The notes under the pieces: generated by a model | Seen by the model: only the letters and a program-made list of their open reading frames with translations | Told to the model about the DNA's origin: nothing | The model's database searches: none | Position numbers and translations under genes: made by a program | Shown: positions 1 through 64,000 of the stretch, piece by piece | Layout: every line of letters begins with the position of its first letter | Numbering within the stretch: position 1 is the stretch's first letter | NCBI GenBank assembly: GCA_947176265.1 | Contig: CAMWQA010000001.1 | Span: forward strand, 11,772 to 75,771 | DNA: 64,000 bases | From: an uncultured Clostridia bacterium | Lineage (GTDB): Bacteria; Bacillota; Clostridia; Christensenellales; UBA3700 | Direction: 5' to 3'

Positions 1-3000
1 AACCGCGCCAAGCGCAAACGAAATTGCAAAGCCGTCTACCGCTCAATACAGCTATACTTTTGTTGGGTGGGACAATTCTTTTGACAATATCAAACAAAAT
101 ACCACAGTTAATGCAAAATATGTCGAGCAAGTCAGAATGTACGACGTCAAGTTCTGGATAGACGATACTTGCATTAAATATGTTAACGTGCCTTACGGTT
201 CAAGCGTAGAACCGCCGGCTCAGCCAATCAAAAATTTGGACGACGGATTTACATATGAATTTACCAGCTGGGACGTAGCTTTTGACAATATCACTAACAA
301 CCTTGACGTACGCGCAAGATTTAGGCAGGTTTCTCATACGTATACCGTTGAGTACGTCAATTGGGAGGGTAGTTTGCTTGCCACTTTGCAAGTCGGTAGC
401 GGAGAAGCCGCTGTTTATAACGCAGAAACGCCTACGCGTCCGTCAAACGATAAATTTGATTATATCTTCGCAGGCTGGACCGACGAGGATAAACTTGAGG
501 CGGTTACTAGAGATATAACCGTGCAGGCAAAGTTTATTTCTCAAATCAAGACGTTTAGCGTGACTTTCAAATACGGCGACAATGAAAAGACGTCGTATCC
601 CGATATAGAATACGGTACCGACTTGACAAAGTCCAATCTCGTACCTTCAAACGTAGCAAAAGCTTCGACGGCTCAATACGAATACGAGTTTATCGGTTGG
701 GACGCTACTTTTGACAATATAACGAAAGATACCGTAATAAACGCAAGATATACTCAAAGCATAAGGAGCTATGAAGTTAAGTTCTTCGTAGACGACACTT
801 GCATTAAGTCGGTAAACGTTCTCTACGGCTCAAGCGTTGAGGCTCCGACTCAACCGGTCAAAATCGAAGACGACGGATTTACCTATGAGTTTATCGAGTG
901 GGATAATGACTTTGACAATATCGTTGAAGATACAGTTGTCAACGCAGTATTCAATAAGATTGCCAATACCTACACTATTCAATACGTCAACTGGGACGGC
1001 ACTGTACTCTACACGGACAGCGTAGAGAGCGCAGGCAAGTCCACCTACGTGGGAGAGACGCCTACCCGCGAAGCAAACGACAAGTATACTTATGAATTTA
1101 CGGGTTGGACAAATGAGGAAGCTCTGGATAACATCACGAGTAGTTTCTCTACGTATGCGCAATTCAAAGAAGTTATAAGAACTTATACAGTTACGTTCAA
1201 CTACGGACATGGATTGACAAAAGAGATTACCGGAGTTCCTTACGGCACAGACTTGTCAACTAACGAGACGTATTCGTCTGAAATTCCAACAAATACGGAT
1301 AAGGCTTCGACGAAGCAATATGACTTCACGTTTATAGATTGGGATAAATATTTCGGTTACGTATCGAGAGATATGGAAGTCAACGCAATATATAAAGAGA
1401 CCTTGAGAAGATATATCGTTAAGTTTATCAACAACGGTATAGCTATACTCACGCAAGAAGTAGAGTACGGCAAGTGTCCTACTTTGCCGACAGGCAACAA
1501 TATCAGAAATCATACCGTTAAATGGGCGTTTGATTTCCTCGGTTGGCAAGTACTTGACGTAGACACTACTATAGAAGGCGGAGAGAACGATATAGATCCC
1601 GACGACGGCACGGATTACAGAGATACGGTCGAAAACTTTGACGGATACGAGGTATTAGACCCTGCAAACACAATGGTTGAAGGCGACATTACCTATACCG
1701 CAATGTATTCGAGAATTATCCAAAAATATGTCGTCAAATTCTTCAACGAAGAAAACGACGAGAATATTTTGAAAGAAATTACTGTACCTTGGGGCACCAA
1801 CGTATTGACGAGCGAGATAGAAGATTATCAAGCGCCTACGGCGTTCAAAGAGTCTGTTCCTAAGTACGATTATACTTTTACCAATTGGAGCAGAGACTTG
1901 ACAAAGATTGAGGCTAATATCAACGTATATGCAATATATAGCTCTACAATAAGAAAGTATTGGATTAGATATTACAACGAAGGCGAATTGGTTGAGGAAT
2001 TCCATGAAGAATACGACAAAGTAATTCCGAGAACGAATATAATTCCTACCAAAGTATCTACTCTTGAATATGACTTTGAATTTGAAGATTGGGATAGAGC
2101 GGCAGACCGTCTTGTCGAAGGCGACGTGGATATCAATGCGGTCTACAAAAATAATATCAGATCTTATGTGGTTACGTTGTTCAACTTGGCTACTCGCGCG
2201 CTTATCTCGACTGGTGAGTTTGCTTACGGCACAAAGATAACGACGACGATTGATTACAACGGCTATGATTTTGACCATTGGTACAGAGATCCAAATTGCG
2301 ATACTGTATTCGATCAAGAAAACGAGACCGTAGACGGACCTATGATGCTCTTCGGTAATATCGTTATGAAGGGATTGAAATTTAACGATGCCAATGAGAT
2401 TGTAGGATATGAGGGCGTACAAGATGCGCAAATCAATCTCGTCCTTCCTATGGCGGCTAATGGAAAGAAAGTAACGAAAGTTGCGGAAAGAGGTTTGGCG
2501 TCTGACGTCGTTACGCCAAATTCAATTGGTAGCATATATGTTCCAAGTAATATTAAGGTTATGGCATATGCGTTTGCGGGACTTAATCTTACCGATACCG
2601 GCGGCATATACATTCAAGCTAAAAAAGCAACAGCCTCATTGACTAGACCGTCGGGTTGGGCGGAATATTGGAATAGAGACCAGTTCTTACCGCCGTGGAA
2701 TGAAAAGAATAGACCGGTAACATACGGTGTAGACGGCGTAGTCTCGGTAGGCGATTTCCAATATATGATCTTTGAAGACGGCAACGCTTACGTTGATAGA
2801 TTTATCAACAACACCGCTCCAAATGCTTATATCCCTGCCGATTTGACATACAAGGCAGCGTCCTTTACTTCAACCAAGTGGAAAGACATCGGCAAGACGG
2901 AAGTAGAAAGAGATATTTACGAAACGGTATACGAAGATAGAAATTACAACGTTACGCAAATTGCGGTATCTGCGTTTGAGAACTGTACCAATCTATCGAG

Positions 3001-4186
3001 TATATATATTCCGAAGACAATAGCCAAAGTTGGTAAATATGCGTTCAGCGGCGTTACGGCAGATGTATATATTCAAATGGAACAACCTAAGACCCTTGGT
3101 GTACCTAATGACAATCCAAGCGGTTGGAACAACGATTGGAACAAGAACCGCGACGCTACGTTGACTGATAAAGGTACGGGAGTGAGAACTCTATATTGGG
3201 GCGTAATAGGCTTTGACGTAGTCGGCGACTTCAACTATATCTTCAAGTCGGACGGCACTGCGATAGTTGCGGAATATCTTGGCAACAAAGCTACGAAGAC
3301 AAATCTTGAAGTACCGGGTGTTGTTACTTATAAAGAAGTCGAGTATAGAGTAGAAGTGCTTGCCGACGAATTGCTGTCGGGTATGAATATACTTAATACT
3401 GTAACTCTCGGCGAGAATATCAAGAAGATAGGTAAGAAAGTATTTGCTAACAACATAGTACTATCGACCGTCAACTTGCCGTCTACGCTTGAAGAAATCG
3501 GCGAGCAAGCGTTCTTGATGAATATGGCGCTCAAACAGATTTATATTCCTGCAAGCGTATCCAAGATTGGCGGACTTGCATTTATCGGTATAGACAACTT
3601 GACGTTGTACTTAGGAAAAGACAAAAAACCGCTTACGGGTTATGCGATCGGTTGGGATACCAAGATTGGCGTCAGCGATTTGGGAGACCTCGACTTGTCG
3701 AATATTATGGGAAGCATAGGAACGTTGCTTGGTAAGTTTACGCAAACGCATGACAAGGTATGGGGCGTAGCTGGATTGCCGCAGACCTACAAAGATACGA
3801 CAAAGTCGCCGGCTTTGCCTGCCGAGTATACTTATCTCTTCTACACCGACGGACACGCAGAATTGATAGGATCAAACATAGCGGTTGGATCTCTTAACAC
3901 GAGTTATGCGATACCAGAGTCAATCAATTTCAACGGAACAGATTATGCCGTCACAAAGATTAAAGCTTCCGCTTTCAAGGGCAATACGAGAATTAAGGAA
4001 ATTATTATCCCGACTTCCGTAACTACCATAGAAGCTTACGCTTTTGAAGGTTGCAGCAGCTTGACGATTAAGACAGCGCATACTTCTAAGCCGGGCGGTT
4101 GGGACGCAAACTTTAACCCCGACGGCAGAACGGTTGAGTATAGCCAAGCGTCTGCCGCGACCGAGACTTTGGAAGAAGTAGCATAG
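1..4186 (+). CDS. Large secreted/surface repeat protein, 5'-truncated by the window edge. At least 11 Listeria-Bacteroides-type (Flg_new-like) ~70-aa modules are followed by BspA-type leucine-rich repeats.
   Basis: The track ORF 137..4186 stays open in the same frame back to nt 2 (...AKPSTAQYSYTFVGWDNSFDNIKQNTTVNAKY..., another repeat unit), so the Met at 137 is internal. [YF]x[YF]xFxGWD..FDNIT..V.A.F modules recur. The C-terminal half has V[TE]xIxxxAFxxCxxLxxIxIPxSV units. Confidence 0.8.
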   Translation, partial: TAPSANEIAKPSTAQYSYTFVGWDNSFDNIKQNTTVNAKYVEQVRMYDVKFWIDDTCIKYVNVPYGSSVEPPAQPIKNLDDGFTYEFTSWDVAFDNITNNLDVRARFRQVSHTYTVEYVNWEGSLLATLQVGSGEAAVYNAETPTRPSNDKFDYIFAGWTDEDKLEAVTRDITVQAKFISQIKTFSVTFKYGDNEKTSYPDIEYGTDLTKSNLVPSNVAKASTAQYEYEFIGWDATFDNITKDTVINARYTQSIRSYEVKFFVDDTCIKSVNVLYGSSVEAPTQPVKIEDDGFTYEFIEWDNDFDNIVEDTVVNAVFNKIANTYTIQYVNWDGTVLYTDSVESAGKSTYVGETPTREANDKYTYEFTGWTNEEALDNITSSFSTYAQFKEVIRTYTVTFNYGHGLTKEITGVPYGTDLSTNETYSSEIPTNTDKASTKQYDFTFIDWDKYFGYVSRDMEVNAIYKETLRRYIVKFINNGIAILTQEVEYGKCPTLPTGNNIRNHTVKWAFDFLGWQVLDVDTTIEGGENDIDPDDGTDYRDTVENFDGYEVLDPANTMVEGDITYTAMYSRIIQKYVVKFFNEENDENILKEITVPWGTNVLTSEIEDYQAPTAFKESVPKYDYTFTNWSRDLTKIEANINVYAIYSSTIRKYWIRYYNEGELVEEFHEEYDKVIPRTNIIPTKVSTLEYDFEFEDWDRAADRLVEGDVDINAVYKNNIRSYVVTLFNLATRALISTGEFAYGTKITTTIDYNGYDFDHWYRDPNCDTVFDQENETVDGPMMLFGNIVMKGLKFNDANEIVGYEGVQDAQINLVLPMAANGKKVTKVAERGLASDVVTPNSIGSIYVPSNIKVMAYAFAGLNLTDTGGIYIQAKKATASLTRPSGWAEYWNRDQFLPPWNEKNRPVTYGVDGVVSVGDFQYMIFEDGNAYVDRFINNTAPNAYIPADLTYKAASFTSTKWKDIGKTEVERDIYETVYEDRNYNVTQIAVSAFENCTNLSSIYIPKTIAKVGKYAFSGVTADVYIQMEQPKTLGVPNDNPSGWNNDWNKNRDATLTDKGTGVRTLYWGVIGFDVVGDFNYIFKSDGTAIVAEYLGNKATKTNLEVPGVVTYKEVEYRVEVLADELLSGMNILNTVTLGENIKKIGKKVFANNIVLSTVNLPSTLEEIGEQAFLMNMALKQIYIPASVSKIGGLAFIGIDNLTLYLGKDKKPLTGYAIGWDTKIGVSDLGDLDLSNIMGSIGTLLGKFTQTHDKVWGVAGLPQTYKDTTKSPALPAEYTYLFYTDGHAELIGSNIAVGSLNTSYAIPESINFNGTDYAVTKIKASAFKGNTRIKEIIIPTSVTTIEAYAFEGCSSLTIKTAHTSKPGGWDANFNPDGRTVEYSQASAATETLEEVA

Positions 4187-4207
4187 TAATTTAAAAGTTA
4201 AAAATAC

Positions 4208-4238
4208 AAAACGCCTTGCTATCAAGCAAGGCGTTTTT
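4208..4238. terminator. Bidirectional intrinsic terminator between convergent genes
   Basis: aaaACGCCTTGCtatcaaGCAAGGCGTtttt: a 9-bp GC-rich stem flanked by an A-run and a T-run. Confidence 0.7.
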
Positions 4239-4253
4239 GTTAATTATATTTAA

Positions 4254-5057
4254 TCAAAGTTTTACGGCAATTGGCTTGTGAGCCAAATACTTGAAAAGAT
4301 ACTTAAAGCCGGTTGCTTTCAACCATTCTGCGACAAGGGAATACTTTTCTCCTATACGTCCGCAAAAATGAGCGTCTGAACCAAAGGTAAGCAATTCGCC
4401 GCCAAGTTCTTTATATCTCGACAAAATTTCAGTAGTGGGGAGGAAGTCAAGCCCCGTGCCTTTGCTTTGAGAGTTTATCTCCAAAGCTTTGCCCTTTGCG
4501 ATAATAGTCTTCAATATATCGTCGATAATATCTGCAAAATCTTTGTATACGAGAGCTTTGTCTTCGTAAGTGCTTTTGCGCACGACGTAGCCTATATGAC
4601 CTACGCTGTCAAAGTGGTAAGGGCAGTCAAGGCTTTCTCTCACAGCTTTGAGATATGCGCCGTATGCTTGCGACTTTGTGCGTTTAGCAAAGTATGACGG
4701 CATATAGCAGTCTTCGTATTCAATCGTATGAATCGAGTTGATAATTATATCCGTATCGAATCCCGATAGTTTGGATAAATAGAGATTGTTTGCCTCTTTC
4801 ATATATCCGCACTCAATACCCACGCCAACTTCTATTTTGCCCTTATATCTTTCTTTAAGCGCTCTTATCTCGTCAAAGTGATTTTCAAGATCAATTTGCG
4901 GTATGTAATCAAATTCGGGAAGGAATGTCAATTCGCCGTCAAAGTGGTCGGTAAAAGCAAGATAATCCATACCTTGCGATATGGCGTATTCAATCATCTC
5001 TATCGGATCTTCTTTGCTATCGTGCGAGTGTCTGCAATGTGTGTGAGTGTCAAACAT
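4254..5057 (-). CDS. PHP-family histidinol-phosphatase-like hydrolase (HisJ/HisK type)
   Basis: 267 aa. The N-terminus MFDTHTHCRHSHDS...YLAFTDH shows the typical PHP metal-binding His/Asp pattern, and the C-terminus has GSDAH. Confidence 0.75.
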   Translation of the reverse strand: MFDTHTHCRHSHDSKEDPIEMIEYAISQGMDYLAFTDHFDGELTFLPEFDYIPQIDLENHFDEIRALKERYKGKIEVGVGIECGYMKEANNLYLSKLSGFDTDIIINSIHTIEYEDCYMPSYFAKRTKSQAYGAYLKAVRESLDCPYHFDSVGHIGYVVRKSTYEDKALVYKDFADIIDDILKTIIAKGKALEINSQSKGTGLDFLPTTEILSRYKELGGELLTFGSDAHFCGRIGEKYSLVAEWLKATGFKYLFKYLAHKPIAVKL

Positions 5058-5066
5058 AACATTTAT

Positions 5067-5095
5067 ATTTTATACCTTTTGAATTGCGGTGTCAA
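5067..5095 (-). promoter_or_regulatory. Sigma-70-type promoter of the PHP gene with a very short leader
   Basis: Minus strand reads TTGACA(5095-5090)-17 nt-TAAAAT(5072-5067). The ATG lies only 9 nt downstream and has no SD. Confidence 0.5.
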
Positions 5096-5105
5096 ACAAG
5101 ATAAG

Positions 5106-5135
5106 TTGACATATTTCGCCAAAAAGTGGTAAAAT
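5106..5135 (+). promoter_or_regulatory. Promoter of ung
   Basis: TTGACA(5106-5111)-18 nt-TAAAAT(5130-5135), preceded by a TGg extended -10. Confidence 0.5.
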
Positions 5136-5161
5136 TATAAAAAAAGTTCATGGGGGATATT

Positions 5162-5839
5162 ATGTCGTCGCATTTAGGCAACAGTTGGGATGAAAAATTA
5201 GAGAGCGAGTTTTCGCAAGATTACTTCAAAGATATTCGTAAGTTTTTGGCGGAGGAGTACAGCAACTTCAGAGTTTATCCGCCATTGAAAGAGATACTTT
5301 CAGCCTTTGAACATACGCCGTACGAAAATGTAAAAGTCGTCATTTTGGGACAAGACCCATATCACGGCTACGGACAGGCGCACGGCATGAGTTTTTCCGT
5401 GCGCAAAGGAGTAAAATGCCCGCCGTCTCTTGTCAATATATACAAGGCCCTCGAATACGATTTAGGCATACCGCAAAGCGACTGCGGAGACCTGACGGGT
5501 TGGGCGGACGAGGGAGTATTGTTGCTCAACACGGTTCTTACGGTGCGAGAGGGTAAACCTCAAAGTCATGCCGGTATCGGTTGGGAAAGATTTACAGACA
5601 GCGTAATTAAGATGATAAACGATTCTCCTTATCCCACGGTGTTTATGCTGTGGGGAAATCCGGCAAAAGCCAAAGCAAAATTTATAGACGAGTCAAAGCA
5701 CTTAGTGCTCAAATGCGTGCATCCAAGTCCGCTGTCTTTCTACAACGGCTTTTTGGAGTGTAAACACTTCTCAAAAGCCAACGACTTTTTGATTAAAAAT
5801 GGCAGAAAGCCTATTGATTGGAGTAGAAGAGGGGAATAA
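5162..5839 (+). CDS. ung: Uracil-DNA glycosylase, family 1
   Basis: Carries the GQDPYHGYGQAHGMSFSV and HPSPLS motifs. The start is placed at ATG 5162 (GGGGGA 4 nt upstream) rather than the track start 5150, which has no SD. Confidence 0.9.
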   Translation: MSSHLGNSWDEKLESEFSQDYFKDIRKFLAEEYSNFRVYPPLKEILSAFEHTPYENVKVVILGQDPYHGYGQAHGMSFSVRKGVKCPPSLVNIYKALEYDLGIPQSDCGDLTGWADEGVLLLNTVLTVREGKPQSHAGIGWERFTDSVIKMINDSPYPTVFMLWGNPAKAKAKFIDESKHLVLKCVHPSPLSFYNGFLECKHFSKANDFLIKNGRKPIDWSRRGE

Positions 5840-6295
5840 TTATTTGCGTCTTTTGCCGTCAATATCTTCGATAGTCACTTTCCATATTGCGGTAATTGCA
5901 AGACTTCTTGCAATGGCTTCGTCGAAGTTGGGCATATTGGCGGGCGTATGTCTTTGACAAATTGCTCTCAAAGCCTCTATCTTTTCGCTATCTTCCAATA
6001 CTTGAGATATTTTACCGAATACCATTGCGCTTTCAAATTTGGTGGTAAATTCGTCTTCGGGGCGAAGCGTAGCGCCTACGCAAGATATACACACTTGATT
6101 ATTGCGGTTGAAGCAATCTATCTTTTTGCCTTCTTTCGCGCAGTGAAAATATATAACGTTTTCAATTCTCGCTATGCTTAAAGGTATACAATATGGCTTG
6201 CCATCCGTGTCAATCGTGGCAAGCGTTGCCCATTCGCATTTGTCGACAATTTCTAATGCCCATTCTTTTGGCATCTGCCTATCTTTTCGTCGCAT
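5840..6295 (-). CDS. Pyridoxamine 5'-phosphate oxidase-family flavoprotein (NimA-like)
   Basis: 151 aa. MRRKDRQMPKEWALEIVDKCEWATLATIDTDGKPYCIPLS is a typical Pyridox_ox_2/Nim N-terminus. Confidence 0.7.
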   Translation of the reverse strand: MRRKDRQMPKEWALEIVDKCEWATLATIDTDGKPYCIPLSIARIENVIYFHCAKEGKKIDCFNRNNQVCISCVGATLRPEDEFTTKFESAMVFGKISQVLEDSEKIEALRAICQRHTPANMPNFDEAIARSLAITAIWKVTIEDIDGKRRK

Positions 6296-6416
6296 GGTCG
6301 TCTCGCCTTAAGTTTTCACGGCAATTTTGCTATCCGTGTCACTTAAGTCTCGTCTCCTTACTAATATTTTTCTTTAATATTATGCTATTTTATAGAGATT
6401 TACGTCAAGTTAATTC

Positions 6417-7823
6417 TTACAACTTTCTTAATGAAGTCTTTTTCCATCTCTTTGACAGATAGAACAATACCGACACCGTTGCGCCGAGTAACCAACCGAT
6501 TGGCCAGCTCCACCAAATAGATACGTAGGACAAGTGACACGCTTTGACGAAGATATAACTCAAACCCACTCTTATTAATAAGTCTGTCATGGTGGCGGAC
6601 GTAAATCCCGCCATATCTCCCGCGCCTCTGATAAATCCGTCGAATATGATCTTTATGCATACCACGATATAGAATGGAGCGAGTATATAGAGGAATTGCG
6701 AGCCTATGGAAATTATCTCGTCGTTTTGCTCTTTGATAAATACGCCGACAAGTCCCTTTGCAAAAATAAGGTATACTGTAGTGGATACAACGGCTATTGC
6801 TATCATGCTTATAAGGCCGCCTTTGAGTCCTTCCTTTGCTCTGTCTAAATGATTTGCGCCTATATTTTGCGAAGTAAAGGTAGCCATAGCGTTGGATATT
6901 GTCAAGAATATGGATATGATTATATAGTTTATTTTAAAAGCCGATCCGTATGCGGCAACGAGATTTGCATTGCCGAAAGAGTTGATAAGGCTTTGCATAA
7001 ATAGCTGACCAATTGACACGGTAGAATTTTGCAATATGCTTGGCAGCGACATAAGCATAATACTTGACCATATCGACAACGAGAAAACGGGATTTTCTTT
7101 CCAGGAATTCTTTCTTAAAGGTCTTTGAGTTTCGGGACTGTCTTTTGGAAGTTTGGCTATATTGACAAGCAGTAGTATAAGAGACAGCACGCTTGCAATA
7201 CCTTGAGCGAGGAAAGTGCCCCACGCAAGCCCCTTGACTCCCATATTGCAATACTTGACGAATACTATATCGACGATTACGTTGAGTATCGTGGAAAAGA
7301 TAAGCAAGAAGAGGGGAGTTTTGGAGTTGCCGAGAGCTTGAAATATAGAGCTTACCACGTTGTAAATAAAGAGAAATGTCAGACCGTATATATAAATGCT
7401 GAGATAATCTACGCTTTGCGTAAAGACGTCTTCGCCCAAGTCTTGAGAATTCATTGCGGAAAGCAGAGGTTTGCAGGTAAATACTCCCACTACAGTAAAA
7501 ATCAATGCGAATACAAAAATATTGATGAGAGCAGTCAACGTTGCCGTCTTAGTGCGACAGTACTGTTTCGCGCCGAAAATTCTCGATATTGCTACGCTGC
7601 CGCCCACGCCGAAGCCGTTGCCTATTGCGATAAATACGACAGTTACCGGATACGCGGCGTTTACCGCAGCCAAGGCTATGCCGTCGTCATTTATGAAATT
7701 ACCTGCGATTAGGGAGTCTGCAATATTGTAAAACTGTTGAAATAATACGGATATAATCATTGGCAACGCAAACGCGTACAACACCTTGATAGGCTTGCCG
7801 ACCGACATATCTTTAGTAGCCAT
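6417..7823 (-). CDS. MATE-family efflux transporter
   Basis: Polytopic protein. LYAFALPMIISVLFQQFYNIADSLIAG is a typical MATE TM1. The start is set at ATG 7823 (MATKD), preceded by GGAGGGG; the track start is an upstream GTG. Confidence 0.85.
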   Translation of the reverse strand: MATKDMSVGKPIKVLYAFALPMIISVLFQQFYNIADSLIAGNFINDDGIALAAVNAAYPVTVVFIAIGNGFGVGGSVAISRIFGAKQYCRTKTATLTALINIFVFALIFTVVGVFTCKPLLSAMNSQDLGEDVFTQSVDYLSIYIYGLTFLFIYNVVSSIFQALGNSKTPLFLLIFSTILNVIVDIVFVKYCNMGVKGLAWGTFLAQGIASVLSLILLLVNIAKLPKDSPETQRPLRKNSWKENPVFSLSIWSSIMLMSLPSILQNSTVSIGQLFMQSLINSFGNANLVAAYGSAFKINYIIISIFLTISNAMATFTSQNIGANHLDRAKEGLKGGLISMIAIAVVSTTVYLIFAKGLVGVFIKEQNDEIISIGSQFLYILAPFYIVVCIKIIFDGFIRGAGDMAGFTSATMTDLLIRVGLSYIFVKACHLSYVSIWWSWPIGWLLGATVSVLFYLSKRWKKTSLRKL

Positions 7824-7932
7824 AACCCCTCCGTAATTTCTCACAAAAAATTGCCATATATGTTATACGCTGAAATATTACAAAACGCAAGCGAAAAAAT
7901 TAAAAAAAATTTAACATTTTCAAAATTCGGTA

Positions 7933-7961
7933 TTGAATATTAGTTTTTAATATGGTATAAT
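7933..7961 (+). promoter_or_regulatory. Promoter of the glycogen operon
   Basis: TTGAAT(7933-7938)-17 nt-TATAAT(7956-7961), with a TGg extended -10. Confidence 0.55.
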
Positions 7962-7992
7962 TTGGTAAAGTATGAAAAAGGAGAAAGAATAA

Positions 7993-9894
7993 TTGGACAA
8001 AAAAATACCGGTTTATCTCTTTCACGAGGGGACGAATTATGAGGCTTACAAGTTTATGTCGCCACATCAAAGTCAGAGAGACGGCAAAGACGGATGGACG
8101 TTCAGAGTTTGGGCGCCCCACGCAAAGTCCGTCAGCGTAGTCGGAGACTTTAATAATTGGGATAGAGAAGTACACCCGATGAGCAAAATCAGCGACGGTA
8201 TATGGGAGGGCTTCGTAGAAGACCTAAAAATATACGATATATATAAATTCAGCGTGGAGACTGCCGACGGCAAATTGAGACTCAAAGCCGATCCTTACGC
8301 AAGACACAGCGAGACTTCGCCTGCCAATGCGTCGAAACTGTATGAGTCCACGTTCAAATGGACTGACAAGAGTTGGATTGCAGAGAGAGAAAAGTTTGAC
8401 GCTTTCCACTCTCCTATGAATATCTATGAGTTGCACGTGGGAAGCTGGAGAAGATATGCCGACGGCAACATTCTCAATTACCGCGATTTGGCGGACGAGC
8501 TCGTGCCGTATATTAAGCAAATGGGATATACGCACGTAGAAATACTTCCTATATGCGAATATCCTTACGAGGGCAGTTGGGGCTATCAAGTGAGCGGTAT
8601 GTTTGCGCCCACTTCGAGATACGGCACTCCCGACGATTTCAAATATTTCATCAATAAATTGCACAAGAATAAAATAGGCGTAATCCTTGATTGGGTATGC
8701 GCGCACTTCCCAAAGGACGCGTTTGGACTTTACGAGTTTGACGGAGAGCCTTGTTACGAATATTCCGACCCGCTAAAACAAGAGCACAAAGAATGGGGTA
8801 CGAGAGTATTCGATTACGGTAGGAGAGAGGTGCATTCTTATCTGATTTCTTCGGCTGATTTCTGGGTCAGCGAGTATCACGTCGACGGCATCAGAGTAGA
8901 CGCGGTTGCGTCAATGCTCTATCTCGATTACGGCAGACAAAACGGCGAGTGGAGACCCAACGCAAGCGGCGGCAATCACAACTTAGAGGCAATTGACTTT
9001 TTGCAAAAGCTTAATTCGCATATGCTGTCAAAATATAAAGGCTTGTTGATGATTGCAGAAGAATCCACTGCGTTCCCTAACGTGACCAAGCCTCCTCAAG
9101 ACAAGGGATTGGGATTTAATTTCAAGTGGAATATGGGTTGGATGAACGATATGCTTTCCTACGTATCGCTTGACCCATTCTTTAGAAAAGACAACCACAA
9201 CAAAGTGACTTTTTCAATTACTTACGCATACAGCGAGAATTATATCTTGCCGCTTTCGCACGACGAAGTAGTTCACGGCAAGTATTCGCTTCTCAACAGA
9301 ATGCCCGGATCGTATATGGATAAGTTCAATTCGCTCAAGGCCTTTTTTGGATACACTATGGCGCATCCCGGCAAGAAACTCTTGTTTATGGGCGGAGAAT
9401 TCGGACAGTTTATAGAATGGGATTACAAAAAACAACTTGATTGGTTCTTGCTCGATTACGATTCGCACAAGGGTTTGCATGAATTTGTTAAAGACCTCAA
9501 CGCATATTATCTTGCCAATAAAGAGATGTATTATCTCGATACGACTTACGACGGCTTTAAGTGGATATGCGTAGACGACAATACTCAAAATATCGTATCG
9601 TTTATCAGAAGCGACGGCGAAGGTAATTACACGATTGCCGTAGTCAACTTCTCTCCTGTCAAGAGAGAGCATTACTGCATGGGCGTTCCCGAGAAGAGAG
9701 CGTACAAAGTCGTACTCAACAGCGACGATAAGAAGTACGGCGGAGAGAGCGATAAGATGAGCTTTACGGCGCAAAAGGGAGATATGCACGGTTATCCGTA
9801 CTATATCGAAATGACGATACCAGGCAACAGCGCAATGTATATAACAGCCGCAAGGAAAGTTAAAAATAAGGATAAAGAAAAAGCAAGCAAGTGA
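7993..9894 (+). CDS. glgB: 1,4-alpha-glucan branching enzyme
   Basis: 633 aa, GH13 branching-enzyme pattern (N-terminal FRVWAPHA, GIRVDAVASMLY, MIAEEST). TTG start 9 nt after GGAG. Confidence 0.92.
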   Translation: MDKKIPVYLFHEGTNYEAYKFMSPHQSQRDGKDGWTFRVWAPHAKSVSVVGDFNNWDREVHPMSKISDGIWEGFVEDLKIYDIYKFSVETADGKLRLKADPYARHSETSPANASKLYESTFKWTDKSWIAEREKFDAFHSPMNIYELHVGSWRRYADGNILNYRDLADELVPYIKQMGYTHVEILPICEYPYEGSWGYQVSGMFAPTSRYGTPDDFKYFINKLHKNKIGVILDWVCAHFPKDAFGLYEFDGEPCYEYSDPLKQEHKEWGTRVFDYGRREVHSYLISSADFWVSEYHVDGIRVDAVASMLYLDYGRQNGEWRPNASGGNHNLEAIDFLQKLNSHMLSKYKGLLMIAEESTAFPNVTKPPQDKGLGFNFKWNMGWMNDMLSYVSLDPFFRKDNHNKVTFSITYAYSENYILPLSHDEVVHGKYSLLNRMPGSYMDKFNSLKAFFGYTMAHPGKKLLFMGGEFGQFIEWDYKKQLDWFLLDYDSHKGLHEFVKDLNAYYLANKEMYYLDTTYDGFKWICVDDNTQNIVSFIRSDGEGNYTIAVVNFSPVKREHYCMGVPEKRAYKVVLNSDDKKYGGESDKMSFTAQKGDMHGYPYYIEMTIPGNSAMYITAARKVKNKDKEKASK

Positions 9895-9948
9895 CGCTTA
9901 CTGCTATAGATTTGAAATATAACGAAGGTATAGATAATAGGAGGGAAA

Positions 9949-11142
9949 ATGCACAGCAATAAAAAAGAATGCGTAGCCATGTTGTTGGCTGGCGGACAGG
10001 GCACGAGGCTCTACTCTTTGACGAGAGATTTGGCAAAGCCTGCCGTATCATTTGGAGGAAAGTATAGAATTATCGACTTTCCTCTGTCAAATTGTATTAA
10101 TTCAAACATAGACACCATAGGCGTATTGACACAATACAAGCCTTTTGACCTCAACCAATATATTGGCAACGGTCAGCCTTGGGATCTTGACAGACTCAAC
10201 GGCGGAGTATTTGTCTTGCCTCCGTATATGAAAGGCGAGACTTCCGATTGGTATAAGGGCACGGCAAACGCGATTTATCAAAATATAGAATTTGTAGATA
10301 AATTCTCTCCCGAGTACGTTCTCATACTTTCGGGCGACCATATCTACAAGATGGACTATGCGCAAATGCTTGCATACCACAAAGAAAAAGGCGCAGACTG
10401 CACGATTGCAGTCATCAACGTATCTTTGGAAGAGGCTTCGAGATTTGGTATTATGAACACCAATCCCGACAACTCGGTATACGAGTTTGCGGAGAAGCCA
10501 AAGCATCCAAAGAGCACCAACGCGTCTATGGGTATATACATATTCAATTGGGCGAAACTCCGTAAGTATTTGATTGAGGACGAAGAGGACAAGACCTCGC
10601 AAAACGACTTTGGAAAGAACATTATTCCAAAGATGCTTGCCGACGGACAAAAACTCTTTGCGTACAACTTCTCGGGATATTGGAAAGACGTAGGAACAAT
10701 CTCGTCGCTTTGGGAAGCAAATATGGACGTGCTCAATACTTCGAGCGGCATCAATCTTGACGACAGCGCTTGGAAGATATACGCAAGAAATACCGCAGAA
10801 CCGCCGCATTTCGTAGGAAAGAACGCAATCATCAACAATTCGCTTGTGACGGAAGGCTGTGAAATCAACGGCAAAGTCGTCAACAGCGTACTGTCCACGG
10901 GAGTGGAGATTTGCGAGGGCGCAACGGTAGAAGATTCAACTATAATGCCCGGCGCAAAGATTTGCAAAGGCGCGGTAGTAAAATACGCCATCGTCGGCAA
11001 CAACGCAGTCGTTGGAGAAAACGCCGTAGTAGGAGCTAAACAAGACGGTATGGTCGACGGACAGTGGCAAATTACAGTCATAGGACCTAACGCAACGGTG
11101 GAAGCAAATCAAGTCGTGCCTGTCAAGGCAATGGTAGATTAA
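9949..11142 (+). CDS. glgC: Glucose-1-phosphate adenylyltransferase
   Basis: [37 protein letters not shown], plus a C-terminal left-handed beta-helix repeat region. SD AGGAGGG. Confidence 0.92.
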
Positions 11143-11155
11143 GGAGGAAAGGCAA

Positions 11156-12268
11156 ATGAACAACGCTATGAGTATTATTTTCGCAAGCGACAACGAGTCA
11201 AAACTCAACGAATTGACTTTGCACCGTACGACGGCGTCTTTGCCATTCGGCGGCAGATATAGATGTATCGACTTTGCGCTTTCCAATCTTGTCAACAGCT
11301 CGATCACTTCGATAGGTATAATCACGCGCAACAACTATTCTTCGCTTATGGATCATATCCGTATGGGTCGCGATTGGGACCTTAATAGAAAAAACAGCGG
11401 TATCGTAGTATTTCCGCCGTACGCTTCCAATACTTCGACCAACGTATTCAAGGGTAAGATAGAAGCGCTTTACGGAATCCTTGATTTCTTAGAGCCTTCA
11501 GACGACGAGTACGTAATCGTAACCAACAGCAATATCATTGCAAGTATTGACTTCGACGAAGTATATGCGGCTCATATTGCAAGCGGCGCAGACATAACTA
11601 TGTTGACTTATAACGCAAAGCCCACGACTTCGAGAAGAGTAGTCGTAGAGAGCGATTTGAGCGGAAGAGTAAGAGGTATGAGAATTACGCGCGACGCAAG
11701 CGATACAGAATACGAATTGGGACTCTTCTGTTATTTGTTTAATAGAAAGCAACTTATTCAACTTGTATCAGATAGCTATGAAAGAGGCAAGATAGACTTT
11801 GAGAGAGATATTTTGCAAGCCAATCTTGACGTGCTCAATATTCACGCGTACAAAGTCAAAGGTCACGCCGCGCTCGTAGACGATATCAAGTCGTACTATA
11901 GAGAGAGTATGGAGATACTTGACGCAAACGTGCGCAACAGTTTGTTTGACAGCGCGGGCAAAGTATTTACAAAGGTCAAGGACAGCGTGCCTACGAGGTA
12001 TTACAGCGGAGCAAAGGTTGTCAACAGCCTGATTGCAGACGGTTGTAAAATCAACGGCAGAGTTGAGAATTCAATTCTCTTCCGTGGAGTTGTCGTCGAA
12101 GCGGGAGCGGAAGTCGTCAACAGTATCGTAATGGAAAACGGAAAGATTATGAAGGGTTCAAAGCTCAACTACGCCATTACCGATAAAAACGTAACCGTTA
12201 CGGAGGACAAAGCGCTCAGCGGCAGCGACGCTTATCCGGTCGTAGTTGTAAAGAACAAAACGGTTTGA
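11156..12268 (+). CDS. glgD: Glucose-1-phosphate adenylyltransferase regulatory subunit GlgD
   Basis: Paralog of GlgC lacking the GGxGxRL loop (FASDNESKLNELTLHRTTASLPFGGRYRCIDF). Sits in the Firmicute glgC-glgD position. Confidence 0.85.
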   Translation: MNNAMSIIFASDNESKLNELTLHRTTASLPFGGRYRCIDFALSNLVNSSITSIGIITRNNYSSLMDHIRMGRDWDLNRKNSGIVVFPPYASNTSTNVFKGKIEALYGILDFLEPSDDEYVIVTNSNIIASIDFDEVYAAHIASGADITMLTYNAKPTTSRRVVVESDLSGRVRGMRITRDASDTEYELGLFCYLFNRKQLIQLVSDSYERGKIDFERDILQANLDVLNIHAYKVKGHAALVDDIKSYYRESMEILDANVRNSLFDSAGKVFTKVKDSVPTRYYSGAKVVNSLIADGCKINGRVENSILFRGVVVEAGAEVVNSIVMENGKIMKGSKLNYAITDKNVTVTEDKALSGSDAYPVVVVKNKTV

Positions 12269-12294
12269 TAAGATTATATGATGATTTTTAACAC

Positions 12295-12372
12295 TCGCCA
12301 AAAGCGAATATAACTTTGCCAAAGGCAAAATATAACTCCGACGCAGTCGGAATATAACTGTCGCAAAGCGAC
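12295..12372 (+). repeat. Tandem mini-hairpin array A: four 13-nt palindromes separated by AATATAACT
   Basis: TCGCcaaaaGCGA, TTGCCaaaGGCAA, CCGACgcaGTCGG and GTCGCaaaGCGAC start at 12295, 12316, 12338 and 12360 (22-nt period). The first three are followed by (A)ATATAACT. Confidence 0.85.
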
Positions 12373-12389
12373 ATAAGGAGGATAGCGCT

Positions 12390-13883
12390 ATGCCAGCTAA
12401 AACTAAGAAGTCTGCGACTTCGACTCAACGAGAGAAGAAAACCAAGATAGATTTTGACAAAAAGATATTATTTGCGACTTCGGAGGCAGTGCCGTTTATC
12501 AAGACGGGCGGACTGGCTGACGTAGCGGGTTCGCTTCCAAAGGCTCTGGTAGACGGCGGAGTCGATTGTAGGGTTATCCTACCGCTTTATATGGATATAA
12601 AGCAAGAATTGAGAGACAAGATGACCTATATAGGCAATATATACGTTTCTCTCTCTTGGCGCTATCAGTATTGCGGACTTTTCAAAGCCGAAGTCGACGG
12701 CGTAACGTACTATCTTATCGACAACGAATATTACTTCAAGCGCAGCGGACTTTACGGCTACTATGACGACGGAGAGAGATTTGCTTTCTTTGCAAGGGCG
12801 GTAATCGAAAGCGTAAGACTTATGGACGGTTTTGTGCCTGATATTATTCATTCCAACGATTGGCAGACCGCGCTGATACCGGTATTCCTCGACGTATTCT
12901 ACAGAGGCGACGAGCTTTTCAAAAACGTTAAGACGGTGTTTACCATTCACAATATTGAATTCCAAGGCAGATACAGCGGATTTATGTCCGGCGACGTACT
13001 CGGTCTTCCCACTTGGGCAAGAGAGTACGTGGACTTTGACGGAGACGTCAACTATATGAAAGGCGGTATCGAGAGAGCCAACAAGGTTACGACGGTTTCG
13101 CAGACGTACGCGCAGGAGATACTCAATTCTTATTTCGGCTACGGTATGAACAATATTTTAGTCAACAGACAGTTCAAACTTTCGGGAATTATCAACGGCA
13201 TAGACGTCAAGTCCAACGACCCGAAGACGGACAAATTTGCGTACAGCAACTATGACCTCGACACCTTTGAATTAAAGGCTGACAATAAGACGGCTTTCCA
13301 AAAGGATTTGGGACTTCCCGTTGATAAAAATATACCTATGATAGGTATGGTAGGCAGACTTACGCACCAAAAGGGATTGGATTTGCTTTCGCCTATAATC
13401 ACGAGAATACTCGATATGGGAGTCCAACTCGTCGTTTTGGGTACGGGCGATTATAAATACGAAGAGATGCTTAGAAGCTGTCAAAGCAGATATCCAAACA
13501 ACTTGCGCGCGCTCATTACTTTCTCGGGAGAACTTGCAAGTAAGATATATTGCGCAAGCGATATGTTCCTTATGCCTTCCAAATTCGAGCCGTGCGGACT
13601 TTCGCAGATGATTGCAATGAGATACGGTTCGTTGCCAATAGTTAGAGAAACCGGCGGACTCAAAGACACTGTCATTCCTTATGATTACACTACCGGCAAA
13701 GGAACTGGTTTTACTTTCTATTCTTACAACGCTTACGATATGCTCAACGCTGTCGAGAGAGCGGTGGGAATGTACAGAGACTATAAGCAAGACTGGCAAA
13801 AGATAGTCGACAACGCTATGACTCAGGACTTTAGTTGGAAAAATATCGCTCTTCGTTACGTAGATTTGTACAAAGAGTTGTAA
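12390..13883 (+). CDS. glgA: Glycogen synthase (ADP-glucose type)
   Basis: ILFATSEAVPFIKTGGLADVAGSLPKAL is the KTGGL motif. The C-terminus has the GT5 EPCGLSQM motif. SD AAGGAGG. Confidence 0.92.
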   Translation: MPAKTKKSATSTQREKKTKIDFDKKILFATSEAVPFIKTGGLADVAGSLPKALVDGGVDCRVILPLYMDIKQELRDKMTYIGNIYVSLSWRYQYCGLFKAEVDGVTYYLIDNEYYFKRSGLYGYYDDGERFAFFARAVIESVRLMDGFVPDIIHSNDWQTALIPVFLDVFYRGDELFKNVKTVFTIHNIEFQGRYSGFMSGDVLGLPTWAREYVDFDGDVNYMKGGIERANKVTTVSQTYAQEILNSYFGYGMNNILVNRQFKLSGIINGIDVKSNDPKTDKFAYSNYDLDTFELKADNKTAFQKDLGLPVDKNIPMIGMVGRLTHQKGLDLLSPIITRILDMGVQLVVLGTGDYKYEEMLRSCQSRYPNNLRALITFSGELASKIYCASDMFLMPSKFEPCGLSQMIAMRYGSLPIVRETGGLKDTVIPYDYTTGKGTGFTFYSYNAYDMLNAVERAVGMYRDYKQDWQKIVDNAMTQDFSWKNIALRYVDLYKEL

Positions 13884-14073
13884 ATATTCAAAAAAAATAG
13901 GTAAAAATTTATAAAATATTGATTTTTTATAAAAAATCTCTATTTTAGCTTGCAAAATGTAGCACAAAAGCAAAATATATGATATAATTTTAAGGTACAA
14001 ATTTGTCGGGAAGATTTTTAAAAGCTCTTTTTCGGCAGGTTTGACAATATTTTTGCTTATTTTGGAGAAAGTA

Positions 14074-16560
14074 ATGGAAAATCAAGTAAAAGAACTTAAA
14101 AAGATTGTATCGCTCAAATGCCAGACTTACTTCGGTACGACGATTGAGAATGCAAGTAAGAATCAAATTTACAGAGCAATCTGCATGACTGTCAGAGATA
14201 TCCTCACCGACAAGCGTCTTGCCTTTAAGAAAAAGAGATTGGAGCAAGGCTCAAAGCAAGTTTATTATATGTCAATGGAGTTTTTGCTTGGCAGATCGCT
14301 CAAAAATCACCTTTACAATCTCAAGATGACCGACGTATTTGACGGACTTTGCAAAGAGCTCGGTTATTCCATAGAAGATATGTACGCTATAGAGCCCGAC
14401 GCCGGACTCGGCAACGGAGGACTTGGCAGACTTGCGGCTGCGTACATGGAGTCTTTGACAAATCTCAATTACGTTGCAAGCGGTTTTTCCATAAGATACG
14501 ACTACGGCATATTCAAACAAAAGATAGAGGACGGTTGGCAAGTAGAACTTCCCGACGAATGGCTTGAGAACGGCGACGTATGGCTTTCTCCCAGAATGGA
14601 AGATACTTTTGAAGTCAAGTTTGGCGGATATATCGACGAGAGATGGGACAACGGCAGACTTTATATTGACCAAAAAGATTGCTACACCGTGCAGGCTATA
14701 CCTTACGATATGAATATCAGCGGTTACGACGTGCCTGCAGTCAACAAGTTGAGACTTTGGACGGCAAAAGCGCCCGTCGATTTCGATATGAAGCTCTTTG
14801 CAGAGGGCGAATACGTCAAGTCTTTGGAACAAAAGGCTTTGGCAGAGAGTATCTGTAAAGTACTTTATCCGGCAGACCACCACCAAGAAGGCAAAATGTT
14901 GAGACTTAAACAACAGTACTTCTTCGTATCTGCGTCAATTCAATCGATTCTCAAACAACACATCAAAGATTACAAGACTTTGGATACGCTTCCAGATAAG
15001 GTTGCTATACATATCAACGATACGCACCCCACGCTTTGCATTCCCGAACTTATGAGATTACTTCTCGACGAGTATGGCTATTCTTGGGACAAGGCTTGGA
15101 AGATAGTTACGCGCACCACGTCGTACACCAACCACACGGTTATGGCAGAGGCGCTTGAGAAATGGCCGGAGGGATTGTTTAAACAACTCTTGCCGAGAAT
15201 TTATCAAATCGTATGTGAAATCAATCGCAGATTTACCGACGAGCTTTGGGCGTTCTATCCCAACGATTACGGCAAAGTTGAATACAACGCAGTACTCTCG
15301 GGCGGTCAAGTCAAGATGGCTAATCTTTGCTTGGCGGCTTCGCATACTGTCAACGGCGTATCGGCGTTGCACTCGCAGATACTCAAAGACGAAGTATTTA
15401 GAGACTGCTACAATATGCATCCAAAGAATTTTACCAACGTTACCAACGGTATTACCTATAGAAGATGGCTTTGTCAATCCAATCTGTTGCTTTCGGAGTA
15501 TATAGAGAAACTTATCGGAGACGGCTTTAAGCAAGACGCTGACAAACTCAAAAACCTTGCAAAGTATGCGGACGACAAGGCGGTACTCGACAAGATTTTG
15601 AAGATTAAGAGAGAGAATAAGGTCAGACTTGCAAAGTATATCAAAGAGCACAACGGCGTCGACGTCAATCCCGATTCCATTTTTGACGTACAGGTCAAGA
15701 GATTGCACGAGTATAAGAGACAGCTTCTCAATGCGCTTCACATTCTTGATTTATATTACAGATTGAAAGAAAATCCAAATCTCGATATCAATCCGCGTAC
15801 GTTTATATTCGGCGCAAAGGCTGCTCCAAGCTACTATATGGCAAAACAAATTATTCGCCTTATACATTCGCTTGGCGATCTTATCAATAACGATCCAGAC
15901 ATCAACGGCAAAATTAAAGTAGTGTATATCGAGAACTACAGAGTTACGCTTGCAGAGATTATTATGCCTGCTTCCGACGTATCGGAGCAAATCTCCATTG
16001 CGGGTAAAGAAGCGAGCGGTACGGGTAATATGAAGTTTATGATCAACGGCGCAGTGACCATGGGTACTATGGACGGCGCAAATATAGAGATATTCGAAAA
16101 CGTAGGCAAGGACAATATCTTTATCTTCGGTATGCTTGCAAGCGAGATAAACGAACTCAACCGCAGAGGCTACAATCCAAGAGAGTATTACAATAGCAAT
16201 CAAAGAATCAAACGCGTTATCGACGGTTTGAGAGGCGGTATCGCAGGAGTTAACTACGGCGAGATTGCAGACGCTTTGATTTCCAGCGACGGCTACAAGG
16301 TGCTTGCAGACTTCCAATCCTATTGCGATTGCCAAGACAGATTGGATAAGGCTTACAGCGACAAATACGCTTGGGCAAAGATGTCTCTTCTCAACACGGC
16401 AAACGCAGGCTTCTTCTCTTCGGACAGAAGCGTAAAAGAATACGCCGACAGAATTTGGAAGATGAACCCCGTCAACTATTCTTCCAATGCGACGGCAGAA
16501 AAGCAAGTAGAGAAGCCGGCAAAGAAGACTACCGCAACAAAGGCGACGAAAAAGAAGTAA
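14074..16560 (+). CDS. glgP: Glycogen/maltodextrin phosphorylase with a Lys-rich C-terminal tail
   Basis: GT35 motifs are present (EPDAGLGNGGLGRLAA; the PLP site ISIAGKEASGTGNMKF). The start is set at ATG 14074 (GGAG upstream) instead of the track TTG 14041. Confidence 0.9.
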   Translation: MENQVKELKKIVSLKCQTYFGTTIENASKNQIYRAICMTVRDILTDKRLAFKKKRLEQGSKQVYYMSMEFLLGRSLKNHLYNLKMTDVFDGLCKELGYSIEDMYAIEPDAGLGNGGLGRLAAAYMESLTNLNYVASGFSIRYDYGIFKQKIEDGWQVELPDEWLENGDVWLSPRMEDTFEVKFGGYIDERWDNGRLYIDQKDCYTVQAIPYDMNISGYDVPAVNKLRLWTAKAPVDFDMKLFAEGEYVKSLEQKALAESICKVLYPADHHQEGKMLRLKQQYFFVSASIQSILKQHIKDYKTLDTLPDKVAIHINDTHPTLCIPELMRLLLDEYGYSWDKAWKIVTRTTSYTNHTVMAEALEKWPEGLFKQLLPRIYQIVCEINRRFTDELWAFYPNDYGKVEYNAVLSGGQVKMANLCLAASHTVNGVSALHSQILKDEVFRDCYNMHPKNFTNVTNGITYRRWLCQSNLLLSEYIEKLIGDGFKQDADKLKNLAKYADDKAVLDKILKIKRENKVRLAKYIKEHNGVDVNPDSIFDVQVKRLHEYKRQLLNALHILDLYYRLKENPNLDINPRTFIFGAKAAPSYYMAKQIIRLIHSLGDLINNDPDINGKIKVVYIENYRVTLAEIIMPASDVSEQISIAGKEASGTGNMKFMINGAVTMGTMDGANIEIFENVGKDNIFIFGMLASEINELNRRGYNPREYYNSNQRIKRVIDGLRGGIAGVNYGEIADALISSDGYKVLADFQSYCDCQDRLDKAYSDKYAWAKMSLLNTANAGFFSSDRSVKEYADRIWKMNPVNYSSNATAEKQVEKPAKKTTATKATKKK

Positions 16561-16573
16561 TAACTGACGCAAC

Positions 16574-16601
16574 GTCATTTCGAGCGGAGTCGAGAAATCT
16601 C
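16574..16601 (+). repeat. Family-1 dispersed repeat, copy a
   Basis: GTCATTTCgagcggagtcgaGAAATCTC, of the same family as 19729, 19799, 19847, 50145, 59377 and 63485. Confidence 0.75.
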
Positions 16602-16676
16602 AAATCCGTACAAATAAAAGCATAACTCAAATAGCCTTGTTCGCCTTGAATGAGGCTATTAAAATGAGGATAGACA

Positions 16677-18497
16677 GTGAGAGACCTGATATATTTCGAC
16701 AGCAAAAATCCCCATTGCAAATCTCCTTTTGGGAGTGTGGAGCAAGACGAAGAAATGACTTTCAAAATCTTCGTCAAGGACGGAGTATTTATTCACGCCG
16801 TTGAGTTGCACATTTACGAAGACGGAGCGGACGTACCCTTCGTTTTTCATATGTCTTTCAATTGCAAGAGGGGAAACGAGAGCGAATATATTGCCAAAAT
16901 CAATCTCAACAAAGTCGGACTTTATTGGTACAGATTTTTATTCAAGACGGAGAATGGAGAATTTGAGTACCGCAGAGAGGGAGACGACTTTCAACTTACC
17001 GTATACGACAAAAATTACGTCACGCCCGATTGGGTCAAAGGCGGCGTAATATATCACGTTTTTGTCGATAGATTTTGCAAAGGCAAAGACGACAATGCGG
17101 TATTCAAAAAGAACGGCGTATTGAAGAATTGGGGCGAAGAGGTAACCATAGTCGATTCAGACGGGGTATTCAGAGCCAACGACTTTTACGGCGGCAACTT
17201 TCAAGGCATTATAGATAAATTGCCCTACCTCAAGAAACTTGGAGTAACCTTGCTTTATTTATCTCCAATATTCAAGTCGTCGTCAAATCACAGATACGAT
17301 ACTGGCGATTACGAGTTTGTAGACGAACTTTTGGGAGACGAAGATAAATTCAAAGAGCTTTTGCAAAAAGCGGCGAGTATGGGAATATACGTCATGCTTG
17401 ACGGCGTATTCAATCACACGGGCGCAGATAGCAAGTATTTCAACAAATTCGGCAATTATCCTACTTTGGGCGCATATCAATCGAGACAAAGCGAGTACTA
17501 CGATTGGTTTGATTTCTATAATTTCCCCGACGAATACCACTGTTGGTGGGGCATTACCGTCACGCCTACGATAAGCCAGAGAGCGATAGCGTTTAGAGAA
17601 ATGATAAGCGGAGAAGGCGGCATTATAGACAAGTGGACGGGGCTTGGCGTCAAAGGTTGGAGACTTGACGTAGTAGACGAGTTGAGAGAAGATTTCGTCG
17701 AGGATATACGATGGGCGGTAAAGCGCAACGGCGAAGACAATTTGTTAATTGGCGAGGTATGGGAAGACGCGTCAAACAAAATTGCCTATTCTTATCGCAG
17801 ACATTATTTCCAAGGCAAAGAACTTGACGGCGTAATGAATTATCCTTTTAAGGAAGCTACTTTAGCGTACGCATTGGGCGGAAGCGCAACCGACTTTGCA
17901 AATACCGTAATGACTATCGTGGAGAATTATCCAAAGCAATCTTTGGACGTGACAATGAATTTAATTGACTCCCATGACACGGCAAGAGCCTTGAGCGTGT
18001 TGAGCGGCGTGGATATGAGCGGTACGGATAAGGAATACCGCAAGAATTTCCGTTTGAGCAAAGAAGGCTATGATTTTGCAAAACGCAGATTAAAATTAGC
18101 GTCTACTTTGCAGTTTATGCTCCCCGGCGTGCCTTCGATTTTCTACGGCGACGAGCAGGGCATGGAAGGCTATGAAGATCCGTTGTGCAGACGCGCTCTC
18201 GATTGGGATAATATCGACAAAGAATTGTTAGAGCATTATATCCGACTTGGAAAAATCCGCAATAAGTATAAGACGCAAATTTGCGGCAACACGTATTTTG
18301 AAAATCAAAACGGCTTACTCGCGCTTTGTCGCAGAGGCGGAAAGAAGGTATTGAAGGTCGTTGCCAACAACACTGAGCATACGCAGACGTTCTATTGTCC
18401 TAAGGCAAAACAGGAATTGCTGTCGGGAGAGAAATTGCAAGGAGATACGTTTGAGATCTTAGCGGGCGAAGTAAAAATCTTTGAAATTTTACTTTAA
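16677..18497 (+). CDS. GH13 alpha-glucosidase/neopullulanase-like enzyme
   Basis: GH13 regions I-IV are present: DGVFNH, GWRLDVVDE, EVWE, LIDSHD. GTG start 6 nt after GAGGA. Confidence 0.8.
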   Translation: MRDLIYFDSKNPHCKSPFGSVEQDEEMTFKIFVKDGVFIHAVELHIYEDGADVPFVFHMSFNCKRGNESEYIAKINLNKVGLYWYRFLFKTENGEFEYRREGDDFQLTVYDKNYVTPDWVKGGVIYHVFVDRFCKGKDDNAVFKKNGVLKNWGEEVTIVDSDGVFRANDFYGGNFQGIIDKLPYLKKLGVTLLYLSPIFKSSSNHRYDTGDYEFVDELLGDEDKFKELLQKAASMGIYVMLDGVFNHTGADSKYFNKFGNYPTLGAYQSRQSEYYDWFDFYNFPDEYHCWWGITVTPTISQRAIAFREMISGEGGIIDKWTGLGVKGWRLDVVDELREDFVEDIRWAVKRNGEDNLLIGEVWEDASNKIAYSYRRHYFQGKELDGVMNYPFKEATLAYALGGSATDFANTVMTIVENYPKQSLDVTMNLIDSHDTARALSVLSGVDMSGTDKEYRKNFRLSKEGYDFAKRRLKLASTLQFMLPGVPSIFYGDEQGMEGYEDPLCRRALDWDNIDKELLEHYIRLGKIRNKYKTQICGNTYFENQNGLLALCRRGGKKVLKVVANNTEHTQTFYCPKAKQELLSGEKLQGDTFEILAGEVKIFEILL

Positions 18498-18596
18498 AAC
18501 TGTGGTATTATCTAATTGCCTTTGATATAATACAATAGATAAAAATTTTTAAACTTGCGAGATATAAAATGTTTTGCAAGGCATATGAGAGGACTT

Positions 18597-19562
18597 ATGA
18601 AAAAAATAGGAGTTTTAACAAGCGGCGGAGATTCGCCGGGCATGAACGCTTGCGTAAGAGCAGTCGTTCGTTATGCAATTTACAACGGATTGAACGTATA
18701 CGGCATTGAGCGCGGATATTCGGGTCTCATCAACAATCATATCAATGAGATGAATAAGCGTTCGGTATCTGACATTATCCAAAGGGGCGGTACTATTCTC
18801 AAGACTGCTAGATGTCCCGAATTCGTAGAGGATAAGTATATGCAGATTGCCGTAGAGAATATGGAAGCGTACGGCATTGACGGACTCGTCGTAATAGGCG
18901 GAGACGGCAGTTTTAGAGGCGCGCAGGATTTGTACACCAAGTTTGGCGTAAAGGTAATTGGTATCCCCGGTACTATTGACAATGATTTGGCTTACACAGA
19001 TTACACGCTTGGTTTTGACACAAGCGTAAATACCGTCGTGTCGGCAATCAACAATCTTCGCGATACTATGACGTCGCACGACAGAGTTTGTATCATAGAA
19101 GTTATGGGCAGAAAGTGCGGAGATATTGCGCTCTACGCAGGTATTTGCGGCGGCGCGGAAGTCATACTCGTGCCTGAAGTCGAGACCGATCTCACGCAAG
19201 TAGTCAAGAAGATTTGCCTCAACCAAAGAATTGGTAAGACGTCGGATATTATCGTACTTGCAGAGGGTGTATGCAAAGCCGAGGAACTCAAACAGTATCT
19301 TAAAGACAACGGCGTGACGGGCTCTATCAAGACGACTACGCTGGGATATATCCAAAGAGGCGGAGCGCCCACGATGTCCGACCGTGTGCTTGCAGCAAGA
19401 TGCGCAGTCAAGGCTGTCGACTTGCTTATGGCAGACAAGGGCGGCAGAGTAGTCGGCATAAGACAAAATCAAATCATTGATATGGATATCGAAGAGGCTC
19501 TTAAGATGCCAAGTAAGTTTAATAAGGAACTTTATGATACCGCAATGATATTGGGGTTGTAA
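18597..19562 (+). CDS. pfkA: ATP-dependent 6-phosphofructokinase
   Basis: MKKIGVLTSGGDSPGMNA..., GGDGS, PGTIDND. The start is moved to ATG 18597 (GAGAGGA upstream). Confidence 0.9.
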   Translation: MKKIGVLTSGGDSPGMNACVRAVVRYAIYNGLNVYGIERGYSGLINNHINEMNKRSVSDIIQRGGTILKTARCPEFVEDKYMQIAVENMEAYGIDGLVVIGGDGSFRGAQDLYTKFGVKVIGIPGTIDNDLAYTDYTLGFDTSVNTVVSAINNLRDTMTSHDRVCIIEVMGRKCGDIALYAGICGGAEVILVPEVETDLTQVVKKICLNQRIGKTSDIIVLAEGVCKAEELKQYLKDNGVTGSIKTTTLGYIQRGGAPTMSDRVLAARCAVKAVDLLMADKGGRVVGIRQNQIIDMDIEEALKMPSKFNKELYDTAMILGL

Positions 19563-19760
19563 GCTTCGCTCAGTAAGTAACCAACCGCATATAGCACAGC
19601 TCTTTTTGCCCTAACGACTGAATGCCCTCGGGGTCACGTACGGCAAGTACGCTTACCACTCGGTTATCGTCGCACGGACAAAAATAGCAGTACTCTCTGC
19701 GGTTGCGCTAAACTTTTTAAAGGTGGATGTCATTTCGACCGAAACGAAGCGGAGAAATCT
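19563..19760 (+). repeat. Composite ~200-bp 3'-flank element (family-2 core plus a family-1 end), copy a
   Basis: The core 19626-19663, CCTCGGGGTCACGTACGGCAAGTACGCTTACCACTCGG, matches the reverse complement of 60768-60805 at 36/38 nt. The flanks align by eye. The element ends in a family-1 unit at 19729-19760. Confidence 0.75.
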
Positions 19761-19798
19761 AAATCAATAAAAAAGAAGGCGAGAGAACTCTCGCCTTT

Positions 19799-19826
19799 GT
19801 CATTCTGAGCGTAGTCGAAGAATCTC
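19799..19826 (+). repeat. Family-1 dispersed repeat, copy c
   Basis: GTCATTCTgagcgtagtcgaAGAATCTC. Confidence 0.75.
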
Positions 19827-19846
19827 CCCGATTTAAAAACCCAATG

Positions 19847-19873
19847 GTATTTCGACCGAAGTGGAGAAATCTC
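19847..19873 (+). repeat. Family-1 dispersed repeat, copy d
   Basis: GTATTTCgaccgaagtggaGAAATCTC. Confidence 0.7.
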
Positions 19874-19880
19874 GATCAGA

Positions 19881-20099
19881 TTATTTATATTCGTCTAAGC
19901 AAAGTAAATAGTCCGCGGACTCGTCAAGTATTTTACATAGGTTTGCAAAGATATCTAACGTTGGCAATCTATCGCCTTTTATATAATGCTCAATACATGA
20001 TTTTGACACGCCGATAAGACTCGCTATTTGCAAATGCGTCATTCCGCTGTATTTTATTGCTTTTGCCAAGTTAAATTGAATTTGATTTATCGTAATCAT
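19881..20099 (-). CDS. XRE-family helix-turn-helix transcriptional regulator
   Basis: LAKAIKYSGMTHLQIASLIGVSKSCIEHYIKGDRLPTLDIFANLCKIL is an HTH_3 pattern. The start is set at the second ATG (7 nt after GAGAGG). Confidence 0.75.
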   Translation of the reverse strand: MITINQIQFNLAKAIKYSGMTHLQIASLIGVSKSCIEHYIKGDRLPTLDIFANLCKILDESADYLLCLDEYK

Positions 20100-20263
20100 A
20101 GTCATACCTCTCGTATATCTATTATAAGATAATTAACGCGTTATTTCTCGAAGTATGATTATCAATCATATGTTATTTTTGAAAGTTTGAAAGGCTATTT
20201 TAGCCAATTTCTTTATTAGTTTACTATGTTTTGAAAATTTTACATAAATTTTACATTAAGTAT

Positions 20264-20292
20264 TTGACATATTTTTTTATAATGTGTATGCT
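20264..20292 (+). promoter_or_regulatory. Candidate promoter of the S10 operon, followed by a ~190-nt leader
   Basis: TTGACA(20264-20269)-17 nt-TATGCT(20287-20292). Confidence 0.45.
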
Positions 20293-20486
20293 AAACAGGC
20301 TTACGTCAAATAGGGATGAGACGGGAGGTTACCGCTTTATATAAGAGGAGAACTTCCGTTGACAAGAGTCCGACAATCGGGCGACTAACAAAAAGGCTAA
20401 CTGCGAGCCTTTTTAAAAAGGACGGAGGCGGAACGCACGGAAGTGTATAGTAAAAAATAAGTTAGGCAAAAAAGGAGAACTAGAAA

Positions 20487-20795
20487 ATGGCAGGACAAAC
20501 AATCAGAATCAAATTGAGAGCTTACGAGCACAACCTCATCGACGTTGCAGCAGAAAAGATCGTCGAGACGGCAAAGAGAAGCGGTGCGCAAGTATCGGGA
20601 CCTATTCCACTCCCTACGGAGAAAGAAGTAGTTACCATCATCAGAGCAGTCCACAAGTATAAGGACAGCAGAGAGCAATTCGAGCTTCGTACCCATAAGA
20701 GACTTATTGATATAATCAATCCTACTTCAAAAGTAGTTGATGCTCTTATGAAACTTGATTTGCCGGCAGGCGTTGATATTCAAATCAAGCTCTAA
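20487..20795 (+). CDS. rpsJ: 30S ribosomal protein S10
   Basis: [15 protein letters not shown]...; SD AAAGGAG; first gene of the S10 operon. Confidence 0.97.
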
Positions 20796-20863
20796 TATTA
20801 AATCAGTCAAATAAAATTGCGTATAGCGATTTTGCAAAATAAAAATGGAGGATGAACTTTATT

Positions 20864-21484
20864 ATGAATAAAGCAATCATTGGAAAAAAGTTGGCAATGA
20901 GTCAGATTTTTGCTCCGGACGGCACGGTAATCCCAGTTACGATAGTGCTTGCGGGACCTTGTCCGGTTGTGCAAAAGAAAACCCTTGACAATGACGGTTA
21001 CGAGGCAGTTCAAATTGCCTTTGGCGAAATCAAAGAAAAGAACGTCAATAAGCCGATAAAGGGTCATTACAAGAAGGCAGGTGTTACACCCAGAAGAGTA
21101 CTTCGCGAGTTTAAGACGGACGTTGCAAGTTTTGAACTTGGACAAGAACTCAAGTGCGATCAATTCGCAGTAGGTTCTTTGGTAGACGTAAGCGGTACTT
21201 CAAAGGGACACGGATTTACGGGCGCTGTCAAGAGATGGAATCATCACTGCGGACCTATGGCGCACGGTTCGGGTTACCACAGAGGCGTAGGTTCTATGGG
21301 CGCATGTTCTACTCCTTCGAGAGTATTCAAGAACAAAAAGATGTCGGGACATTGGGGTAACGAAAAGGTTACCGTCAAGAATCTCACGGTGGCAAAAGTC
21401 GATGCCGAGCGTAATCTTCTTTTCATCAAGGGCGCTATCCCCGGTGCAAAGGGTAACATCGTTGTTGTAAAGCAAAACGGTTAA
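20864..21484 (+). CDS. rplC: 50S ribosomal protein L3
   Basis: GKKLAMSQIF, SKGHGFTGAVKRWN. ATG 20864 is preferred because GGAGGA (20847-20852) overlaps the track start at 20852. Confidence 0.95.
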   Translation: MNKAIIGKKLAMSQIFAPDGTVIPVTIVLAGPCPVVQKKTLDNDGYEAVQIAFGEIKEKNVNKPIKGHYKKAGVTPRRVLREFKTDVASFELGQELKCDQFAVGSLVDVSGTSKGHGFTGAVKRWNHHCGPMAHGSGYHRGVGSMGACSTPSRVFKNKKMSGHWGNEKVTVKNLTVAKVDAERNLLFIKGAIPGAKGNIVVVKQNG

Positions 21485-21498
21485 AGGAGTGAGCAAAA

Positions 21499-22125
21499 AT
21501 GAAGGTTAATGTTTTAGATATAAAAGCCAAGAAAGTAGGCGAAATCGAGCTTAACGAAAGCGTATTCGGCGTTGAATATAACGAACCGCTTATTCATCAA
21601 GTAGTAGTTGCTCAATTGGCAAACAAGAGACAAGGCACCAAGAGCACTTTGACCCGCACTGAAGTTAGAGGCGGAGGCAAGAAGCCTTGGAGACAAAAGG
21701 GTACAGGTAGAGCTAGACAAGGTAGTATCCGTAGCCCGCAATGGACAGGCGGCGGCGTTGTATTCGCTCCAAAGCCCAGAGATTTTTCTCAAAAGATCAA
21801 CAAGAAGATGAAAGTTGCCGCTACATTGTCGGCATTGAGCGCTAAGGTAAGCGACAACGACTTTATCGTACTTGACAAGTTGGTACTTGAAGAGGCAAAG
21901 ACGAAGTACATCGCGCAAATGCTCAAGGCAATGGAAATCGATAAGAAAGTTTTGTTGGTAGTCGGAAATGACGACGAAGCAGTTCAAAGAGCTTGCGCAA
22001 ACATTCAAAACTTGACTCTTATCAACGCTAGCCTTATCAACGTATACGATTTGGCTGCAAACACCAAGTGCATCTTCACCGTTGATGCAGTAAACAAAAT
22101 AGAGGAGGCATATAAGAATGAATAA
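21499..22125 (+). CDS. rplD: 50S ribosomal protein L4
   Basis: RGGGKKPWRQKGTGRARQGSIRSPQW motif. Confidence 0.96.
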   Translation: MKVNVLDIKAKKVGEIELNESVFGVEYNEPLIHQVVVAQLANKRQGTKSTLTRTEVRGGGKKPWRQKGTGRARQGSIRSPQWTGGGVVFAPKPRDFSQKINKKMKVAATLSALSAKVSDNDFIVLDKLVLEEAKTKYIAQMLKAMEIDKKVLLVVGNDDEAVQRACANIQNLTLINASLINVYDLAANTKCIFTVDAVNKIEEAYKNE

Positions 22126-22408
22126 GTATGATATAATTATATCCCCTATCCTTACAGAAAAGAGCTATGACGGTATCGCAGAAAAGAAATACACTTTCAA
22201 AGTAGCTTGCGATGCTACGAAGACTCAGATCAAGGTGGCAGTCGAAGATATATTCGGCGTTAGCGTAGCAAAAGTAAACACCGTCAACGTAAACGGTAAG
22301 AAGAAGAGAATGGGAAGAAACGAAGGCATGACTTCCTCTTACAAGAAAGCAATCGTAACGTTGACAGAAGATAGCAAGACTATCGAATTCTTTGAGAGTC
22401 TGGCATAA
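22118..22408 (+). CDS. rplW: 50S ribosomal protein L23
   Basis: YDIIISPILTEKS...; 8-nt overlap with rplD. Confidence 0.96.
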   Translation: MNKYDIIISPILTEKSYDGIAEKKYTFKVACDATKTQIKVAVEDIFGVSVAKVNTVNVNGKKKRMGRNEGMTSSYKKAIVTLTEDSKTIEFFESLA

Positions 22409-22423
22409 TAGGAGGTAATATAA

Positions 22424-23248
22424 ATGGCTATTAAGAGATTTAAACCTACTTCTCCGGCTCGTCGTTTTATGACGGTATCCAAATTTACCGAAATTACTAC
22501 GACCACTCCCGAAAGAGGATTGCTCGAGACAAAGAGCAAGAGTGGCGGTAGAAATGCTACGGGTAGAATTACCGTAAGACATATCGGCGGCGGCAACAGA
22601 AGAAAGTACAGAATAATTGACTTTAAGCGCAATAAGGATAATATCCCGGCAGTCGTTGCTTCCATAGAGTACGATCCAAACCGCAGCGCAAACATAGCTC
22701 TCCTCAACTATGCGGACGGCGAAAAGAGATACATTATCGCTCCGCTTGGATTGCAAAAGGGCGACACGGTAATGAGCGGCGAAAACGCAGACATCAAGAC
22801 GGGCAATACGCTTCCTCTTGAGAAGATACCTGTAGGTACCGTTATTCATAATATAGAGATGCACCCGGGCAAGGGCGGTCAGATTGCAAGATCTGCAGGT
22901 AATTCCGCTCAACTCATGGCAAAGGAAGGCAAATACGCAACGTTGAGACTTCCAAGCGGCGAAATGAGATATATACCTATCAAGTGCAGAGCTACTATCG
23001 GACAGGTTGGCAACCTCGAGCACGAGATCGTATCTTTGGGTAAAGCAGGACGTAAACGTCATATGGGCGTAAGACCTACGGTCCGCGGCGTTGTAATGAA
23101 CCCTTGCGATCACCCGCACGGCGGTGGCGAAGGCAAGTCGCCGATAGGTATGCCGAGTCCTGTAACTCCTTGGGGTAAACCTGCACTCGGTTACAAGACC
23201 AGAAAGAAGAACAAGAGCAATAAGTTCATTATCAAGCGTGTGAACTAG
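22424..23248 (+). CDS. rplB: 50S ribosomal protein L2
   Basis: [14 protein letters not shown]..., [17 protein letters not shown]. Confidence 0.97.
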
Positions 23249-23259
23249 GAGGATCAAAA

Positions 23260-23538
23260 ATGAGTAGATCAGTAAAGAAAGGACCTTTCGTCGAAGAAAG
23301 ACTTATAAAGAGAATTATCGCAATGAACGATGCCAACGAAAAGAAGGTTGTCAAGACTTGGTCAAGATCTTCCACAATCTTCCCGGAGATGGTAGGACAC
23401 ACGATAGCCGTACACGACGGCAGAAAGCACGTGCCTGTATATATCACTGAAGATATGGTAGGTTGCAAGCTCGGCGAGTTCGCTCCCACCCGTACCTTTA
23501 AAGGTCACGCAGGCGAAAAAACCACAGGTAAGAAATAA
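23260..23538 (+). CDS. rpsS: 30S ribosomal protein S19
   Basis: [11 protein letters not shown]..., [17 protein letters not shown]. Confidence 0.97.
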
Positions 23539-23549
23539 GGAGGCGTAAG

Positions 23550-23942
23550 ATGGCAAAGAGATTAAGAGAAAAGAGCGCCGCTCGTAAAGAAAACGCAGAC
23601 AAGCGTCCGAGCGCAACAGCCAAATACGTCAGAATTTCTCCCGATAAGGTTAGAATCGTGCTTGACGTAATCAGAGGCAAGAAATACGAAGAGGCTTTGG
23701 CAATACTCAAATTTACGCGTAAAGCTGCTTGCGAACCGCTCATCAAGTTGTTGAATTCAGCGGCCGCAAATGCAGAAAACAATTTGAATATGGACAAATC
23801 CACGCTTTACGTAGCAGAGTGCTACGCCAACGCAGGCCCGATACTCAAGCGTATCAGAGCAAGAGCAAAGGGAAGCGCTGCAAGAATCAACAAACGCACC
23901 AGCCACATCACCATCGTTTTGGATGAGGCTAAGGCAGAATAA
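23550..23942 (+). CDS. rplV: 50S ribosomal protein L22
   Basis: [21 protein letters not shown] pattern, with a short basic N-terminal extension. Confidence 0.95.
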
Positions 23943-23959
23943 TCGAGGAGGTATCAAAA

Positions 23960-24640
23960 ATGGGACAAAAAGTTAGTCCACACGGATTGAGAGTAGGCGT
24001 AATAAAAGATTGGAACGCTCAATGGTATGCTGACAAGAAGAACTTTTCTAAGAACCTCATTGAGGATCACAAGATCAGAACTTACTTGAAGAAACAATAT
24101 TATCAATGTTCTATCTCCAAGATTACAATCAGCAGAATACTTTCTTCGGCAAACGATATCGTAATAGTTACGATTTATACCGCAAAGCCGGGTATCATGA
24201 TTGGCAAGGCAGGCGCAGGCGTTGAGCAAATCAAGAAAGAAGTTATGAAGCTTGCTCCCAAAAAGAGCGTAAGCATCAACATAATGGAAGTTAAGAGACC
24301 CGATACGGACGCTCAACTTATCGCAGAAAACATTGCCGCTCAACTTGAAAAGCGTATCGCTTTCAGAAGAGCTATGAAGGGTTGTATCTCCAAGGCAATG
24401 AAAGGCGGAGTTAAGGGTATTAAGACAATGGTATCCGGTCGTCTTAACGGAGCAGAAATTGCAAACTCCGAGAGCTATCACGAAGGTTCGATACCTCTTC
24501 AAACTTTGAGAGCAGATATCGATTACGGTACGGCAGAAGCTCACACCACGTTCGGTATTATCGGCGTTAAGGTATGGGTATACAAGGGCGAAGTTCTTGG
24601 AAGAAACGTAAAGGAAAACAAGGAAGGAGGTAATGCGTAA
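23960..24640 (+). CDS. rpsC: 30S ribosomal protein S3
   Basis: [13 protein letters not shown]..., KH and S3-C domains. Confidence 0.97.
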
Positions 24641-25071
24641 TGTTAATGCCTAAAAGAGTTAAGAGACGTCGCGTACACCGCGGCAGATTGACGGGACAGG
24701 CTAACAAGGGCAACAAGGTTGCATACGGCGAGTACGGACTTGTAGCGCTTGAGCCAAGTTGGATTACCTCAAACCAAATTGAGGCAGCCCGTATAGCAAT
24801 GACGCGTTATATTAAGAGAGGCGGTAAGGTATGGATTAATATATTCCCCCACAAGCCTATCACGAAGAAGCCGGCAGAAACCAGAATGGGTAGCGGTAAA
24901 GGTAGCGTAGAATACTGGGTAGCAGTTGTTAAGCCGGGTCGTGTAATGTTTGAAATGTCAGGCGTAAGCGAGGAAGTCGCACGCGAAGCATTGAGACTTG
25001 CATCACACAAATTGCCCGTTAAGTGCAAGTTCGTAAAGAGAGAAGAGGTGGTCGAAGATGAAAGCAAGTAA
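24640..25071 (+). CDS. rplP: 50S ribosomal protein L16
   Basis: [15 protein letters not shown]...; TAATG overlap with rpsC. Confidence 0.97.
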
Positions 25072-25294
25072 TTTTTTTGAAATGACAAACGAAGAACTTA
25101 ATCTCAAATTGAATTCTTTGAAAGAAGAACTCTTCAATCTTCGCTTTAAACATAAAGCAGGTCAACTTGAGAATGCTAATCAACTTGCAATTTGCAAGAA
25201 AGATATTGCAAGAGTAAAGACGATAATCCGTCAAAGAGAACTTGGAATTTCCGACGAACCCAACAAGGGCGGAAAGGCTAAGAAGAATAAGTAA
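25058..25294 (+). CDS. rpmC: 50S ribosomal protein L29 with a basic tail
   Basis: [28 protein letters not shown]; 14-nt overlap with rplP; SD GAGGTGG. Confidence 0.95.
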
Positions 25295-25308
25295 GGAGGA
25301 TAAAAGAC

Positions 25309-25566
25309 ATGGAAGAAAGAAATCTTAGAAAAACCAGAGTTGGCGTAGTGGTAAGCGACAAGATGGAAAAGACAGTCGTTGTTGCTATCAAAGAGCGTGT
25401 TAAGCATCCTCTTTACGGCAAGATTATCAATAGAACAAAGACGTTCAAGGCTCACGATGAGCAAAATGAATGTGGCATAGGCGATACCGTGCGTGTCGTT
25501 GAAACAAGACCGCTTTCCAAAGATAAGCGTTGGAGAGTAGTCGAAATCGTCGAAAAGGCTAAATAA
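25309..25566 (+). CDS. rpsQ: 30S ribosomal protein S17
   Basis: [19 protein letters not shown]..., [13 protein letters not shown]. Confidence 0.97.
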
Positions 25567-25580
25567 GGAGGACCCCGAGA

Positions 25581-25949
25581 ATGATACAACCGGAAACAAA
25601 ATTGGTCGTTGCGGATAATTCAGGCGCAAAAGAGATCAAATGTATTAGAGTAATGGGCGGTTCGTTCCGTAGAAGCGGTAATATAGGCGACGTAATCGTG
25701 GCATCCGTTCAGACGGCTACCCCTGGCGGCGCAGTTAAGAAGGGCGACGTTGTCAAAGCAGTTATCGTAAGAACCAAGAAAGGTATCAGAAGAACCGACG
25801 GTTCGCACATCAGATTTGACGACAACGCAGCAGTTATTATCGACAATCAAAAACAACCTAGGGGTACTCGTATCTTTGGACCAATTGCCAGAGAGTTGAG
25901 AGATAAGGATTATATGAAGATCATATCTCTTGCCCCAGAGGTAATTTAA
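25581..25949 (+). CDS. rplN: 50S ribosomal protein L14
   Basis: [19 protein letters not shown]..., 122 aa. Confidence 0.97.
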
Positions 25950-25964
25950 CGGAGGTAGACCAAT

Positions 25965-26387
25965 ATGAGTATGAATGTTAAGAAAGGCGACGCGGTAAAA
26001 GTTATCGCAGGCGTCGATAAAGGTAAGACAGGTCAAGTATTGGCAGTAGATACCAAGTCCCAAAGAGTAGTTTTGCAAGGCTCTGACTTGAAGACGGTAA
26101 AGTGCTTCGTTAAGCCTCGCAACGCTCAAGAGAAAGGCGGAATTATCGAAAGAGAGGCTTCTATCAACGTATCCAACGTAATGATTATCTGCCCAAGCTG
26201 CAACAGCGCAACAAGAGTTGCTCACAACGTAAGCGTTGATGAAAACGGCAAGAAAATCAAGACTCGTATATGCAAGAAGTGCGGAGCATCTTTGGACGTA
26301 GCGGCTTCAAAAGCTGCAAAGACCGCTAAGAAGGCAAAGAAGACTGCCACAAAGGCAAAGAAAACCACTGACGTGGAAGAGAATTAA
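25965..26387 (+). CDS. rplX: 50S ribosomal protein L24, Cys4 form with a Lys/Ala-rich C-terminal tail
   Basis: KOW N-terminus (VKKGDAVKVIAGVDKGKTG). CPSC...CKKC sits where the usual C-terminal hairpin loops are. At 140 aa it is longer than my recalled reference, B. subtilis L24 (~103 aa). Confidence 0.93.
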   Translation: MSMNVKKGDAVKVIAGVDKGKTGQVLAVDTKSQRVVLQGSDLKTVKCFVKPRNAQEKGGIIEREASINVSNVMIICPSCNSATRVAHNVSVDENGKKIKTRICKKCGASLDVAASKAAKTAKKAKKTATKAKKTTDVEEN

Positions 26388-26402
26388 TGGAGGTTAACGA
26401 CT

Positions 26403-26954
26403 GTGGAAAATAGAGAATACAGAATGCTTGAATACTATAAATCAACAGTAGTTCCTGCATTGATTAAAAAATTTAACTACAAGAACGTAAACCAAGTTCC
26501 TAAGATCGAGAAAGTAGTTCTCAACATGGGACTCGGCGACGTTAAGGACAATAGCAAGAGCCTTCAACAGGCAGTTGAAGAACTCAAGTTGATTGCAGGT
26601 CAGGCTCCCGCAGAGTGCAAAGCTAAAAAGAGCGTTGCAAACTTCAAGGTGAGAGAAGGCATGACGATTGGCGCAAAGGTAACTTTGAGAGGCAAGAAAA
26701 TGTATGACTTTATGGATAAGCTCATATCAGTCGCTCTTCCTCGAGTAAGAGACTTCAAGGGCGTGCCAAGCGATTCCTTCGACGGACGCGGCAACTACGC
26801 AATGGGCGTTAAGGAACAAATCATCTTCCCGGAAATCCAATACGATAAGGTAGAGAAGGTAAGAGGTTTTGACATTATCGTCGTAACTACGGCAAACACA
26901 GACGAAGAGGCTAAGGAGTTGTTGACGCTCCTCGGTATGCCTTTTGTGAAATAA
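26403..26954 (+). CDS. rplE: 50S ribosomal protein L5
   Basis: [31 protein letters not shown] 26403 lies 9 nt after GGAGG (26389-26393). ATG 26424 is an alternative start. Confidence 0.93.
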
Positions 26955-26967
26955 GGAGATTTAAATT

Positions 26968-27153
26968 ATGGCAAAGAAAGCAATGATTAACAAACAACAA
27001 AAGACTCCAAAGTACTCCACAAGAGCATACACAAGATGCCAAATTTGTGGAAGACCGCATGCAGTTTTAAGAAAGTACGGAATTTGCAGAATTTGCTTCA
27101 GAGAGCTCGCTTACAAAGGCGAAATCCCCGGAGTAAAGAAGGCAAGTTGGTAA
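26968..27153 (+). CDS. rpsN: 30S ribosomal protein S14, type Z (zinc-binding, 61 aa)
   Basis: [23 protein letters not shown] contains the CxxC...CxxC motif. Confidence 0.96.
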
Positions 27154-27169
27154 TAGGAGGGTATTTACT

Positions 27170-27568
27170 ATGATGATAACTGATCCAATCGCAGATATGC
27201 TCACCCGTATCCGTAACGCTTTGGTAGCAAGACACGACAGTGTTGAAGTACCTCTTTCAAAGATGAAGAAGGCAATCGCCGACATCTTGACTGAAGAAGG
27301 CTTTATCAACGGATATGAAGTAGTTGAAGGCGAAGTTCAAAGTGTTATGAAGGTAAATTTGAAGTATGGACCTAACAATGAAAAGGTCATTTCTGGAATT
27401 AAGCGTATTTCCAAGCCAGGCTTGAGAGTATATGCAAACTCGGAGAAACTTCCTGTCGTCCTCAACGGTTTGGGAATAGCAATTATTTCCACTTCCAAGG
27501 GTATTATGACGGACAAGAAGGCTCGCGCAGCTCATATCGGTGGCGAAGTTCTCGCTTACGTTTGGTAA
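27170..27568 (+). CDS. rpsH: 30S ribosomal protein S8
   Basis: [14 protein letters not shown] motif. Confidence 0.97.
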
Positions 27569-27583
27569 TAGGGAGGTAGGAAT

Positions 27584-28126
27584 ATGTCAAGAATAGGTAG
27601 ACTTCCAGTAGTTATCCCTGCAGGCGTAGAAGTAAGCGTATCCCCCGAAAATATCGTTACGGTTAAAGGCGCAAAGGGTACTTTGACTCTCAAAGTAAAC
27701 AGCATCATCACCGTAAAGGTAGAGGGCGCAGAAGTTCACGTAACAAGACCCAACGACGATAAGCCGGTTAAGGCAATGCACGGTCTTTACAGAAAACTTA
27801 TTGCAAATATGGTTGAGGGCGTATCCAAGGGCTTTGAGAAATCTTTGATTCTCAACGGCGTAGGTTACAAGGCAGCTAAGCAAGGCAAGAAGTTGGTTCT
27901 CAGCGTAGGTTATTCGCACCCAGTTGAGATTGAAGAGATCCCCGGCATTACTTACGAGTGTCCTTCCGTAACGGAAGTTGTCGTAAAGGGTATAGACAAA
28001 GAGTTGGTAGGTCAGATGGCTGCCAACATAAGAAAAGTTCGCAATCCCGATCCTTACCACGTATACGGTATTCGTTATAAAGACGAAGTTATCGTACGCA
28101 AGGAAGGCAAGACGGGTAAGAAATAA
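27584..28126 (+). CDS. rplF: 50S ribosomal protein L6
   Basis: [17 protein letters not shown]..., 180 aa. Confidence 0.97.
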
Positions 28127-28139
28127 GGAGTGAGATAAT

Positions 28140-28508
28140 ATGATTAGTAAGATTGATAAGAATGCCATTAGGCAAAAGAGACATCAAAGAGTTAGATCTA
28201 AAATCAGTGGCACAGCCGAGAGACCTCGCTTCAACGTATACAGAAGTACCAACAATATCAACGTTCAAATCATCGACGATATCAAAGGTATGACGCTCGT
28301 TTCTTGCTCGACTCTTGATAAGGATATGGCTAAGGTAGTCAAGGATATGACCAAGACTGAGGCCGCAGCCGAAGTAGGCAAGGCAGTTGCTAAAAAGGCT
28401 TTGCAAGCAGGTATCACCGAAGTAGTATTCGACAGAGGCGGATATCTCTATACCGGACGCGTTAAGAGCGTTGCAGACGGCGCAAGAGAAGCCGGACTTA
28501 AATTCTAA
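28140..28508 (+). CDS. rplR: 50S ribosomal protein L18
   Basis: [23 protein letters not shown]..., [26 protein letters not shown]. Confidence 0.97.
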
Positions 28509-28519
28509 GGAGATGCAAA

Positions 28520-29029
28520 ATGGCTAGAAAAGAGAGATTTAACAATCAAGAAGAAGAATTGCTCAACAAGCTCATCTGCGTCAACCGCGTAACCAAGGTT
28601 GTCAAGGGCGGTAGAACGATGAGATTTGCGGCTCTTATAGTAGTCGGCGACGGACAAGGTACTATCGGTCTCGGTATGGGCAAGGCAGGCGAAGTTCCGG
28701 AAGCTATTCGTAAGGCAACGGCAGAAGCAAAGCGCAATATGATAAAGATCGCCAAGTTGGACACGTCTGTTCCTCACGAGGCAATAGGCAACTTCGGTAG
28801 CTCCAAGGTTATCATAATGCCGGCTAGCGCAGGTACCGGTGTTATCGCCGGCGGTCCTGTTCGTGCCGTACTTGAATGCGCAGGCATCAAGGATGTGAGA
28901 ACTAAGTCTATGGGCAGCAACAACAAAATCAACTGTGTCAAGGCTACCTTTGACGGACTTGCAAAGATGAAGACGGCAGAACAAATCGCCGCTTTGAGAG
29001 GCAAGAGCGTTGAAGAGATTATAGGCTAA
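28520..29029 (+). CDS. rpsE: 30S ribosomal protein S5
   Basis: [24 protein letters not shown] motif. Confidence 0.97.
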
Positions 29030-29042
29030 GAGGAGGCGACTT

Positions 29043-29222
29043 ATGGAAAAGATTAAAGTTACGCTCGTAAAGAGTACGATAGGTTGCTCGCAAAAGCAAA
29101 AAGATACGATCAAGGCTTTGGGGCTTCACAAGATCGGAAGCAGCAACGTTATCACGTCTAACGCTTGTTCCGAGGGTATGCTCAAGGTAGTTTCTCATCT
29201 CGTAATGATTGAGCAGGCGTAA
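29043..29222 (+). CDS. rpmD: 50S ribosomal protein L30 (59 aa, below the ORF-track cutoff)
   Basis: Hand translation gives MEKIKVTLVKSTIGCSQKQKDTIKALGLHKIGSSNV...VSHLVMIEQA*. SD GAGGAGG. Sits in the expected slot between rpsE and rplO. Confidence 0.9.
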   Translation: MEKIKVTLVKSTIGCSQKQKDTIKALGLHKIGSSNVITSNACSEGMLKVVSHLVMIEQA

Positions 29223-29234
29223 GGAGGATTAGAT

Positions 29235-29678
29235 ATGAAATTGAACAATATGGCTCCTGCAGAGGGAGCAAAGACGCAGTCTAAAAGACTCGGCAGAGGT
29301 ATCGGTTCGGGACTCGGCAAGACTTCGGGTAAAGGTCACAAGGGACAATGGGCTCGTAGCGGCGGCGGAGTAAGACCGGGATTTGAAGGCGGACAAATGC
29401 CTCTCGTAAGAAGAATTCCAAAGAGAGGATTCAACAACGTCTTCAAGAAAGAATATTCTATCGTCAACGTCAGCGACCTTGAAGTCTTTGATAACGGAAC
29501 GGTAGTTACGGCAGAACTTCTCCTTGAGAAGGGTGTTCTTAGTAAGGTTGAGCCTTATGGTTTGAAGGTTCTTGGCAATGGTACATTAACTAAAAAGCTT
29601 GAGGTTAAAGCAAACAAATTTACTAAGTCAGCTGCAGAAATAATTGAAAAAGCAGGTGGCAAAGCAGAGGTGCTATAA
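29235..29678 (+). CDS. rplO: 50S ribosomal protein L15
   Basis: [19 protein letters not shown] motif. Confidence 0.97.
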
Positions 29679-31006
29679 TGTGGCAAACTATCAAAAACGC
29701 ATTTAGTGATAAAAGCATCAGAAACAAAATATTCGCGACGTTCGGATTGCTTCTTGCATTCCGAATCGGTTGCTGGATACCGCTTCCGGGCATACAGGCA
29801 GACTTTTACGCAGGTCAGTTCGGAGGTACGGGGACAAGCAACACGATATTCCAACTTCTGAGTATGATGAGCGGCGGTTCAATGCAATATCTTACTCTCT
29901 TCGCGTTGGGTATCTTACCGTTTATCAACAGCTTTATCATAATGCAGTTGCTCACACTTATCATTCCACCGCTTGAAAGACTTTCAAAACAAGGTGATGA
30001 GGGGCGTGAAAAAATCACAATAATCACCAGATACGTGGCAATAGTCCTAGCAGTAGTACAGGCAATCGGTATCGTAGTAGCTTATAAGGATTATATTCAA
30101 CCTATGTTTGGCGAAAAGAACGGTTGGCTTACGGCAATTATGATTATCGCTTTGCTCGTTGCGGGCAGTACGATAGTAATGTGGCTTGGCGAGAGAATTA
30201 CGGAACTTGGTATCGGCAACGGTACGTCATTGATAATCTTCGTGGGCATCTTGTCCTCGTTTGGTTTGGCGCTCGTAAATACCATTCCGCAAATCAAAAA
30301 CGATCCTACGAAGCTTTGGAACTTGTTTGGATATATATTGGTAGTATTGTTCTTGTTTGCATTTATCGTATTCGTAGACGGCGGCGAGAGAAGAATCAAA
30401 GTCAACTACGCAAAACAAGTCAAGGGCAATAAGATGTACGGCGGACAGTCGACGTTTATACCAATCAAAGTCAACAGCTCGGGCGTTATGCCTATCATCT
30501 TCGCTTCGTCCTTTATGACGATACCTATGATGATATTCCAATTTACGGGACAAAACAATCAAGCGTTCGTCAACTATATGACGTTCTGCTATCCGGGAAA
30601 TACTACTTCGCAATGGCAATGGGTAGGCTGGGTATTCTACTATTTGGTAATGCTAGTTCTGATTATATTCTTCGCATATTTCTATGCGCAGATACAGTTC
30701 AACCCGCAAGACGTGGCAAGAAACTTGCAACAGTACGGCGGCTCTATACAAGGTATAAGAAGTGGTAAGCCCACAAGCGATTACCTTCAAAAAATAAACA
30801 ACAGAATAGTTTTGTTCGGCGCATTGTTCCTTGGCTTTATAGCTATCGTACCGGCGGCTTTGTTCCAAGTCATCGGTTCTGGATTGGGAATCAACAACGC
30901 TATATCCTCTACGGGTATGCTTATCGCGGTAAGCGTTGCGCTTGAATTTAACAAACAGCTTGAAGGACAGCTCATGATGAAGCACTACAAGGGCTTCCTT
31001 AAGTAA
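29678..31006 (+). CDS. secY: Preprotein translocase subunit SecY
   Basis: 442 aa, 10-TM pattern, IPLPGI and GILPFI motifs. TAATG overlap with rplO. Confidence 0.96.
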   Translation: MWQTIKNAFSDKSIRNKIFATFGLLLAFRIGCWIPLPGIQADFYAGQFGGTGTSNTIFQLLSMMSGGSMQYLTLFALGILPFINSFIIMQLLTLIIPPLERLSKQGDEGREKITIITRYVAIVLAVVQAIGIVVAYKDYIQPMFGEKNGWLTAIMIIALLVAGSTIVMWLGERITELGIGNGTSLIIFVGILSSFGLALVNTIPQIKNDPTKLWNLFGYILVVLFLFAFIVFVDGGERRIKVNYAKQVKGNKMYGGQSTFIPIKVNSSGVMPIIFASSFMTIPMMIFQFTGQNNQAFVNYMTFCYPGNTTSQWQWVGWVFYYLVMLVLIIFFAYFYAQIQFNPQDVARNLQQYGGSIQGIRSGKPTSDYLQKINNRIVLFGALFLGFIAIVPAALFQVIGSGLGINNAISSTGMLIAVSVALEFNKQLEGQLMMKHYKGFLK

Positions 31007-31017
31007 AAGAGGTTTTT

Positions 31018-31641
31018 ATGTACTTGGTATTTTTAGGAGCTCCGGGAGCAGGCAAAGGCACCCAAGCTACGAGAGTATGTGAAAAGTATAATATACCTCA
31101 TATCTCCACCGGAGACATATTGAGGGCTAATATCAAGGCAGGCACGGCGCTTGGAGTGCAAGCGAAGAGCTACATCGACAAAGGTTTGCTCGTGCCTGAC
31201 GAAGTCGTAATCGGACTCGTCAAACAAAGACTTCAAGAGGCAGATTGTCAAAAGGGATATTTGCTTGACGGATTTCCGAGAACGATAGAGCAAGCCAAGG
31301 CTTTGAACGATTTCGCAAAAATTTCTTGCGCAATCAACATTGCCGTTGACGAAAAGCTCGTCGTTGAGAGAATCGCAGGTCGCAGAATGTGCAAGTGCGG
31401 AGAGAGCTATCATGTATCGTGGTATAACAAAGACACCTGCGCAAAGTGCGGCGAAAAGCTCTATCAAAGAGACGACGACAAAGAAGACACCGTAAAGTCA
31501 AGGCTTGAAGTATACAACGCCCAGACGGCTCCGCTCATCGAGTATTACGGCAAGATGGGTATTCTCAAAGACGTTGACGGCGCGCAGGAGATGAACAAGG
31601 TCTTTGACGACATAGTGAGGATATTGAATGATAACCATTAA
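31018..31641 (+). CDS. adk: Adenylate kinase (Cys4 zinc lid)
   Basis: GAPGAGKGTQA P-loop. The lid reads CKCGESYH...CAKCGEKL. Confidence 0.96.
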   Translation: MYLVFLGAPGAGKGTQATRVCEKYNIPHISTGDILRANIKAGTALGVQAKSYIDKGLLVPDEVVIGLVKQRLQEADCQKGYLLDGFPRTIEQAKALNDFAKISCAINIAVDEKLVVERIAGRRMCKCGESYHVSWYNKDTCAKCGEKLYQRDDDKEDTVKSRLEVYNAQTAPLIEYYGKMGILKDVDGAQEMNKVFDDIVRILNDNH

Positions 31642-32374
31642 GTCGGACTATGAGATAGAACTCATGCGCAAGGCAAATCAAATCGTCAGAGATACGCTCA
31701 ATCTTCTCGAAGAAAAGATCAAAGAGGGTATGACGACGGCGCAGCTAGACAAGATTGCCTACGACTACATAGTCAAGTGCGACGCAAAACCTTCCTTCTT
31801 AGGATACAGCGGATTTCCCGCGTCGATATGCACGTCGATAAACGAACAAGTCGTACACGGTATTCCTTCCGACAAAGTGATAATCAAAGAGGGCGACATT
31901 GTCAGCGTAGACTGCGGAAGTATCTACAAGGGTTACAACGGAGACGCGGCAAGAACCTTTATGATTGGCAAGGTCAGCGAGGAAAAAGCAAAACTAGTCG
32001 AAGTCACAAAGCAAAGCTTTTTTGAAGGCGTCAAGATACTCAAAGAAGGCGTTAGACTTGGAGACTTGGGACACGCGATACAGGCGTATGCGGAATCCTA
32101 CGGCTACGGAGTAGTAAGAGCTTTGGTGGGACACGGAATAGGCAAAGATATGCACGAGAGTCCTGAAGTTCCCAATTACGGCAGAGAAGGCCACGGCATG
32201 AGACTCAAGAAGAATATGACTATTGCCATAGAGCCGATGATCAATATGGGTACTTACGACGTGTATATGCTCAGGGACGGCTGGACGGTAGTTACCAAAG
32301 ACGGATTGCCGTCGGCGCACTACGAAAATACGGTGTGGATAAAAGAAGACGGCGTTGAGATACTGTCGCTGTGA
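31628..32374 (+). CDS. map: Methionine aminopeptidase type I
   Basis: VVHGIP..., DCG..YKGYNGD, GHGIG and IEPM metal-ligand motifs. Confidence 0.95.
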   Translation: MITIKSDYEIELMRKANQIVRDTLNLLEEKIKEGMTTAQLDKIAYDYIVKCDAKPSFLGYSGFPASICTSINEQVVHGIPSDKVIIKEGDIVSVDCGSIYKGYNGDAARTFMIGKVSEEKAKLVEVTKQSFFEGVKILKEGVRLGDLGHAIQAYAESYGYGVVRALVGHGIGKDMHESPEVPNYGREGHGMRLKKNMTIAIEPMINMGTYDVYMLRDGWTVVTKDGLPSAHYENTVWIKEDGVEILSL

Positions 32375-32381
32375 GGTAAAG

Positions 32382-32630
32382 ATGACGGTTGAAGTTGGAG
32401 ATATCGTGCAATCAAAGAGCGGTCACGACGCAAAAAGGTATTTCGTCGTAATAGCTATGCTAAATGAGAATTATATATTGATTGCCGACGGTAAGTCGAG
32501 AAAGCTCGACAGTCCAAAACAAAAAAACGTCAAGCACGTCAAACTCATCGAAAAGGCAATTCAGACCAAGTCGTACGTCGACGATAAGAGCATAGCGGAT
32601 AGATTAGCTAAACTTGATACTGTTGAATAG
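32382..32630 (+). CDS. Small KOW-domain RNA-binding protein (conserved map-infA spacer gene of Clostridia)
   Basis: MTVEVGDIVQSKSGHDAKRYFVVI is KOW-like. The start is set at ATG 32382 (after GAGGT), downstream of the map stop. Confidence 0.7.
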   Translation: MTVEVGDIVQSKSGHDAKRYFVVIAMLNENYILIADGKSRKLDSPKQKNVKHVKLIEKAIQTKSYVDDKSIADRLAKLDTVE

Positions 32631-32639
32631 GAGGTATAT

Positions 32640-32861
32640 ATGTCCAAAGAAGACGTAATCGAAGCAGAGGGAAAAGTAATAGAAGTATTGCCCGGTACCA
32701 ATTTTAAAGTAGAGTTGTCAAACGGACACGTTATCGTAGCATACCTGTCAGGAAAATTGAGAAAGAATTATATCAAAATTCTCGAAGGCGATGCAGTCAA
32801 AGTAGAATTAAGTCCATACGACCTTACGAAAGGCAGAATTGTATGGCGTAACAAGAATTAA
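32640..32861 (+). CDS. infA: Translation initiation factor IF-1
   Basis: [51 protein letters not shown]. Confidence 0.97.
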
Positions 32862-32885
32862 GGTAGATTAACGGAGGATATAACA

Positions 32886-33002
32886 ATGAAAGTTAGACCA
32901 TCAGTAAAACCGATGTGCGATAAGTGCAAGGTAATAAAGAGAAACGGAGCAGTCATGATTATCTGCTCAAAATATAAAAAGCACAAGCAAAAACAAGGCT
33001 AA
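32886..33002 (+). CDS. rpmJ: 50S ribosomal protein L36 (38 aa, below the ORF-track cutoff)
   Basis: Hand translation gives [46 protein letters not shown]. Confidence 0.9.
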
Positions 33003-33050
33003 TAGTTTCTCTTGAGAGAAATTGAGCGATAATCGCTCGGGCAAGGCTAA

Positions 33051-33081
33051 AAAGGATTATGGAGCTATCCATAATTCCTTT
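33051..33081 (+). terminator. Candidate terminator or processing hairpin after rpmJ (third of three consecutive hairpins)
   Basis: AAAGGATTATGGAgcTATCCATAATTCCTTT forms a ~13-bp stem with one bulge, followed by TTATT. It is preceded by hairpins at 33006-33021 and 33024-33038. Confidence 0.45.
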
Positions 33082-33116
33082 ATTGCGTAAAAAATAAAAA
33101 AAGTGTATTATAACGC

Positions 33117-33145
33117 TTGCAAGATTTATTAAATCGTGTTATAAT
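33117..33145 (+). promoter_or_regulatory. Internal promoter for rpsM-rpsK-rpsD-rpoA-rplQ
   Basis: TTGCAA(33117-33122)-17 nt-TATAAT(33140-33145), with a TGt extended -10. A ~130-nt leader follows. Confidence 0.6.
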
Positions 33146-33278
33146 ACCCACGCTAAATGACATTAATCGTTGGGGAGCGGCTAATAGGTTGTTTCATTCC
33201 AATCACAACAGACAATCTAACTTCTCGTAGCGTTTAATAATATAATAAAACATTTATTAAATTATTGGAGGTATTTTC

Positions 33279-33650
33279 ATGGCTCGTATTAGTGGCGTTG
33301 ATTTGCCAAATGAGAAAAGAGTTGAGATAGGTCTTACCTATATCTATGGTATAGGCAGAGTTACGTCCAACAAGATTCTCGCTGATACAGGTATAAATCC
33401 TGATACAAGAGTTAGGGATTTGACTGATGAAGAAGTAAACAAGATTCGTGAATACATCGACCACAACAATATCATGGTTGAGGGCGATTTGAAGCGTGAA
33501 ATCAAAATGAACATCAAGAGACTGCAAGAAATCGGTTGTTACCGCGGTGTTAGACACCGTAAGGGATTGCCAGTTCGCGGTCAGAGTACGAAACAAAACG
33601 CTCGTACAAGAAAGGGTCCGAAGAAGACCGTTAGCCGTAAGAAGAAATAA
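33279..33650 (+). CDS. rpsM: 30S ribosomal protein S13
   Basis: [26 protein letters not shown]. Confidence 0.97.
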
Positions 33651-33663
33651 GGAGGATTGAATA

Positions 33664-34062
33664 ATGGCAGTTGCTAAAAAAGTTGTTACTAAAAAACGTA
33701 CTGTAAACAAGCGCCGCGGAGAAAACGGTTGCGCTCATATTCACGCCTCTTTCAACAATACCATCGTGACGATTACCGATACGCAAGGCAATGCTATCAG
33801 CTGGTCCAGCTCCGGTAAGTTGCAACTTCGCGGAAGCAAGAAGTCCACTCCGTTTGCCGCTCAAATGGTAAGCGAAGACGCAGGCAAGGTTGCTTACGAT
33901 GCAGGTGTAAGAAACGTTGAAGTATATGTAAAAGGTCCGGGTAGCGGCAGAGAGTCTGCTATCAGAGCTTTGCAAAACGTAGGATTGAACGTTACGCTCA
34001 TCAAAGACGTATCTCCAATTCCTCACAATGGCTGTCGCCCACCAAAGCGCAGAAGACTGTAA
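33664..34062 (+). CDS. rpsK: 30S ribosomal protein S11
   Basis: [26 protein letters not shown]. Confidence 0.97.
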
Positions 34063-34080
34063 TAGGAGGTTTGCAATTAT

Positions 34081-34704
34081 ATGGCTAGATATACAGGTCC
34101 TGATTGTCGTCAATGCAGACGCGAAGGCGAAAAATTATTTTTGAAAGGCGAAAAGTGTTATTCGGAAAAGTGTCCTTTCGCTAAGAACAGCACTCCTCCG
34201 GGACAACACGGCGCTGATAGAAAGAAGAACAGCGAATACGCTACTCAGCTCAGAGAAAAACAAAAGACCAAGAGAATCTACGGACTTTGCGAGAAGCAAT
34301 TCAGAGGCTACTACGACAAGGCTGAGAAGATGAGAGGTATTACCGGTGAAAACATGCTTATCCTTTTGGAAAGACGTCTTGACAACACCGTTTACCGTCT
34401 TGGACTTGCATCTTCCCGCTCACAGGCAAGACAAATCGTAAATCACGGTTTGATTACCGTCAACGGTAAGTGCGTAAATATTCCTTCATTCCTCGTGAAG
34501 AAGGGCGACGTAATAAGCGTCAAAGAAAACAAAGCCGACAAAAAGGTATTCAGTGGTATCAAGGAGGCTAAGACACTCAATCTTCCAAAGTGGTTGACTT
34601 TTGACAACGCAACTATGGTCGGTACGGTAATTGATTTGCCGGAGAGAGCAGACATAGAGCAAAAGATTGAAGAGCACATGATTGTCGAGTTGTATTCTAA
34701 ATAA
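34081..34704 (+). CDS. rpsD: 30S ribosomal protein S4 (Cys4 form)
   Basis: [31 protein letters not shown], plus an S4 domain. Confidence 0.97.
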
Positions 34705-34755
34705 TAATACGCTTTGACAGTTTCACTCAATTGAACATTGAATAGGAGGCTAACA

Positions 34756-35709
34756 ATGATAGAAATTCAAAAACCAAATATCAATAAAGAAGATATGGAG
34801 CCGGGCAGAAAGACCAGATATTCCGTTGAGCCGTTAGAGCGCGGATTTGGTATTACCCTTGGCAACAGCTTGAGAAGAATACTCTTGGGTTCATTGCCGG
34901 GCGCAGCTCCCATCGGTATAAGAATCAACGGCGTTCAGCACGAATTTACGGCTATTCCGGGTATTAAAGAAGACGTCACTGATATTATTCTCAATATCAA
35001 AGGACTTGCTGTAAAGGCTTATACCGAAGATAAAAACTTCAAACAACTTTGTACTATCAATAAGTATACGGCCGGCGTTGTTACCGCTGCAGATATTTCT
35101 CACAGCGACGACATAGAAATCCTCAATCCGGAGCTTGAGATTTGTACTCTCGAAGAGGGCGCAAGCATTGAGATGGAAATCTATATCGGCGTAGGCAGAG
35201 GTTACGTTGGCGCAAGCGAGAATAAGGATCAAGAGCAAAGCATTGGATATATTCCAATAGATTCAATCTTTACTCCTGTTATCGCGGCAAGTTATCAAGT
35301 AGAAAGCACCAGAAAAGGTCAGGACATCAATTTTGACAAGCTCACGATTGACGTTACGACCAACGGTACCGCTACGCCAAACGAAGTCATCAGCTTGGCT
35401 GCCAAGATTATGAACGATCACCTTGGCATCTTTGTCAAACTTGTTGACAATATGGCAGAAAAAGAAATACTCATCTCTCAAGACAACGAATCTCAGGCTA
35501 AGATTTACGAAATGGCAATCGAAGACTTGGATTTGTCGGTTAGATCTTACAACTGCTTGAGAAGAGCGGGCATCAACACTGTCAAGGATTTGACGGAAAA
35601 GACTGAAGACGACATGCTTAAAGTGAGAAATCTCGGTAAGAAGTCGCTCGAAGAAGTTATGAAGAAAATTGACGATCTTGGACTTAAACTCAAGGACAAG
35701 GATGAATAA
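34756..35709 (+). CDS. rpoA: DNA-directed RNA polymerase subunit alpha
   Basis: [15 protein letters not shown] is in the N-terminal domain. The CTD reads [25 protein letters not shown]. The start is set at ATG 34756 after AGGAGG; the track TTG 34738 is rejected. Confidence 0.96.
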   Translation: [317 protein letters not shown]

Positions 35710-35725
35710 TAGGAGGTAAAGGACA

Positions 35726-36253
35726 ATGGCAAGAAAGTTGGGCAGAACAGCCGAAGAAAGAATGGCCATAATTAGAAATCAAGCCTCAGAACTATTGTGG
35801 TACGGATCTATTGAGACCACAGTTGATAGAGCAAAAGAGGTAAGAAGTTATGCCGAGAGCATGATAACTCTCGCTATAAATACTTATGAAGATACTGTAA
35901 AGGTTCAAAAGACCGTTACGAACGACAAGGGCGAAAAGGTAGTTATGGAGTTTACCAATGACGGTCCAAGAAAGTTGGCTGCAAGAAGAAAACTCATGGC
36001 AAGCCTTAGAGATCTTCAAGAAATCAAGAAAGAGGACGAGAGCAAGTCTGCTTACAAAGAGAGAACAAAAGACGTTAAGCATCCGCTTATCGAGAAAATT
36101 TTCAGAGAGCACGCTTTATTCTATGCTGACAGAGCTGCAAAGCTCGGACAGAAAGGCGGTTACACCCGTATAATCAAACTCGGTCAGAGACGCGGCGACG
36201 GCGCAGAAATGGCAAAGTTGGAGCTCGTTAAAAACACCGAAAAGACAAAGTAA
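35726..36253 (+). CDS. rplQ: 50S ribosomal protein L17 with an internal K/E-rich insertion
   Basis: MARKLGRTAEERMAIIRNQASELL...GGYTRIIKLGQRRGDGAEMAKLELV. At 175 aa it is long for L17. Confidence 0.93.
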   Translation: MARKLGRTAEERMAIIRNQASELLWYGSIETTVDRAKEVRSYAESMITLAINTYEDTVKVQKTVTNDKGEKVVMEFTNDGPRKLAARRKLMASLRDLQEIKKEDESKSAYKERTKDVKHPLIEKIFREHALFYADRAAKLGQKGGYTRIIKLGQRRGDGAEMAKLELVKNTEKTK

Positions 36254-36272
36254 TCTACAATTGATTTTATTT

Positions 36273-36304
36273 AAAGCGTTCCGATTGGAACGCTTTATTT
36301 TTTA
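36273..36304 (+). terminator. Intrinsic terminator of the ribosomal cluster
   Basis: AAAGCGTTCCgattGGAACGCTTT followed by ATTTTTT. Confidence 0.8.
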
Positions 36305-36321
36305 CGATTTATATTTTGTTA

Positions 36322-36350
36322 TTGAAATTGGTAATTGCGTGTGCTATAAT
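36322..36350 (+). promoter_or_regulatory. Promoter placed so that the hydrolase mRNA would be leaderless
   Basis: TTGAAA(36322-36327)-17 nt-TATAAT(36345-36350) with a TGc extended -10. The ATG at 36357 is 6 nt after the -10 and has no SD. Confidence 0.6.
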
Positions 36351-36356
36351 GAAAAT

Positions 36357-37433
36357 ATGAAAAAGAACAATAAATTTTTGGAGTTTTTAATCGTACTCGT
36401 TTACGGAGTTTTTGCCATAACTATCGTACTTCCTATGATAGCTACGGCGGTAATTTTCAAGTTCGTATTTGGCAGAAGAGTCAACAAGACTATACACCAT
36501 TTGACGCTTGACGATTATCCCAATCTCAAGACCTATCCCGTCAAATTCAAAAGCGGTAAAAACAAACTTGCAGGCGACTTTGTCGTAGATAAAGACGTCA
36601 CAGAATATAAAGCCGTGTTGATAGTAGCGCACGGTATAGGATGTTCTAGAGCGGGATATCTAAACAGATACGACTATTTTGCAAGGAAGGGATACTTGGT
36701 ATTTGCCTTTGACTGCACTGGTACTTTTGAGAGCGAGGGCAATGGATTGAAAGGACTTACTCAATCTCAAGTGGATTTGGATAATGCGATAAAGTATCTT
36801 GACGGTATTCCAGAACTTAAGAAATATAAATTATTGGCTTACGGACACAGCTGGGGCGGATACGGACTTGCAAGCGAGTTGAACAGCAAGACAGCCGAGA
36901 AACTGGCTGGCGCGGCAACGCTTTCGGGCTTCAACGATATTTGGGGCATTTGCAAATATCAAATGGCGAGATATACCGGCAAAGCCGTCGTATTGGTAAA
37001 GCCGTGGACTTATTTGCATTATTCTCTCCTATATGGCAAAAGAGCGAGATATAAGGGCATAGACGGCGTAAATAAGTTTAAAGGACCAGTATTGGTAATG
37101 CACAGCACTGACGACAAGACGGTGCCGTATGACAGCTCAGTGGCAATTCATTATGAGGAGAATACCAATCCGCAAGCAAAGTTCGTAATTTTGGACGACA
37201 GAGGACATACGCTTTCCCGTCCGCCAGAAGTCGAGCAGGAAATTAAGAGACTCCACAAGGGCAAGAAGACAAAACTTTCGCTTGGCAAGAGCAATATATT
37301 TGAATACAACGTCAACGTAGGATACGAGTATTGCGAGAGGATGACTGTCTTTGCCATTGACGAAGAGTTTATGGATCAAGTCGACGAGTTCTTTATGGGA
37401 GTGCTCGCCGGCGCAGAGGAAAAAGTATCTTGA
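36357..37433 (+). CDS. Membrane-anchored alpha/beta-hydrolase (serine hydrolase)
   Basis: N-terminal TM helix (FLEFLIVLVYGVFAITIVLPMIATAVIF). GHSWGG nucleophile elbow. The track start 36261 would run through the rplQ terminator. Confidence 0.75.
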   Translation: MKKNNKFLEFLIVLVYGVFAITIVLPMIATAVIFKFVFGRRVNKTIHHLTLDDYPNLKTYPVKFKSGKNKLAGDFVVDKDVTEYKAVLIVAHGIGCSRAGYLNRYDYFARKGYLVFAFDCTGTFESEGNGLKGLTQSQVDLDNAIKYLDGIPELKKYKLLAYGHSWGGYGLASELNSKTAEKLAGAATLSGFNDIWGICKYQMARYTGKAVVLVKPWTYLHYSLLYGKRARYKGIDGVNKFKGPVLVMHSTDDKTVPYDSSVAIHYEENTNPQAKFVILDDRGHTLSRPPEVEQEIKRLHKGKKTKLSLGKSNIFEYNVNVGYEYCERMTVFAIDEEFMDQVDEFFMGVLAGAEEKVS

Positions 37434-37873
37434 TAAGCGTATACTTAATTAAATATACAGACTTACAGCAGGCTAAAGAGCGTATCTTGCAAGAGTATTC
37501 TAAGAAATCAAAGGGAAAAACTTATACTATAGAGTATTTGCCAAGCGGAGCGCCGCAGTTGATTGCAAATTCAAAGCCAAGCGGATGCGTCTCGATAAGT
37601 CATACAGACAGTTGGCTTGCAATGGCGTTTTCAAAAGATAAAATCGGCATAGATTTAGAAAGGGCAGACAGAGAAGTCTCGTCAAAAGTATGCGAAAGTA
37701 TTGAGAAGTGGACGCGGATAGAGGCGTACGCTAAATGGACGGGGCTTGGTTTGTCAAGAGATATGCTCTTTGAGAAATTGCCCGACGACATGATTATCAC
37801 AAAGAGATTCGCAAAATACGTAGTCAGCGTTTGCGGAACGACAAAAGATTTTCAAATCGTGGCTTTGGTATAA
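37430..37873 (+). CDS. 4'-phosphopantetheinyl transferase, short Sfp-like
   Basis: IGIDLE and WTRIEAYAKWTG (W/F-x-x-K/x-E-A-x-x-K) motifs. TTG start 9 nt after AGAGGA. 4-nt overlap with the hydrolase gene. Confidence 0.65.
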   Translation: MISVYLIKYTDLQQAKERILQEYSKKSKGKTYTIEYLPSGAPQLIANSKPSGCVSISHTDSWLAMAFSKDKIGIDLERADREVSSKVCESIEKWTRIEAYAKWTGLGLSRDMLFEKLPDDMIITKRFAKYVVSVCGTTKDFQIVALV

Positions 37874-37953
37874 AGCCCGCCGTTGGAGTTGACATAAAGA
37901 CTAATAAAATGATATAATTATTAACGACCTGAATTTGGGTTTTGGAGGACAAT

Positions 37954-38181
37954 ATGGTACTTGAAAAGTTGAGTAAAATCATAGCAGAACAACTCGGTAT
38001 GAAGCAAAATGAAATTACGCAAGATACTTCCTTAAAAGAGGACTTGCAAGCAGATTCTCTCGATATAGTTGAGATTATCATGTCAATCGAAGAGGAATTT
38101 GATATTCAAGTCGATGACGATGACGCGCTCAATTTCAAGACTGTCGGCGACGTCGTAGAATATATCGAAAAATTGATATAA
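37954..38181 (+). CDS. acpP: Acyl carrier protein
   Basis: LKEDLQADSLDIVEIIMSIEEEF contains the DSLD phosphopantetheine site. ATG 37954 follows GGAGG. Confidence 0.85.
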   Translation: MVLEKLSKIIAEQLGMKQNEITQDTSLKEDLQADSLDIVEIIMSIEEEFDIQVDDDDALNFKTVGDVVEYIEKLI

Positions 38182-38260
38182 GATATTTTGCAATATACAA
38201 ATAAAAGACGAGAGTTGTACGACTCCGTTTTTTTATGCTTTTTAGTAGGAGTGATATAAT

Positions 38261-38977
38261 ATGGCAATGTGGAATCCGTGGAGAGGATGTAAAAAATGTA
38301 GCGATGGCTGTTTACATTGCTATATTCATAAAGGGGATTTTAAAAGAAACGTAAACACTAATGAAATTATAAAGACCAAAGACTTTAAAAAACCTATAGA
38401 GAAATTGAAAAACGGCAATTATAAAATCAAGTCGGGAATCGTTTATTTATGTTTTTCTACGGATTTTCTTATTGAGGAAGCAGACGAGTGGAGAGATGAA
38501 TGTTGGAAAATGATTAAAGAAAGACAGGACTGTACTTTCTTATTTCTAACCAAAAGAATAGATAGATTTATCAAATGTATTCCTAATGACTGGAATGACG
38601 GATATAACAACGTTGTCGTATGTTGCACTATTGAAAATCAAAAAAATGCCGATTATAAATTATCAATATTTAAAGATTTACCGATAAAACATAAATGTAT
38701 AACAGCGCAGCCATTGTTAGAGAGAATAGATATTGAAAAATATCTTGATGATATCGAATTAGTCGTAGTAGGCGGAGAATCTGATATAAACGCTAGGGTA
38801 TTTGATTTTGACTGGGCGTTAGATATTAGACAGCAGTGTATAAGCAAGAACGTTGGTTTTGAGTTTAGACAATGCGGAACTTATACGTTAAAAGATGGAA
38901 AACAATATAAAATACAAACAAAAGATTTGTGTAGCCAAGCAAAATTGGCAAATATAGATTATAAAAGCAATAGATAA
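38261..38977 (+). CDS. DUF5131 (phage Gp37/Gp68-like) family protein
   Basis: MWNPWRGCKKCSDGCLHCY, FLFLTKR and VVGGESD...DWALDIRQQC...FEFRQCG match the recalled family pattern. The gene is visibly more AT-rich than its neighbours. Confidence 0.7.
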   Translation: MAMWNPWRGCKKCSDGCLHCYIHKGDFKRNVNTNEIIKTKDFKKPIEKLKNGNYKIKSGIVYLCFSTDFLIEEADEWRDECWKMIKERQDCTFLFLTKRIDRFIKCIPNDWNDGYNNVVVCCTIENQKNADYKLSIFKDLPIKHKCITAQPLLERIDIEKYLDDIELVVVGGESDINARVFDFDWALDIRQQCISKNVGFEFRQCGTYTLKDGKQYKIQTKDLCSQAKLANIDYKSNR

Positions 38978-38980
38978 AAT

Positions 38981-39017
38981 TAGCCCGCCGTATTTAGTTT
39001 ATGAAATCAGCGGGCTA
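38981..39017. terminator. Hairpin between convergent DUF5131 and leuB
   Basis: TAGCCCGC...21-nt loop...GCGGGCTA. The large loop and weak U tracts make this a weak call. Confidence 0.35.
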
Positions 39018-39033
39018 TTAGTTTAATTGCAAA

Positions 39034-40098
39034 TTAGATATTCTTTATTATCAAATCCGTCATTTCTCTCGTACCAAGCACTTCGTGACCTTCTTCTCTG
39101 AGGTCTGCCGTTCTTGCTCCGCTGTTGAGAGTTTTCTCAACTGCATTTTCAATTGCGTCGCCTTCTTCTATAAGATTGAAAGCGTACTTGAGCATCATTG
39201 CGGCGGAAAGAATAGTCGCTATCGGGTTGGCAATATTCTTACCTGCAATGGTTGGAGCAGAGCCGTGTATAGGCTCGTAAAGTCCTCTCGTCGTCTCGTT
39301 GATAGATGCGGATGGGAGTATGCCTATACTTCCCACACATTGCGACGCAAGGTCGGAGAGTATGTCGCCGAAGAGATTGCCAGTAACTACTACGTCGAAT
39401 TGCGACGGTTCTCTTACGAGTTGCATAGCCATATTGTCTACTAGTACGTCTTCAAGGATTACGTCGGGGTAGTCTTCGTGTATTTCGTGTACTACTTTTC
39501 TCCATACGCCCGAAGTCTTGAGTACGTTTGCCTTGTCTACCGAAGACACCTTGCCGCGTCTCTTTTGCGCAAGTTCAAATGCTGTACGGCATATTCTTTC
39601 GATTTCCAATTCGCCGTACGCCATTACGTCGTATCCTTCGCGACCCATCTTGCCGTCTCTAATTCCCTTTTCGCCAAAGTAGATACCGCCGATAAGCTCG
39701 CGCACTACCATGATATCGATATTCTTTGGATTTTTGAGAGGACAAACGCTTTTGAGCGCCTCAAACATTTTTGCGGGACGCAAGTTTGCGTAAAGCTCCA
39801 TAGCCTTTCTCACGCCGAGTAGCGCTCTTTCGGGGCGAAGCTCGTAGGGAAGATTGTCGTATTGCGGGCCGCCAACCGCGCCGAGAAGTACGCTGTCGCT
39901 CGCAAGGCATATATCAAGGCTTTCTTTTGGCAACGGCTCTCCGTACTTGTCGTAAGCGCATCCGCCGCAGATACTTTCCGTGAAGTTGAATTTGTGATTA
40001 AATCTCTCTCCGATTTTCGTCAATACGTTCATCGCAGAGGTGGTAACTTCGGGACCTATTCCGTCTCCCTTTATTACAGCTATATTAAATGTACTCAT
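39034..40098 (-). CDS. leuB: 3-isopropylmalate dehydrogenase
   Basis: IAVIKGDGIGPEV..., NLFGDILSD motif. Confidence 0.93.
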   Translation of the reverse strand: MSTFNIAVIKGDGIGPEVTTSAMNVLTKIGERFNHKFNFTESICGGCAYDKYGEPLPKESLDICLASDSVLLGAVGGPQYDNLPYELRPERALLGVRKAMELYANLRPAKMFEALKSVCPLKNPKNIDIMVVRELIGGIYFGEKGIRDGKMGREGYDVMAYGELEIERICRTAFELAQKRRGKVSSVDKANVLKTSGVWRKVVHEIHEDYPDVILEDVLVDNMAMQLVREPSQFDVVVTGNLFGDILSDLASQCVGSIGILPSASINETTRGLYEPIHGSAPTIAGKNIANPIATILSAAMMLKYAFNLIEEGDAIENAVEKTLNSGARTADLREEGHEVLGTREMTDLIIKNI

Positions 40099-40110
40099 AT
40101 TATATAACTC

Positions 40111-40599
40111 CTAAATCTTATTTGCTTTGATTGCGTTGATAAGTCCGCCGCACTCGATTATGTTTTGAATAAACTTGGGGAAGGGCTGAGCTTGATACGT
40201 CTTGCCGCTTGTGTGGTTGGTAATTACGCCGGTATCTACGTCTACGCTCACTTCGTCGCCTTGCTTAATACCGTCGACGGCTTCGGGACATTCGAGAATA
40301 TAAAGACCGATATTTAGAGCGTTTCTATAGAATATTCTTGCAAAAGACTTTGCAATTACTATAGATACTCCGCAGCCCTTTATTGCTATAGGCGCGTGCT
40401 CTCTTGAAGAACCGCAACCGAAATTCTTGCCTGCGACGACAATATCTCCCTCTTTTACTTCGTTGTAAAATTCGGGATTGGTATATTCCATGCAGTGCTT
40501 TGCAAGTTCTTTTGGGTCAAAAGTCGACAGATACGTAGCAGGTACGATTATATCCGTATCAATATCGTCGCCGAATTTAAAAACTTTTCCTTTCAACAT
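40111..40599 (-). CDS. leuD: 3-isopropylmalate dehydratase small subunit
   Basis: [14 protein letters not shown] motif, 162 aa. Confidence 0.92.
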
Positions 40600-40601
40600 A
40601 A

Positions 40602-41885
40602 TTACACCTCCAATTTGCTTTCGCAGGTCAATTTGCCTGCAATTGCGCTAGCCATTGCCGTAGCGGGGGAAGCAAGATAAATATAGCTGTCCTTTGCGCC
40701 CATTCTGCCGATGAAGTTGCGGTTGGTAGTCGTCACGGCGACTTCGCCGCTTGCGAGTATTCCCATGTGTCCGCCGAGACACGGTCCGCAGGTCGGGGTA
40801 GATACGACTGCTCCGCCTTCAATAAAGGTTTTGATATATCCCTTTTCCATAGCCTCAAGATAAATCTTGTTGGTAGCGGGTATTACTATAGTACGCACGT
40901 TTGGATTGACTTTCTTGCCTTTGAGCACTCTTGCAGCCGCTGCCAAGTCGGAAAGTCTGCCGTTGGTACAAGAACCTATTATTACTTGGTCGATGATAAT
41001 ATCTTCTTTGACGTCTTCGACTGCTTTGGTATTTGACGGCAAGTGCGGGAAAGCTACTGTCGGTTTAATCTTCGACAAGTCGATATCTATCACTTGTTCG
41101 TACGCTTCGTCGTCGCCCGCTTGCATACTTTCAAAAGTCTTTCCGCAAGATACTTTGACGTACTCTTGCGTGATTTCGTCGACGGGGAAGACGCCGTTCT
41201 TTGCTCCGCATTCGATAGCCATATTACATATCGTAAATCTGTCGTCCATCGTCATATATTTTACGCCTTCGCCTGCAAATTCAATTGACTTATACAAAGC
41301 GCCGTCCACGCCGATCATGCCGATAATGTGAAGTATCACGTCTTTACCCGAGATATACTTGCTTGGTTTGCCAATCAAATTGAACTTAATTGCAGACGGA
41401 ACTTTGAGCCAAACTTTGCCCGATAGCATTATGCCTGCGATATCCGTACTGCCTACTCCCGTCGAAAACGCGCCCAGCGCTCCGTACGTGCAGGTGTGCG
41501 AATCTGCGCCTATCACTACAGACCAAGGTTTTGCAATTCCTTTTTCGGGGAGCAAAGCGTGCTCGATACCCATAGTGCCCACGTCAAAGAAATTCTTGAC
41601 GCCTTCTTTTCTTGCAAAGGCGCGTACGCATTTGCAAAGCTCCGCAGACTTGATATCTCTGTTGGGAGTAAAGTGGTCGAGTACGAAAGTCACTTTGTCG
41701 GCGTCGTGGAGTTTTCCGTCAGCCTTATTAAATACGTCGATAGCCACCGGCGCAGTTACGTCGTTGGAGAGAGCGGTGTCGACTTCCACGAGAGTAAGAG
41801 TACCTGCGGAAAGAGCCGTAACAGCCTCTTCAAAAGGCATACCGAGTTTTCTAGCCAGAATTTTTTGAGTCATTGTCAATTTCAT
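40602..41885 (-). CDS. leuC: 3-isopropylmalate dehydratase large subunit
   Basis: Aconitase-family motifs (GADSHT, GSCTNGR, CGPCLG). ATG 41885 lies 7 nt after GGAGG. Confidence 0.92.
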
Positions 41886-41919
41886 AGCCAAACCTCCTAT
41901 ATACTGAAAATTAGATTAT

Positions 41920-43656
41920 TTATATGCGTTTTTTCTTTTTGGCAAATACTATCAATACGGTTGCAATTGCCGTTGCGACGGCTACGCAAGGGATAGTTAT
42001 TACCAAAGCAAGTTGCCAAGAGGTAAGACCCGACGGTTTGACGTTGGCAGTCTTGACGTAAGCAGTTTTGCCTTCAAAGTATACTGCCGTCCACTCGCTT
42101 TTTTTGTTGTATTTTTCTTTAAGATATACTGTCGTACCTTCGGGGAGCTGGGTAAGCTCTATAGCGTCTTCCGCGTTTTGATAAGGCAGAGCGTAAAGCG
42201 TGATATACTGTCCCAATTTCTTTGACGTCAGTTTTACGGATTTTGAAAGCGACGGAGCAGTGAGCTCGGTATACGGCGAAAGATTTTGCGTCTTGACGTA
42301 ACCGTATTGAGTCTTGCCGTCACTGCCGACAAATCCCACTTTGTACCACCCCCATGTGAAGTCGCCGTCTTGACCTACGTTGTCAATGACGATGAGTTGC
42401 ATAAATATCGTAGCGTCGAGAATTTTTTCGCTGCCTGCGCCCTCAAAAGGATATTTGTAAATTGCGGTGTTTTGGTGCAAAGGTTGAGCGTAAGCTCCGA
42501 TTATGTTCTCTTTTTCTGCAGGGCAGAGAGTTATGTTCGCCGCCTTTTTGATATATCCGTACTGAGTTTTGTTCTCAACGGAGTCGTGATAATACACGTA
42601 AAGATAGTCGTCTTTTTCGCTCAAAACGATAAAATATCTGCCTTGAGGAATTACTCCCATACGTTGCAAATGTCTTGGAGAAGAATACAACGTGACGTCT
42701 GCGCCCGTTTTGTATAGCTTGACGATGTCAAACTCCGCAGGGTGCATGTATACCGTATTGTCAAAACAGCCGTAGTATTCTAGATTGCCGTCGGTATGGA
42801 CGTACATATTGACTGCGTTGAGATTGGATTTTGTATATACGTACGACGTGTCGGTGTCGCCGTTGTAAGCCGAGCATATTTTGCTGTTTCCGTCAAGCCC
42901 ATCGACCGCAAAGGTGGAGATAGACGAGTCTATATCGTTGAATTGATATACGTTGCTTGCGCTGAGCAGCAATATCTTTTTGCCGGATACGGTTATTCCG
43001 GTATAATCTCCGCTGCGTTTGAGGAACTTTGACAAATCATCGTAATGGAAGTTTTGTTCGTCAATCGCGTAGAAATCTCCGTTCAAAATGCAGTATAGAG
43101 TATTGTTCATTACTGCAAAATCTTTTACGTCTTTATAGGCGGGATTAAGCGTCCAATCGGTATTAGAGTTGAAGTATTGAGAAATGACTTCCGGAGGATT
43201 GATGGATATATGTATAACTTTGTTGGTCTCCATTGCATAAAAGCCGTCTTCATTTGCGTATATTCCCACAAGATACTCCACGTGCAAATCGTTTAGCGCA
43301 AAGTTGATTTTTGCAATACGCATATCGTTGTACTCATAAGCCCAAAGGTATTTTTCATCTCCTTTTTGGGCAAGCGCAATAATATGCGTCGAGTCCATGG
43401 CAATATCAATAAATCCGTCGAAATCGCTCTTTTCCTCATAGCTCAACAATTTGTTGTCTTTTGCAAGGTATATCCCTTTTGAATTGGTATAGACAAAGTA
43501 ATCGCCGTAAGCCGTCAGCAAGCTGTCGCTCTTCAACGACACCAGCACGTCTACGTTTTCTGCATTGGCAACGTCTTGCGTTGAAACAATGCTTGTTAGG
43601 CACAAGACGGCAGCCAAACACAATATTAAGGATAATCCAAAGATTTTTCTTTTCAT
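41920..43656 (-). CDS. Signal-peptide protein with SH3b-like repeats and a C-terminal TM anchor; function unknown
   Basis: Signal peptide MKRKIFGLSLILCLAAVLCL...ANA. Repeated ...YGY[IV]K... SH3b-like segments. The C-terminus is LALVITIPCVAVATAIATVLIVFAKKKKRI. Confidence 0.6.
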   Translation of the reverse strand: MKRKIFGLSLILCLAAVLCLTSIVSTQDVANAENVDVLVSLKSDSLLTAYGDYFVYTNSKGIYLAKDNKLLSYEEKSDFDGFIDIAMDSTHIIALAQKGDEKYLWAYEYNDMRIAKINFALNDLHVEYLVGIYANEDGFYAMETNKVIHISINPPEVISQYFNSNTDWTLNPAYKDVKDFAVMNNTLYCILNGDFYAIDEQNFHYDDLSKFLKRSGDYTGITVSGKKILLLSASNVYQFNDIDSSISTFAVDGLDGNSKICSAYNGDTDTSYVYTKSNLNAVNMYVHTDGNLEYYGCFDNTVYMHPAEFDIVKLYKTGADVTLYSSPRHLQRMGVIPQGRYFIVLSEKDDYLYVYYHDSVENKTQYGYIKKAANITLCPAEKENIIGAYAQPLHQNTAIYKYPFEGAGSEKILDATIFMQLIVIDNVGQDGDFTWGWYKVGFVGSDGKTQYGYVKTQNLSPYTELTAPSLSKSVKLTSKKLGQYITLYALPYQNAEDAIELTQLPEGTTVYLKEKYNKKSEWTAVYFEGKTAYVKTANVKPSGLTSWQLALVITIPCVAVATAIATVLIVFAKKKKRI

Positions 43657-43662
43657 AACAGT

Positions 43663-43671
43663 ATTATAACA
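43663..43671 (-). promoter_or_regulatory. Extended -10 element placed for a leaderless SH3b-protein mRNA
   Basis: Minus strand reads TGTTATAAT-ACTGTT-ATG(43656), with no SD. Confidence 0.5.
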
Positions 43672-43733
43672 CACTATATTTAAAAATTAAAGCAAAAAAA
43701 TATAGCATAATTAAGAAATATAATAAAGAAAGA

Positions 43734-43762
43734 TTGAAAATCACAGTTAAATATGCTAGAAT
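43734..43762 (+). promoter_or_regulatory. Promoter of the alphaCTD/WG gene
   Basis: TTGAAA(43734-43739)-17 nt-TAGAAT(43757-43762), with a TGc extended -10. Confidence 0.55.
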
Positions 43763-43805
43763 GTATTCGTATAATAATAAGCAATCGGCAAAGTTTAAGG
43801 AATAT

Positions 43806-44777
43806 ATGGCAAAAAACAAGTTTCATTATAAAAACAATAATAAGAAAAAGTTCGATTCTCAAGGCGCGGTACAAAAGTTTTTGGATGCAAATAAGGAAAA
43901 GAGCCAAGACCTCATGCGTCCTATTGAAGAACTGGGACTTTCCGAAGCCACCTACAATGCGCTTAAGATTGGCAAGATAAATATAGTGGCGGATCTTGCG
44001 TGCAGAACTTTCCAGCAGATGTACAAAATCCAGAACATAGGCAAGAAGAATTGCATAGAAATATCCAAGGCAATGGCTAAGTTTGGCGTGGATTTTGCAA
44101 AAGACGACGCTCAAAATAATAATAATGCGTCCGCCGGACAAAATCAACCGCAACGAAATAATCAAAATGCCGATAGAAGAGAAAACAACAATCAAGGCGG
44201 CAAGAATTCTCAACAGTTAAAAGACAATCGCGATAAGTCGCAAAACAACAAGAATAAAAAACAAAAGGGCGAAAACGATTCTCTCAACGAGTATTTGACT
44301 AAGCAATACGCAGGCATGACTTGGGCGGAGATACTTATGGGCAGAAGACAGCGTCCCGTAGTAGAAAAAATCGAAAGACCCCCGCTTACGGAAAAGAGCC
44401 TCATCAAGTTTTGTCGCAAAGGCAAGTGGGGCTATAAGGACTGGAAGGGCAACGTAATCGTTCCGCCGTCTTATGAAGAGGCCTTTGGCTTTTTTGAAGA
44501 GCGAGCTTGCGTAGAAAAGGACGGAAAGTTGGGATATATAGACAGAGAAAACAATCTCGTCATAGATTTCAAATACGATTGCGCGACGTCTTTCAGCGAG
44601 GGACTTGCGTCCGTTACCGTAGGCGAGAAGAGCGGATATATAGATCAGGATGGCAATCAAATCGTCGATTTTATATACGATATAGCCACGCCGTTTTCTG
44701 ACGGCAAAGCAATAGTGAGACAAAACGACCGCTGGGGAGTCTTGAACAGAGATAACTTGAGCGTATTTTGGAGATAA
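43806..44777 (+). CDS. Fusion protein: RpoA alpha-CTD-like HhH domain, N/Q-rich basic linker, then WG (KWG) beta-repeats
   Basis: PIEELGLSEATYNALKIGKINIVADL...IQNIGKKNCIEI aligns with this window's own RpoA CTD. The C-terminus has GKWGYKD/GKLGYID/EKSGYID/DRWGVLN repeats. The start at ATG 43806 (AAGGA upstream) is tentative. Confidence 0.65.
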   Translation: MAKNKFHYKNNNKKKFDSQGAVQKFLDANKEKSQDLMRPIEELGLSEATYNALKIGKINIVADLACRTFQQMYKIQNIGKKNCIEISKAMAKFGVDFAKDDAQNNNNASAGQNQPQRNNQNADRRENNNQGGKNSQQLKDNRDKSQNNKNKKQKGENDSLNEYLTKQYAGMTWAEILMGRRQRPVVEKIERPPLTEKSLIKFCRKGKWGYKDWKGNVIVPPSYEEAFGFFEERACVEKDGKLGYIDRENNLVIDFKYDCATSFSEGLASVTVGEKSGYIDQDGNQIVDFIYDIATPFSDGKAIVRQNDRWGVLNRDNLSVFWR

Positions 44778-44792
44778 AAGGAGGACACCACT

Positions 44793-45179
44793 ATGATGCA
44801 AAGACAGAGATTACTTGAGAATGCATTGCTCGTAATGAAGAATGCGCACGCGCCCTATTCGGGATTTAAAATAGGTTGCGCGGTTATGGGAGAGAGCGGA
44901 AAAATTTACGTAGGTTGCAATATCGAAAACGTAAGCTACGGAGCTACTATTTGCGCGGAACAAGTCGCAATGGGTACGGCTATCGCAAGCAGTGAAAAAG
45001 GATTTTTGGCAATGGCTATAGTCGGCTCGGGAGAGGGTATGCCTTATCCTTGCGGAATAGTCAGACAGTTTATCAAAGAGTTTTGCAACGACCTCGTGAT
45101 ATTCGTGTCCAACAAAAACGGCGACGTAGTAACCACCAACATAAGCGAACTTTATCCCGACAGCTTTGATATAAAATAA
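44793..45179 (+). CDS. cdd: Cytidine deaminase homolog (tetrameric type) with a non-canonical zinc site
   Basis: APYSGFKIGCAV..., CAEQ, PCGIVRQ. The fold motifs are present, but the last Cys ligand is Val and the Arg after CAE is Gln. Confidence 0.8.
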   Translation: MMQRQRLLENALLVMKNAHAPYSGFKIGCAVMGESGKIYVGCNIENVSYGATICAEQVAMGTAIASSEKGFLAMAIVGSGEGMPYPCGIVRQFIKEFCNDLVIFVSNKNGDVVTTNISELYPDSFDIK

Positions 45180-45192
45180 ATCAAAAGTAAAT

Positions 45193-45226
45193 AAAAAACA
45201 AGCCACTTTACGGTGGCTTGTTTTTG
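45193..45226. terminator. Bidirectional intrinsic terminator
   Basis: aaaaaACAAGCCACtttacgGTGGCTTGTtttt. Confidence 0.8.
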
Positions 45227-45242
45227 TATGCGAAAACTGTTG

Positions 45243-46295
45243 TTATTTCATCAAAGCGTTCTTCAAATTATCGCTAATATTCATTTTATCGAGTTTTGAT
45301 TTATCGTATGTAAACCACTGCTCATAGTAGTTGTCGCTTGAACCTTTGAGGCTAAGAATCATATTTGCGTTCCACAAATTTGCGTTGACGTACGTTCTGA
45401 TAAGTCCGCATTCCCAAATCTCTATGGTCAAGTGCTTTTTAGCGTACTCAAATTCTTTGATTGCGCTTATGTCGAGCATATCTTTGACAGAATTTTCAAG
45501 CGTATTGTTTTTGCAGTTGATATCGCATTCAAGACGGTATATGCCTGCGTCTGCGTTGTAGGTCAATTTTCCTGCCGTAATAGGCTTATCGTTGTCGTAA
45601 TTATCCGTAGTAAAGCTCTTGTAACTTTCTCTTGAATTTGTCATTTTCATATACTCGTTGTATGTCATCTTTTTAGCTTTCGGCTTTTTGTAGATTACGG
45701 CGTTTTGGTCAGGGAAATTGACTATAGTATTTTGATTTGTCGATCCCTTATCGGAGAAATAAAAATCTTTACCGTTGGGGGAGTAGACTCTCTTGGTATA
45801 GTTTAGCGCGCTTGACAGTACGCTCAAAATACTGCTGTCGACTTTGCCGTGAGAACCGTCTTTTTTTACGGTATATCCGTCGACGATAAGACCATAGGAG
45901 TCAAAGTAATATGTATCGTTATCAAACACGCGTACTTCGCGAGTTTGCATAGAGCCGACTATCGTACCGCCGTTGATTGTAGCCGTGCCGTAGCCAAAAG
46001 CGCCTGCGGCAAAGAAATCGGTTTCAATTAAATTTTTGTTGGACAGTCTCAAAAGATACTCGATTGAGTCGAGCACGGCTTTGTCTTCAGTTACAGTTTC
46101 GCTCAAGGCGATTTTATCTTTATCTACCGGAGTAGATTTTGCGATTGCTTCTTGCGTAGGCTTGGAAGCCAATCCGTCGAATTCGAGACTTGCTTCAGCA
46201 TTTGTGGGCGTATGTACGCAACCTGCAAATATTGCGGCGATCAACGTCGCGATGACGAGTATAGCCGCGATTATCAATGTCTTTCTTTTTTTCAT
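45243..46295 (-). CDS. Lipoprotein of unknown function
   Basis: MKKRKTLIIAAILVIATLIAAIFAGC contains a lipobox. ATG 46295 lies 6 nt after GGAG. Confidence 0.6.
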   Translation of the reverse strand: MKKRKTLIIAAILVIATLIAAIFAGCVHTPTNAEASLEFDGLASKPTQEAIAKSTPVDKDKIALSETVTEDKAVLDSIEYLLRLSNKNLIETDFFAAGAFGYGTATINGGTIVGSMQTREVRVFDNDTYYFDSYGLIVDGYTVKKDGSHGKVDSSILSVLSSALNYTKRVYSPNGKDFYFSDKGSTNQNTIVNFPDQNAVIYKKPKAKKMTYNEYMKMTNSRESYKSFTTDNYDNDKPITAGKLTYNADAGIYRLECDINCKNNTLENSVKDMLDISAIKEFEYAKKHLTIEIWECGLIRTYVNANLWNANMILSLKGSSDNYYEQWFTYDKSKLDKMNISDNLKNALMK

Positions 46296-46591
46296 AATCA
46301 TCTCCAAAGATATACTTTTATGCGGTATATCACTAAATAAAGTATACATTATATCCCGAGTATATGTCAACCCCCAAAGGTTTTTCCTACGTTCTCGGTT
46401 GGTTTGCAAACGCCAATATTACGCATGATTTTATCAAATTCCCTTAAATTCGTCAAAATTTTTGCAATATATCTAACGGCGGACGAAACTATTCTCTTTG
46501 CGCCAATAATTACTCTACTCAAAAAGTTGTGCTATTAAATAATTTATGATAAAATAATGGCAAAGAAAGACTTTGGGAGTGAAAATCTACT

Positions 46592-47314
46592 TTGGAAATA
46601 GTTTGGAAAATAGTTGCTACGCTTGCGGCTTATTTTGTGGGCGCAATCAATATGGCGACTATTATAGGGGCGATAAAGGGTAAGAATATCAAAAATCTCG
46701 GCAGCGGTAACCCCGGCACTATGAACGTAATGAGAAGTATAGGCAAGGGGTGGGGAGCTTTGACTTTTGCTTTTGACTGCGCAAAAGGCGTGAGTTTTGC
46801 CTTGATTGGCAAGTTTGCAATTGACGGCGGTTCTGTCGATTGGATGTTTATACTAGGCGCGGTAACCGTGATAGGACACGTTTTCCCCGTATACACCAAA
46901 TTCAAAGGCGGAAAGGGAGTAGCCACGACGTTGGGTATGTTTTTGGTTGCGACGCCTATAGTCGGACCTTGCGTATTGCTTGGACTCGTGATATATTTGC
47001 TGCTTTGCAAGATAGGATTTATAGGTTCGTATCTTGCCGTAACCGCATTGACTATTGCCAATTGCATTAAGTACAAACACAGCGTAATAGCAATCGTATG
47101 CTGCTTAATAATATGGTTGCTCGTCATAATAAGACACAAAGACAACGTAAAGAGATTTTTGAAAGGTAAAGAGAATACTCTTTCGCTCGTCGGCAAAAAC
47201 GAGGTAAAAGAAGTCGACGACGGGCAAGAAAATTTAAATAAAGACGGCATAGACGGTCAAGACAGTATGCAAGATACGCAAAATATAGATACCCAAGATA
47301 ATCAGAATAAGTAG
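46592..47314 (+). CDS. plsY: Glycerol-3-phosphate acyltransferase PlsY with an acidic/Q-rich C-terminal tail
   Basis: GSGNPGTMNVMR and KGGKGVAT motifs. TTG start after GGGAGTG. Confidence 0.88.
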   Translation: MEIVWKIVATLAAYFVGAINMATIIGAIKGKNIKNLGSGNPGTMNVMRSIGKGWGALTFAFDCAKGVSFALIGKFAIDGGSVDWMFILGAVTVIGHVFPVYTKFKGGKGVATTLGMFLVATPIVGPCVLLGLVIYLLLCKIGFIGSYLAVTALTIANCIKYKHSVIAIVCCLIIWLLVIIRHKDNVKRFLKGKENTLSLVGKNEVKEVDDGQENLNKDGIDGQDSMQDTQNIDTQDNQNK

Positions 47315-47322
47315 AGGTGGAT

Positions 47323-48414
47323 ATGAAACTTGGAGTTGTAGGACTTCCCAACGTGGGAAAAAGCACGTTATTCAACGCGATTACTCAAGCAGGAGCTGAG
47401 AGCGCCAATTATCCTTTTTGCACGATAGAGCCCAATGTGGGCGTAGTAGCCGTGCCCGATGAGAGATTGGACCTTTTGGCAAAGCTGTACAACAGCAAAA
47501 AGGTTACGCCGACTGCGCTTGAATTCGTCGACATAGCAGGACTTGTCAAGGGCGCGTCCAAGGGCGAGGGATTGGGCAACAAATTCCTTTCGCACATAAG
47601 AGAAGTTGACGCAATAGTGCACGTAGTCAGATGTTTTGACGATACCAATATTACGCACGTAGACGGCAGCGTCAATCCTTTGAGAGATATTGAGACGATC
47701 GAGTTTGAATTGATATTCGCCGATATGGAGAGCGTACAAAAACGCGCTAACAAGGCAAGGACTTCCGCAAAGGGCGGAGATAAAAAGTATCTCGTTGAAG
47801 CAGACCTTATGGACAGGATATACGCCGAGTTGGAGAAGGGCACGCCGGCAAGATTGATAGATATGACCGACGACGAAAAGGAGATTGCAAGAGACTTGTT
47901 TTTGCTTACTTCAAAGCCTGTTATTTACGCAGCCAACGTAGGCGAGGACGACGTGGCTAACGGCGGCAACGATTACGTAACTAAAGTGCAGGAGTTTGCC
48001 AAGGCGCAAGGCGCAAAGACGGTTATGATATGCGCAAAACTTGAAGAAGAACTTGCTGGACTTGACGAAGAAGATAAACAACTTTTCAGAGAAGAATACG
48101 GCATCAAGCAAAGCGGACTTGACCAACTCGTATCGGCTTGCTACGACCTATTGGGACTTATCAGTTATCTTACTGCGGGCGAAAAAGAGACAAGAGCGTG
48201 GACGATTACCAAAGGCACAAAAGCTCCGCAGGCGGCAGGCAAGATTCACAGCGATTTCGAGCGCGGATTTATCAGAGCGGAAATCGTCGATTGGAAGGTG
48301 CTTTTGGAGTGCGGTTCTTACGTTGCCGCAAAGGAAAAGGGCAAAGTGAGAAGCGAAGGTAAAGATTACGTCATCAAGGACGGCGACGTAGTGCTTTTCC
48401 GTTTCAACGTATAA
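47323..48414 (+). CDS. ychF: Ribosome-binding ATPase YchF
   Basis: MKLGVVGLPNVGKSTLFNAIT, C-terminal TGS-like domain. Confidence 0.93.
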   Translation: MKLGVVGLPNVGKSTLFNAITQAGAESANYPFCTIEPNVGVVAVPDERLDLLAKLYNSKKVTPTALEFVDIAGLVKGASKGEGLGNKFLSHIREVDAIVHVVRCFDDTNITHVDGSVNPLRDIETIEFELIFADMESVQKRANKARTSAKGGDKKYLVEADLMDRIYAELEKGTPARLIDMTDDEKEIARDLFLLTSKPVIYAANVGEDDVANGGNDYVTKVQEFAKAQGAKTVMICAKLEEELAGLDEEDKQLFREEYGIKQSGLDQLVSACYDLLGLISYLTAGEKETRAWTITKGTKAPQAAGKIHSDFERGFIRAEIVDWKVLLECGSYVAAKEKGKVRSEGKDYVIKDGDVVLFRFNV

Positions 48415-48430
48415 AAGTTTTGAGGATTTT

Positions 48431-50116
48431 ATGGATTACAAACAGCTTATTATAGACAGCATAAAGTTAGACGGTATAGACAAGCAAGATTTACTTACGC
48501 TTGTTTCCGCGCCCAAAGACAGTTCTATGGGCGACCTTTGCATACCTTGTTTCAAGCTTGCAAAAGAGATGAAAAAACCGCCTATGGTCATTGCGCAGGA
48601 GATTGCAAATTCAGTCGACAAGGGAGATATGATAGAGAGCGTATCTGCAGTAGCCGGCTTTGTCAATTTCAAATTCGACAACGTTAAGTTTGCAAAGCAA
48701 GTTCTTGACGACGTATTGTCAAATGGAGAGAATTACGGCAAAAGTCAAGAGGGAAAAGGCAAGACTATTTGCATAGATTATTCTTCGGTAAATATAGCCA
48801 AGCCATTCCACATGGGACACTTGCTCAACACCGCGCTTGGCGGAGCGATATACCGCATATATACCGCGCTTGGTTATAACGTCGTGGGTATCAATCACTT
48901 GGGCGATTGGGGTACGCAATTTGGCAAGCTAATCGTAGCGTATAAGTTGTGGGGCAACAAGAAAGATATCGAAGAGAGGGGCGTAAGGGCTCTTGTGGAG
49001 ATATACGTCAGATTCCACAAAGAAGAAGAGAATAATCCCGCGCTTGCCGACGAGGCTAGAGCTTGGTTCAAGGCAATTGAGACAGGCAATAAAGAGGCGT
49101 TGGAACTCTTTGAATATTTCAAGGAGATTACCCTCAAAGAAGTCAACAGAATATACGACAGATTGCATATTAAATTCGACAGCTACGCAGGCGAGTCTTT
49201 CTACAACGACAAGATGCAACCCGTACTTGACGAGTTGACGGCAAAGGGACTTTTGCAAGAGAGCGAGGGCGCAAAGGTAGTTATGTTTGACGACGGTATG
49301 TCGCCTTGCCTGCTTCAGCGCTCCGACGGCGCAACTCTTTACGCCACGAGAGATATGGCTGCGGCTTTCTACAGAAAAAACACGTATAACTTTGACAAGT
49401 GTCTTTACGTCGTAGCGTATCAGCAAAATCTTCACTTCCAGCAGATTTTCAAGGTGCTCGAGATGATGGGTTGCGAGTGGTCAAAAGATATGGTACACGT
49501 AGCGCACGGAATGGTATCTTTGGAGAGCGGAGCAATGTCCACTAGAGAGGGCAACGTAGTATTTCTTGAAGACGTTCTCAACAGCGTAGTTGACAAGGCA
49601 AGAGCAGTTATCGAAGAAAAAAATCCCGACCTTGAAGACAAGGACAAAATTGCCGAGCAAATAGGCGTAGGCGCAACGCTTTTCGGCGTGCTCTACAACA
49701 GCAGAATAAAGGATATGGTATTCTCTTTCGACAAGGTACTCAACTTTGAGGGCGAGACTGGACCGTACGTTCAGTATACCTACGCAAGGTGTAACAGTCT
49801 ATTCGACAAGTGCGGAGAGATTGGGCAAGAGATTGATTATACCGGTCTTGACAACGCGTCAAGCAAAGCCATTGTAGCTCTGCTTGACAAATATCCGCAA
49901 GTACTTCAAGAAAGCGCAAAGAAGTACGAGCCTAGCGTAGTCACACGATATGCTATAGACCTTTCGCAAGCTTTTAACAAGTTCTACTTTGAGTGTAAAA
50001 TAAATACAGAAAGGGAAGGGATAAAGAATGCTCGTCTTATGCTGACTAAGGCGGTAAGACAAGTTATTGGCAATGCGCTATCCTTATTAGGTATTGAGAC
50101 ACCACAAAAAATGTGA
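48431..50116 (+). CDS. argS: Arginine--tRNA ligase
   Basis: NIAKPFHMGHL (HIGH-type motif), class I architecture, 561 aa. Confidence 0.93.
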   Translation: MDYKQLIIDSIKLDGIDKQDLLTLVSAPKDSSMGDLCIPCFKLAKEMKKPPMVIAQEIANSVDKGDMIESVSAVAGFVNFKFDNVKFAKQVLDDVLSNGENYGKSQEGKGKTICIDYSSVNIAKPFHMGHLLNTALGGAIYRIYTALGYNVVGINHLGDWGTQFGKLIVAYKLWGNKKDIEERGVRALVEIYVRFHKEEENNPALADEARAWFKAIETGNKEALELFEYFKEITLKEVNRIYDRLHIKFDSYAGESFYNDKMQPVLDELTAKGLLQESEGAKVVMFDDGMSPCLLQRSDGATLYATRDMAAAFYRKNTYNFDKCLYVVAYQQNLHFQQIFKVLEMMGCEWSKDMVHVAHGMVSLESGAMSTREGNVVFLEDVLNSVVDKARAVIEEKNPDLEDKDKIAEQIGVGATLFGVLYNSRIKDMVFSFDKVLNFEGETGPYVQYTYARCNSLFDKCGEIGQEIDYTGLDNASSKAIVALLDKYPQVLQESAKKYEPSVVTRYAIDLSQAFNKFYFECKINTEREGIKNARLMLTKAVRQVIGNALSLLGIETPQKM

Positions 50117-50144
50117 TAACCAATCTCTACTTGTTGCTGTTGAC

Positions 50145-50182
50145 GTCATTCTGAGCGAAACGTAGTGGAGTCGAAGAATCTC
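50145..50182 (+). repeat. Family-1 dispersed repeat, copy e (long spacer)
   Basis: GTCATTCTgagcgaaacgtagtggagtcgaAGAATCTC. Confidence 0.75.
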
Positions 50183-50326
50183 TGATAAATATACCGATTA
50201 TTTAAGTCCCGACTTAATGTAGCGAAGCGTAATTTACATTTGGTCGGGAAGGGCGAAGTCCAACCGCTTAAAATTCACAATACAAACTTTTTACATAAAA
50301 ATCATATAATACCCCTCATCATTTTA

Positions 50327-50375
50327 TTGACATTAATATTTATAATGATATAATGATTGTTAGAAGTCTAACAAT
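50327..50375 (+). promoter_or_regulatory. marR promoter plus palindromic operator candidate
   Basis: TTGACA(50327-50332)-16 nt-TATAAT(50349-50354) with a TGa extended -10. Immediately followed by ATTGTTAGaagtCTAACAAT (50356-50375). Confidence 0.6.
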
Positions 50376-50384
50376 TGGTGGCAA

Positions 50385-50822
50385 ATGGAAAAGACGATAA
50401 GTTTTGAATTGCGTTTTATCAACAATCAGATCAAGAGAAGAATCAACTCTATACCCACGTTGCAGAACAACGACATTAAGGGAATATACGGTCACGTCAT
50501 TGGATTTTTGAGTGAGAATAGCAATAGAGATATCTATCAAAAAGACGTGGAGGAGCATTTGTCGATACGACGTTCAAGTGTGACCAATCTTCTCAATCAA
50601 ATGGAAAAGGCAGGTTTGATTGAGAGGCGCTCGGTGGACGGAGACGGCAGACTTAAGAAAGTTGTGTTGACGCAAAAGTCGATTGACATACACGATTGCA
50701 TAGTCGGCGAATTCAAAAAAATAGAAGTCAAATTGAGAGAGGGAATCAGCGAAGAAGAACTCGACACGCTTTTCCGTCTACTTGACAAAGTCAAGAATAA
50801 CGTCGAAAAGCAACAAATATAA
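50385..50822 (+). CDS. MarR-family transcriptional regulator
   Basis: 145 aa winged helix: DVEEHLSIRRSSVTNLLNQMEKAGLIERR. Confidence 0.85.
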   Translation: MEKTISFELRFINNQIKRRINSIPTLQNNDIKGIYGHVIGFLSENSNRDIYQKDVEEHLSIRRSSVTNLLNQMEKAGLIERRSVDGDGRLKKVVLTQKSIDIHDCIVGEFKKIEVKLREGISEEELDTLFRLLDKVKNNVEKQQI

Positions 50823-50850
50823 TAGATAATAATTATTTAAGGAGATTAAG

Positions 50851-52653
50851 GTGAACACGATTAAGAAATTGATGAAGAGTATCCGACAGTTCAAGGCTGC
50901 GTCGATTTTGTCGCCGGTTTGCGTTGCGCTGGAAGTTGCAATGGAATGTATAATACCGCTATATATGACAGAGATGATAGCCAAGATAAATACGCCCGAC
51001 GTGAAGATCACTGACATATTGTTATACGGCGCAATACTTTTGGTATTGGCGGGAGTTGCGTTGCTTTTCGGCGTACTTGCGGGTAAGTTTGCCGCGACCG
51101 CATCGACAGGCTTTGCCAAAAATCTCAGACAGGATATGTATTACCGTATTCAAGGTTTTGCATTTTCCAACATAGATAAGTTCTCCGCGCCAAGTTTGGT
51201 TACGAGAATGACAACCGACGTGACCAACGTGCAGATGGCGTATATGATGATAGTCAGAGTTGCAGTGCGCGCGCCGTTAATGCTAATATTCTCGCTTGCA
51301 ATGGCGTTCGTTCTCAACGCTAAAGTTGCGTTGATTTTCTTGGCGGTCATACCGGTGCTTGCCATAGGCTTGTTTATTATGTTTAGATTCGTAGACCCGA
51401 TATTCACGCGAGTATTCAAAAAGTACGACGCTATGAACGAGTCCATACAGGAAAATATCAAGGGTATAAGAGTAGTCAAGTCGTACGTAAGAGACGAATA
51501 CGAAGACGAGAAATTCCAGAAGACGTCCAACAACGTGCGTTACGACTTCCTTAAGGGAGAAAAGATAATTGCGCTTTCCGGACCTCTTATGCAATTCTGC
51601 ATGTGGTTTTCCATATTGATGATATGCTTTTTAGTGCCAATGATTGGAGTTAAAGCCGGCATAGGCGCGTCGACAGAAGACAAAGCGTCTGCCGAGATAG
51701 CCAGCGAAATGTCTTCGCTTATCGTGTACGCTACGCAGATATTGTCATCGCTGATGATGCTCAATATGGTAATGATAATGATATCGATAGCCAATACTTC
51801 GTCAAAGCGTATCGTCGAAGTATTGAGCGAAGAGAGCGATTTGCATAATCCCGAAAATCCCGCCTACGAGGTCAAGAACGGCGACGTGCGTTTTGAAGAC
51901 GTCGACTTTAAATACGACGTCAAAGCAGACAGACGCGCGCTCAAAGGCGTAAATCTCGACATTAAGTCGGGCGAAACCGTGGGTATTCTCGGCGGTACGG
52001 GTAGCAGTAAGACGTCGCTTGTCAATCTCATACCGAGACTGTACGACGCAACGAGCGGGCACGTATTCGTCGGCGGACGCAACGTTAAAGAATACGACCT
52101 TGAGACGTTGCGTAACGAAGTCGCGGTAGTCTTGCAGAAGAACGTGCTTTTTTCGGGTACGATAAAGGAGAATTTGCGTTGGGGTAATGCCGACGCAACC
52201 GACGAAGAACTTGAGAGGGTATGCAAGTTGGCGCAGGCGCATGACTTCATAATGGGCTTTCCCGACAAATACGATACGTTTATCGAGCAAGGCGGAACTA
52301 ACGTATCAGGCGGACAAAAGCAGAGACTTTGTATTGCAAGAGCTTTGCTTAAAAAACCAAAGATACTTATTCTTGACGACTCGACTAGCGCGGTAGATAC
52401 CAAAACGGACGCTCTTATTCGCAAAGCGTTTGCAGAAGAGATACCCAATACGACCAAGTTTATAATTGCGCAAAGAGTTGCTTCCGTGCAAGACGCGGAT
52501 AAAATCATCATAATGGACGGCGGCAGCGTTGCAGACGTGGGAACGCACGACGAATTGCTTGCGCGCAACGAGATATATCAAGAGGTATATTACTCTCAAA
52601 ACAAAACCAACAACGACGGAGAGGAGGTAAAGGCAGATGGCGCAGAAGACTAG
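50851..52653 (+). CDS. ABC exporter, fused permease/ATPase (half-transporter 1)
   Basis: Six-TM domain, Walker A GGTGSSKTS, signature VSGGQKQR, Walker B ILILDD. GTG start. Confidence 0.9.
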   Translation: MNTIKKLMKSIRQFKAASILSPVCVALEVAMECIIPLYMTEMIAKINTPDVKITDILLYGAILLVLAGVALLFGVLAGKFAATASTGFAKNLRQDMYYRIQGFAFSNIDKFSAPSLVTRMTTDVTNVQMAYMMIVRVAVRAPLMLIFSLAMAFVLNAKVALIFLAVIPVLAIGLFIMFRFVDPIFTRVFKKYDAMNESIQENIKGIRVVKSYVRDEYEDEKFQKTSNNVRYDFLKGEKIIALSGPLMQFCMWFSILMICFLVPMIGVKAGIGASTEDKASAEIASEMSSLIVYATQILSSLMMLNMVMIMISIANTSSKRIVEVLSEESDLHNPENPAYEVKNGDVRFEDVDFKYDVKADRRALKGVNLDIKSGETVGILGGTGSSKTSLVNLIPRLYDATSGHVFVGGRNVKEYDLETLRNEVAVVLQKNVLFSGTIKENLRWGNADATDEELERVCKLAQAHDFIMGFPDKYDTFIEQGGTNVSGGQKQRLCIARALLKKPKILILDDSTSAVDTKTDALIRKAFAEEIPNTTKFIIAQRVASVQDADKIIIMDGGSVADVGTHDELLARNEIYQEVYYSQNKTNNDGEEVKADGAED

Positions 52654-54550
52654 AAGCATAAAAGGTACGATGCCGATACTAGGCAGACTTATCAAATATA
52701 TGTTCAAGTACTATAAATTGCAGCTTATAGTAGTGTTGATTTGCATTACGCTCAACGCTATGGCGGCAATAAGTTCGTCGATATTTATTGAGAGAATAAC
52801 CAACGACGTCATTATTCCAGGTCTTGAACACGGATGGGACAGCGTAAAAGATACTATGTTTACCATAGTAGCGATAATGGTTGGCATATATATTGTGGGA
52901 CTTATAGCGTCGTTTACCTACAATAGAATAATGGCTCACGTAACGCAGGGTTTTTTGTATCACGTCCGCAACGATATGTTCAAAAAGATGCAGTCGCTTC
53001 CAATCAAGTTTTTTGATACGCATACGCACGGCGATATTATGAGTATATACACCAACGATACCGACGCTATTCGACAGCTCATCTCGCAAAGCGTTCCGCA
53101 GACGTACTCGTCGTTTGTTGCGATAATCACTTTGCTTGTCACAATGTTGGTCTCAAGCGTATGGCTTACGCTCGTAGTACTTGCGGGAGTGTGCTTAATG
53201 TTTGTAGTAATAAAGTTGATTGGCAGCAAGAGCGCAAAATACTTTATGCGTCAGCAAATAGCAATGGGTAAGTCGGAAGGCTTTATTGAAGAGATGATGC
53301 ACGGGCAAAAAGTTGTCAAAGTATTTTGTCACGAAGAAAAGGCAAAGGCAGACTTCGACGTTATCAACGACGGCTTGTTTAAAGACAGCGAAAGAGCCAA
53401 TAAGTACGCAAATATCCTCATGCCTACGCTAGGCAATATAGGCTACGTGCTTTACGTAGTAGTAGCCATAGTGGGCGGAGTACTGTCGCTTGCAGGCGCG
53501 CATAATCTTTCGCTCAAAGGTCTTGCCGCAGAGGGAATAACGATGGGCGCAATCGTGGCCTTCCTGAATATGAGCAGACAGTTTACGTTCAATATATCGC
53601 AAGTATCTACTCAGCTCAACTCCGTTGTAATGGCTACCGCCGGCGCAAGCAGAATTTTCAAATTGTTGGATCAATCTCCCGAGACAGACGAGGGATATGT
53701 TACGCTTGTCAATGCAAAGGAAGAGAACGGACAACTTGTTGAGTGCGAGGAACGTACGGGTATCTGGGCGTGGAAGCATCCGCATAAAGCAGAGGGCACG
53801 ATTACGTATCAAAGACTTACGGGAGATATCGAACTCAACGAAGTAGACTTTGGATACGTTCCCGAGAAGATAGTATTGCACGACGTAACAATACACGCAA
53901 AACGCGGACAAAAGATTGCTTTCGTAGGCGCAACCGGCGCGGGCAAGACTACGATAACCAATCTTATCAACAGATTTTACGATATTGCCGACGGCAAGAT
54001 ACGCTATGACGGTATAAATATAAATAAGATAAAGAAGGGCGACTTGCGCAGATCTTTGGGAATAGTTTTGCAAGATACCAATTTATTTACAGGTACTATT
54101 ATGGATAATATTCGTTACGGTAGACTTGACGCGACGGACGAAGAGTGTATCGCCGCTGCAAAACTTGCCAACGCGCACGACTTTATCACGCGTCTGCCGA
54201 GCGGCTATGAGACTATGCTTACGGGCGACGGCGCTAATCTTTCGCAAGGACAAAAACAGTTGCTTTCTATCGCAAGAGCGGCGGTAGCAGACGCTCCCGT
54301 AATGATTTTGGACGAAGCAACTTCGTCAATTGACACTCGTACCGAAGCGCTCGTTCAGCAAGGTATGGATAGACTTATGGAAGGTAGGACGGTATTCGTT
54401 ATCGCGCACAGACTTTCCACCGTGCAAAATTCCGATATGATTATCGTGCTAGATCACGGTCGTATTATCGAGAGCGGCAATCACGACGAGTTGATTGCGC
54501 AAGGCGGACAGTATTATCAGTTGTATACCGGAGCATTTGAGCTAGAATAA
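52637..54550 (+). CDS. ABC exporter, fused permease/ATPase (half-transporter 2)
   Basis: Walker A GATGAGKTT, signature LSQGQKQ, Walker B MILDEATS. Overlaps the preceding gene by 17 nt. Confidence 0.9.
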   Translation: MAQKTRSIKGTMPILGRLIKYMFKYYKLQLIVVLICITLNAMAAISSSIFIERITNDVIIPGLEHGWDSVKDTMFTIVAIMVGIYIVGLIASFTYNRIMAHVTQGFLYHVRNDMFKKMQSLPIKFFDTHTHGDIMSIYTNDTDAIRQLISQSVPQTYSSFVAIITLLVTMLVSSVWLTLVVLAGVCLMFVVIKLIGSKSAKYFMRQQIAMGKSEGFIEEMMHGQKVVKVFCHEEKAKADFDVINDGLFKDSERANKYANILMPTLGNIGYVLYVVVAIVGGVLSLAGAHNLSLKGLAAEGITMGAIVAFLNMSRQFTFNISQVSTQLNSVVMATAGASRIFKLLDQSPETDEGYVTLVNAKEENGQLVECEERTGIWAWKHPHKAEGTITYQRLTGDIELNEVDFGYVPEKIVLHDVTIHAKRGQKIAFVGATGAGKTTITNLINRFYDIADGKIRYDGININKIKKGDLRRSLGIVLQDTNLFTGTIMDNIRYGRLDATDEECIAAAKLANAHDFITRLPSGYETMLTGDGANLSQGQKQLLSIARAAVADAPVMILDEATSSIDTRTEALVQQGMDRLMEGRTVFVIAHRLSTVQNSDMIIVLDHGRIIESGNHDELIAQGGQYYQLYTGAFELE

Positions 54551-54642
54551 GCCAAAAGCTTATTCTAGCAGTTATATTCCGCCGTTGATGGGGTTATATT
54601 GCCCCTTGGACAGTTATATTATTGCTTCGCAATAGTGAGATT
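54541..54642 (+). repeat. Mini-hairpin array B-left (AGTTATATT orientation), partly degenerate
   Basis: GCTAGAATAAGCcaaaaGCTTATTCTAGC (covers the ABC stop codon) + AGTTATATT; two degenerate units; ATTGCttcGCAAT + AGTGAGATT. Confidence 0.75.
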
Positions 54643-54671
54643 AAAATAGAAGGCAAAAAGCCTTCTATTTT
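54643..54671. terminator. Hairpin/terminator inside the left cassette arm
   Basis: AAAATAGAAGGCaaaaaGCCTTCTATTTT: a 12-bp stem with A/U-rich shoulders. Confidence 0.6.
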
Positions 54672-54713
54672 AGTTACGGATAAGTTATTTAGATTTTATA
54701 AAGAAAACTAATA

Positions 54714-55063
54714 TTAGTTTTCTTTTAGTGTTTTGCAAGAAGAAATTAACATAATTCTTATTGCGCCACAATTATTATTAAGTTTTTTAAAATCATTTTC
54801 AGATATGTAGCCTGTTTCAAATAGAAGTTCCAACCAATACTCGCTTTCATAACATTTTTTAAGGCAATCTCAAACTTGGATATAAAGTCCAACTTGCTTT
54901 GAGCATACTGCGCCTCATAAATATTTGCTCCTATGCTCGTTCCTGAACGAATAAGTTGATTTGCCAAAACGCTTTCAATTTTTGACGAATTTATACTTTT
55001 GCATAAAGTAATAATTTCTTTTGCAAACGCTTTTGACTTTTCTCTCAATACACTATCGCTCAT
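54714..55063 (-). pseudogene. Four-helix-bundle protein gene (23S rRNA IVS protein / PF05635-like), interrupted by a frameshift at an A6 run
   Basis: The zero frame gives ...LANQLIRSGTSIGANIYEAQ...FEIALKN and then nonsense. The -1 frame continues CYESEYWLELLFETGYISENDFKKL...KTLKEN*, which matches the family. The span is 350 nt, one nt short of an open frame. T6 run at 54855-54860 (+ strand). Confidence 0.75.
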
Positions 55064-55082
55064 TACTATTTACCTCAATTAA

Positions 55083-55111
55083 ATTTTATCAACATTAATA
55101 TTCACAGTCAA
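55083..55111 (-). promoter_or_regulatory. Cassette-internal promoter of the four-helix-bundle gene
   Basis: Minus strand reads TTGACT(55111-55106)-17 nt-TAAAAT(55088-55083) with a TGa extended -10. SD GAGGT lies 8 nt before the ATG at 55063. Confidence 0.6.
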
Positions 55112-55139
55112 TAAAAAATTATAATAATTATCCGTAACT

Positions 55140-55168
55140 AAAATAGAAGGCTTTTTGCCTTCTATTTT
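55140..55168. terminator. Hairpin/terminator inside the right cassette arm
   Basis: AAAATAGAAGGCtttttGCCTTCTATTTT, the mirror of 54643-54671. Confidence 0.6.
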
Positions 55169-55177
55169 AATCTCACT

Positions 55178-55259
55178 ATTGCGAAGCAATAATATAACTG
55201 CCCGAAGGGCAATATAACTATTTTCTTGCTTGCAAGAAAATAATATAACTTGCAAGCTC
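55178..55259 (+). repeat. Mini-hairpin array B-right (AATATAACT orientation)
   Basis: ATTGCgaaGCAAT, GCCCgaaGGGC and ATTTTCTTgcttgcAAGAAAAT are each followed by AATATAACT. The last hairpin, GCAAgctctgtTTGC, reaches the thiT stop codon. Confidence 0.8.
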
Positions 55260-55265
55260 TGTTTG

Positions 55266-56267
55266 CTAACTTTCTTCGACGTTATCGTTTTTGCTTATCA
55301 CTTCGCTTTGTTCGGAGTTGCCGACTTCCGCGCTTGCAATGCCGTCGCTCGCAACTCTTGCTCTTTGCTTGTATACCACTTCATTCATAAATGCTTTTGA
55401 CGAGAAGAGTAACATACCTACTGCGAGTACTATTGCGATATCCACGAATACGAAAGAGTTGTACCCAAGGCTATATATGTAGATATTCTGTCCTGCGTCG
55501 TGCGCGTACGCTCCGAATGCGCATACGCCCGAGAGAAAGTGCGCCATAAATCTCAATACGCTTGCCATAATGCCGCCCAGCAACAAAGATACTTGCGGAA
55601 GTTTTTTGAACACGTAAAATTTTGCAAACGCTCCGCTTAGTCCAATTGCAGAAAAGGCGATTGGGTAATCTAGCAAGAATTGCACGGGATGAATAATGTA
55701 CGGGTCTTGAATTGCTTGCAATACGCCGTATATTAAACCTACAAGCAAGCCTTTCTTCACTCCGAAGATATAAGAGAAAAGCATAAGCGGAAGTAGGGAA
55801 GCAAGCGTTACGCTTCCTCCTTGCGGTAATTTAAACAGTCTAACGTAAGACAATGCAAAGCTCATTGCAATGCAGACTGCGCCAAACGCAACGGAGCGAG
55901 AATCAAATTTAAAATTCTCTTTTCTGCCAAGCAAGAAGGTCAAGCCTATTACCGCGCCTATCAATACGACTGCGCTTATATAAAGAGGCGCGTTCTTGAA
56001 GTAAGGGGAGTAGTACCCGTCATTTTTGATATTGTCGACGTAATACTTGCCAATGAGCGAAATGCACACGATCGTGGCAACAATGCAAAGTCCTATGGCA
56101 ACGTAGATACATATACCGATAGTCTTTGGGGCGCGCTTACGCAAATACATTAAAAACATAAATGCAAAAAGCGCAATGAATAGTGCAAAGATAGGCCAGA
56201 AGAGTAGATCGGGCAATTCGTCGCCGCTCGACGTCTTGACAGCCATCAATACAAAGAGGTTGTTCAT
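55266..56267 (-). CDS. thiT: Thiamine transporter ThiT-like ECF S-component, with N- and C-terminal extensions
   Basis: The core GGSVTLASLLPLMLFSYIFGVKKGLLVGLIYGVLQ...HPVQFLLDYPIAF resembles the ThiT/YuaJ family. A TPP riboswitch lies upstream. At 333 aa it is long for an S-component. Confidence 0.7.
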   Translation of the reverse strand: MNNLFVLMAVKTSSGDELPDLLFWPIFALFIALFAFMFLMYLRKRAPKTIGICIYVAIGLCIVATIVCISLIGKYYVDNIKNDGYYSPYFKNAPLYISAVVLIGAVIGLTFLLGRKENFKFDSRSVAFGAVCIAMSFALSYVRLFKLPQGGSVTLASLLPLMLFSYIFGVKKGLLVGLIYGVLQAIQDPYIIHPVQFLLDYPIAFSAIGLSGAFAKFYVFKKLPQVSLLLGGIMASVLRFMAHFLSGVCAFGAYAHDAGQNIYIYSLGYNSFVFVDIAIVLAVGMLLFSSKAFMNEVVYKQRARVASDGIASAEVGNSEQSEVISKNDNVEES

Positions 56268-56296
56268 TTTTGTCTCCTTTTCCGCCGACGAATGAA

Positions 56297-56420
56297 ATAA
56301 AAAGACGTCCCATTAAAAGTGGGGCGCCTATATACTTCCTGCGTTTTACGCTCTTTCGTTCAAGTATTACCTTGTCCGATTCAAGTGGTATAATCTCAGC
56401 CTTTTACAGCACCCACGGCG
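56297..56420 (-). promoter_or_regulatory. TPP (THI-box) riboswitch with a terminator expression platform
   Basis: Minus strand reads GGGTGC...GCTGAGAttatACCActTGAAtCgGAcaaGGTAATActtgaacGAAAGA, then GGCGCCCCActtttaaTGGGACGTC + TTTTTAT. A promoter-like TTGACA sits at 56471-56466. Confidence 0.75.
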
Positions 56421-56493
56421 AATATTTATTTTTTATATATTGAATATATAATATATATTTTAATTTGTCAAATGTTTTTATATATTTTATCAA

Positions 56494-56522
56494 TAAAAAC
56501 GAGTCGCAGTAATCTGCGACTC
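56494..56522 (-). terminator. Intrinsic terminator of the 697-aa lipoprotein gene
   Basis: Minus strand reads GAGTCGCAGattaCTGCGACTC followed by GTTTTTATTG. Confidence 0.75.
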
Positions 56523-56549
56523 GCCGTGTTGTTTTAGCTAAGCTAAATA

Positions 56550-58643
56550 TTAAGCGTTAGCGTCACTAGCATTACCAATCTTGAATTGATTAAATTTGAA
56601 AACTACATCTATTGGGAATGCAATGCCGCCGCCGAAATCAACTGTTTGAGCTTCGCCTGTAAGCGAAGTAGCAGATTTAGCAGTAACGGTTATGCCGTTC
56701 TTGTTTGCCTCGATTTTAGCAGAGACGTTCAATCTTCCTGCGTTGCTGCCAGCTGCTGCCTTACCAGCGTTTGCTGCGTTGATTATAATGTTCTTGATAG
56801 AAGCTTGGAGTACGATACCCGTCTTGTCAGCTACTACGGTTGCGTCCAATGTGGTGTCGCCCAAATCTACTTCTTTTTGCTTGCCGGTCTTCTCGTCGAT
56901 AACTTCAACTTCAACGTCTTCGCCTTTCTCGTTTTTCTGAGTCTCAGTTGCTTTCCAAATGTTGCTAGCTACAGAGTAGTTCTTGAAGTCTACGTCAGCC
57001 AACTTGCCGTCGCAGTTTACGAGGATGGTCAAGTTCTTGATGATTGGAGCAAGAGTCTTCATTAATTTTTGAATATCTATGCCGTCTTTTTTGTCGTCGC
57101 CGGAAGGAGCGCCTGAAAGATCGCCAGATACGTTACCCGATACGTTACCGGATGCATTACCGCTACCTATTTCAGGTTTTGCTTCTTCCTTAGGAAGGAA
57201 TCCCTTGACTATGTCAATAACGCGGCCAAGTTTAACAGTACCGCTTGGGAACATTGCGCCGAGGTCGCCCAACAATGCAAGGTTTGTCAAGTTAACGTTC
57301 AAGTCAACGGTGGTTTCACTTGTATAGATTTTCTTGAGCGAAATGATAAGTTGCTTATCTTCATCTTCTGGATGATCTTTATCCTTAATTTCAATGCTGA
57401 GATAGTCAACTACGTTTGTCAAGATTTTGCTAATCAACGACAATGTCTCGTCAGTATTCTTTGATTTAAAGCTCGTTCCGAGAAGTCCAACAGGGTTGAG
57501 GTCAGCGGCAATATTAACTGTGTAAGTGCCGGTAGGTATACCAAGCTTCTTTTCGCCATTGAGATTCAACGTAACTTCAATAGGTTTCTTAACTTCAAGT
57601 TCGCCGCCTGCAGTGAAGTTGATTGCGTTGATAGCCTTATAAGATGCTGCAGAACCAATTATATATGGTACGGTTACGTCTCCGCCGAATTTGAAATCAA
57701 GACCGAGTCCCAATTCGGTATTCTTATCCAAATTGATACGTACGAAATTAGTTTCGTCAGTTCTTGTTAACTTAAGATCTTTGGTGCCCAAGTTGAGTTT
57801 AGCGTCAACGCCCATGAATTTTGCGTCTTCAAATTTGTCTTTTTCTGCGCCATCCATCTTGAAGTGGAGATCAAGCGTCAAAGATGGGAGAAGGGTCTTG
57901 ATGTCGCTAGTCTTCAAAGCAAGACCAAGTTGTCCGGTGTACTCTTCGATCTCCAAGCCTTCCAACAAATCGTTTGCGTTTTCCAAGACTTGTGCAAGAT
58001 TGAGTCGGAAGAGAACTTCTTTTTTGTCATTTGATTGCCAGGTTTTGCCAAGGCTGAAAACGGTTTGCATCTTCTCAAGCGCGTCGCCAAGTGCGTCGAG
58101 TACGTCGTTGGTAACGCTTTCGTCATCGACAACTACGTTCTCACTCTTCATGACAGACTTGATGCTCAAAGCGTCAACTGCAAATTTTTGTTTGCCAAGG
58201 TCAAGGAAGAGAGTGCCTTCGCCTGTCTTGTAGCCTTCTTCTGTAGACTCGTCAGGTCGTTCAGTGTAATATACGTTCAAAATGTTTGCGTTGTTAGCTT
58301 TTGCGTCAACGATGGACAAGCCAAACGTGGTCTTGTTAGCGTCGTCAGCTTTCAAAGCAACGTTAGCGCCGAATTTAATGCGATAGTCGCATGCCGCGTC
58401 GCCGTACTTAGCAGCTACTCTAAGCTCTGCGCCCATTTTGATCGAGCTTACATCCTTACCATCTGAAGTGTTGTAGATAGCATCGTTTAATGCTTCCGAT
58501 AGTGGTGTCGCCATTTTACTGTATCCCGCAGGTGGGGTGTCTTTGTCTTCGTCTTTTGGACCGCAACCTACCAAAGCGGTAAGAGCAAGAGTAAGAACCA
58601 TCACAAGGATCAACAAAGAAATGACTAGTTTCTTCTTGTTCAT
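56550..58643 (-). CDS. Large lipoprotein of unknown function
   Basis: MNKKKLVISLLILVMVLTLALTALVGC contains a lipobox. Strong SD (TAGGAGG). Internal GSGNASGNVSGNVSGDLSG linker. I recognise no family motif. Confidence 0.6.
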   Translation of the reverse strand: MNKKKLVISLLILVMVLTLALTALVGCGPKDEDKDTPPAGYSKMATPLSEALNDAIYNTSDGKDVSSIKMGAELRVAAKYGDAACDYRIKFGANVALKADDANKTTFGLSIVDAKANNANILNVYYTERPDESTEEGYKTGEGTLFLDLGKQKFAVDALSIKSVMKSENVVVDDESVTNDVLDALGDALEKMQTVFSLGKTWQSNDKKEVLFRLNLAQVLENANDLLEGLEIEEYTGQLGLALKTSDIKTLLPSLTLDLHFKMDGAEKDKFEDAKFMGVDAKLNLGTKDLKLTRTDETNFVRINLDKNTELGLGLDFKFGGDVTVPYIIGSAASYKAINAINFTAGGELEVKKPIEVTLNLNGEKKLGIPTGTYTVNIAADLNPVGLLGTSFKSKNTDETLSLISKILTNVVDYLSIEIKDKDHPEDEDKQLIISLKKIYTSETTVDLNVNLTNLALLGDLGAMFPSGTVKLGRVIDIVKGFLPKEEAKPEIGSGNASGNVSGNVSGDLSGAPSGDDKKDGIDIQKLMKTLAPIIKNLTILVNCDGKLADVDFKNYSVASNIWKATETQKNEKGEDVEVEVIDEKTGKQKEVDLGDTTLDATVVADKTGIVLQASIKNIIINAANAGKAAAGSNAGRLNVSAKIEANKNGITVTAKSATSLTGEAQTVDFGGGIAFPIDVVFKFNQFKIGNASDANA

Positions 58644-58768
58644 AATAACCTCCTAAGTTATTTTAATTTTTTATTAGTTTTATTATAGGTTAAAAAATAT
58701 TTTATGTCAATAGAATTTTTAAAGTTTTCGAGGCTTTTTTGCCAAAATCAAAAGCGCGTTCAAATTTA

Positions 58769-58797
58769 TTGAAAATTTAATTTTTATATGTTATAAT
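58769..58797 (+). promoter_or_regulatory. Promoter of the Cys-rich XRE-like gene
   Basis: TTGAAA(58769-58774)-17 nt-TATAAT(58792-58797), with a TGt extended -10. Confidence 0.55.
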
Positions 58798-58824
58798 ATC
58801 ATTACAAAACTTTGGAGCGGAACT

Positions 58825-59172
58825 ATGAAACAATTTTGCGGAAGAACAATTGATTGGGTTAAGACGGGCAAAAACCTTGAGTATTTGAGAAGACATAACG
58901 TCAAACTTATTAAGAACGTTTGCGCTTATTGCAGAAGTCAAGAAGACAGCAAGACTTATTGCGAAGGCGGAGCAAAGTGCGAGACCTGCACGTTTGAGAT
59001 GGACAATCACATCTCGCGCAGCGAACTTGCCCGCGCGGTTGTGGGCTGGTCTGATTCTCAGATAGCCAATTGGGAAGACGCAAGGTCGGTTATCTCTATT
59101 GAAGACCTTTACGTGTACTGCCAACTCTGCGACATAACACTCGAAGATATTATTGTATTCGACTCAAAGTGA
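58825..59172 (+). CDS. XRE-like HTH protein with an inserted Cys-rich (zinc-ribbon-like) segment
   Basis: ISRSELARAVVGWSDSQIANWEDARSVISIEDLYVYCQLCDITLEDII is HTH_3-like. It is preceded by CAYC-x9-C-x5-C-x2-C. SD GGAG. Confidence 0.55.
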   Translation: MKQFCGRTIDWVKTGKNLEYLRRHNVKLIKNVCAYCRSQEDSKTYCEGGAKCETCTFEMDNHISRSELARAVVGWSDSQIANWEDARSVISIEDLYVYCQLCDITLEDIIVFDSK

Positions 59173-59318
59173 GGTGTCGTAATTTTATACGGCAATAACG
59201 CTCCCTATACTTCTTCAAACTCACTTGTCGTACGGCAAGTACGACTGCATTCGTTTTCATTGTCTGGAAATCGTTCTTGCTCGTAAAATTCTTACGCCAC
59301 TCACTTCTCGTCGAACGT
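59164..59318 (+). repeat. Family-2 palindromic element, copy c
   Basis: Apex GTCGTACggcaaGTACGAC (59227-59245). The outer arms 59164-59192 and 59288-59318 are partially complementary by eye. Confidence 0.55.
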
Positions 59319-59376
59319 AGAGTGGATTTTTATTCTATCGATACCGGCAACTTTGCATGTTTTTAAAATGTTTAAT

Positions 59377-59390
59377 GTCATTCTGAGCGC
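59377..59390 (+). repeat. Family-1 repeat, 5' half only (copy f), overlapping the MFS stop codon
   Basis: GTCATTCTGAGCGC. On the minus strand it encodes ...KRSE* of the MFS gene. Confidence 0.6.
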
Positions 59391-60598
59391 TTTATTTCAT
59401 TTAGCATTTTTAAATTTTCACTTTTATCCGCTTTCATCAATACAAACGAAGCGATGACAAATATTATCACGAATACGGTAGCGGTTGCTATTCCGCCTTT
59501 AAGTCCTAGCGACGACGCGTCGGACACGTATCCGACTATACTTGGACCTAGCGTACAGCCGATATCTCCTCCCAAAGCAAGCAAGGCAAACATAGCCGTT
59601 CCGCCTTGCGGGATATTTTTGGACGCGACATCCAAAGTGCCCGGCCAAGTAATGCTGACGGTAAGTCCGCATAGCGCGCAGGCTATCAGACAGAGCAGAG
59701 GAGAATTGCTTGCGACTGCCGTAATATAACATATTAGACAGCCGATTCCTGCAATCGGCAATATTCTTTTGAGATGAATTTTATACCCAAAAAGTCCATA
59801 AAATAATCTACCCAATCCCATAAGCAGAGCAAAGCTGAAAGGTCCTACTAAATCTCCCATAGACTTATTTAAATTCAATCCTTTTTCCGCAAAATACGAC
59901 ACCCATTGGCTTATGGCTTGTTCGCATGCTCCGGCGCACAGTATCAATATCAAAAAGAGATAAAACATTTTATTTTTTATCAAACCCTTTAGACCTATGC
60001 TTTCGCCTCTCTGTTCGTTGAGAGTGGTGCAGGGCACGAAGAAAAAGAAAATGCCGTTAGCTATGGGTATAATTGCAAGTACAAACGCTAAATATCGCCA
60101 TTGCGTCTTGTCAAACGCAAGAAAGTACAGCACTGTTATCAATACTGTTAATAGGTATCCAAAACAGTAAAATGAGTGCAAAAGCGGTAGTTTTCCCTCT
60201 TTTTGATTGGGTATTGCCTCTACTATCGGGGAAGTGATAACTTCCAACAATCCGCCTCCCATTGCCATAATTACGATAGCAATTATCAATCCGGTATACG
60301 GGGGAAAAATATATGGCAGTACTCCCATAAGAATTGCGCCCGTAGCCACGAAAGCGTGCGACAATATCATAGTAGTGCGGTAGCCTATTTTGTCTATAAT
60401 TTTTGCGCTCAAAGCGTCCATCAAAAGCTGTACTATAAACGTCAGCGTAATAAGCGCGGTCAGCCCCGTGATAGATATAGAAAATTCGTCTTGGAAGCTT
60501 ACGAACAACAGCGGAGGAAGATTGACTTCAAAGGCTTGAATTGCGCCGGCGACGCAACAAGAATTAAAGGTGTGTTTGTAGTTTTTCAGTCTTTTCAT
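59378..60598 (-). CDS. MFS transporter
   Basis: 406 aa, ~12 TM segments, typical MFS loop pattern. The start has no clear SD. Confidence 0.8.
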   Translation of the reverse strand: MKRLKNYKHTFNSCCVAGAIQAFEVNLPPLLFVSFQDEFSISITGLTALITLTFIVQLLMDALSAKIIDKIGYRTTMILSHAFVATGAILMGVLPYIFPPYTGLIIAIVIMAMGGGLLEVITSPIVEAIPNQKEGKLPLLHSFYCFGYLLTVLITVLYFLAFDKTQWRYLAFVLAIIPIANGIFFFFVPCTTLNEQRGESIGLKGLIKNKMFYLFLILILCAGACEQAISQWVSYFAEKGLNLNKSMGDLVGPFSFALLMGLGRLFYGLFGYKIHLKRILPIAGIGCLICYITAVASNSPLLCLIACALCGLTVSITWPGTLDVASKNIPQGGTAMFALLALGGDIGCTLGPSIVGYVSDASSLGLKGGIATATVFVIIFVIASFVLMKADKSENLKMLNEIKRSE

Positions 60599-60691
60599 TA
60601 TATATGTATTTCTCTTAGTAAGCAGAATTTTTGACTTGCCGTCGCTTTATATTATGTAAAACATTTATTAGTTAGTTACATTATGCGGATT

Positions 60692-60850
60692 GAGATTTCT
60701 CTACTTTGCTTTAACAAGTTTTTGGCGAGTGCGGAGAGTGGTGCAGATTTTGTATTAGCAAGAGCGACCGAGCGGTGAGCGTACTTGCCGTACGTGACCC
60801 CGAGGTCGACTCGCAGATCAGGCAAAAGGTGTGCCGCAATACGCACTCGG
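60692..60850 (-). repeat. Composite 3'-flank element (family-2 core plus a family-1-like end), copy b
   Basis: The reverse complement of 60768-60805 matches 19626-19663 at 36/38 nt. The element begins right after the SDR stop and ends in GAGAAATCTC (60692-60701, reverse complement). Confidence 0.75.
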
Positions 60851-61582
60851 TCATATCACTAGTCCGCCATTAATAGATATGACTTGTCCTGTGACGTAAC
60901 CCGCCTTCTCACTCGTCAGCCATATCACTGCGTCTGCCACGTCTTGAGGCGTACCCGCGCGCCCCAGTGGAATATCCGCAATTAACGCGTCTTTTTCTTC
61001 TTGAGTAAGATTGTTATTTATTTCCGTATCAATAAAGCCCGGGGCAACGCAGTTGACGCGCACTCCGCATAGGGCGAGTTCTTTTGCAAGAGCTTTTGAG
61101 AATGATATAATACCGCCTTTGGTTGCCGAATAGACGCTTTCGCAACTTCCGCCTACCTGTCCCCACATAGACGATACAGTGACTATATTGCCGCTTTTTT
61201 GCGAGAGCATTACTTTGCTTGCTTCTTTGCAAAGAGTAATACAGCCGACGAGATTTGTATTTATTACTTTGGCTATGGTCTCGTCTGAGTGGTCAATGAG
61301 CATACCGTACGCGCCTATACCTGCGTTTGCGACTACGACGTCGACGGTGGAGTATTTTGTCTTGACGTATTCTACCATTGCCTTAACTTGGCTTGGCTTG
61401 CTTGCGTCGCATTGGTACGCTTGCGCAATACCGCCGTCATTGATTATCAAGTCGCATACTTCCTGCGCCTTGTCTTTGTTGTCGCAATATCCGACTATTA
61501 CCGCATAACCCTCTTTTGCGAGAGATATTGCTATAGCCCTGCCGATTCCTCTTGATGCTCCCGATATAATTGCAGTTTTCAT
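60851..61582 (-). CDS. SDR-family oxidoreductase (FabG-like)
   Basis: SGASRGIGRAIA, NAG and YSATKGG (YxxxK) motifs. Confidence 0.85.
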   Translation of the reverse strand: MKTAIISGASRGIGRAIAISLAKEGYAVIVGYCDNKDKAQEVCDLIINDGGIAQAYQCDASKPSQVKAMVEYVKTKYSTVDVVVANAGIGAYGMLIDHSDETIAKVINTNLVGCITLCKEASKVMLSQKSGNIVTVSSMWGQVGGSCESVYSATKGGIISFSKALAKELALCGVRVNCVAPGFIDTEINNNLTQEEKDALIADIPLGRAGTPQDVADAVIWLTSEKAGYVTGQVISINGGLVI

Positions 61583-61588
61583 ACAACT

Positions 61589-61617
61589 ATTATATCCAAT
61601 CGGTTGAAGAAAATCAA
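61589..61617 (-). promoter_or_regulatory. Promoter placed for a leaderless SDR mRNA
   Basis: Minus strand reads TTGATT(61617-61612)-17 nt-TATAAT(61594-61589)-AGTTGT-ATG(61582), with no SD. Confidence 0.55.
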
Positions 61618-61632
61618 CTTTTGTTGTATACT
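61604..61632 (+). promoter_or_regulatory. Promoter placed for a leaderless DEAD-box helicase mRNA
   Basis: TTGAAG(61604-61609)-17 nt-TATACT(61627-61632)-TGAGCT-ATG(61639), with no SD. Overlaps the divergent SDR promoter. Confidence 0.55.
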
Positions 61633-61638
61633 TGAGCT

Positions 61639-63312
61639 ATGGAAAATAATAAAGAAATGATAAGTTCGTTCCAAAGTTTTGGATTGAACGCCGAAATTAT
61701 AAAGAGTCTTGACGAACAAGGCATCACGCTTCCCACGGATATACAGAGGGAAGTGATTCCATTTGCGCTTCAAGACGGAGACGTAGTAGCTCAAGCGCCT
61801 ACTGGCACGGGCAAGACGCTTGCGTTCGTATTGCCTATGCTTGCAAAGATAGACAGAGACGCTTCATGCGTACAGGCGATCGTGCTTTGTCCTACCAGAG
61901 AACTCGTAATCCAGATTTGCGAAGTAATTCAAAACGCTTGCAAGTATTACGAGCGTGTGCGAGTCGCAGGGCTTTACGGCGGACAGAATATTCAAAGACA
62001 GCTCTTTTGTCTTCGCAAAAAACCTCAAATCGTCGTAGGTACTCCCGGCAGACTGCTCGATCATATCGACAGACGCACATTGAAATTGAACGACGTCAAT
62101 TACCTAGTGCTTGACGAGTGCGACGAAATGCTAGATATGGGATTTAGAGGGGATATAGAAAAGATAGACGGCAAAGTGAGCGAGGCTCAAAGACTTTGTT
62201 TTTCTGCGACCATACCGCAATCTATCAAGTCTCTTATCGAGAAACTTTTGCGCAATCCCACCTTTGTCAAGACGTCGGTCGACGGCGAAGATACCCCCAA
62301 GATTGAGCAGTATTATTGCGTAGTCAAGGACGCTCAGCGTCTTGGCGCAATGCTCAAGATTATCGACGGCAACAAATACGATTTCGTCATCGCATTTTGC
62401 AATACCAAGACGAGAGCGGACAAACTTTTCTCCGCGCTCAAATCAAAGGGAAGAGAAGTTGCGCTTTTGCACGGCGACTTGCGACAGAGCGAGCGCACGC
62501 AGATATTAAAGAGGTTCAAAGCAAAAGAGCTTAAAATACTCGTTGCCACCGACGTTGCGTCGCGCGGCCTTGATATTGACGGAGTACAGGCGATAATCAA
62601 TTTCGATCCGCCGACGGACGAAGATTTTTACGTGCACCGCATAGGCAGGACTGCAAGGGCAAACAAAGAAGGCGTGGCTTATACTCTCATTGACAGTTCT
62701 CAAGTGGGATATATTCCCTCGTATCAACGCAAAGTGGACAACGCGCTTAAATATATGGATATAGGCGTCATTTCCGACAGCTTTACTATGCCTAAAGACG
62801 GATCTAATAAACTCAAAGATTTTCACGACAACCAAAGCAGATTTTTCCTCAACGTAGGCAAACGCGACTTGCTTGACAAAGACAGTCTTACCAAGTTGCT
62901 TTTGACGTATACGCCGTTAAAAATATACGAGATTGCCGACCTTAAAATTAGAGATACATACGCATTCGTATCGGTTATCAAAGGTTGCGAGAGCAAACTG
63001 TTTAAACTCAAAGGCGTGGTCCTCGGCAAAAGACAAGTTGCAATCCAAGAGGCGCGAGAGGAAGAAAAACCGCAAAAACAAAACGCGCCTTTGCAAAAGA
63101 AGAGCGAGAGCAAGTCGGCAAAAGGCAAAACAGGCAAAAATATCGATGGTAAAAAATACGCGCCAAAAGATAAATCGCCAAAGTCCAAAAACAATAATTC
63201 AAAGAGTAAGCCGCATACGCAATCCAATAAAAGCCGACTTACGCAAATGTTTGAAGACGAGTTAAACTATTCAGCAAAGTACTCTCAAAAGAGTGGCAAG
63301 AAGAAAAAGTGA
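61639..63312 (+). CDS. DEAD-box ATP-dependent RNA helicase with a DbpA-like RNA-binding domain and a long Lys-rich tail
   Basis: Q-motif region, AQAPTGTGKT, DECD, SAT and HRIGRTAR motifs. The C-terminus has RFFLNVGKRD...AFVSV, which is DbpA-like. Confidence 0.9.
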   Translation: MENNKEMISSFQSFGLNAEIIKSLDEQGITLPTDIQREVIPFALQDGDVVAQAPTGTGKTLAFVLPMLAKIDRDASCVQAIVLCPTRELVIQICEVIQNACKYYERVRVAGLYGGQNIQRQLFCLRKKPQIVVGTPGRLLDHIDRRTLKLNDVNYLVLDECDEMLDMGFRGDIEKIDGKVSEAQRLCFSATIPQSIKSLIEKLLRNPTFVKTSVDGEDTPKIEQYYCVVKDAQRLGAMLKIIDGNKYDFVIAFCNTKTRADKLFSALKSKGREVALLHGDLRQSERTQILKRFKAKELKILVATDVASRGLDIDGVQAIINFDPPTDEDFYVHRIGRTARANKEGVAYTLIDSSQVGYIPSYQRKVDNALKYMDIGVISDSFTMPKDGSNKLKDFHDNQSRFFLNVGKRDLLDKDSLTKLLLTYTPLKIYEIADLKIRDTYAFVSVIKGCESKLFKLKGVVLGKRQVAIQEAREEEKPQKQNAPLQKKSESKSAKGKTGKNIDGKKYAPKDKSPKSKNNNSKSKPHTQSNKSRLTQMFEDELNYSAKYSQKSGKKKK

Positions 63313-63469
63313 GATTATTGCTGAGCAACAGTGATAATATAATAAGTGGACGAGCAGTCCTCTGCGCGGACAGTTATATTTTTGCCTATGGCAAAAGTTA
63401 TATTGCCACTGCGTGGCAGTTATATACGCCTTCGGCGAGTTATATCGTCGCTATGCGACGGTTAAGGAT
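63308..63469 (+). repeat. Mini-hairpin array C (AGTTATAT orientation)
   Basis: AGTGAGATT (contains the helicase stop TGA); TTGCtgaGCAA; GGACgagcaGTCC/GTCCtctgcgcGGAC; TTTGCCtatGGCAAA; GCCACtgcGTGGC; CGCCttcGGCG; CGTCGCtatGCGACG. From the third hairpin through the sixth, each is followed by AGTTATAT(T). Confidence 0.85.
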
Positions 63470-63484
63470 ACTTTATTAAGATTA

Positions 63485-63510
63485 GATTCTTCGACTTCGC
63501 TCAGAATGAC
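63485..63510 (-). repeat. Family-1 dispersed repeat, copy g
   Basis: The reverse complement reads GTCATTCTgagcgaagtcgaAGAATC. Confidence 0.75.
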
Positions 63511-63593
63511 AGAAAAACCACTCTCGTTTGGCGAGAAGGGAGATAGGCAAAGGATAAAATAGTAGATTTTGCGTCAAGGCGGTGTTGGACGAG

Positions 63594-63620
63594 CTTTGTC
63601 GTACTTGCTGTACGTCAAAG
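63594..63620 (-). repeat. Family-2 apex hairpin, copy d (degenerate)
   Basis: CTTTGTCGTACttgctGTACGTCAAAG. Confidence 0.5.
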
Positions 63621-63694
63621 TGAGTACAATACTGAATTGGCGAAAAAGATGCATTTTAGACTTGACTATCCTACCTTTGAGCCAAACAAAAAAA

Positions 63695-64000
63695 TCACGC
63701 TTTCACGTTACGCCACATTCTATTCATTGCGCGAGTTTTGTTGCCGTAATCTTTCATTACCGCGCATCTTTGCACGATTTCTAAAGTGGGGAATTGCGCT
63801 TCGAATGCGTTGTAGTTTTCCTCTTCCACGTAAATTATCGTATCGAATTCGCTGTCCTCGCCAAAGAAGTATGACAGGTCAACATAATAATCCGTCTCTT
63901 CGTCGCTTGCCCAATTCTCAATAATATAATCGTATACCTCTTGCGAAACTACTCCCGACGTATAACCTATATAATCCATATTTTGCACGGCAATATCGCC
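63695..64000 (-). CDS. C-terminal fragment of an ABC-transporter solute-binding protein (PotD-like); the 5' end lies beyond the window
   Basis: The frame stays open to nt 64000 (GDIAVQNMDYIGYTS...). The C-terminus ...DYGNKTRAMNRMWRNVKA resembles the ends of spermidine/putrescine-type SBPs. The identification is tentative. Confidence 0.45.
   Translation of the reverse strand, partial: GDIAVQNMDYIGYTSGVVSQEVYDYIIENWASDEETDYYVDLSYFFGEDSEFDTIIYVEEENYNAFEAQFPTLEIVQRCAVMKDYGNKTRAMNRMWRNVKA

Follow-up and report, generated by a model that had tools for sequence, protein, structure and literature searches.

Architecture of the thiT/ABC intergenic block

The window analysed here is a 64,000-nucleotide stretch of DNA from an uncultured Clostridia bacterium. 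In this window an ABC transporter gene and thiT converge on an AT-rich intergenic block of 0.73 kb (27–32% GC), which forms a quasi-palindrome (Table 1). The block is flanked to one side by MarR and two ABC genes, and to the other by thiT and a 697-aa ORF without a Pfam match.

Each arm of the block (54541-54683 and 55128-55266) consists of five short palindromes spaced by the directional 9-mer AGTKATATT and ends with the closing motif AGTTACGGATAA (consensus closure AGTTAMGG). The arms face each other, and each starts at the stop codon of the convergent gene next to it. The two arms share an inverted repeat of 105 nt with 91% identity and a perfect core of 73 nt. When compared with shuffled sequence, the two arms fold with z-scores of -7.7 and -6.1. 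The sequence, the inverted repeat and the fold scores bear out the original observation of a structural quasi-palindrome built from hairpin-plus-9-mer units. The right arm had been described as a mirror image with clean palindromes, and this is what we see: read on the minus strand, it contains three copies of AGTTATATT and one AGTGAGATT spaced by perfect palindromes of 22, 11 and 13 nt, which gives three exact plus-strand copies of AATATAACT at 55191, 55211 and 55242. For the left arm three 9-mer repeats had been claimed; the first and third are exact copies of AGTTATATT, but the second is the inexact GGTTATATT. Similarly, the outermost hairpins had been said to cover both stop codons. This holds for the ABC gene, where the TAA lies inside the 5′ arm of hp0, but the hairpin at thiT is weak and overlaps the stop codon by 1 nt only. 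The 12 nt of the 3′ arm of hp0 repeat the last codons of the ABC gene in inverted form, without a mismatch. The fifth hairpin is a canonical terminator in both arms, and relaxed terminator patterns match the units of a hairpin and AGTTATATT.

Table 1. Positions of the features in the window, with strand and basis of assignment
Feature	Position	Strand	Basis
Further Gut-1 array, same family	12283-12360	-	Rfam 44.6 bits; 3 exact 9-mers, 22-nt period
ABC transporter gene	52637-54550	+	context; last codons and TAA (54548-54550) form 5′ arm of first hairpin
Left outer hairpin hp0, GCTAGAATAAGC-caaaa-GCTTATTCTAGC	54541-54569	+	perfect 12-bp stem, 5-nt loop
Left Gut-1 array	54570-54642	+	Rfam Gut-1 35.6 bits at 54569-54646
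Left 9-mer AGTTATATT	54570-54578	+	sequence
Left hp1 CCGCCGTTGATGGGG, degenerate	54579-54593	+	sequence
Left second 9-mer GGTTATATT	54592-54600	+	sequence
Left copy of 105-nt inverted repeat	54593-54697	.	perfect core 54612-54684
Left hp2 GCCCCTTGGAC, imperfect	54601-54611	+	sequence
Left third 9-mer AGTTATATT	54612-54620	+	sequence
Left palindrome ATTGCttcGCAAT	54621-54633	+	sequence
Left AGTGAGATT	54634-54642	+	sequence
Left fifth hairpin, bidirectional terminator type, AAAATAGAAGGC-N5-GCCTTCTATTTT	54643-54671	.	inverted-repeat listing, folding
Left arm-closing motif AGTTACGGATAA	54672-54683	+	counterpart of AGTTnnGGCGAATAT centre in canonical elements
Four-helix-bundle protein gene, PF05635 / TIGR02436	54714-55063	-	profile search; intact homologs L016/L052
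A-run with frameshift (UUA AAA AAU)	54855-54860	-	inferred by comparison with L016
GAGG ribosome-binding site of cassette gene	55073-55076	-	sequence
Sigma-70-type promoter of cassette, TTGACT-17-TAAAAT with TG	55083-55111	-	predicted from sequence
Right copy of 105-nt inverted repeat	55114-55218	.	perfect core 55127-55199
Right arm-closing motif	55128-55139	-	sequence
Right bidirectional terminator hairpin	55140-55168	-	inverted-repeat listing, folding
Right Gut-1 array	55169-55250	-	Rfam Gut-1 43.4 bits at 55165-55251
Right outer hairpin GCAA-N7-TTGC	55252-55266	-	weak 4-bp stem; touches thiT stop codon
thiT gene	55266-56267	-	context
Further L-type arm, same family	63311-63480	+	4 nine-mers, end GGTTAAGGATAC; motif only

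As had been suggested, the same intergenic region was compared in a relative (L143), in which thiT is 78% identical and converges with the same ABC gene. The intergenic region of this relative spans just 160 nt and contains one plain terminator, with neither arrays nor cassette, and the ABC coding end that matches hp0 is kept. As the orthologous site lacks the block, it would have been acquired, most likely at the gene ends; judged from this one comparison, gain here is most likely, rather than loss in the relative.

A dispersed Gut-1 repeat and its cassette gene

The arrays are of the Gut-1 type (Rfam RF01706), a catalogued motif. The three matches in the window reached 44.6, 43.4 and 35.6 bits, with whole-window E-values of 1.7e-5 to 3e-3, which is just below the Gut-1 gathering score of 50 bits; the arrays of relatives, at 51.5–64.4 bits, are above it. 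In the original Gut-1 seed sequences the flanks already contain an inverted second arm. The 9-mer had been expected to be in excess and to adjoin palindromes. Indeed, the window contains 10 copies of AGTTATATT, where 0.92 ± 1.02 would be expected (none of 100 shuffles reached 10), and all 10 stand next to palindromes, in four intergenic arrays. The array at 12283-12360 runs antisense to its operon, and the arm at 63311-63480 had no Rfam match at E<0.05.

Scanning GTDB species genomes for a spaced pair of 9-mers gave at least 118 stretches, most of them in Clostridia MAGs, and 27 clean 4+4 composites of 172–178 nt were present among the matches listed. The same architecture recurs in dozens of genomes, and fold z-scores lie between -6 and -15. 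Gut and rumen Clostridia carry a structured intergenic repeat in dispersed copies, one of which is the intergenic region studied here. Among the matches listed, the neighbours of 78 arrays belong to 144 Pfam families, mostly housekeeping, and the families common to several neighbours include no transposase or integrase; tmRNA and tRNA genes also precede arrays. Family-wide, again among the matches listed, an arm starts at a median of 71 nt past the upstream stop codon, straight after a hairpin or terminator. The end of the upstream gene faces the arm in 55 of the 76 arms with a neighbour and a gene's 5′ end in the other 21, while for L arms the gene end faces the arm in 19 of 23 (same matches). 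Together with the array-less orthologous site, this agrees with the predicted position exactly at gene ends.

The identity of a hairpin depends on its position and is retained from one species to the next (hp1 CGCC..GGCG, hp2 GCTTCGC, and so on), units between 9-mers can be lost or expanded (L038 versus L061; L103), and the outer 9-mers differ systematically between the two arms. Since the hairpins keep these identities across species, the arms must be passed on as whole modules, and the proposed unit-by-unit outward growth is not upheld. Within one genome (L086) the copies are unlike in every hairpin. The copies have diverged, unlike the near-identical ones of a recently active element, and different species apparently keep arrays at orthologous positions, such as the one behind tmRNA in L018 and L020; both observations count against the explanation favoured below.

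The gene between the arms encodes a four-helix-bundle protein. Its 101-aa ORF (54758-55063) is frameshifted, with the C-terminal remainder in the -1 frame (54714-54833), and the same lesion is found in an independent assembly (L119). The right arm is nonetheless perfect, again a point against the favoured explanation. The window copy matches PF05635 with E = 3e-13, and an intact homolog matches TIGR02436 with E = 2e-32 and PDB 2RLD with E = 1e-32. The protein family includes the 23S-rRNA IVS protein and the DGR protein Avd, which PF05635 resembles (PMC10053308). In all of the ~10 distinct contexts of this subfamily that we examined, the gene is immediately preceded by an array, at a distance from the ATG of up to ~70 nt in most contexts and ~200 nt in L131; a second, inverted arm follows downstream in four. 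A second protein subfamily stands behind arrays with a different linker, GTGAAG. This co-variation of protein and linker comprises two subfamilies only, which also counts against the favoured explanation. We know of no catalytic function for a 118-aa helical bundle, a further point against that explanation.

DNA palindromes or structured RNA

The 274 unique hairpins among the matches listed contain 1207 Watson-Crick, 15 G·T, 22 A·C and 24 other pairs. The stems are therefore ~95% Watson-Crick, and G·U is not in excess over A·C (1268 stem pairs). Loops are closed by 5′-C..G-3′ in 88% of cases and the first loop base is T on the 9-mer strand in 79%, so that the other strand would read c(GNA)g or c(GNNA)g; loop position 3 showed no purine preference in this hairpin set. 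A precedent is the DGR target, for which a DNA hairpin or cruciform is required; its GC-rich stem may have any sequence, and its G..A loop is strand-specific (PMC3240598). Taken at the level of sequence statistics, stems without G·U excess and strand-specific loops point to DNA-level palindromes, not to an RNA of one strand. Against this, each hairpin, read on the 9-mer strand, has a conserved closing U·G. The long-range helix ATATTCGCC/GGCGAATAT (closing helix P1) looks RNA-like: it is formed in 27 of 27 arms, and 4 of its cells are G·U but none is A·C. Stems of 4–7 bp are short for cruciform extrusion, which counts against the explanation that follows.

The best explanation overall, to which we give a probability of about 0.5, is a dispersed Gut-1 repeat of DNA-level palindromes that would be the cis partner of the four-helix-bundle protein and insert in an insulated manner. 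Most likely the block is a REP/BIME-like or IVS-like dispersed element with this protein as its partner, by a mechanism that we infer. The arrays would mainly be DNA-level palindromes able to form hairpins or cruciforms, and the cis partner of a putative binder, the four-helix-bundle protein, always encoded beside an array. The relation may be likened to that of REP/BIME and the RAYT gene, or of the DGR target cruciform and its Avd-containing machinery. Copies would settle straight behind the stop codon or terminator that ends a transcription unit, where the hairpin and U-rich 9-mer units with their embedded bidirectional terminators would keep neighbouring transcription insulated, so that insertion could be tolerated. 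On read-through, the 105-nt inverted repeat could form an IVS-like duplex.

A host cis-acting RNA module is an unlikely alternative. Here the arm would form the 3′ end of the upstream gene's transcript, and its units, a hairpin and then U-rich AGUUAUAUU, would act as weak serial terminators or 3′-end protectors; as each arm would terminate or protect, a facing pair would insulate convergent or adjacent units both ways. The sense orientation of arms straight after stop codons or primary terminators, the same placement behind tRNA and tmRNA genes, the relaxed terminator pattern, the canonical fifth hairpin of both window arms and a closing U·G found only on the sense strand all fit. However, the 1268 stem pairs lack the expected surplus of G·U over A·C, the U..C loop bases are atypical of stable RNA loops, and a U-tract does not need a 9-mer strictly conserved across families. 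The 21 arms that face a 5′ end and the antisense array also disagree with it, and the obligatory neighbouring gene is left unexplained.

Somewhat more doubtful is a structured Gut-1 RNA in a ribonucleoprotein with the four-helix-bundle protein, like the DGR RNA and Avd, with arrays that lack the protein gene as extra RNA genes or binding sites. Rfam lists Gut-1 as 'RNA? Y', so its curators judged it to be RNA, and the covariation score is 0.198 (shuffles 0.064), a value that none of 500 shuffles reached; DNA palindromes, however, predict covariation equally. P1, in which 100% of cells pair, some as G·U and none as A·C, speaks for RNA, but a wobble bias is absent. The protein gene always adjoins an array, and the five hairpin units per arm find a parallel in the five chains of the PDB entry of homolog 2RLD. 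On the other hand, the stretch from the upstream terminator to the first 9-mer is too short for a promoter, and the strand that bears the motif in one arm is not the one that bears it in the other.

The segment between the perfect 73-bp inverted repeats has opposite orientations in two assemblies: L119 is a 99.8% match to the window up to the repeat and then runs in the opposite orientation. These are two short-read assemblies, and the repeat exceeds common k-mers. A phase-variable inverton, in which recombination between the 105-nt repeats flips 416 bp and switches the small gene or read-through into the neighbours, is improbable in our view. Both orientations in assemblies of the same species, the perfect core and a third assembly that breaks within the arm are in its favour, but these data would be explained by a RecA-mediated flip or by an assembler that chose arbitrarily at the repeat, and at another locus 10 contigs all have one orientation. 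No recombinase was found nearby, nor a target-site duplication, and both negatives count against the favoured explanation as well. As the cassette has its own predicted promoter and lies between bidirectional terminators, its orientation should change little.

Slightly more improbable is an ordinary MITE, with the arms as terminal inverted repeats bound by a transposase encoded elsewhere and the small gene as passenger cargo. Inverted arms with 4+4 directional sites ~22 bp apart, presence and absence at an orthologous site and the many genomic contexts would suit it. Yet the target-site duplication is missing, no transposase is common near the 78 arrays (among the matches listed), every hairpin differs among the L086 copies, the outer 9-mers of the arms are systematically unlike, and spacers that must be palindromes are not a transposase-site requirement. 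Finally, chance or low-complexity sequence, for which the AT-rich region (27–32% GC) might speak, is refuted by the 10 occurrences of the 9-mer versus 0.92 expected, z-scores of -6 to -15 and recurrence in dozens of genomes.

Comparison with known systems

The REP/BIME, REPtron and REPIN systems of Proteobacteria were reportedly described by Nunvar in 2010, Bertels and Rainey in 2011 and Ton-Hoang in 2012. REP/BIME are mosaic arrays of short extragenic palindromes with conserved linkers at gene 3′ ends or between convergent genes, with many copies among housekeeping genes and a dedicated protein gene flanked by inverted copies of the repeat. The arrays share the mosaic palindromes, conserved linkers, 3′-end or convergent sites, many copies and flanked protein gene. 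Here, however, it is the linker that is conserved while the palindromes vary, a GTAG-type cleavage motif is absent, the flanked gene encodes a four-helix bundle, not a Y1 HUH transposase, and the host phylum is another.

Intervening sequences of 23S rRNA with an S23p/IVS-protein ORF, e.g. in Coxiella burnetii (PMC4990558), resemble the block in their ~0.4 kb, PF05635 ORF, terminal inverted repeats that would give a long stem in a transcript, GC content below the surroundings, sporadic presence suggesting horizontal gain and lack of an identified mobility gene. The window block differs in that it lies between two protein-coding genes, not in rRNA, its inverted repeats sit in hairpin and 9-mer arrays and contain terminators, and its cassette has its own predicted promoter. 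With the DGR target and Avd (PMC3240598) the arrays share a DNA hairpin or cruciform with a GC-rich stem, needed for its structure but not for its sequence, a short strand-specific G..A loop, a gene 3′-end site and an Avd-family protein in the system. Unlike in DGRs, no reverse transcriptase or template/variable repeats were found among the genes adjacent to the block; the stems are shorter (4–7 bp) and arrayed in fives, and the G..A loops are on the strand antisense to the upstream gene. Group IIC introns target intrinsic terminators (discussed in PMC3240598). The arrays, too, stand straight after terminator hairpins with units like weak terminators, a site that would minimise host harm, but they have no intron RNA or reverse transcriptase and carry a conserved 9-mer.

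The Gut-1 RNA motif (RF01706) was found in the human gut in 2010 as an orphan motif; the published model is an sRNA that consists of one arm and has no assigned genomic context (PMC2864571). Consecutive short GC-rich hairpins on a conserved purine-rich linker (model consensus GUGAAAU), compensated stem variation and the gut-metagenome habitat are the same, and the seed rows have the same terminator, 4 units, an GGCGAAUAU centre and an inverted arm; the window differs in its linker AGUUAUAUU and its 35.6–44.6 bits versus the gathering score of 50. New for Gut-1 are the absence of the wobble bias expected of RNA, the named Clostridia MAGs from rumen and gut, and the facing pairs of arms behind gene 3′ ends with a PF05635 gene. 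This is the first linkage of Gut-1 arrays and an IVS/Avd-family gene.

The facing arms, their relation to Gut-1 and their dispersal

The intergenic region between the convergent ABC gene (+) and thiT (−), at positions 54541-55268, had been described as a quasi-palindrome of hairpin plus 9-mer units, with a mirror-image right side made of clean palindromes. The sequence agrees with this description. Two arms, each an array of palindromes and the directional 9-mer AGTKATATT, face each other across a small gene, here called the cassette gene (see table). The inner halves of the arms are joined by an inverted repeat of 105 nt (91%) with a perfect core of 73 nt. The outermost hairpins had also been proposed to cover both stop codons. 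This holds for the ABC gene, whose TAA lies inside the first left hairpin (hp0), while the weak hairpin on the thiT side overlaps the stop by a single base. The last codons of the ABC gene recur in the 3′ arm of hp0 as a 12-nt inverted copy without mismatch; an ortholog lacking the array encodes the same protein end, with 3 of these 12 positions different.

The predicted enrichment of the 9-mer was found as well: ten exact copies occur in 64 kb against 0.92 expected, and none of 100 shuffles reached ten. All ten fall in four intergenic arrays of the window, of which those outside the block are included in the table. The first of these lies between the stop of its upstream gene (about 12268) and the start of glgA (12391), antisense to both, and its last hairpin, GTCGCaaaGCGAC, adjoins the glgA ribosome-binding site. 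In the other, the TGA stop of the upstream ORF is inside the 9-mer variant AGTGAGATT, and the arm closes with GGTTAAGGATAC, as in the closing motif of the cassette arms.

Features of the block, its neighbours and the further arrays of the window
Feature	Position	Strand	Description
Left arm	54541-54683		hp0, AGTTATATT, degenerate palindrome, GGTTATATT, imperfect palindrome, AGTTATATT, ATTGCttcGCAAT, AGTGAGATT
hp0	54541-54569		12-bp perfect stem
Left terminator-type hairpin	54643-54671		12-bp, A/T-flanked; after the left-arm AGTGAGATT
Left arm end motif AGTTACGGATAA	54672-54683
Inverted repeat	54593-54697 / 55114-55218		joins inner arm halves
Cassette gene ORF	54758-55063	−	PF05635/TIGR02436
Cassette promoter (predicted)	55111-55083		TTGACT-17-TAAAAT, with GAGG ribosome-binding site
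Right arm	55128-55266		mirror of left arm; clean palindromes, three exact AATATAACT
thiT	55266-56267	−	333-aa product
TPP riboswitch	56336-56426	−	upstream of thiT; 41.6 bits (Rfam gathering score 54.3)
697-aa ORF	56550-58643	−	no Pfam match
Gut-1 array	12283-12360	−	44.6 bits, three exact 9-mers, 22-nt period
L-type arm	63311-63480	+	motif; below the report level of Rfam at E<0.05

At the gathering thresholds of Rfam, the window gave no match to the array. When E-value thresholds are used instead, Gut-1 (RF01706) is the one family that the arms match, at 44.6, 43.4 and 35.6 bits (E 1.7e-5 to 3e-3, whole window against all families) and thus below the gathering score of 50 bits. The cmscan alignments span the full model, positions 1-77, which consists of three hairpins linked by GUGAAAU; the linker variant of the window is AGUUAUAUU. 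Six further left arms pass the gathering score with 51.5-64.4 bits, as does an arm in another stretch, L116 (52.1 bits). Since homologous arms in relatives score this high, the window copies are divergent Gut-1 members, and the feature is a real, divergent member of this known motif. It shares the consecutive hairpins with linkers whose ends lengthen each stem, the stems kept by compensatory change and, in 27 of 27 aligned arms, the closing U-A and U·G pairs. Gut-1 was reported in 2010 from 43 human-gut metagenome sequences and judged to be an RNA that is not cis-regulatory (PMC2864571). The unmodelled flanks of its original seed rows hold a preceding terminator, four units, a centre GGCGAAUAU and an inverted second arm. 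A literature search with the 9-mer strings returned unrelated matches only; two arms that face each other at gene ends, with a gene of the IVS/Avd family between them, are an undescribed arrangement.

We scanned GTDB species genomes with the pattern AGTTATATT-N11-15-AGTTATATT and obtained at least 118 stretches. The matches listed are mostly MAGs from rumen and gut, assigned to Acutalibacteraceae, Ruminococcaceae, Oscillospiraceae, Christensenellaceae or "Clostridia bacterium". Most often the arrays take the form of a stereotyped composite, 172-178 nt long and present in at least 27 clean copies. It begins with a long hairpin or terminator. Then come four 9-mers whose small hairpins are specific to their position (CGCC..GGCG, GCTTCGC, one variable, GCCC..GGGC), a centre AGTTnnGGCGAATAT and, with larger hairpins, four inverted 9-mers that are mostly AATATCACT. 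Among the matches listed, the first two left 9-mers (L1, L2) are always AGTTATATT, and L3 and L4 are T- or G-type. For left arms, 19 of 23 have an upstream gene that ends toward them; over all arms having a neighbour the figure is 55 of 76, with a median distance of 71 nt from stop codon to first 9-mer, again among the matches listed. Composites also stand directly behind tmRNA and tRNA genes. In two species they lie about 40 nt past the tmRNA (L018 2910-3493, L020 924-1489), and no hairpin is alike in both; the composites of L003, L023, L028 and L031 are next to tRNA genes. The neighbours of 78 arrays among the matches listed represent 144 Pfam families, mostly housekeeping. No transposase or integrase was among the families common to several neighbours (125 neighbouring ORFs of these 78 listed arrays), and no conserved neighbouring gene or recombinase was found beside the arrays. 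On the minus strand of stretch L103, five identical tandem units gcctgcggc-AGTGATATT indicate recent expansion of a unit within the array. Another stretch, L038, lacks exactly the three-unit right arm found in L061, L062 and L071, with the gap falling between two 9-mers.

Transcription and the level at which the structure acts

Among the explanations that compete with a protein-partnered element, a host RNA terminator or insulator module carries the most weight. A hairpin followed by AGTTATATT fits a relaxed terminator pattern, and the two strong hairpins at 54643-54671 and 55140-55168 are bidirectional. Because the units face only polymerase arriving from outside each arm, the facing pair would insulate transcription in both directions, and this in turn would make insertion at gene ends tolerable. 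Insulation does not account for the conservation of the 9-mer, for the array that lies antisense before glgA or for the link to the protein. For a transcript reading through the whole region, folding predicts a duplex of about 100 bp, resembling the stem of an rRNA IVS, which is cut by RNase III (PMC4990558).

The pairing of the palindromes is strongly conserved. Paired cells amount to 97.3% compared with 26-54% with slid partners, and covariation scores 0.198, whereas shuffles give 0.064 and none of 500 is as high. In a wider hairpin set 95% of pairs are Watson-Crick, compared with 28% in shuffled spacers. Of the pairs in 274 unique hairpins, 1207 are Watson-Crick, 15 are G·T, 22 are A·C and 24 are of other kinds, and a smaller set agrees. 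This pattern of exceptions is not that of a one-strand RNA: an excess of G·U is absent (15 G·T vs 22 A·C), which argues against an RNA function of Gut-1. The loops differ strongly between the strands. On the 9-mer strand, 88% of hairpins have a stem closed by 5′-C..G-3′; the loop starts with T in 79% and finishes with C (56%) or T (26%). The complementary strand therefore has c(GNA)g and c(GNNA)g loops, which display no purine preference at the third loop position. Loops of the c(GNA)g type are a signature of exceptionally stable DNA mini-hairpins and not of RNA GNRA loops. The complement of the near-invariant hairpin hp2 is GCGAAGC, the textbook stable DNA mini-hairpin. A precedent is on record: DGR targets need a DNA hairpin or cruciform with a GC-rich stem that is free in sequence and a strand-specific G..A loop, and Avd was named by the authors among the components possibly contacting this loop (PMC3240598).

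The rival of second weight is that Gut-1 would be an RNA-protein particle. Some features point toward RNA. A conserved U·G on the 9-mer strand closes every hairpin. In addition, a long-range 9-bp helix ATATTCGCC/GGCGAATAT is possible in 27 of 27 canonical left arms (alignment A2, columns 8-16 with 99-107); all 243 cells are paired, with four G·U and no A·C, and one position covaries (22 C-G, 5 U-A). The helix excludes the first hairpin and is absent from the Rfam model, and the window arms contain a degenerate version only. With the wobble and loop evidence on one side and the U·G pair and the helix on the other, we lean toward a structure that may act as DNA or on both strands. A rod of stacked four-way junctions, in which each left 9-mer pairs with a right 9-mer, was rejected since the outer 9-mers are T-type vs G-type in 23 of 27 cases; covariation between left and right 9-mers is confined to the innermost pair (p = 9e-4).

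Probable gain and possible inversion of the block

In a relative (L143; thiT 78% identical, same convergent ABC gene) the orthologous intergenic region measures 160 nt and holds one ordinary bidirectional terminator, with neither array nor cassette. Judging from this comparison of sequences, the block is most likely accessory and was acquired at the ABC/thiT site. A second assembly of the window's species, L119, agrees with the window at 99.8% identity across the ABC genes and the left arm, beyond which it carries the cassette in the opposite orientation: its positions 2846-3342 correspond to window 55218 to 54722, and the 416-bp segment between the inverted repeats is reversed. A third assembly (L237) breaks off inside the left arm, 93 nt beyond the stop codon of the ABC gene; L248 represents another contig, not a third full-length copy of the locus.

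The block is possibly invertible, and a phase-variable inverton ranks third among the rivals. The opposite orientations in two assemblies fit an inversion by recombination between the perfect 73-bp repeats, although the repeat may exceed the assembler's k-mer and the reversal may be the assembler's choice. No site-specific recombinase is found near the block, whose neighbours are MarR, two ABC genes, thiT and the 697-aa ORF. Gut-1 arrays break short-read assemblies and may flip a gene-sized segment between assemblies. An ordinary MITE is the weakest of the rivals. The flanks display no target-site duplication, near-identical copies are absent, and two copies 2.7 kb apart in stretch L086 differ in most hairpins. 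A phage origin was also discarded, since palindromic spacers occur in only 1 of 82 viral-contig loci with a spaced 9-mer pair.

Several features of the surroundings were recorded. The ThiT domain covers residues 129-288 only of the thiT product, the rest being a long N-terminal extension. The TPP riboswitch scores below the Rfam gathering score and is therefore unseen in a default scan. An identical copy of the 697-aa ORF is located at the end of JAIDYS010000017.1 (L248), another contig from this MAG, where other genes surround it. Near another IVS-protein locus, a 177-nt presence/absence difference within one species (L238 2693-2909 vs L241 2692-2731), between convergent PNP_UDP_1 and nitroreductase genes and bounded by the direct repeat ccttga, was set aside as an unrelated insertion.

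The cassette protein and comparison with known systems

Over profile positions 5-70 of 106, the cassette ORF matches PF05635, the family of the 23S rRNA intervening-sequence protein, with E = 3e-13. It also matches TIGR02436, "four helix bundle protein". An intact homolog matches PDB 2RLD, an entry of five chains, with E = 1e-32. The DGR protein Avd resembles PF05635 (PMC10053308). One base is missing from an A-run of the cassette gene (T-run 54855-54860 on the + strand), a lesion that the independent assembly L119 shares. The −1 frame of the gene goes on ...CYESEYWLELL...KTLKEN and a stop, as in intact homologs. On the gene's own strand the site reads UUA AAA AAU, a classical A_AAA_AAU slippery heptamer, where a −1 slip would give back the full-length protein. 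The gene could be a pseudogene or depend on slippage for its expression. Membership in a defence system was rejected, as PADLOC gave no defence-system match.

We inspected about ten contexts of this protein subfamily (the window and, from other genomes, L016, L052, L121/L130, L131, L141, L231, L234 and L235), together with L021, whose protein is 54% identical. A Gut-1-type array lies directly upstream of the protein gene in every one. At about one arm per 16 kb, as in the window, chance adjacency would be about 5% per gene. Most arrays have no adjoining protein gene. One layout consists of hairpin, left arm, centre, right arm, promoter, gene and terminator. Another, seen in the window, L131, L141 and L235, runs left arm, centre, promoter, gene, terminator, centre and an inverted left-type arm. 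Arrays of the second, 54% identical subfamily (L021, L238) have the linker (A)GTGAAG, not AGTKATATT, which hints from the sequences of two subfamilies only that protein and linker may co-vary. A layout of terminator, left arm and right arm precedes the second-subfamily gene at L238 1290-1500 and L021 440-515. The L238 array comes after a tRNA gene; hundreds of human-gut contigs encode the identical protein at a single conserved locus.

The best-supported reading is a REP/BIME-like or IVS-like dispersed element with a four-helix-bundle protein as its partner. What the parts are, how widely they are dispersed, that the orthologous site lacks them, that protein and arrays adjoin and how the palindromes pair are observed directly; binding, action as DNA and any part in spreading are inferred. 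In its full form, to which we give a probability of roughly one in five, free-standing four-helix bundles of the IVS/Avd family (PF05635/TIGR02436) would be dedicated partners of the sequence-free DNA-hairpin arrays of Gut-1, in a non-enzymatic, REP/RAYT-like host-repeat system. The protein would bind the arrays at the level of DNA by recognising hairpin plus linker units, and the five units per arm might be set against the five chains of the 2RLD crystal entry. It would further drive or maintain the spread of arrays behind terminators. The IVSs of 23S rRNA would then be elements of this kind that had landed in a hairpin of the rRNA, and the part of Avd in recognising DGR targets would derive from the same activity. 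Since 2010, Gut-1 has stood as an orphan "RNA" without organism, context or function. The very large PF05635/TIGR02436 family is likewise an orphan, known only from intervening sequences of rRNA and as the DGR accessory protein Avd. If true, their constant co-occurrence would give both a testable hypothesis, namely array binding as DNA or RNA.

Among known systems, resemblances to CRISPR, integron attC sites, DnaA boxes and omega heptads were rejected for a mismatch in unit size, spacing or sequence. CRISPR arrays have repeats of 23-50 nt and non-palindromic unique spacers, whereas here the repeat is 9 nt and the 'spacers' are palindromes of 7-22 nt; no cas genes lie near the arrays. No reverse transcriptase or template/variable repeats of a DGR stand beside the cassette or the homologs examined. 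In a REPtron the inverted repeats flank a Y1 HUH transposase, whereas the gene flanked here belongs to PF05635. With the 23S rRNA IVS that carries an S23p ORF, the block shares the PF05635 ORF and terminal inverted repeats; it differs in lying between ABC and thiT instead of in helix 9, 25 or 45, and the 64-kb window contains no rRNA. The arrays are multi-copy extragenic palindromes at gene ends, as in REP/BIME elements, and the partner reading, if true, would suggest a Firmicutes counterpart of the proteobacterial REP/BIME-RAYT system.

Follow-up and report, generated by a model that had tools for sequence, protein, structure and literature searches.

The element between the convergent genes of an ABC exporter and ThiT is probably one copy, and probably a decaying one, of a small intergenic cassette family of gut Clostridia. 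In this family a four-helix-bundle (4HB) gene lies between inverted half-arrays of mini-hairpins that resemble the Gut-1 RNA motif. The copy was found in the window, the whole 64,000-nt stretch of an uncultured Clostridia bacterium that was analysed. As far as sequence comparison reaches, the pairing of the 4HB gene with a mini-hairpin array is widespread in gut Clostridia and couples physically two long-standing orphans, the '23S rRNA IVS protein' family and the Gut-1 motif. The two were previously unlinked: a connection between PF05635, Gut-1 and terminator-loop insertion was not found in the literature searched. To our knowledge, the protein family comprises thousands of genes without a known function outside Avd of diversity-generating retroelements (DGR), and the origin and mobility of the intervening sequences (IVSs) of 23S rRNA have been unexplained since about 1990.

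Architecture of the window copy

Positions 54611-54683 and 55128-55200 are exact reverse complements (73/73 nt) around 444 bp, as the preliminary description had reported. The repeat continues imperfectly to 105 nt at 91% identity (54593-54697 and 55114-55218). Within the window, a 34-nt segment of the arm is found at the two arm sites only, with a shuffle expectation of 0. The arms are composite. They combine Gut-1-like mini-hairpin units with the 9-mer AGTTATATT, a hairpin with the layout of a bidirectional terminator and an 11-nt inner repeat; the shared 73-nt module contains a hairpin unit, AGTGAGAT, the terminator and GTTACGGATAA.

On its outer left side the module is bounded by a 12-bp hairpin on the plus strand, GCTAGAATAAGC-CAAAA-GCTTATTCTAGC (54541-54569), which contains the stop codon of the ABC exporter gene. 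In two relatives (L084, L087), the 3' half of this hairpin and the coding end vary together. The left mini-hairpin array follows on the plus strand (54569-54646), with units spaced by (A)GTTATATT, and is Gut-1-like in the sense orientation of the ABC 3' UTR. The right array (55165-55251, minus strand) is Gut-1-like in the sense orientation of the thiT 3' UTR and nearly identical in the relative L216. A small hairpin on the plus strand (55252-55266) abuts the thiT stop codon and forms the outer right boundary.

The hairpin previously described within each arm was recovered at 54642-54672 and 55139-55169 (TAAAATAGAAGGC-N5-GCCTTCTATTTTA). The left one, T1 (TAAAATAGAAGGC-AAAAA-GCCTTCTATTTTA), consists of A-tract, GC core and T-tract. 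It would work both ways, as the plus-strand terminator of the ABC gene and the minus-strand terminator of the 4HB gene, and its counterpart T1' in the right arm would be the terminator for thiT. The 4HB gene sits between two half-arrays. Both close with a copy of this terminator-like hairpin, which gives the ABC exporter gene and the convergent thiT gene the same 73-nt module as their end. The inner repeat GTTACGGATAA (54673-54683) pairs with 55128-55138 and marks the inversion breakpoint relative to L216. By eye it resembles the TAAGGAT/TAGGGAT core of the terminal repeats of the family.

The 444 bp between the arms contain a promoter-like sequence, a Shine-Dalgarno sequence and a PF05635/TIGR02436 4HB open reading frame with a 1-nt deletion, all on the minus strand. 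This expression unit was confirmed as initially described, with about 116 codons and a frameshift. The promoter-like sequence is TTGACT-17-TG-n-TAAAAT (55111-55083), which matches at 10/12 positions and has the TG of an extended -10. The Shine-Dalgarno sequence is GAGGT (55076-55072); together they span 55072-55111. The reading frame begins with ATG at 55063 and extends over two frames to 54714, as supported by profile matches and alignment. Both pieces match PF05635 (55063-54758, E 3.2e-13; 54833-54714, E 0.011). The frame is broken in an A-run (54854-54860, minus strand A_AAA_AAT), which is one base short of the AAA GAA TGT of homologues. Putting one base back yields a 116-aa protein without gaps, and the -1 frame restores LKKCYESEYW. 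The frameshift may mark a pseudogene, or it may be read by -1 ribosomal slippage at the possible slippery heptamer A_AAA_AAT.

The repaired protein belongs to PF05635, as had been proposed (E 1.9e-25, 89.6 bits; cut-off 33.8), and TIGR02436 agrees (E 1.6e-29, 102.3 bits; cut-off 24). It aligns gap-free with 28 homologues and keeps R39, S43, N47 and E50. A pentameric four-helix-bundle fold is predicted by homology to the solved structure PDB 2RLD (E 1.1e-38), an entry with five chains. We know of no catalytic activity of 4HB proteins. The search for relatives in phage and plasmid collections yielded only two putative 'phage' scaffolds of faecal origin and distant homologues on plasmids.

Neighbouring genes encode MarR, ABC, ThiT and MFS domains or none, and recombinases and transposases are absent from the element and from the genes within ~5 kb. 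The preliminary description had stated that the window holds neither rRNA nor a reverse transcriptase. The former was borne out, with no rRNA match anywhere in the window and hence no placement in helix 25 or 45 as in a 23S rRNA IVS; the latter holds for the genes within ~5 kb of the cassette by their Pfam annotations. Long direct repeats are absent from 53500-56300, and tRNA genes are absent from the window.

Hairpin arrays and the Gut-1 motif

The mini-hairpin arrays had been treated as a separate finding. The comparison with other species revises this view. In 77 of the 80 other species, a cluster of the array lies at most 330 nt upstream of the closest homologue of the 4HB gene. The regions upstream of the gene contain 162 clusters in 25.8 kb and the remainder of the same loci 9 in 474 kb, a 331-fold enrichment. 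The family 9-mer is AGTKNTATT on one half-array and AATANMACT on the other, which gives two inverted halves. Stems of 4 bp or more can be formed by the spacers that separate the 9-mers in 57% of the 5'-half units and 80% of the 3'-half units, versus 2-3% of shuffled sequences; the counts cover 92 and 113 distinct sequences, respectively. Compensatory changes occur in 17 of the 47 predicted pairs.

All seven typical loci and both window arrays match the Rfam model of Gut-1 (RF01706) with about 34.7-45.5 bits. In the window, the left array scores 35.6 bits (E 5.9e-5) and the right array 43.4 bits (E 6e-7), both below the Gut-1 gathering score of 50; one array of the locus L017 attains 55.3 bits. 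No Rfam family attains its gathering score in the window. Both arrays of the window match the model over its full length, and the family has the series of short hairpins, the conserved linker and the covarying stems. Gut-1 RNAs likewise comprise at least three short covarying hairpins with a conserved single-stranded linker and originate from gut-metagenome Clostridia. The linker differs, GUGAAAU in Gut-1 versus AGUUAUAUU in the window arrays, and the window and related arrays stay at 35-45 bits, below the gathering threshold. Judged by model alignment and covariation, the arrays are divergent Gut-1 RNA motifs and the defining partner of this 4HB gene family. Gut-1 was published in 2010 as an orphan sRNA, with human-gut sequence only and without a gene association (Weinberg et al., PMC2864571). 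The cassette arrays differ from the published motif in forming two inverted halves tied to the 4HB gene and to the element ends.

Two other arrangements of the 9-mers found no support. A full nesting of the 5' 9-mers with the 3' 9-mers disagrees with covariation of the innermost pair alone (columns 136/174, UA:8, GC:8) and with an outer mismatch in order. Helically phased sites on double-stranded DNA disagree with the variable unit length of 16 to 26 nt. Mismatches of G·T versus A·C type number 10 versus 3 in the 3' half and 0 versus 2 in the 5' half; 9 U·G are present in the left-end hairpin. They lean weakly towards the 4HB-sense strand as the folded strand.

Arrays were also found without the gene, so they could be an independent repeat family with the gene as a mere companion. 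The arrays would then be a host or MITE-like repeat that stabilises or terminates transcripts in 3' UTRs and 5' UTRs, and the 4HB gene an unrelated passenger. The window has two gene-less arrays, one in the glgC/D-glgA spacer and one after a DEAD-box helicase gene, and L217 has a further one. A metagenome scan with three times AGTTATATT retrieved mostly unrelated tandem repeats, but 14 of 120 were hairpin arrays. A 4HB gene was present in none of these 14, of which about 10 had room for one (hmmsearch in six frames and tblastn, zero matches). Against two unrelated neighbours speak the enrichment of arrays beside the gene and the common travel of arrays and gene across species as one block with common ends. 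The copies that lack the gene have kept these ends and resemble products of internal deletion; one of them, L151, has a promoter remnant. We consider a chance neighbourhood unlikely and retain the cassette family of gene and arrays.

Relatives, mobility and the origin of the perfect arms

Presence/absence polymorphism had been named beforehand as a check on mobility, and it was found at the thiT/ABC locus. The site is filled in the window, in L084-L087 and in L216. It is empty in L088-L093, with ABC/thiT spacers of 114-317 nt that have neither gene nor arrays; short spacers without the cassette are found with ThiT orthologues at 79-87% identity. One of the empty sites (L092) has a single hairpin similar to T1. 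L216 and L217 have an identical ThiT; L217 keeps the arrays, and the 4HB gene is absent within 335 nt.

In other places the modules are discrete blocks of 0.8-2 kb with imperfect terminal inverted repeats of ~22 nt. Their site is the loop of an intrinsic terminator of the host or the position immediately following such a terminator. Between species, the nucleotide identity of 83-98% stops at the ends of the module, with unrelated sequence on either side. A split host terminator, with an A-tract/stem half on one side and a stem/T-tract half on the other, surrounds the element in L003, L004, L005, L008, L010, L012, L014, L053, L054, L059 and L077, where the halves match up to 16/16. Gene-less copies of 317-318 bp (L125, L195) and the internally deleted L151 complete the range. 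Target-site duplications were not recognised at the junctions, which have 2-4 T-rich bases on both sides. Family members thus have the sharp-bounded terminal inverted repeats in unrelated contexts that are typical of transposable elements, and the modules appear to behave as small mobile elements inserting into terminator hairpins.

In the window copy, only the inner 11-nt repeat resembles the terminal repeat core. This copy has no flanking split terminator. Both of its own terminators are whole and are located within the arrays, and the course of its insertion can therefore not be traced back. The two were considered as halves of one split ancestral terminator; the completeness of both hairpins led us to reject this. 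The hairpin-bounded layout claimed for the cassette has counterparts in relatives with imperfect inverted repeats, 27+28 nt in L084 and 48 nt in L087. The long perfect stem, in contrast, was not a family feature. Among the 80 closest homologue loci, the best exact flanking inverted repeat has 16 nt and the best imperfect one 38 nt at 87%.

A rival reading is an IVS-like RNA module. The arms of a read-through transcript would pair into a duplex of ~95 bp, RNase III would cut it and the 4HB mRNA would be excised. Long perfect double-stranded RNA is a substrate of RNase III. In the predicted fold of a complete minus-strand transcript, the arm is paired over its entire length (-251 kcal/mol, z = -16), and the reading frame has complementary termini in a long stem around it, as in an IVS. 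A stem of 28 bp that RNase III cuts delimits IVSs with genes of this family (PMC4990558). However, a terminator-like hairpin stands in each arm, and the promoter of the cassette is situated inward of the right arm; normal transcripts would therefore have one arm, and both arms require read-through. The local hairpins compete with the long stem, the arms of relatives are imperfect, the 80 other loci have no long arms and the rRNA context is absent. Excision by RNase III is rather improbable for this copy.

Selection on the stem had also been proposed as the source of the 73/73 identity. Recent inversion or gene conversion is the better explanation and probably the right one, because three relatives hold the core in the opposite orientation between diverged arms. 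The opposite orientation was recorded in L084-L087 and L216, and the arms of relatives are imperfect, at 82-89% identity. We propose that the arms were ancestrally imperfect and that a recent intramolecular event between them would have inverted the 444-bp core together with gene conversion.

A programmed inverton would use the same geometry repeatedly, with the 73-bp repeats as recombination sites and a 444-bp core that flips within the population. Like an inverton, the window copy has a promoter-bearing segment of ~0.4 kb between inverted repeats, and both orientations occur among relatives (L084-87, L216 opposite to the window). The breakpoint falls at the conserved ACGGATAA motif. A contig from a second, independent sample (L002) breaks within the arm: it covers the first 34 nt of the exact left arm and ends at window position 54644. 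Unlike at invertons, a recombinase is absent within ~5 kb and the arms are far longer than typical sites. Promoter, gene and flanking terminators all travel in the core, so flipping this self-contained unit would have no evident effect on regulation. Opposite orientations were seen between genomes, and the diverged arms of relatives speak against frequent exchange. Programmed flipping is accordingly a distinctly improbable reading, and a single recent rearrangement of a family member is preferred.

A spurious palindromic join during assembly is very improbable: the window rests on one MAG assembly, in which the orientation of the inner segment is read across an exact repeat that exceeds common k-mers and is ambiguous in a de Bruijn graph, but the synteny with relatives on both flanks, the imperfect repeat past the exact part, contigs from other samples with the same architecture, imperfect arms and an inner segment of ~445 nt, and the left junction confirmed by L002 all argue against it. 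Window positions 42637-56572 are 100% identical to contig JAIDYS010000073.1 of GCA_029058005.1.

The 4HB protein and known systems

The closest parallel to the cassette family is the 23S rRNA IVS with an S23p/PF05635 reading frame, as in Coxiella, Leptospira and Brucella. Both have the protein family in common and place a small reading frame of ~0.4 kb within complementary termini. IVSs occupy the apex of a stable host hairpin, and members of the cassette family are correspondingly located in terminator loops. A sporadic distribution that resembles horizontal transfer and the decay of the reading frame are also shared (PMC4990558). The host sites differ, rRNA helix 25 or 45 for IVSs and a terminator or intergenic hairpin for the cassettes. 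Unlike IVSs, the cassette has its own sigma-70-like promoter, and mini-hairpin arrays are undescribed for IVSs. The earlier proposal of a free-living, possibly mobile IVS relative is supported in part, by the IVS geometry and by the behaviour of the family as a mobile element in hairpin loops.

A further comparison is with MITEs, mobile insertion cassettes and REP/BIME-type repeats, among them IS elements that target palindrome loops (IS1397, ISKpn1). The cassette family shares with them the terminal inverted repeats, the lack of an internal transposase, short gene-less derivatives, the intergenic location and insertion into hairpin loops. It differs in having no recognisable target duplication, the 4HB protein as sole encoded protein and an internal, covarying multi-hairpin array that does not look like the simple ends of MITEs.

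Avd of diversity-generating retroelements suggests a function. This homologue is a pentameric 4HB barrel with a positive charge, and it binds a stem-loop encoded beside its own gene. All five protomers of the pentamer grip an 11-bp stem-loop (bioRxiv 10.1101/2023.10.23.563531). The cassette differs from Avd systems by the lack of a reverse transcriptase (genes within ~5 kb) and of a TR/VR pair (53500-56300) nearby, and its array is not a DGR spacer RNA. By analogy with Avd, the hairpin array, in the form of RNA or single-stranded DNA, may be a ligand of the 4HB protein. The protein would then serve the element as its own factor for maintenance or mobility; we infer a role in mobility or hairpin binding from this likeness. 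Stacked hairpins and terminators would insulate the insertion, and both neighbour genes would still terminate.

A more general model is doubtful but worth stating. PF05635 4HB proteins and Gut-1-type arrays might constitute an unrecognised class of mobile elements without a canonical transposase. The 4HB pentamer would recognise its own array as RNA or single-stranded DNA and direct or stabilise insertion into apical loops of host hairpins, that is, intrinsic terminators or, in classical IVSs, the rRNA helices 25 and 45. If true, such a transposase-free class would account jointly for the orphan motif Gut-1, for what the IVS protein does and for the spread of IVSs. The sharp-ended modules in split terminators and their gene-less derivatives provide an abundant model outside rRNA for IVS-like movement and 4HB binding. 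For annotation, the family accounts for structured spacers that lack annotation and for the repeated breaking of contigs in MAGs of gut Clostridia, some of whose terminators carry inserts of 0.3-2 kb.

Anatomy of the cassette and its gene

The arms of the inverted repeat, 54611-54683 on the left and 55128-55200 on the right, are exact reverse complements (73/73 nt), as the preliminary description had stated. Complementarity runs on imperfectly to 105 nt at 91%. One 34-nt stretch of the arm is unique, in the 64 kb window, to the two arm sites. The arms enclose 444 bp. This core carries, on the minus strand, a promoter-like TTGACT-17-TAAAAT with TG extension and the start of the four-helix-bundle (4HB) ORF, GAGGT followed by ATG at 55063. 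Each arm is composite. From the outside to the inside, it consists of mini-hairpin units with AGTTATATT between the units, a variant 9-mer (AGTGAGAT), a hairpin with a 5′ A-tract and a 3′ T-tract (TAAAATAGAAGGC-N5-GCCTTCTATTTTA) and the sequence GTTACGGATAA.

Judged by its sequence, the arm hairpin is probably a bidirectional terminator. Transcripts from either flanking gene enter the same module, so the 3′ ends of the convergent ABC exporter and thiT genes are identical in sequence. Hairpins and terminators may insulate the neighbouring genes. The cassette promoter sits within the inner edge of the right arm, and its transcript would stop at the left-arm hairpin; a transcript with both arms therefore requires read-through. 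Such a hypothetical transcript is predicted to fold into a stem of about 95 bp. A further hairpin, of 12-14 bp, has the last codons and the stop of the ABC exporter as its 5′ half (window 54541-54569; 1537-1562 and 327-355 in the related loci L084 and L087). Its 3′ half covaries with the coding sequence in the three species, CTAG/CTAG versus TTGG/CCAA.

As noted before, the minus-strand 4HB ORF switches frame, and a comparison with 28 homologues, which have AAA GAA TGT, revealed one base absent from the A-run 54854-54860. After restoration of the base, the 116-aa protein aligned without gaps to the homologues. It matched PF05635 with 89.6 bits, TIGR02436 with 102 bits and the solved structure 2RLD with an E value of 1e-38. 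On profile matches, the window gene is a member of PF05635. The site reads A_AAA_AAT on the minus strand, which is a classical -1 slippery heptamer; reading on in the -1 frame recovers the conserved LK(K)CYESEYW, so that programmed or transcriptional slippage could, as an alternative, still give the full 4HB protein. It is simpler to regard the gene as a plain pseudogene; an in-frame stop is present in L025, another member of the family.

Coupling of the 4HB gene to a hairpin array

A scan at one genome per species yielded 569 confirmed relatives, of which the best 80 were retained. The 4HB gene and the array are coupled across species: 77 of the 80 loci have an array cluster ≤330 nt upstream of the gene, at a density 331 times that found across the other 474 kb of these loci. 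In almost all 80 loci, a conserved region of about 250 nt precedes the gene. It comprises a long covarying hairpin, then three or four AGTKNTATT/mini-hairpin units, a centre, three or four mini-hairpin/AATANMACT units, and a promoter whose -35 box adjoins the last 9-mer. The spacers between the 9-mers are hairpins: 57% of the units in the 5′ half and 80% of those in the 3′ half have stems of 4 bp or more, versus 2-3% in shuffled sequences. They comprise about 100 distinct sequences per array half. In a 21-sequence alignment, compensatory changes were present in 17 of 47 predicted pairs, including the innermost 9-mer pair. The loops of the two halves mirror each other (TTC/TAC versus GAA/GCA/GTAA). 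Among the best 80 of the 569 relatives, exact flanking inverted repeats do not exceed 16 nt at any locus; with mismatches allowed, the longest has 38 nt (87%).

Gut-1 (RF01706, gathering score 50) was published as an orphan, reported from human-gut sequence alone, and neither the paper (PMC2864571) nor its searchable supplement files mention a link to a gene. The window arrays scored 43.4 and 35.6 bits and seven typical loci 35-45 bits. These scores identify the arrays as divergent Gut-1 relatives below the Rfam membership threshold. One array of L017 (4888-4963) passes that threshold with 55.3 bits, as a genuine Gut-1 hit. The hits of all seven typical loci and the strongest hit of each locus searched lie on the 4HB-sense strand; in L017, the 3′ half-array gives an additional match to the other strand (34.8 bits). 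The L017 array at 4888-4963 and one in L019 (1954-2228) are second arrays, which follow the 4HB gene or cargo and precede an unrelated gene. L005 also has an array at its right end. Some elements seem to have an array at each end.

The 4HB protein may bind the hairpin array, because its homologue Avd grips a stem-loop and mobility was proposed for the IVS ORF. In the Avd pentamer, all five protomers hold an 11-bp stem-loop encoded beside its gene (bioRxiv 10.1101/2023.10.23.563531). PMC4990558 cites an old suggestion of a mobility component encoded by the IVS ORF. No prior description of the gene-array coupling or of terminator-loop targeting was found in the searchable literature.

Insertion polymorphism and probable mobility

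The ABC/thiT locus is polymorphic, with the presence and absence of the element in relatives that the preliminary description had proposed to look for. Loci with ThiT orthologues are empty, filled in the other orientation, or have arrays without the gene. In the empty loci, the ABC/thiT spacers are 213 nt (L088/89, ThiT identity 87%), 317 nt (L090/91, 81%) and 114 nt (L092/93, 79%), with neither 4HB gene nor arrays; the L092 spacer has a single terminator hairpin similar to that of the left arm (54642-54672). The closest 4HB homologues, P0001 and P0002 (76-77% identity), are encoded at the same locus, co-directional with the ABC gene. In L216 (ThiT 81%), a thiT-side array and terminator near-identical to the window are followed by AGCTACGGATAA and the reversed 4HB 3′ end. 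The window core is inverted relative to all three filled relatives (blastn). L217 has the same ThiT protein as L216 and arrays, a different terminator apex and no 4HB gene within the available 335 nt.

The arms of L084 (27 nt at 89% plus 28 nt at 82%) and L087 (48 nt at 85%) are imperfect, enclose about 445 nt and have two terminators differing in sequence. Together with the three locus states, this indicates that the hairpin-bounded layout is ancestral in the lineage and the insertion polymorphic. The opposite orientation and the imperfect arms of the relatives imply that the window orientation and its perfect arms are derived. The perfect arms had been attributed to recent duplication or gene conversion, or to selection on the stem; the diverged arms of the relatives fit selection on the stem less well. 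We infer a recent arm-to-arm exchange, probably an inversion with gene conversion that broke at the ACGGATAA motif. The orientation of the window copy depends on a single assembly across an exact repeat. The window is identical (100%) to a MAG contig of GCA_029058005.1 across 42637-56572, and a contig from another sample extends to 54644, covering the outer 34 nt of the exact 73-nt left arm.

The terminators of L216 (4060-4090) and L217 (3230-3265) have a common outer stem (AAAAGAGA/TCTCTTTT) and different apical parts; of these two loci with identical ThiT, only one has a 4HB gene adjoining the terminator. Hairpin apices appear to be the site of sequence exchange. Other short intergenic repeat families recur in these genomes (window 63480-63530, L090 4507-4865, the tail of L094, and downstream of thiT in L215 and L217), for instance GATTCTTCGACTTCGCTCAGAATGACA-type palindromes and units containing CCCCTNAAGGGGA. 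The thiT/ABC spacer appears to be a preferred place for small insertions.

Beyond this locus, nucleotide identities of 83-98% between different species are restricted to a block, with unrelated flanks. The block extends from about 250 nt upstream of the 4HB gene to 25-740 nt downstream. In eleven of the best 80 of 569 loci, a host terminator is split by the block, with one half on each side, such as in L004 (AAAAGCCACCGC/GCGGTGGCTTTT), L010 (AAAAAAGTCCGG/CCGGACTTTTTT) and L077 (16/16 match). The element ends are imperfect inverted repeats with the core TAGGGATT or TAAGGAT. Elements have 810-1985 bp, the smallest encoding the 4HB protein alone. Larger ones have an additional co-directional ORF: a 198-aa SAM-methyltransferase-like ORF in eight elements (L009-L012, L014, L022, L024 and L053, about 4350-4946), with a start overlapping the 4HB stop codon (ATGA), or a small Cys-rich ORF of 84-99 aa in six others. 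The module can thus carry cargo. A subgroup (L015, L017, L018, L023, L028, L031, L033, L067, L076) starts 1-2 nt past the CCA end of different tRNA genes; a left-end hairpin, either host terminator or element part, comes first, then the array. The L015 module adjoins a 6S RNA gene. A faecal scaffold labelled phage (L218, MT835815) has the same order of tRNA, terminator, array and 4HB gene.

A metagenome scan revealed gene-less copies of 317-318 bp with the same ends within split terminators (L125, L195), an internal deletion retaining a promoter remnant (L151) and a tandem pair (L126). None of its 14 hairpin-type arrays had a 4HB gene, with room for one in about 10. The elements have discrete boundaries inside terminators and gene-less derivatives, and the family probably moves as a unit. 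Neither transposase, recombinase nor reverse transcriptase is encoded in the window element or within about 5 kb, and the target showed no recognisable duplication. Of the 80 contigs, at least 17 stop <500 nt from the 4HB gene, seven within about 150 nt (examples are L006, L020, L026, L034, L046, L050 and L071), which fits a short-read assembly broken by a multi-copy or hairpin-rich element.

Relation to known systems

The preliminary description had suggested a free-living, possibly mobile IVS relative; its observation is real and its interpretation partly supported. The element shares with IVSs the protein family and the enclosure by complementary ends, and its relatives, which behave as mobile, occupy loops of stable host hairpins, as IVSs do. 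The absence of rRNA, as previously noted, rules out an rRNA IVS. Nor is the element a DGR. MITEs and mobile insertion cassettes are similar to it in having terminal repeats and gene-less derivatives. The element offers a testable route to the functions of IVS proteins and Gut-1 RNAs.

Gene-less arrays are also present in the window. A Gut-1-like array at 12306-12372, three AATATAACT units with covarying mini-hairpins, occupies the spacer between a glucose-1-phosphate adenylyltransferase-like gene and a glycogen/starch synthase gene. It immediately precedes the Shine-Dalgarno site of the synthase, with the Gut-1 sense strand opposite to the operon. A half-array of four AGTTATAT(T) units at 63372-63447, downstream of a DEAD-box helicase gene, ends with the centre-like GTTAAGGAT, after which a different repeat interrupts it.

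Follow-up and report, generated by a model that had tools for sequence, protein, structure and literature searches.

A hairpin array at the 3' end of a clostridial helicase gene may be a lone arm of a small Gut-1-family repeat element

The spacer described here separates a DEAD-box helicase gene from a solute-binding-protein gene in a 64,000-nucleotide stretch of DNA from an uncultured Clostridia bacterium, the whole of which is referred to below as the window. The two genes and the features between them, which include a hairpin array named array D and one unit each of two other repeat families (family 1 and family 2), are as follows.

61639-63312, plus strand: DEAD-box helicase coding sequence (ORF list; Pfam DEAD, Helicase_C and DbpA)
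63308-63469, plus strand: array D, a Gut-1-type hairpin repeat, likely a lone arm in forward orientation (fold, linker count, best Rfam match, absence in relatives)
63315-63339, 63346-63371, 63380-63395, 63404-63417, 63426-63437 and 63446-63460, plus strand: hairpins of array D
63461-63478, plus strand: inner-end motif of the array D arm, GTTAAGGATACTTTATTA (the same motif closes arms elsewhere)
63485-63510, minus strand: family-1 unit, GTCATTCTGAGCGAAGTCGAAGAATCT, apparently a separate insertion of ~32 nt (exact 13-mer)
63521-63537, minus strand: terminator-like hairpin with a T-run, for the solute-binding-protein gene (alignment with relatives)
63550-63682, minus strand: family-2 element, apparently a palindromic insertion of ~135 nt with a predicted long imperfect hairpin (fold, apex match, alignment of the three window copies)
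63695-64000, minus strand: solute-binding-protein gene, 3' part only, as the gene continues beyond the window (ORF list; synteny with the relatives L117, L121 and L123)

The helicase protein is 100% identical to one from a MAG named 'Clostridia bacterium', and the contig of a 93%-identical relative stops right after the helicase gene. An exact look-up of the helicase protein gave no entry. An earlier reading of the letters alone, hereafter the sequence-only reading, had placed the stop codon of the helicase gene within the first 9-mer of the array, and the TGA at 63310-63312 indeed sits in the linker-like AGTGAGATT, which is also present at 54634-54642. The same reading correctly put the stop of the solute-binding-protein gene at 63695, where the minus-strand ORF ends; this gene encodes a 450-aa solute-binding protein in the relatives.

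Array D consists of short GC-rich hairpins set apart by a constant linker, AGTTATAT. It includes the linker variants AGTGAGAT and AGTGATAA, which are followed by four exact AGTTATAT copies starting at 63372, 63396, 63418 and 63438. Every hairpin listed in the sequence-only reading was found again, as were the repeated linker and the GTTAAGGA that comes after the last unit. The window contains 14 copies of AGTTATAT versus 2.75 expected, a count attained in 0 of 100 shuffles, and 12 of these copies fall inside four arrays. Likewise, the folding energy of array D (-60.9 kcal/mol, z = -4.5) was equalled by 0 of 200 shuffles. An origin of the array by chance or from low-complexity DNA is ruled out by the shuffle counts. 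No reverse arm was identified within 63250-63750 and no PF05635/TIGR02436 ORF within 63308-63694, and tblastn gave only the cassette copy at 54761-55063. Having neither a partner arm nor a gene, array D cannot by itself form a stem of the kind seen in the intervening sequences (IVS) of 23S rRNA.

Aligned with the orthologous spacers of relatives, the spacer in the window appears to have received three independent insertions (the family-1 unit, the family-2 palindrome and array D), before which it probably measured ~85 bp. The subsets of insertions vary: L119 and L120 have none of them, including the family-2 element, L123 has the family-2 element only, and L121 and L122 have a family-1-like unit together with an ORF. 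The family-1 unit is missing in L119 and L123 and is confined to this lineage among the loci searched, while array D is not present in the orthologous spacer of relatives. Furthermore, relatives with 85-93% helicase identity showed no arrays in the 4-22 kb of their syntenic loci. The only part of the spacer that is kept in all relatives is the terminator-like hairpin at 63521-63537. The comparison thus argues for three separate insertions rather than a single composite element, and these probably have no host function beyond the helicase stop codon and 3' hairpins.

The sequence-only reading had recognized the two other families at this locus as well. An exact copy of the family-1 13-mer, GTCATTCTGAGCG, lies at 63498-63510 on the minus strand, as expected for a unit in reverse orientation; we rejected family 1 as a hairpin element because it folds no better than shuffled sequences and has no stable fold. 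The degenerate family-2 apex lies at 63598-63616 with 2 mismatches, and in the predicted fold it is the tip of a ~170-nt hairpin on the minus strand; its Rfam matches were at noise level only, and family 2 was not retained as a known RNA. All three families were also thought to be packed together at 19563-19880 and 59164-59390, but only families 1 and 2 are present there, with no AGTTATAT or GTTATAT unit. The array meets families 1 and 2 at this site only, and each of the three family-2 sites has family 1 next to it, which argues against the suggested modular composite of three families. Nor does the region align to a known mobile element, as judged by a blastn search against plasmids and phages that gave no match. 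GC hairpin arrays likewise made up 0 of 118 pattern matches in viral contigs, and a phage origin was discarded.

The four arrays in the window are A (12290-12385, minus strand), B (54540-54690, plus strand), C (55130-55265, minus strand) and D (63308-63469, plus strand). B and C belong to the arms of a full cassette (54593-55218), whereas A and D are lone arms. The additional features are the following.

54541-55266, both orientations: full-length related element, made up of arm B at 54541-54700 (forward), a minus-strand PF05635 gene and arm C at 55114-55266 (reversed)
54714-55063, minus strand: PF05635/TIGR02436 four-helix-bundle gene (23S-rRNA-IVS protein, Avd-like; Pfam, TIGR02436 and PDB matches)
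12290-12385, minus strand: array A, the other lone arm, in reversed orientation within a glycogen cluster, where it is flanked by two plus-strand genes

The inverted arms of the cassette (54593-54697 and 55114-55218) are 105 nt each and 91% complementary, and the full-length element has no counterpart in the same spacer of the relative L117. The gene between the arms matches PF05635 (Pfam E = 3e-13), TIGR02436 and PDB 2RLD (E = 6e-16). Its ORF is frameshifted near 54850, with the canonical C-terminus encoded in the other reading frame, and the promoter scan gave a promoter-like site for it at 55111-55083. Of the two genes that flank array A, the first encodes a nucleotidyl-transferase and the second a starch synthase, whose ribosome-binding site lies just downstream of the array. 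In arms B and D, but not in arm C, the first hairpin repeats the end of the flanking gene in inverted form.

Arrays of the same type were seen in MAGs of rumen, deer and other gut Clostridia, in both orientations. Among the matches listed, 58 arrays provided 164 units, in each of which the linker (A)GTTATAT, 7-8 nt long, precedes a short hairpin that reads T-stem-loop-stem-A. Hairpin sequences are free to vary (124 distinct sequences in the 164 units) and the linker alone is constant, while the pairing is kept, with at least four nested perfect pairs in 148 of 164 units versus 1 of 164 when shuffled. The hairpin base pair is T-A in 144 of 148, the stems are 4-7 bp long and the loops 3-4 nt, mostly starting with T. 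This anatomy rules out a plain tandem repeat. We also rejected a CRISPR array, for which 23-50-nt conserved repeats, unique non-palindromic spacers and cas genes would be expected; here the constant part is 8 nt, the variable parts are palindromes of 10-20 nt, and the sole match to a CRISPR model scored 13 bits. In integron attC sites, inverse core sites (RYYYAAC ... GTTRRRY) surround each imperfect palindrome, whereas the linkers within an arm are direct repeats (GTTATAT ... GTTATAT) and no integrase is encoded in the window.

The sequence-only reading had proposed a shared preference for convergent gene ends. A shared preference for gene 3' ends is supported by the three separate insertions, whose subsets differ among relatives, and by the gene context: according to crude ORF calls, the 58 arrays among the matches listed included 17 between convergent, 27 between co-directional and 1 between divergent genes. 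Genes for tRNA, tmRNA or 6S RNA adjoin the arrays at several loci. The common architecture is a forward arm, an inner-end motif, a gene or short centre, and a reverse arm. The inner-end motif of array D recurs at the arm ends of L073 (AGTTAAGGATTTATTTA), L092, L110 and L113, its counterpart in the window cassette is AGTTACGGATAA, and at L152 and L067 it is located 25-45 nt upstream of the start codon of a PF05635 gene. In the lowest-energy folds of L056 and L035, linkers of the forward arm are base-paired to those of the reverse arm.

PF05635 homologues are present at 12 of ~55 array loci, often 46-60 bp from the array. Conversely, hairpin arrays with GTTATAT or GTGATAT linkers were found at no fewer than 10 of 64 distinct metagenomic PF05635 genes, and many of the remaining genes have short repeats of other kinds, inverted relative to each other, at their flanks. 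A 7-mer present at least four times was found in 34 of 60 PF05635 flanks versus 26 of 230 control windows, and in other phyla plain heptamer arrays are inverted on both sides of PF05635 genes. Gut-1-type arrays are thus the inverted terminal arms of small PF05635-gene cassettes and of gene-less derivatives of these; no description of the link between the arrays and PF05635 genes was found in the literature searched. At about three quarters of the array loci no PF05635 gene lies within the up to 8 kb available per locus, so the link could partly reflect sites that are 'safe' for both.

One explanation along these lines is that the arrays are REP- or BIME-like palindromes that are spread in trans by an HUH enzyme encoded elsewhere (RAYT or an IS200/IS605 TnpA), and that PF05635 genes merely share the tolerated sites. 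Like the REP, BIME and REPIN elements of the Proteobacteria, the arrays are extragenic, composed of short palindromes in mosaic arrangements, located near gene 3' ends, seldom placed in divergent promoter regions, and multicopy in both orientations, with at least seven loci in the MAG RUG14256; they also combine a hairpin with a short conserved flanking motif. However, REP elements conserve the stem sequence within each family along with a 5' tetranucleotide, whereas 124 of 164 hairpins differ here, the 8-nt linker alone is constant and a GTAG-type motif is absent. Furthermore, the partner of the REP elements is the HUH enzyme RAYT, while the recurrent partner here is the gene for a four-helix-bundle protein. 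The RAYT or IS200/IS605-type enzyme that the sequence-only reading had suggested looking for is not among the 30 window proteins, nor is any other HUH enzyme, transposase, reverse transcriptase or integrase. The link to PF05635 is also close and structured, with a common inner-end motif, arms on both sides of the gene and 46-60 bp between gene and array, and it recurs with unrelated linker types. We consider a REP-like origin to be quite improbable.

The best Rfam match for all four window arrays was Gut-1 (RF01706), with 44.6 bits for A, 43.4 for C, 35.6 for B and 19.4 for D, and E-values for A, B and C from 7e-8 (A) to 4e-5. The curated cut-off of this covariance model, 50 bits, is attained by nothing in the window; it is exceeded by AGTTATAT arrays of other Clostridia (L034, L052, L056) and by arms next to PF05635 genes (L124, L127, L152, L184). 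Like the window arrays, Gut-1 consists of tandem GC-rich hairpins with a constant 7-8-nt linker. The Gut-1 motif has two or three such hairpins and the consensus linker GUGAAAU, whereas the window linker is mostly GTTATAT; GTTATAT and GTGATAT linkers alternate inside single arrays above the cut-off. In the model alignment, the array D linkers align to AGUUAUAU, with both hairpins matched. Moreover, the Gut-1 seed alignment includes the same locus as L127, and the seed sequence BAAZ01025322, which holds a tRNA, a terminator, a GUUAUAU/GUGAUAU array, a centre and a reverse array, is identical in type to L127-L145. Judged by these alignments, array D is best classified as a diverged member of the Gut-1 motif, with a score that, like those of the other window copies (19.4 to 44.6 bits), lies below the cut-off. 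Gut-1 was described in 2010 as a small-RNA candidate from the human gut, with neither organism nor function (Weinberg et al., PMC2864571), whereas the arrays studied here are inverted arms around PF05635 genes.

The array might act as RNA, either as a stand-alone small RNA, the category in which Rfam places Gut-1, or as a 3'-UTR module of serial weak terminators or exonuclease blocks that serves the upstream gene; each unit would then consist of a GC hairpin and, behind it, the U-rich AGUUAUAUU. Gut-1 was rated a likely RNA on the basis of covariation (Weinberg et al., PMC2864571), although the covariation signal is identical for palindromic DNA and RNA. Arrays B, C and D each come after a gene in the same orientation, from which no other terminator separates them, and array A is reversed between two co-directional genes. 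A loose terminator scan flagged two units, in arms B and C, each a hairpin with AGTTATATT (the linker has only 5 T in 9 bases, where an intrinsic terminator has a U-tract directly behind the hairpin), and no unit of array D. At L067 and L152, the arm lies too close to the start codon of the PF05635 gene to leave space for a promoter, and it must therefore be transcribed. In other genomes, on the other hand, the arrays are mostly found downstream of a canonical terminator, so that transcription would be rare, and those between co-directional genes are in sense orientation 12 times versus antisense 15 times. The promoter signal at array D is not above chance, and the arrays are missing from close relatives at the same loci. 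Finally, uncompensated stem mutations segregate within a species, which fits decay and also indicates that pairing is not strongly maintained. On balance, we find a role as RNA unlikely.

To our knowledge, PF05635 is not a recombinase, and we know of no mechanism for the S23p proteins of this family and the rRNA intervening sequences after about 30 years. A close parallel to the window cassette is the 23S rRNA IVS of Leptospira and Coxiella, in which terminal inverted repeats that can form a long stem enclose an S23p ORF of ~115 aa from the PF05635 family, which encodes a homopentamer; these elements are cut by RNase III (PMC4990558). They share with the cassettes a patchy distribution and decaying ORFs, and they are regarded as selfish. 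The IVS has a plain 28-bp stem and sits in a 23S rRNA helix, whereas the window element has arms of linker-hairpin units and lies between protein-coding genes, with no rRNA in the window, and array D is a lone arm without an ORF. An arm of five linkers to match the pentamer is not supported, as the number of linkers per arm has a mode of 4 and a range of mostly 3-5.

PF05635 proteins also resemble Avd (PMC10053308), and the hairpins could be cruciform DNA targets for homing by reverse transcription, as in diversity-generating retroelements (DGR), with an Avd-like PF05635 protein and a reverse transcriptase acting in trans. The DGR target has, downstream of the variable repeat, a GC-rich hairpin in which the stem sequence is free and a GRNA loop matters, possibly through contact with Avd (PMC3240598), a protein of the same fold family. 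The short loops of the arrays, read on the strand complementary to the linker, are similarly constrained to G(N)NA (GAA, GCA, GTA, GTCA and GTAA), and the stems are free. However, a DGR needs a reverse transcriptase, a template repeat and a variable repeat, none of which was found in the vicinity of the window cassette. The DGR hairpin is also single and has a stem of 7-10 bp, whereas the hairpins here are arrayed, with stems of 4-7 bp and loops often of 3 nt, and there is no sign of adenine-specific mutagenesis. We give this explanation very little credence.

We favor the hypothesis, with a probability of about 0.55, that array D is an orphan arm of a small Gut-1-family repeat element, full copies of which are composed of inverted arms and a PF05635 gene or a short centre, and that these elements behave selfishly in the manner of the IVS. 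In a single MAG, the 364-bp and 274-bp copies at L023 and L098 are 97% identical, and joining the flanks restores an intrinsic terminator in each; this kind of insertion into a terminator loop is known only from these two loci, both in the same genome. We did not retain a general preference for terminator loops, since a test for flanking inverted repeats gave a weak signal (13% versus 5% in controls). Within a species, whole units have been deleted, as in L135, which is short of exactly two units relative to strains of the same species.

We infer movement of the elements, and no mobility enzyme was identified in the window. According to the orphan-arm hypothesis, the cassettes would be selfish IVS-type elements that settle beside or inside terminator hairpins at the 3' ends of genes and tRNAs. 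Their arms may pair with each other through the linkers, leaving the hairpins protruding, and the PF05635 protein, a pentamer, would bind to the repeated linkers. Arms could lengthen, shorten or become orphaned when identical linkers recombine or slip against each other.

A broader and more tentative idea, which we think could well be wrong, is that a widespread, unrecognized class of tiny cassettes, which also gives rise to the 23S rRNA IVS, has as its cis-acting ends both the Gut-1 arrays and the plain heptamer arrays found beside PF05635 genes in other phyla. A pentameric Avd-like protein would read the 7-nt linkers, insertion would occur in or beside the hairpin loops of terminators and stable RNAs, and the non-autonomous offspring of these cassettes would include gene-less copies and lone arms, 63308-63469 among them. 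Further repeats that invite comparison are the short tandem heptamer repeats (STRR) of cyanobacteria and very small dispersed hairpin repeats; the STRR have a 7-nt period, as do the heptamer arrays that flank PF05635 genes, a likeness that we offer as a lead only.

The inverted arms around PF05635 genes join two orphans, Gut-1, an RNA candidate since 2010, and PF05635/S23p. Gene-less copies and lone arms are dispersed at the 3' ends of genes and tRNAs in many Clostridia of the gut and rumen, and genome annotation should list such arrays among the repeat elements rather than as small-RNA genes of their own. The arrays also break short-read assemblies.

Array D, the linker-hairpin array that begins on the stop codon of the helicase gene, is a new, diverged member of Gut-1 (Rfam RF01706). 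The window features to which we refer are as follows:

61639..63312, plus strand: helicase ORF, terminal TGA within AGTGAGATT
63308-63469, plus strand: array D, short GC-rich hairpins alternating with a constant linker
12290-12385, minus strand: array A
54540-54690, plus strand: array B
55130-55265, minus strand: array C
54714-55063, minus strand: PF05635 ORF, frameshifted at an A-run near 54850
63498-63510, minus strand: family-1 13-mer, exact match
63598-63616: family-2 apex

The linker AGTTATAT is found in array D at positions 63372, 63396, 63418 and 63438, and the final hairpin is followed by GTTAAGGA. Where 2.75 copies of the linker would be expected, the window has 14, a count reached in none of 100 shuffles, and 12 of the 14 fall in arrays A-D. 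Array D folds at -60.9 kcal/mol (z = -4.5). Gut-1, in whose consensus GUGAAAU joins the hairpins, was the sole recurring Rfam family for the arrays and the best Rfam match for all four (A 44.6, C 43.4, B 35.6 and D 19.4 bits, all under the cut-off of 50 bits). This cut-off was exceeded by AGTTATAT arrays in three loci from other genomes (L034, L052, L056), and a GUUAUAU/GUGAUAU array in the original Gut-1 seed alignment comes from the locus that our L127 also represents. The top match, the seed link and the passing AGTTATAT arrays elsewhere thus place array D in a known motif. On the minus strand of L037, downstream of the 920-964 array, the AGTTATAT array continues directly into hairpins joined by the classical Gut-1 linker, GATGAAAT, so that both linker types coexist in one array. 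The paper describing Gut-1 had human-gut sequences only and no sequenced organism (PMC2864571).

A scan of species-representative genomes for stretches in which AGTTATAT occurs three times at the spacing of the hairpins matched at least 116 loci. About half of those listed were true hairpin arrays, nearly all from uncultured gut or rumen Clostridia (Ruminococcus RUG MAGs, Christensenellaceae, Acutalibacteraceae and Oscillospiraceae), and the remainder were unrelated tandem repeats. Among the matches listed, 164 units in 58 arrays contained 124 distinct hairpins; four or more nested perfect pairs were formed by 148 of the units, against 1 once shuffled, with a T-A base pair in 144 of the 148 and a loop of 3-4 nt that in most starts with T (TTC, TGC, TGAC, TAC). 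Pairing is conserved and sequence is free. One main alternative is that these hairpins are DGR-like cruciform targets, since they resemble the DGR hairpin rules (PMC3240598), but no reverse transcriptase was found among the 30 window proteins scanned. Another is that the arrays are REP-like and depend on an unseen HUH enzyme for their movement; the same 30 proteins contained neither a transposase nor a RAYT.

The number of linkers per arm is mostly 3-5, most often 4. The arrays listed lie between convergent genes in 17 cases, co-directional genes in 27 (12 sense, 15 antisense) and divergent genes in one. This random orientation between co-directional genes argues against a functional RNA or tandem weak terminator, the third main alternative, although two units were flagged by a terminator scan. 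GC hairpin arrays were absent from all 118 pattern matches in viral contigs, and the region had no plasmid or phage match. Stable-RNA genes (tRNA, tmRNA, 6S) lie directly upstream of several arrays and cassettes: an element in L124 (2392-2848) is immediately 3' of a cluster of tRNA, 6S RNA and tRNA, an array in L010 (1-90) is immediately 3' of tmRNA, and an element in L035 (3048-3466) sits between convergent tRNA genes.

Arrays B and C end in inverted arms (105 nt, 91% complementary), and the 101-codon ORF between them matches PF05635, TIGR02436 and PDB 2RLD. Translation in the alternative frame gives ESEYWLELLFETGYISENDFKKLNNNCGAIRIMLISSCKTLKEN*, which is the canonical C-terminal helix; the frameshift could mean that the gene is decaying, that the assembly is wrong here or that the shift is programmed. 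Homologs in L008, L077, L091 and L097 likewise fall into two tblastn pieces. Among the matches listed, 12 of about 55 array loci have a PF05635 homolog, often with a gap to the array of 46-60 bp. As a reverse test, 80 metagenome loci encoding PF05635 relatives were fetched, yielding 64 distinct proteins, of which at least 10 were accompanied by GTTATAT/GTGATAT hairpin arrays; those in L124, L127 and L152 exceed the Gut-1 cut-off. Many other PF05635 genes have different short repeats on their flanks in inverted orientation, either hairpins with the linker GTGAAGTG, ATGAATTG or GTGAAAT, or arrays of plain heptamers (TTAGTGG, AATTAGC and ATTCGGA, among others). A 7-mer with at least four copies was present in 34 of 60 PF05635 flanks versus 26 of 230 control windows. 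In other lineages (L185, L186, L192, L193, L196, L198, L201, L202), inverted plain tandem heptamers flank the gene (TTAGTGG / CCACTAA and ATTCGGA / TCCGAAT among them), the unit order being shuffled between sides. Our literature searches turned up no mention of an association of Gut-1 arrays with PF05635 cassettes; this association is the part that deserves follow-up.

Read inward, a complete element consists of an outer terminator-like hairpin, a forward arm, an inner-end motif (AGTTAAGGAT... or AGTTnnnGGCGAATATA), a center and a reverse arm. The center is the PF05635 gene in the window, L152 and L067, and is short and gene-less in L063, L056, L035, L034 and others. In the lowest-energy folds of L056 and L035, forward linkers pair with reverse linkers and the hairpins protrude. 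Array D is closed by the inner-end motif at 63461-63478 but neither the PF05635 gene nor a reverse arm was found there, which makes it a lone arm. Array A is a second lone arm; it is flanked by co-directional glycogen-cluster genes (nucleotidyl-transferase and starch-synthase) in antisense orientation, and only a few bases separate the end of its first hairpin from the ribosome-binding site of the second of these genes. Variation is seen within one human-gut species, in which L135 has exactly two units fewer and the stems segregate for single changes that are not compensated. Two gene-less composite elements, 97% identical, are present in the MAG CAKQKI01:

L023, 6640-7003: 364 bp
L098, 323-596: 274 bp

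In both cases, joining the flanks rebuilds a canonical A-tract / GC-stem / T-tract terminator, which indicates that the elements sit in the terminator loop; a general test for flanking repeats of this type gave a weak signal. L098 appears to derive from L023 by a deletion between two TTGCTTTGCAAA repeats.

To the established anatomy, family link, gene association and gain/loss pattern, a mechanism may be added by analogy. IVS elements are selfish elements in which inverted terminal repeats enclose an S23p ORF; RNase III cuts them, and their S23p is a homopentamer (PMC4990558); PF05635 is related to Avd (PMC10053308). On this basis, the array elements would be IVS-type selfish cassettes in which the two arms pair with each other and a pentameric PF05635 protein may read the linkers. 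Lone arms might arise through recombination or slippage between identical linkers, and the outermost hairpin of the arms may represent target flank copied in inverted orientation. The left arm of the first hairpin of array D (63315-63339) is native flank (ATTATTG). In arm B, the left arm of the first hairpin (54541-54569; stem of 12 bp, loop CAAAA) is formed by the final codons of an ABC-transporter gene together with its stop, and the right arm of this hairpin is missing in the relative L117.

Orthologous copies of the spacer between the helicase and solute-binding-protein genes were fetched from relatives and aligned with the window. In L119/L120 (helicase identity 93%) the spacer is ~85 bp and essentially a single terminator hairpin, L123 (87%) gains a family-2 palindrome (~135 nt), and L121/L122 have a family-1-like unit and an additional ORF. 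Array D (~170 nt) and the family-1 unit (~32 nt) were seen in the window only among the spacers aligned, and arrays were absent from these relatives over 4-22 kb of fetched syntenic loci. Since the relatives carry different subsets, the spacer is a nest of independent insertions. The sequence-only reading had proposed a shared insertion preference or a modular composite element; the common liking for gene 3' ends stands, and the evidence favors separate insertions over a composite. The contigs of the closest relative (L119/L120; 4413 and 4391 bp; 93% identity) terminate ~100 bp past the helicase stop, a pattern consistent with repeats at this spacer having interrupted short-read assembly.

The initial description of this region was otherwise mostly borne out, with two corrections. 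All three families had been placed at 19563-19880 and 59164-59390, where we find families 1 and 2 only and zero linker-hairpin units, and family 1 as a stable hairpin was rejected by a fold check. Family 2 (19563-19730, 59173-59330, 63512-63694) is a long imperfect palindrome with the conserved apex CGTACGGCAAGTACG. All three copies begin directly past the stop codon of a gene (phosphofructokinase, helix-turn-helix and solute-binding-protein genes) and have the same sense as that gene, each with a family-1 unit 20-80 nt further on. Three large window ORFs, all on the minus strand, had no Pfam match at E <= 1e-5 (56550-58643, 697 aa; 41920-43674, 584 aa; 45243-46409, 388 aa); the 697-aa ORF is kept in synteny in relatives, at 677-681 aa.
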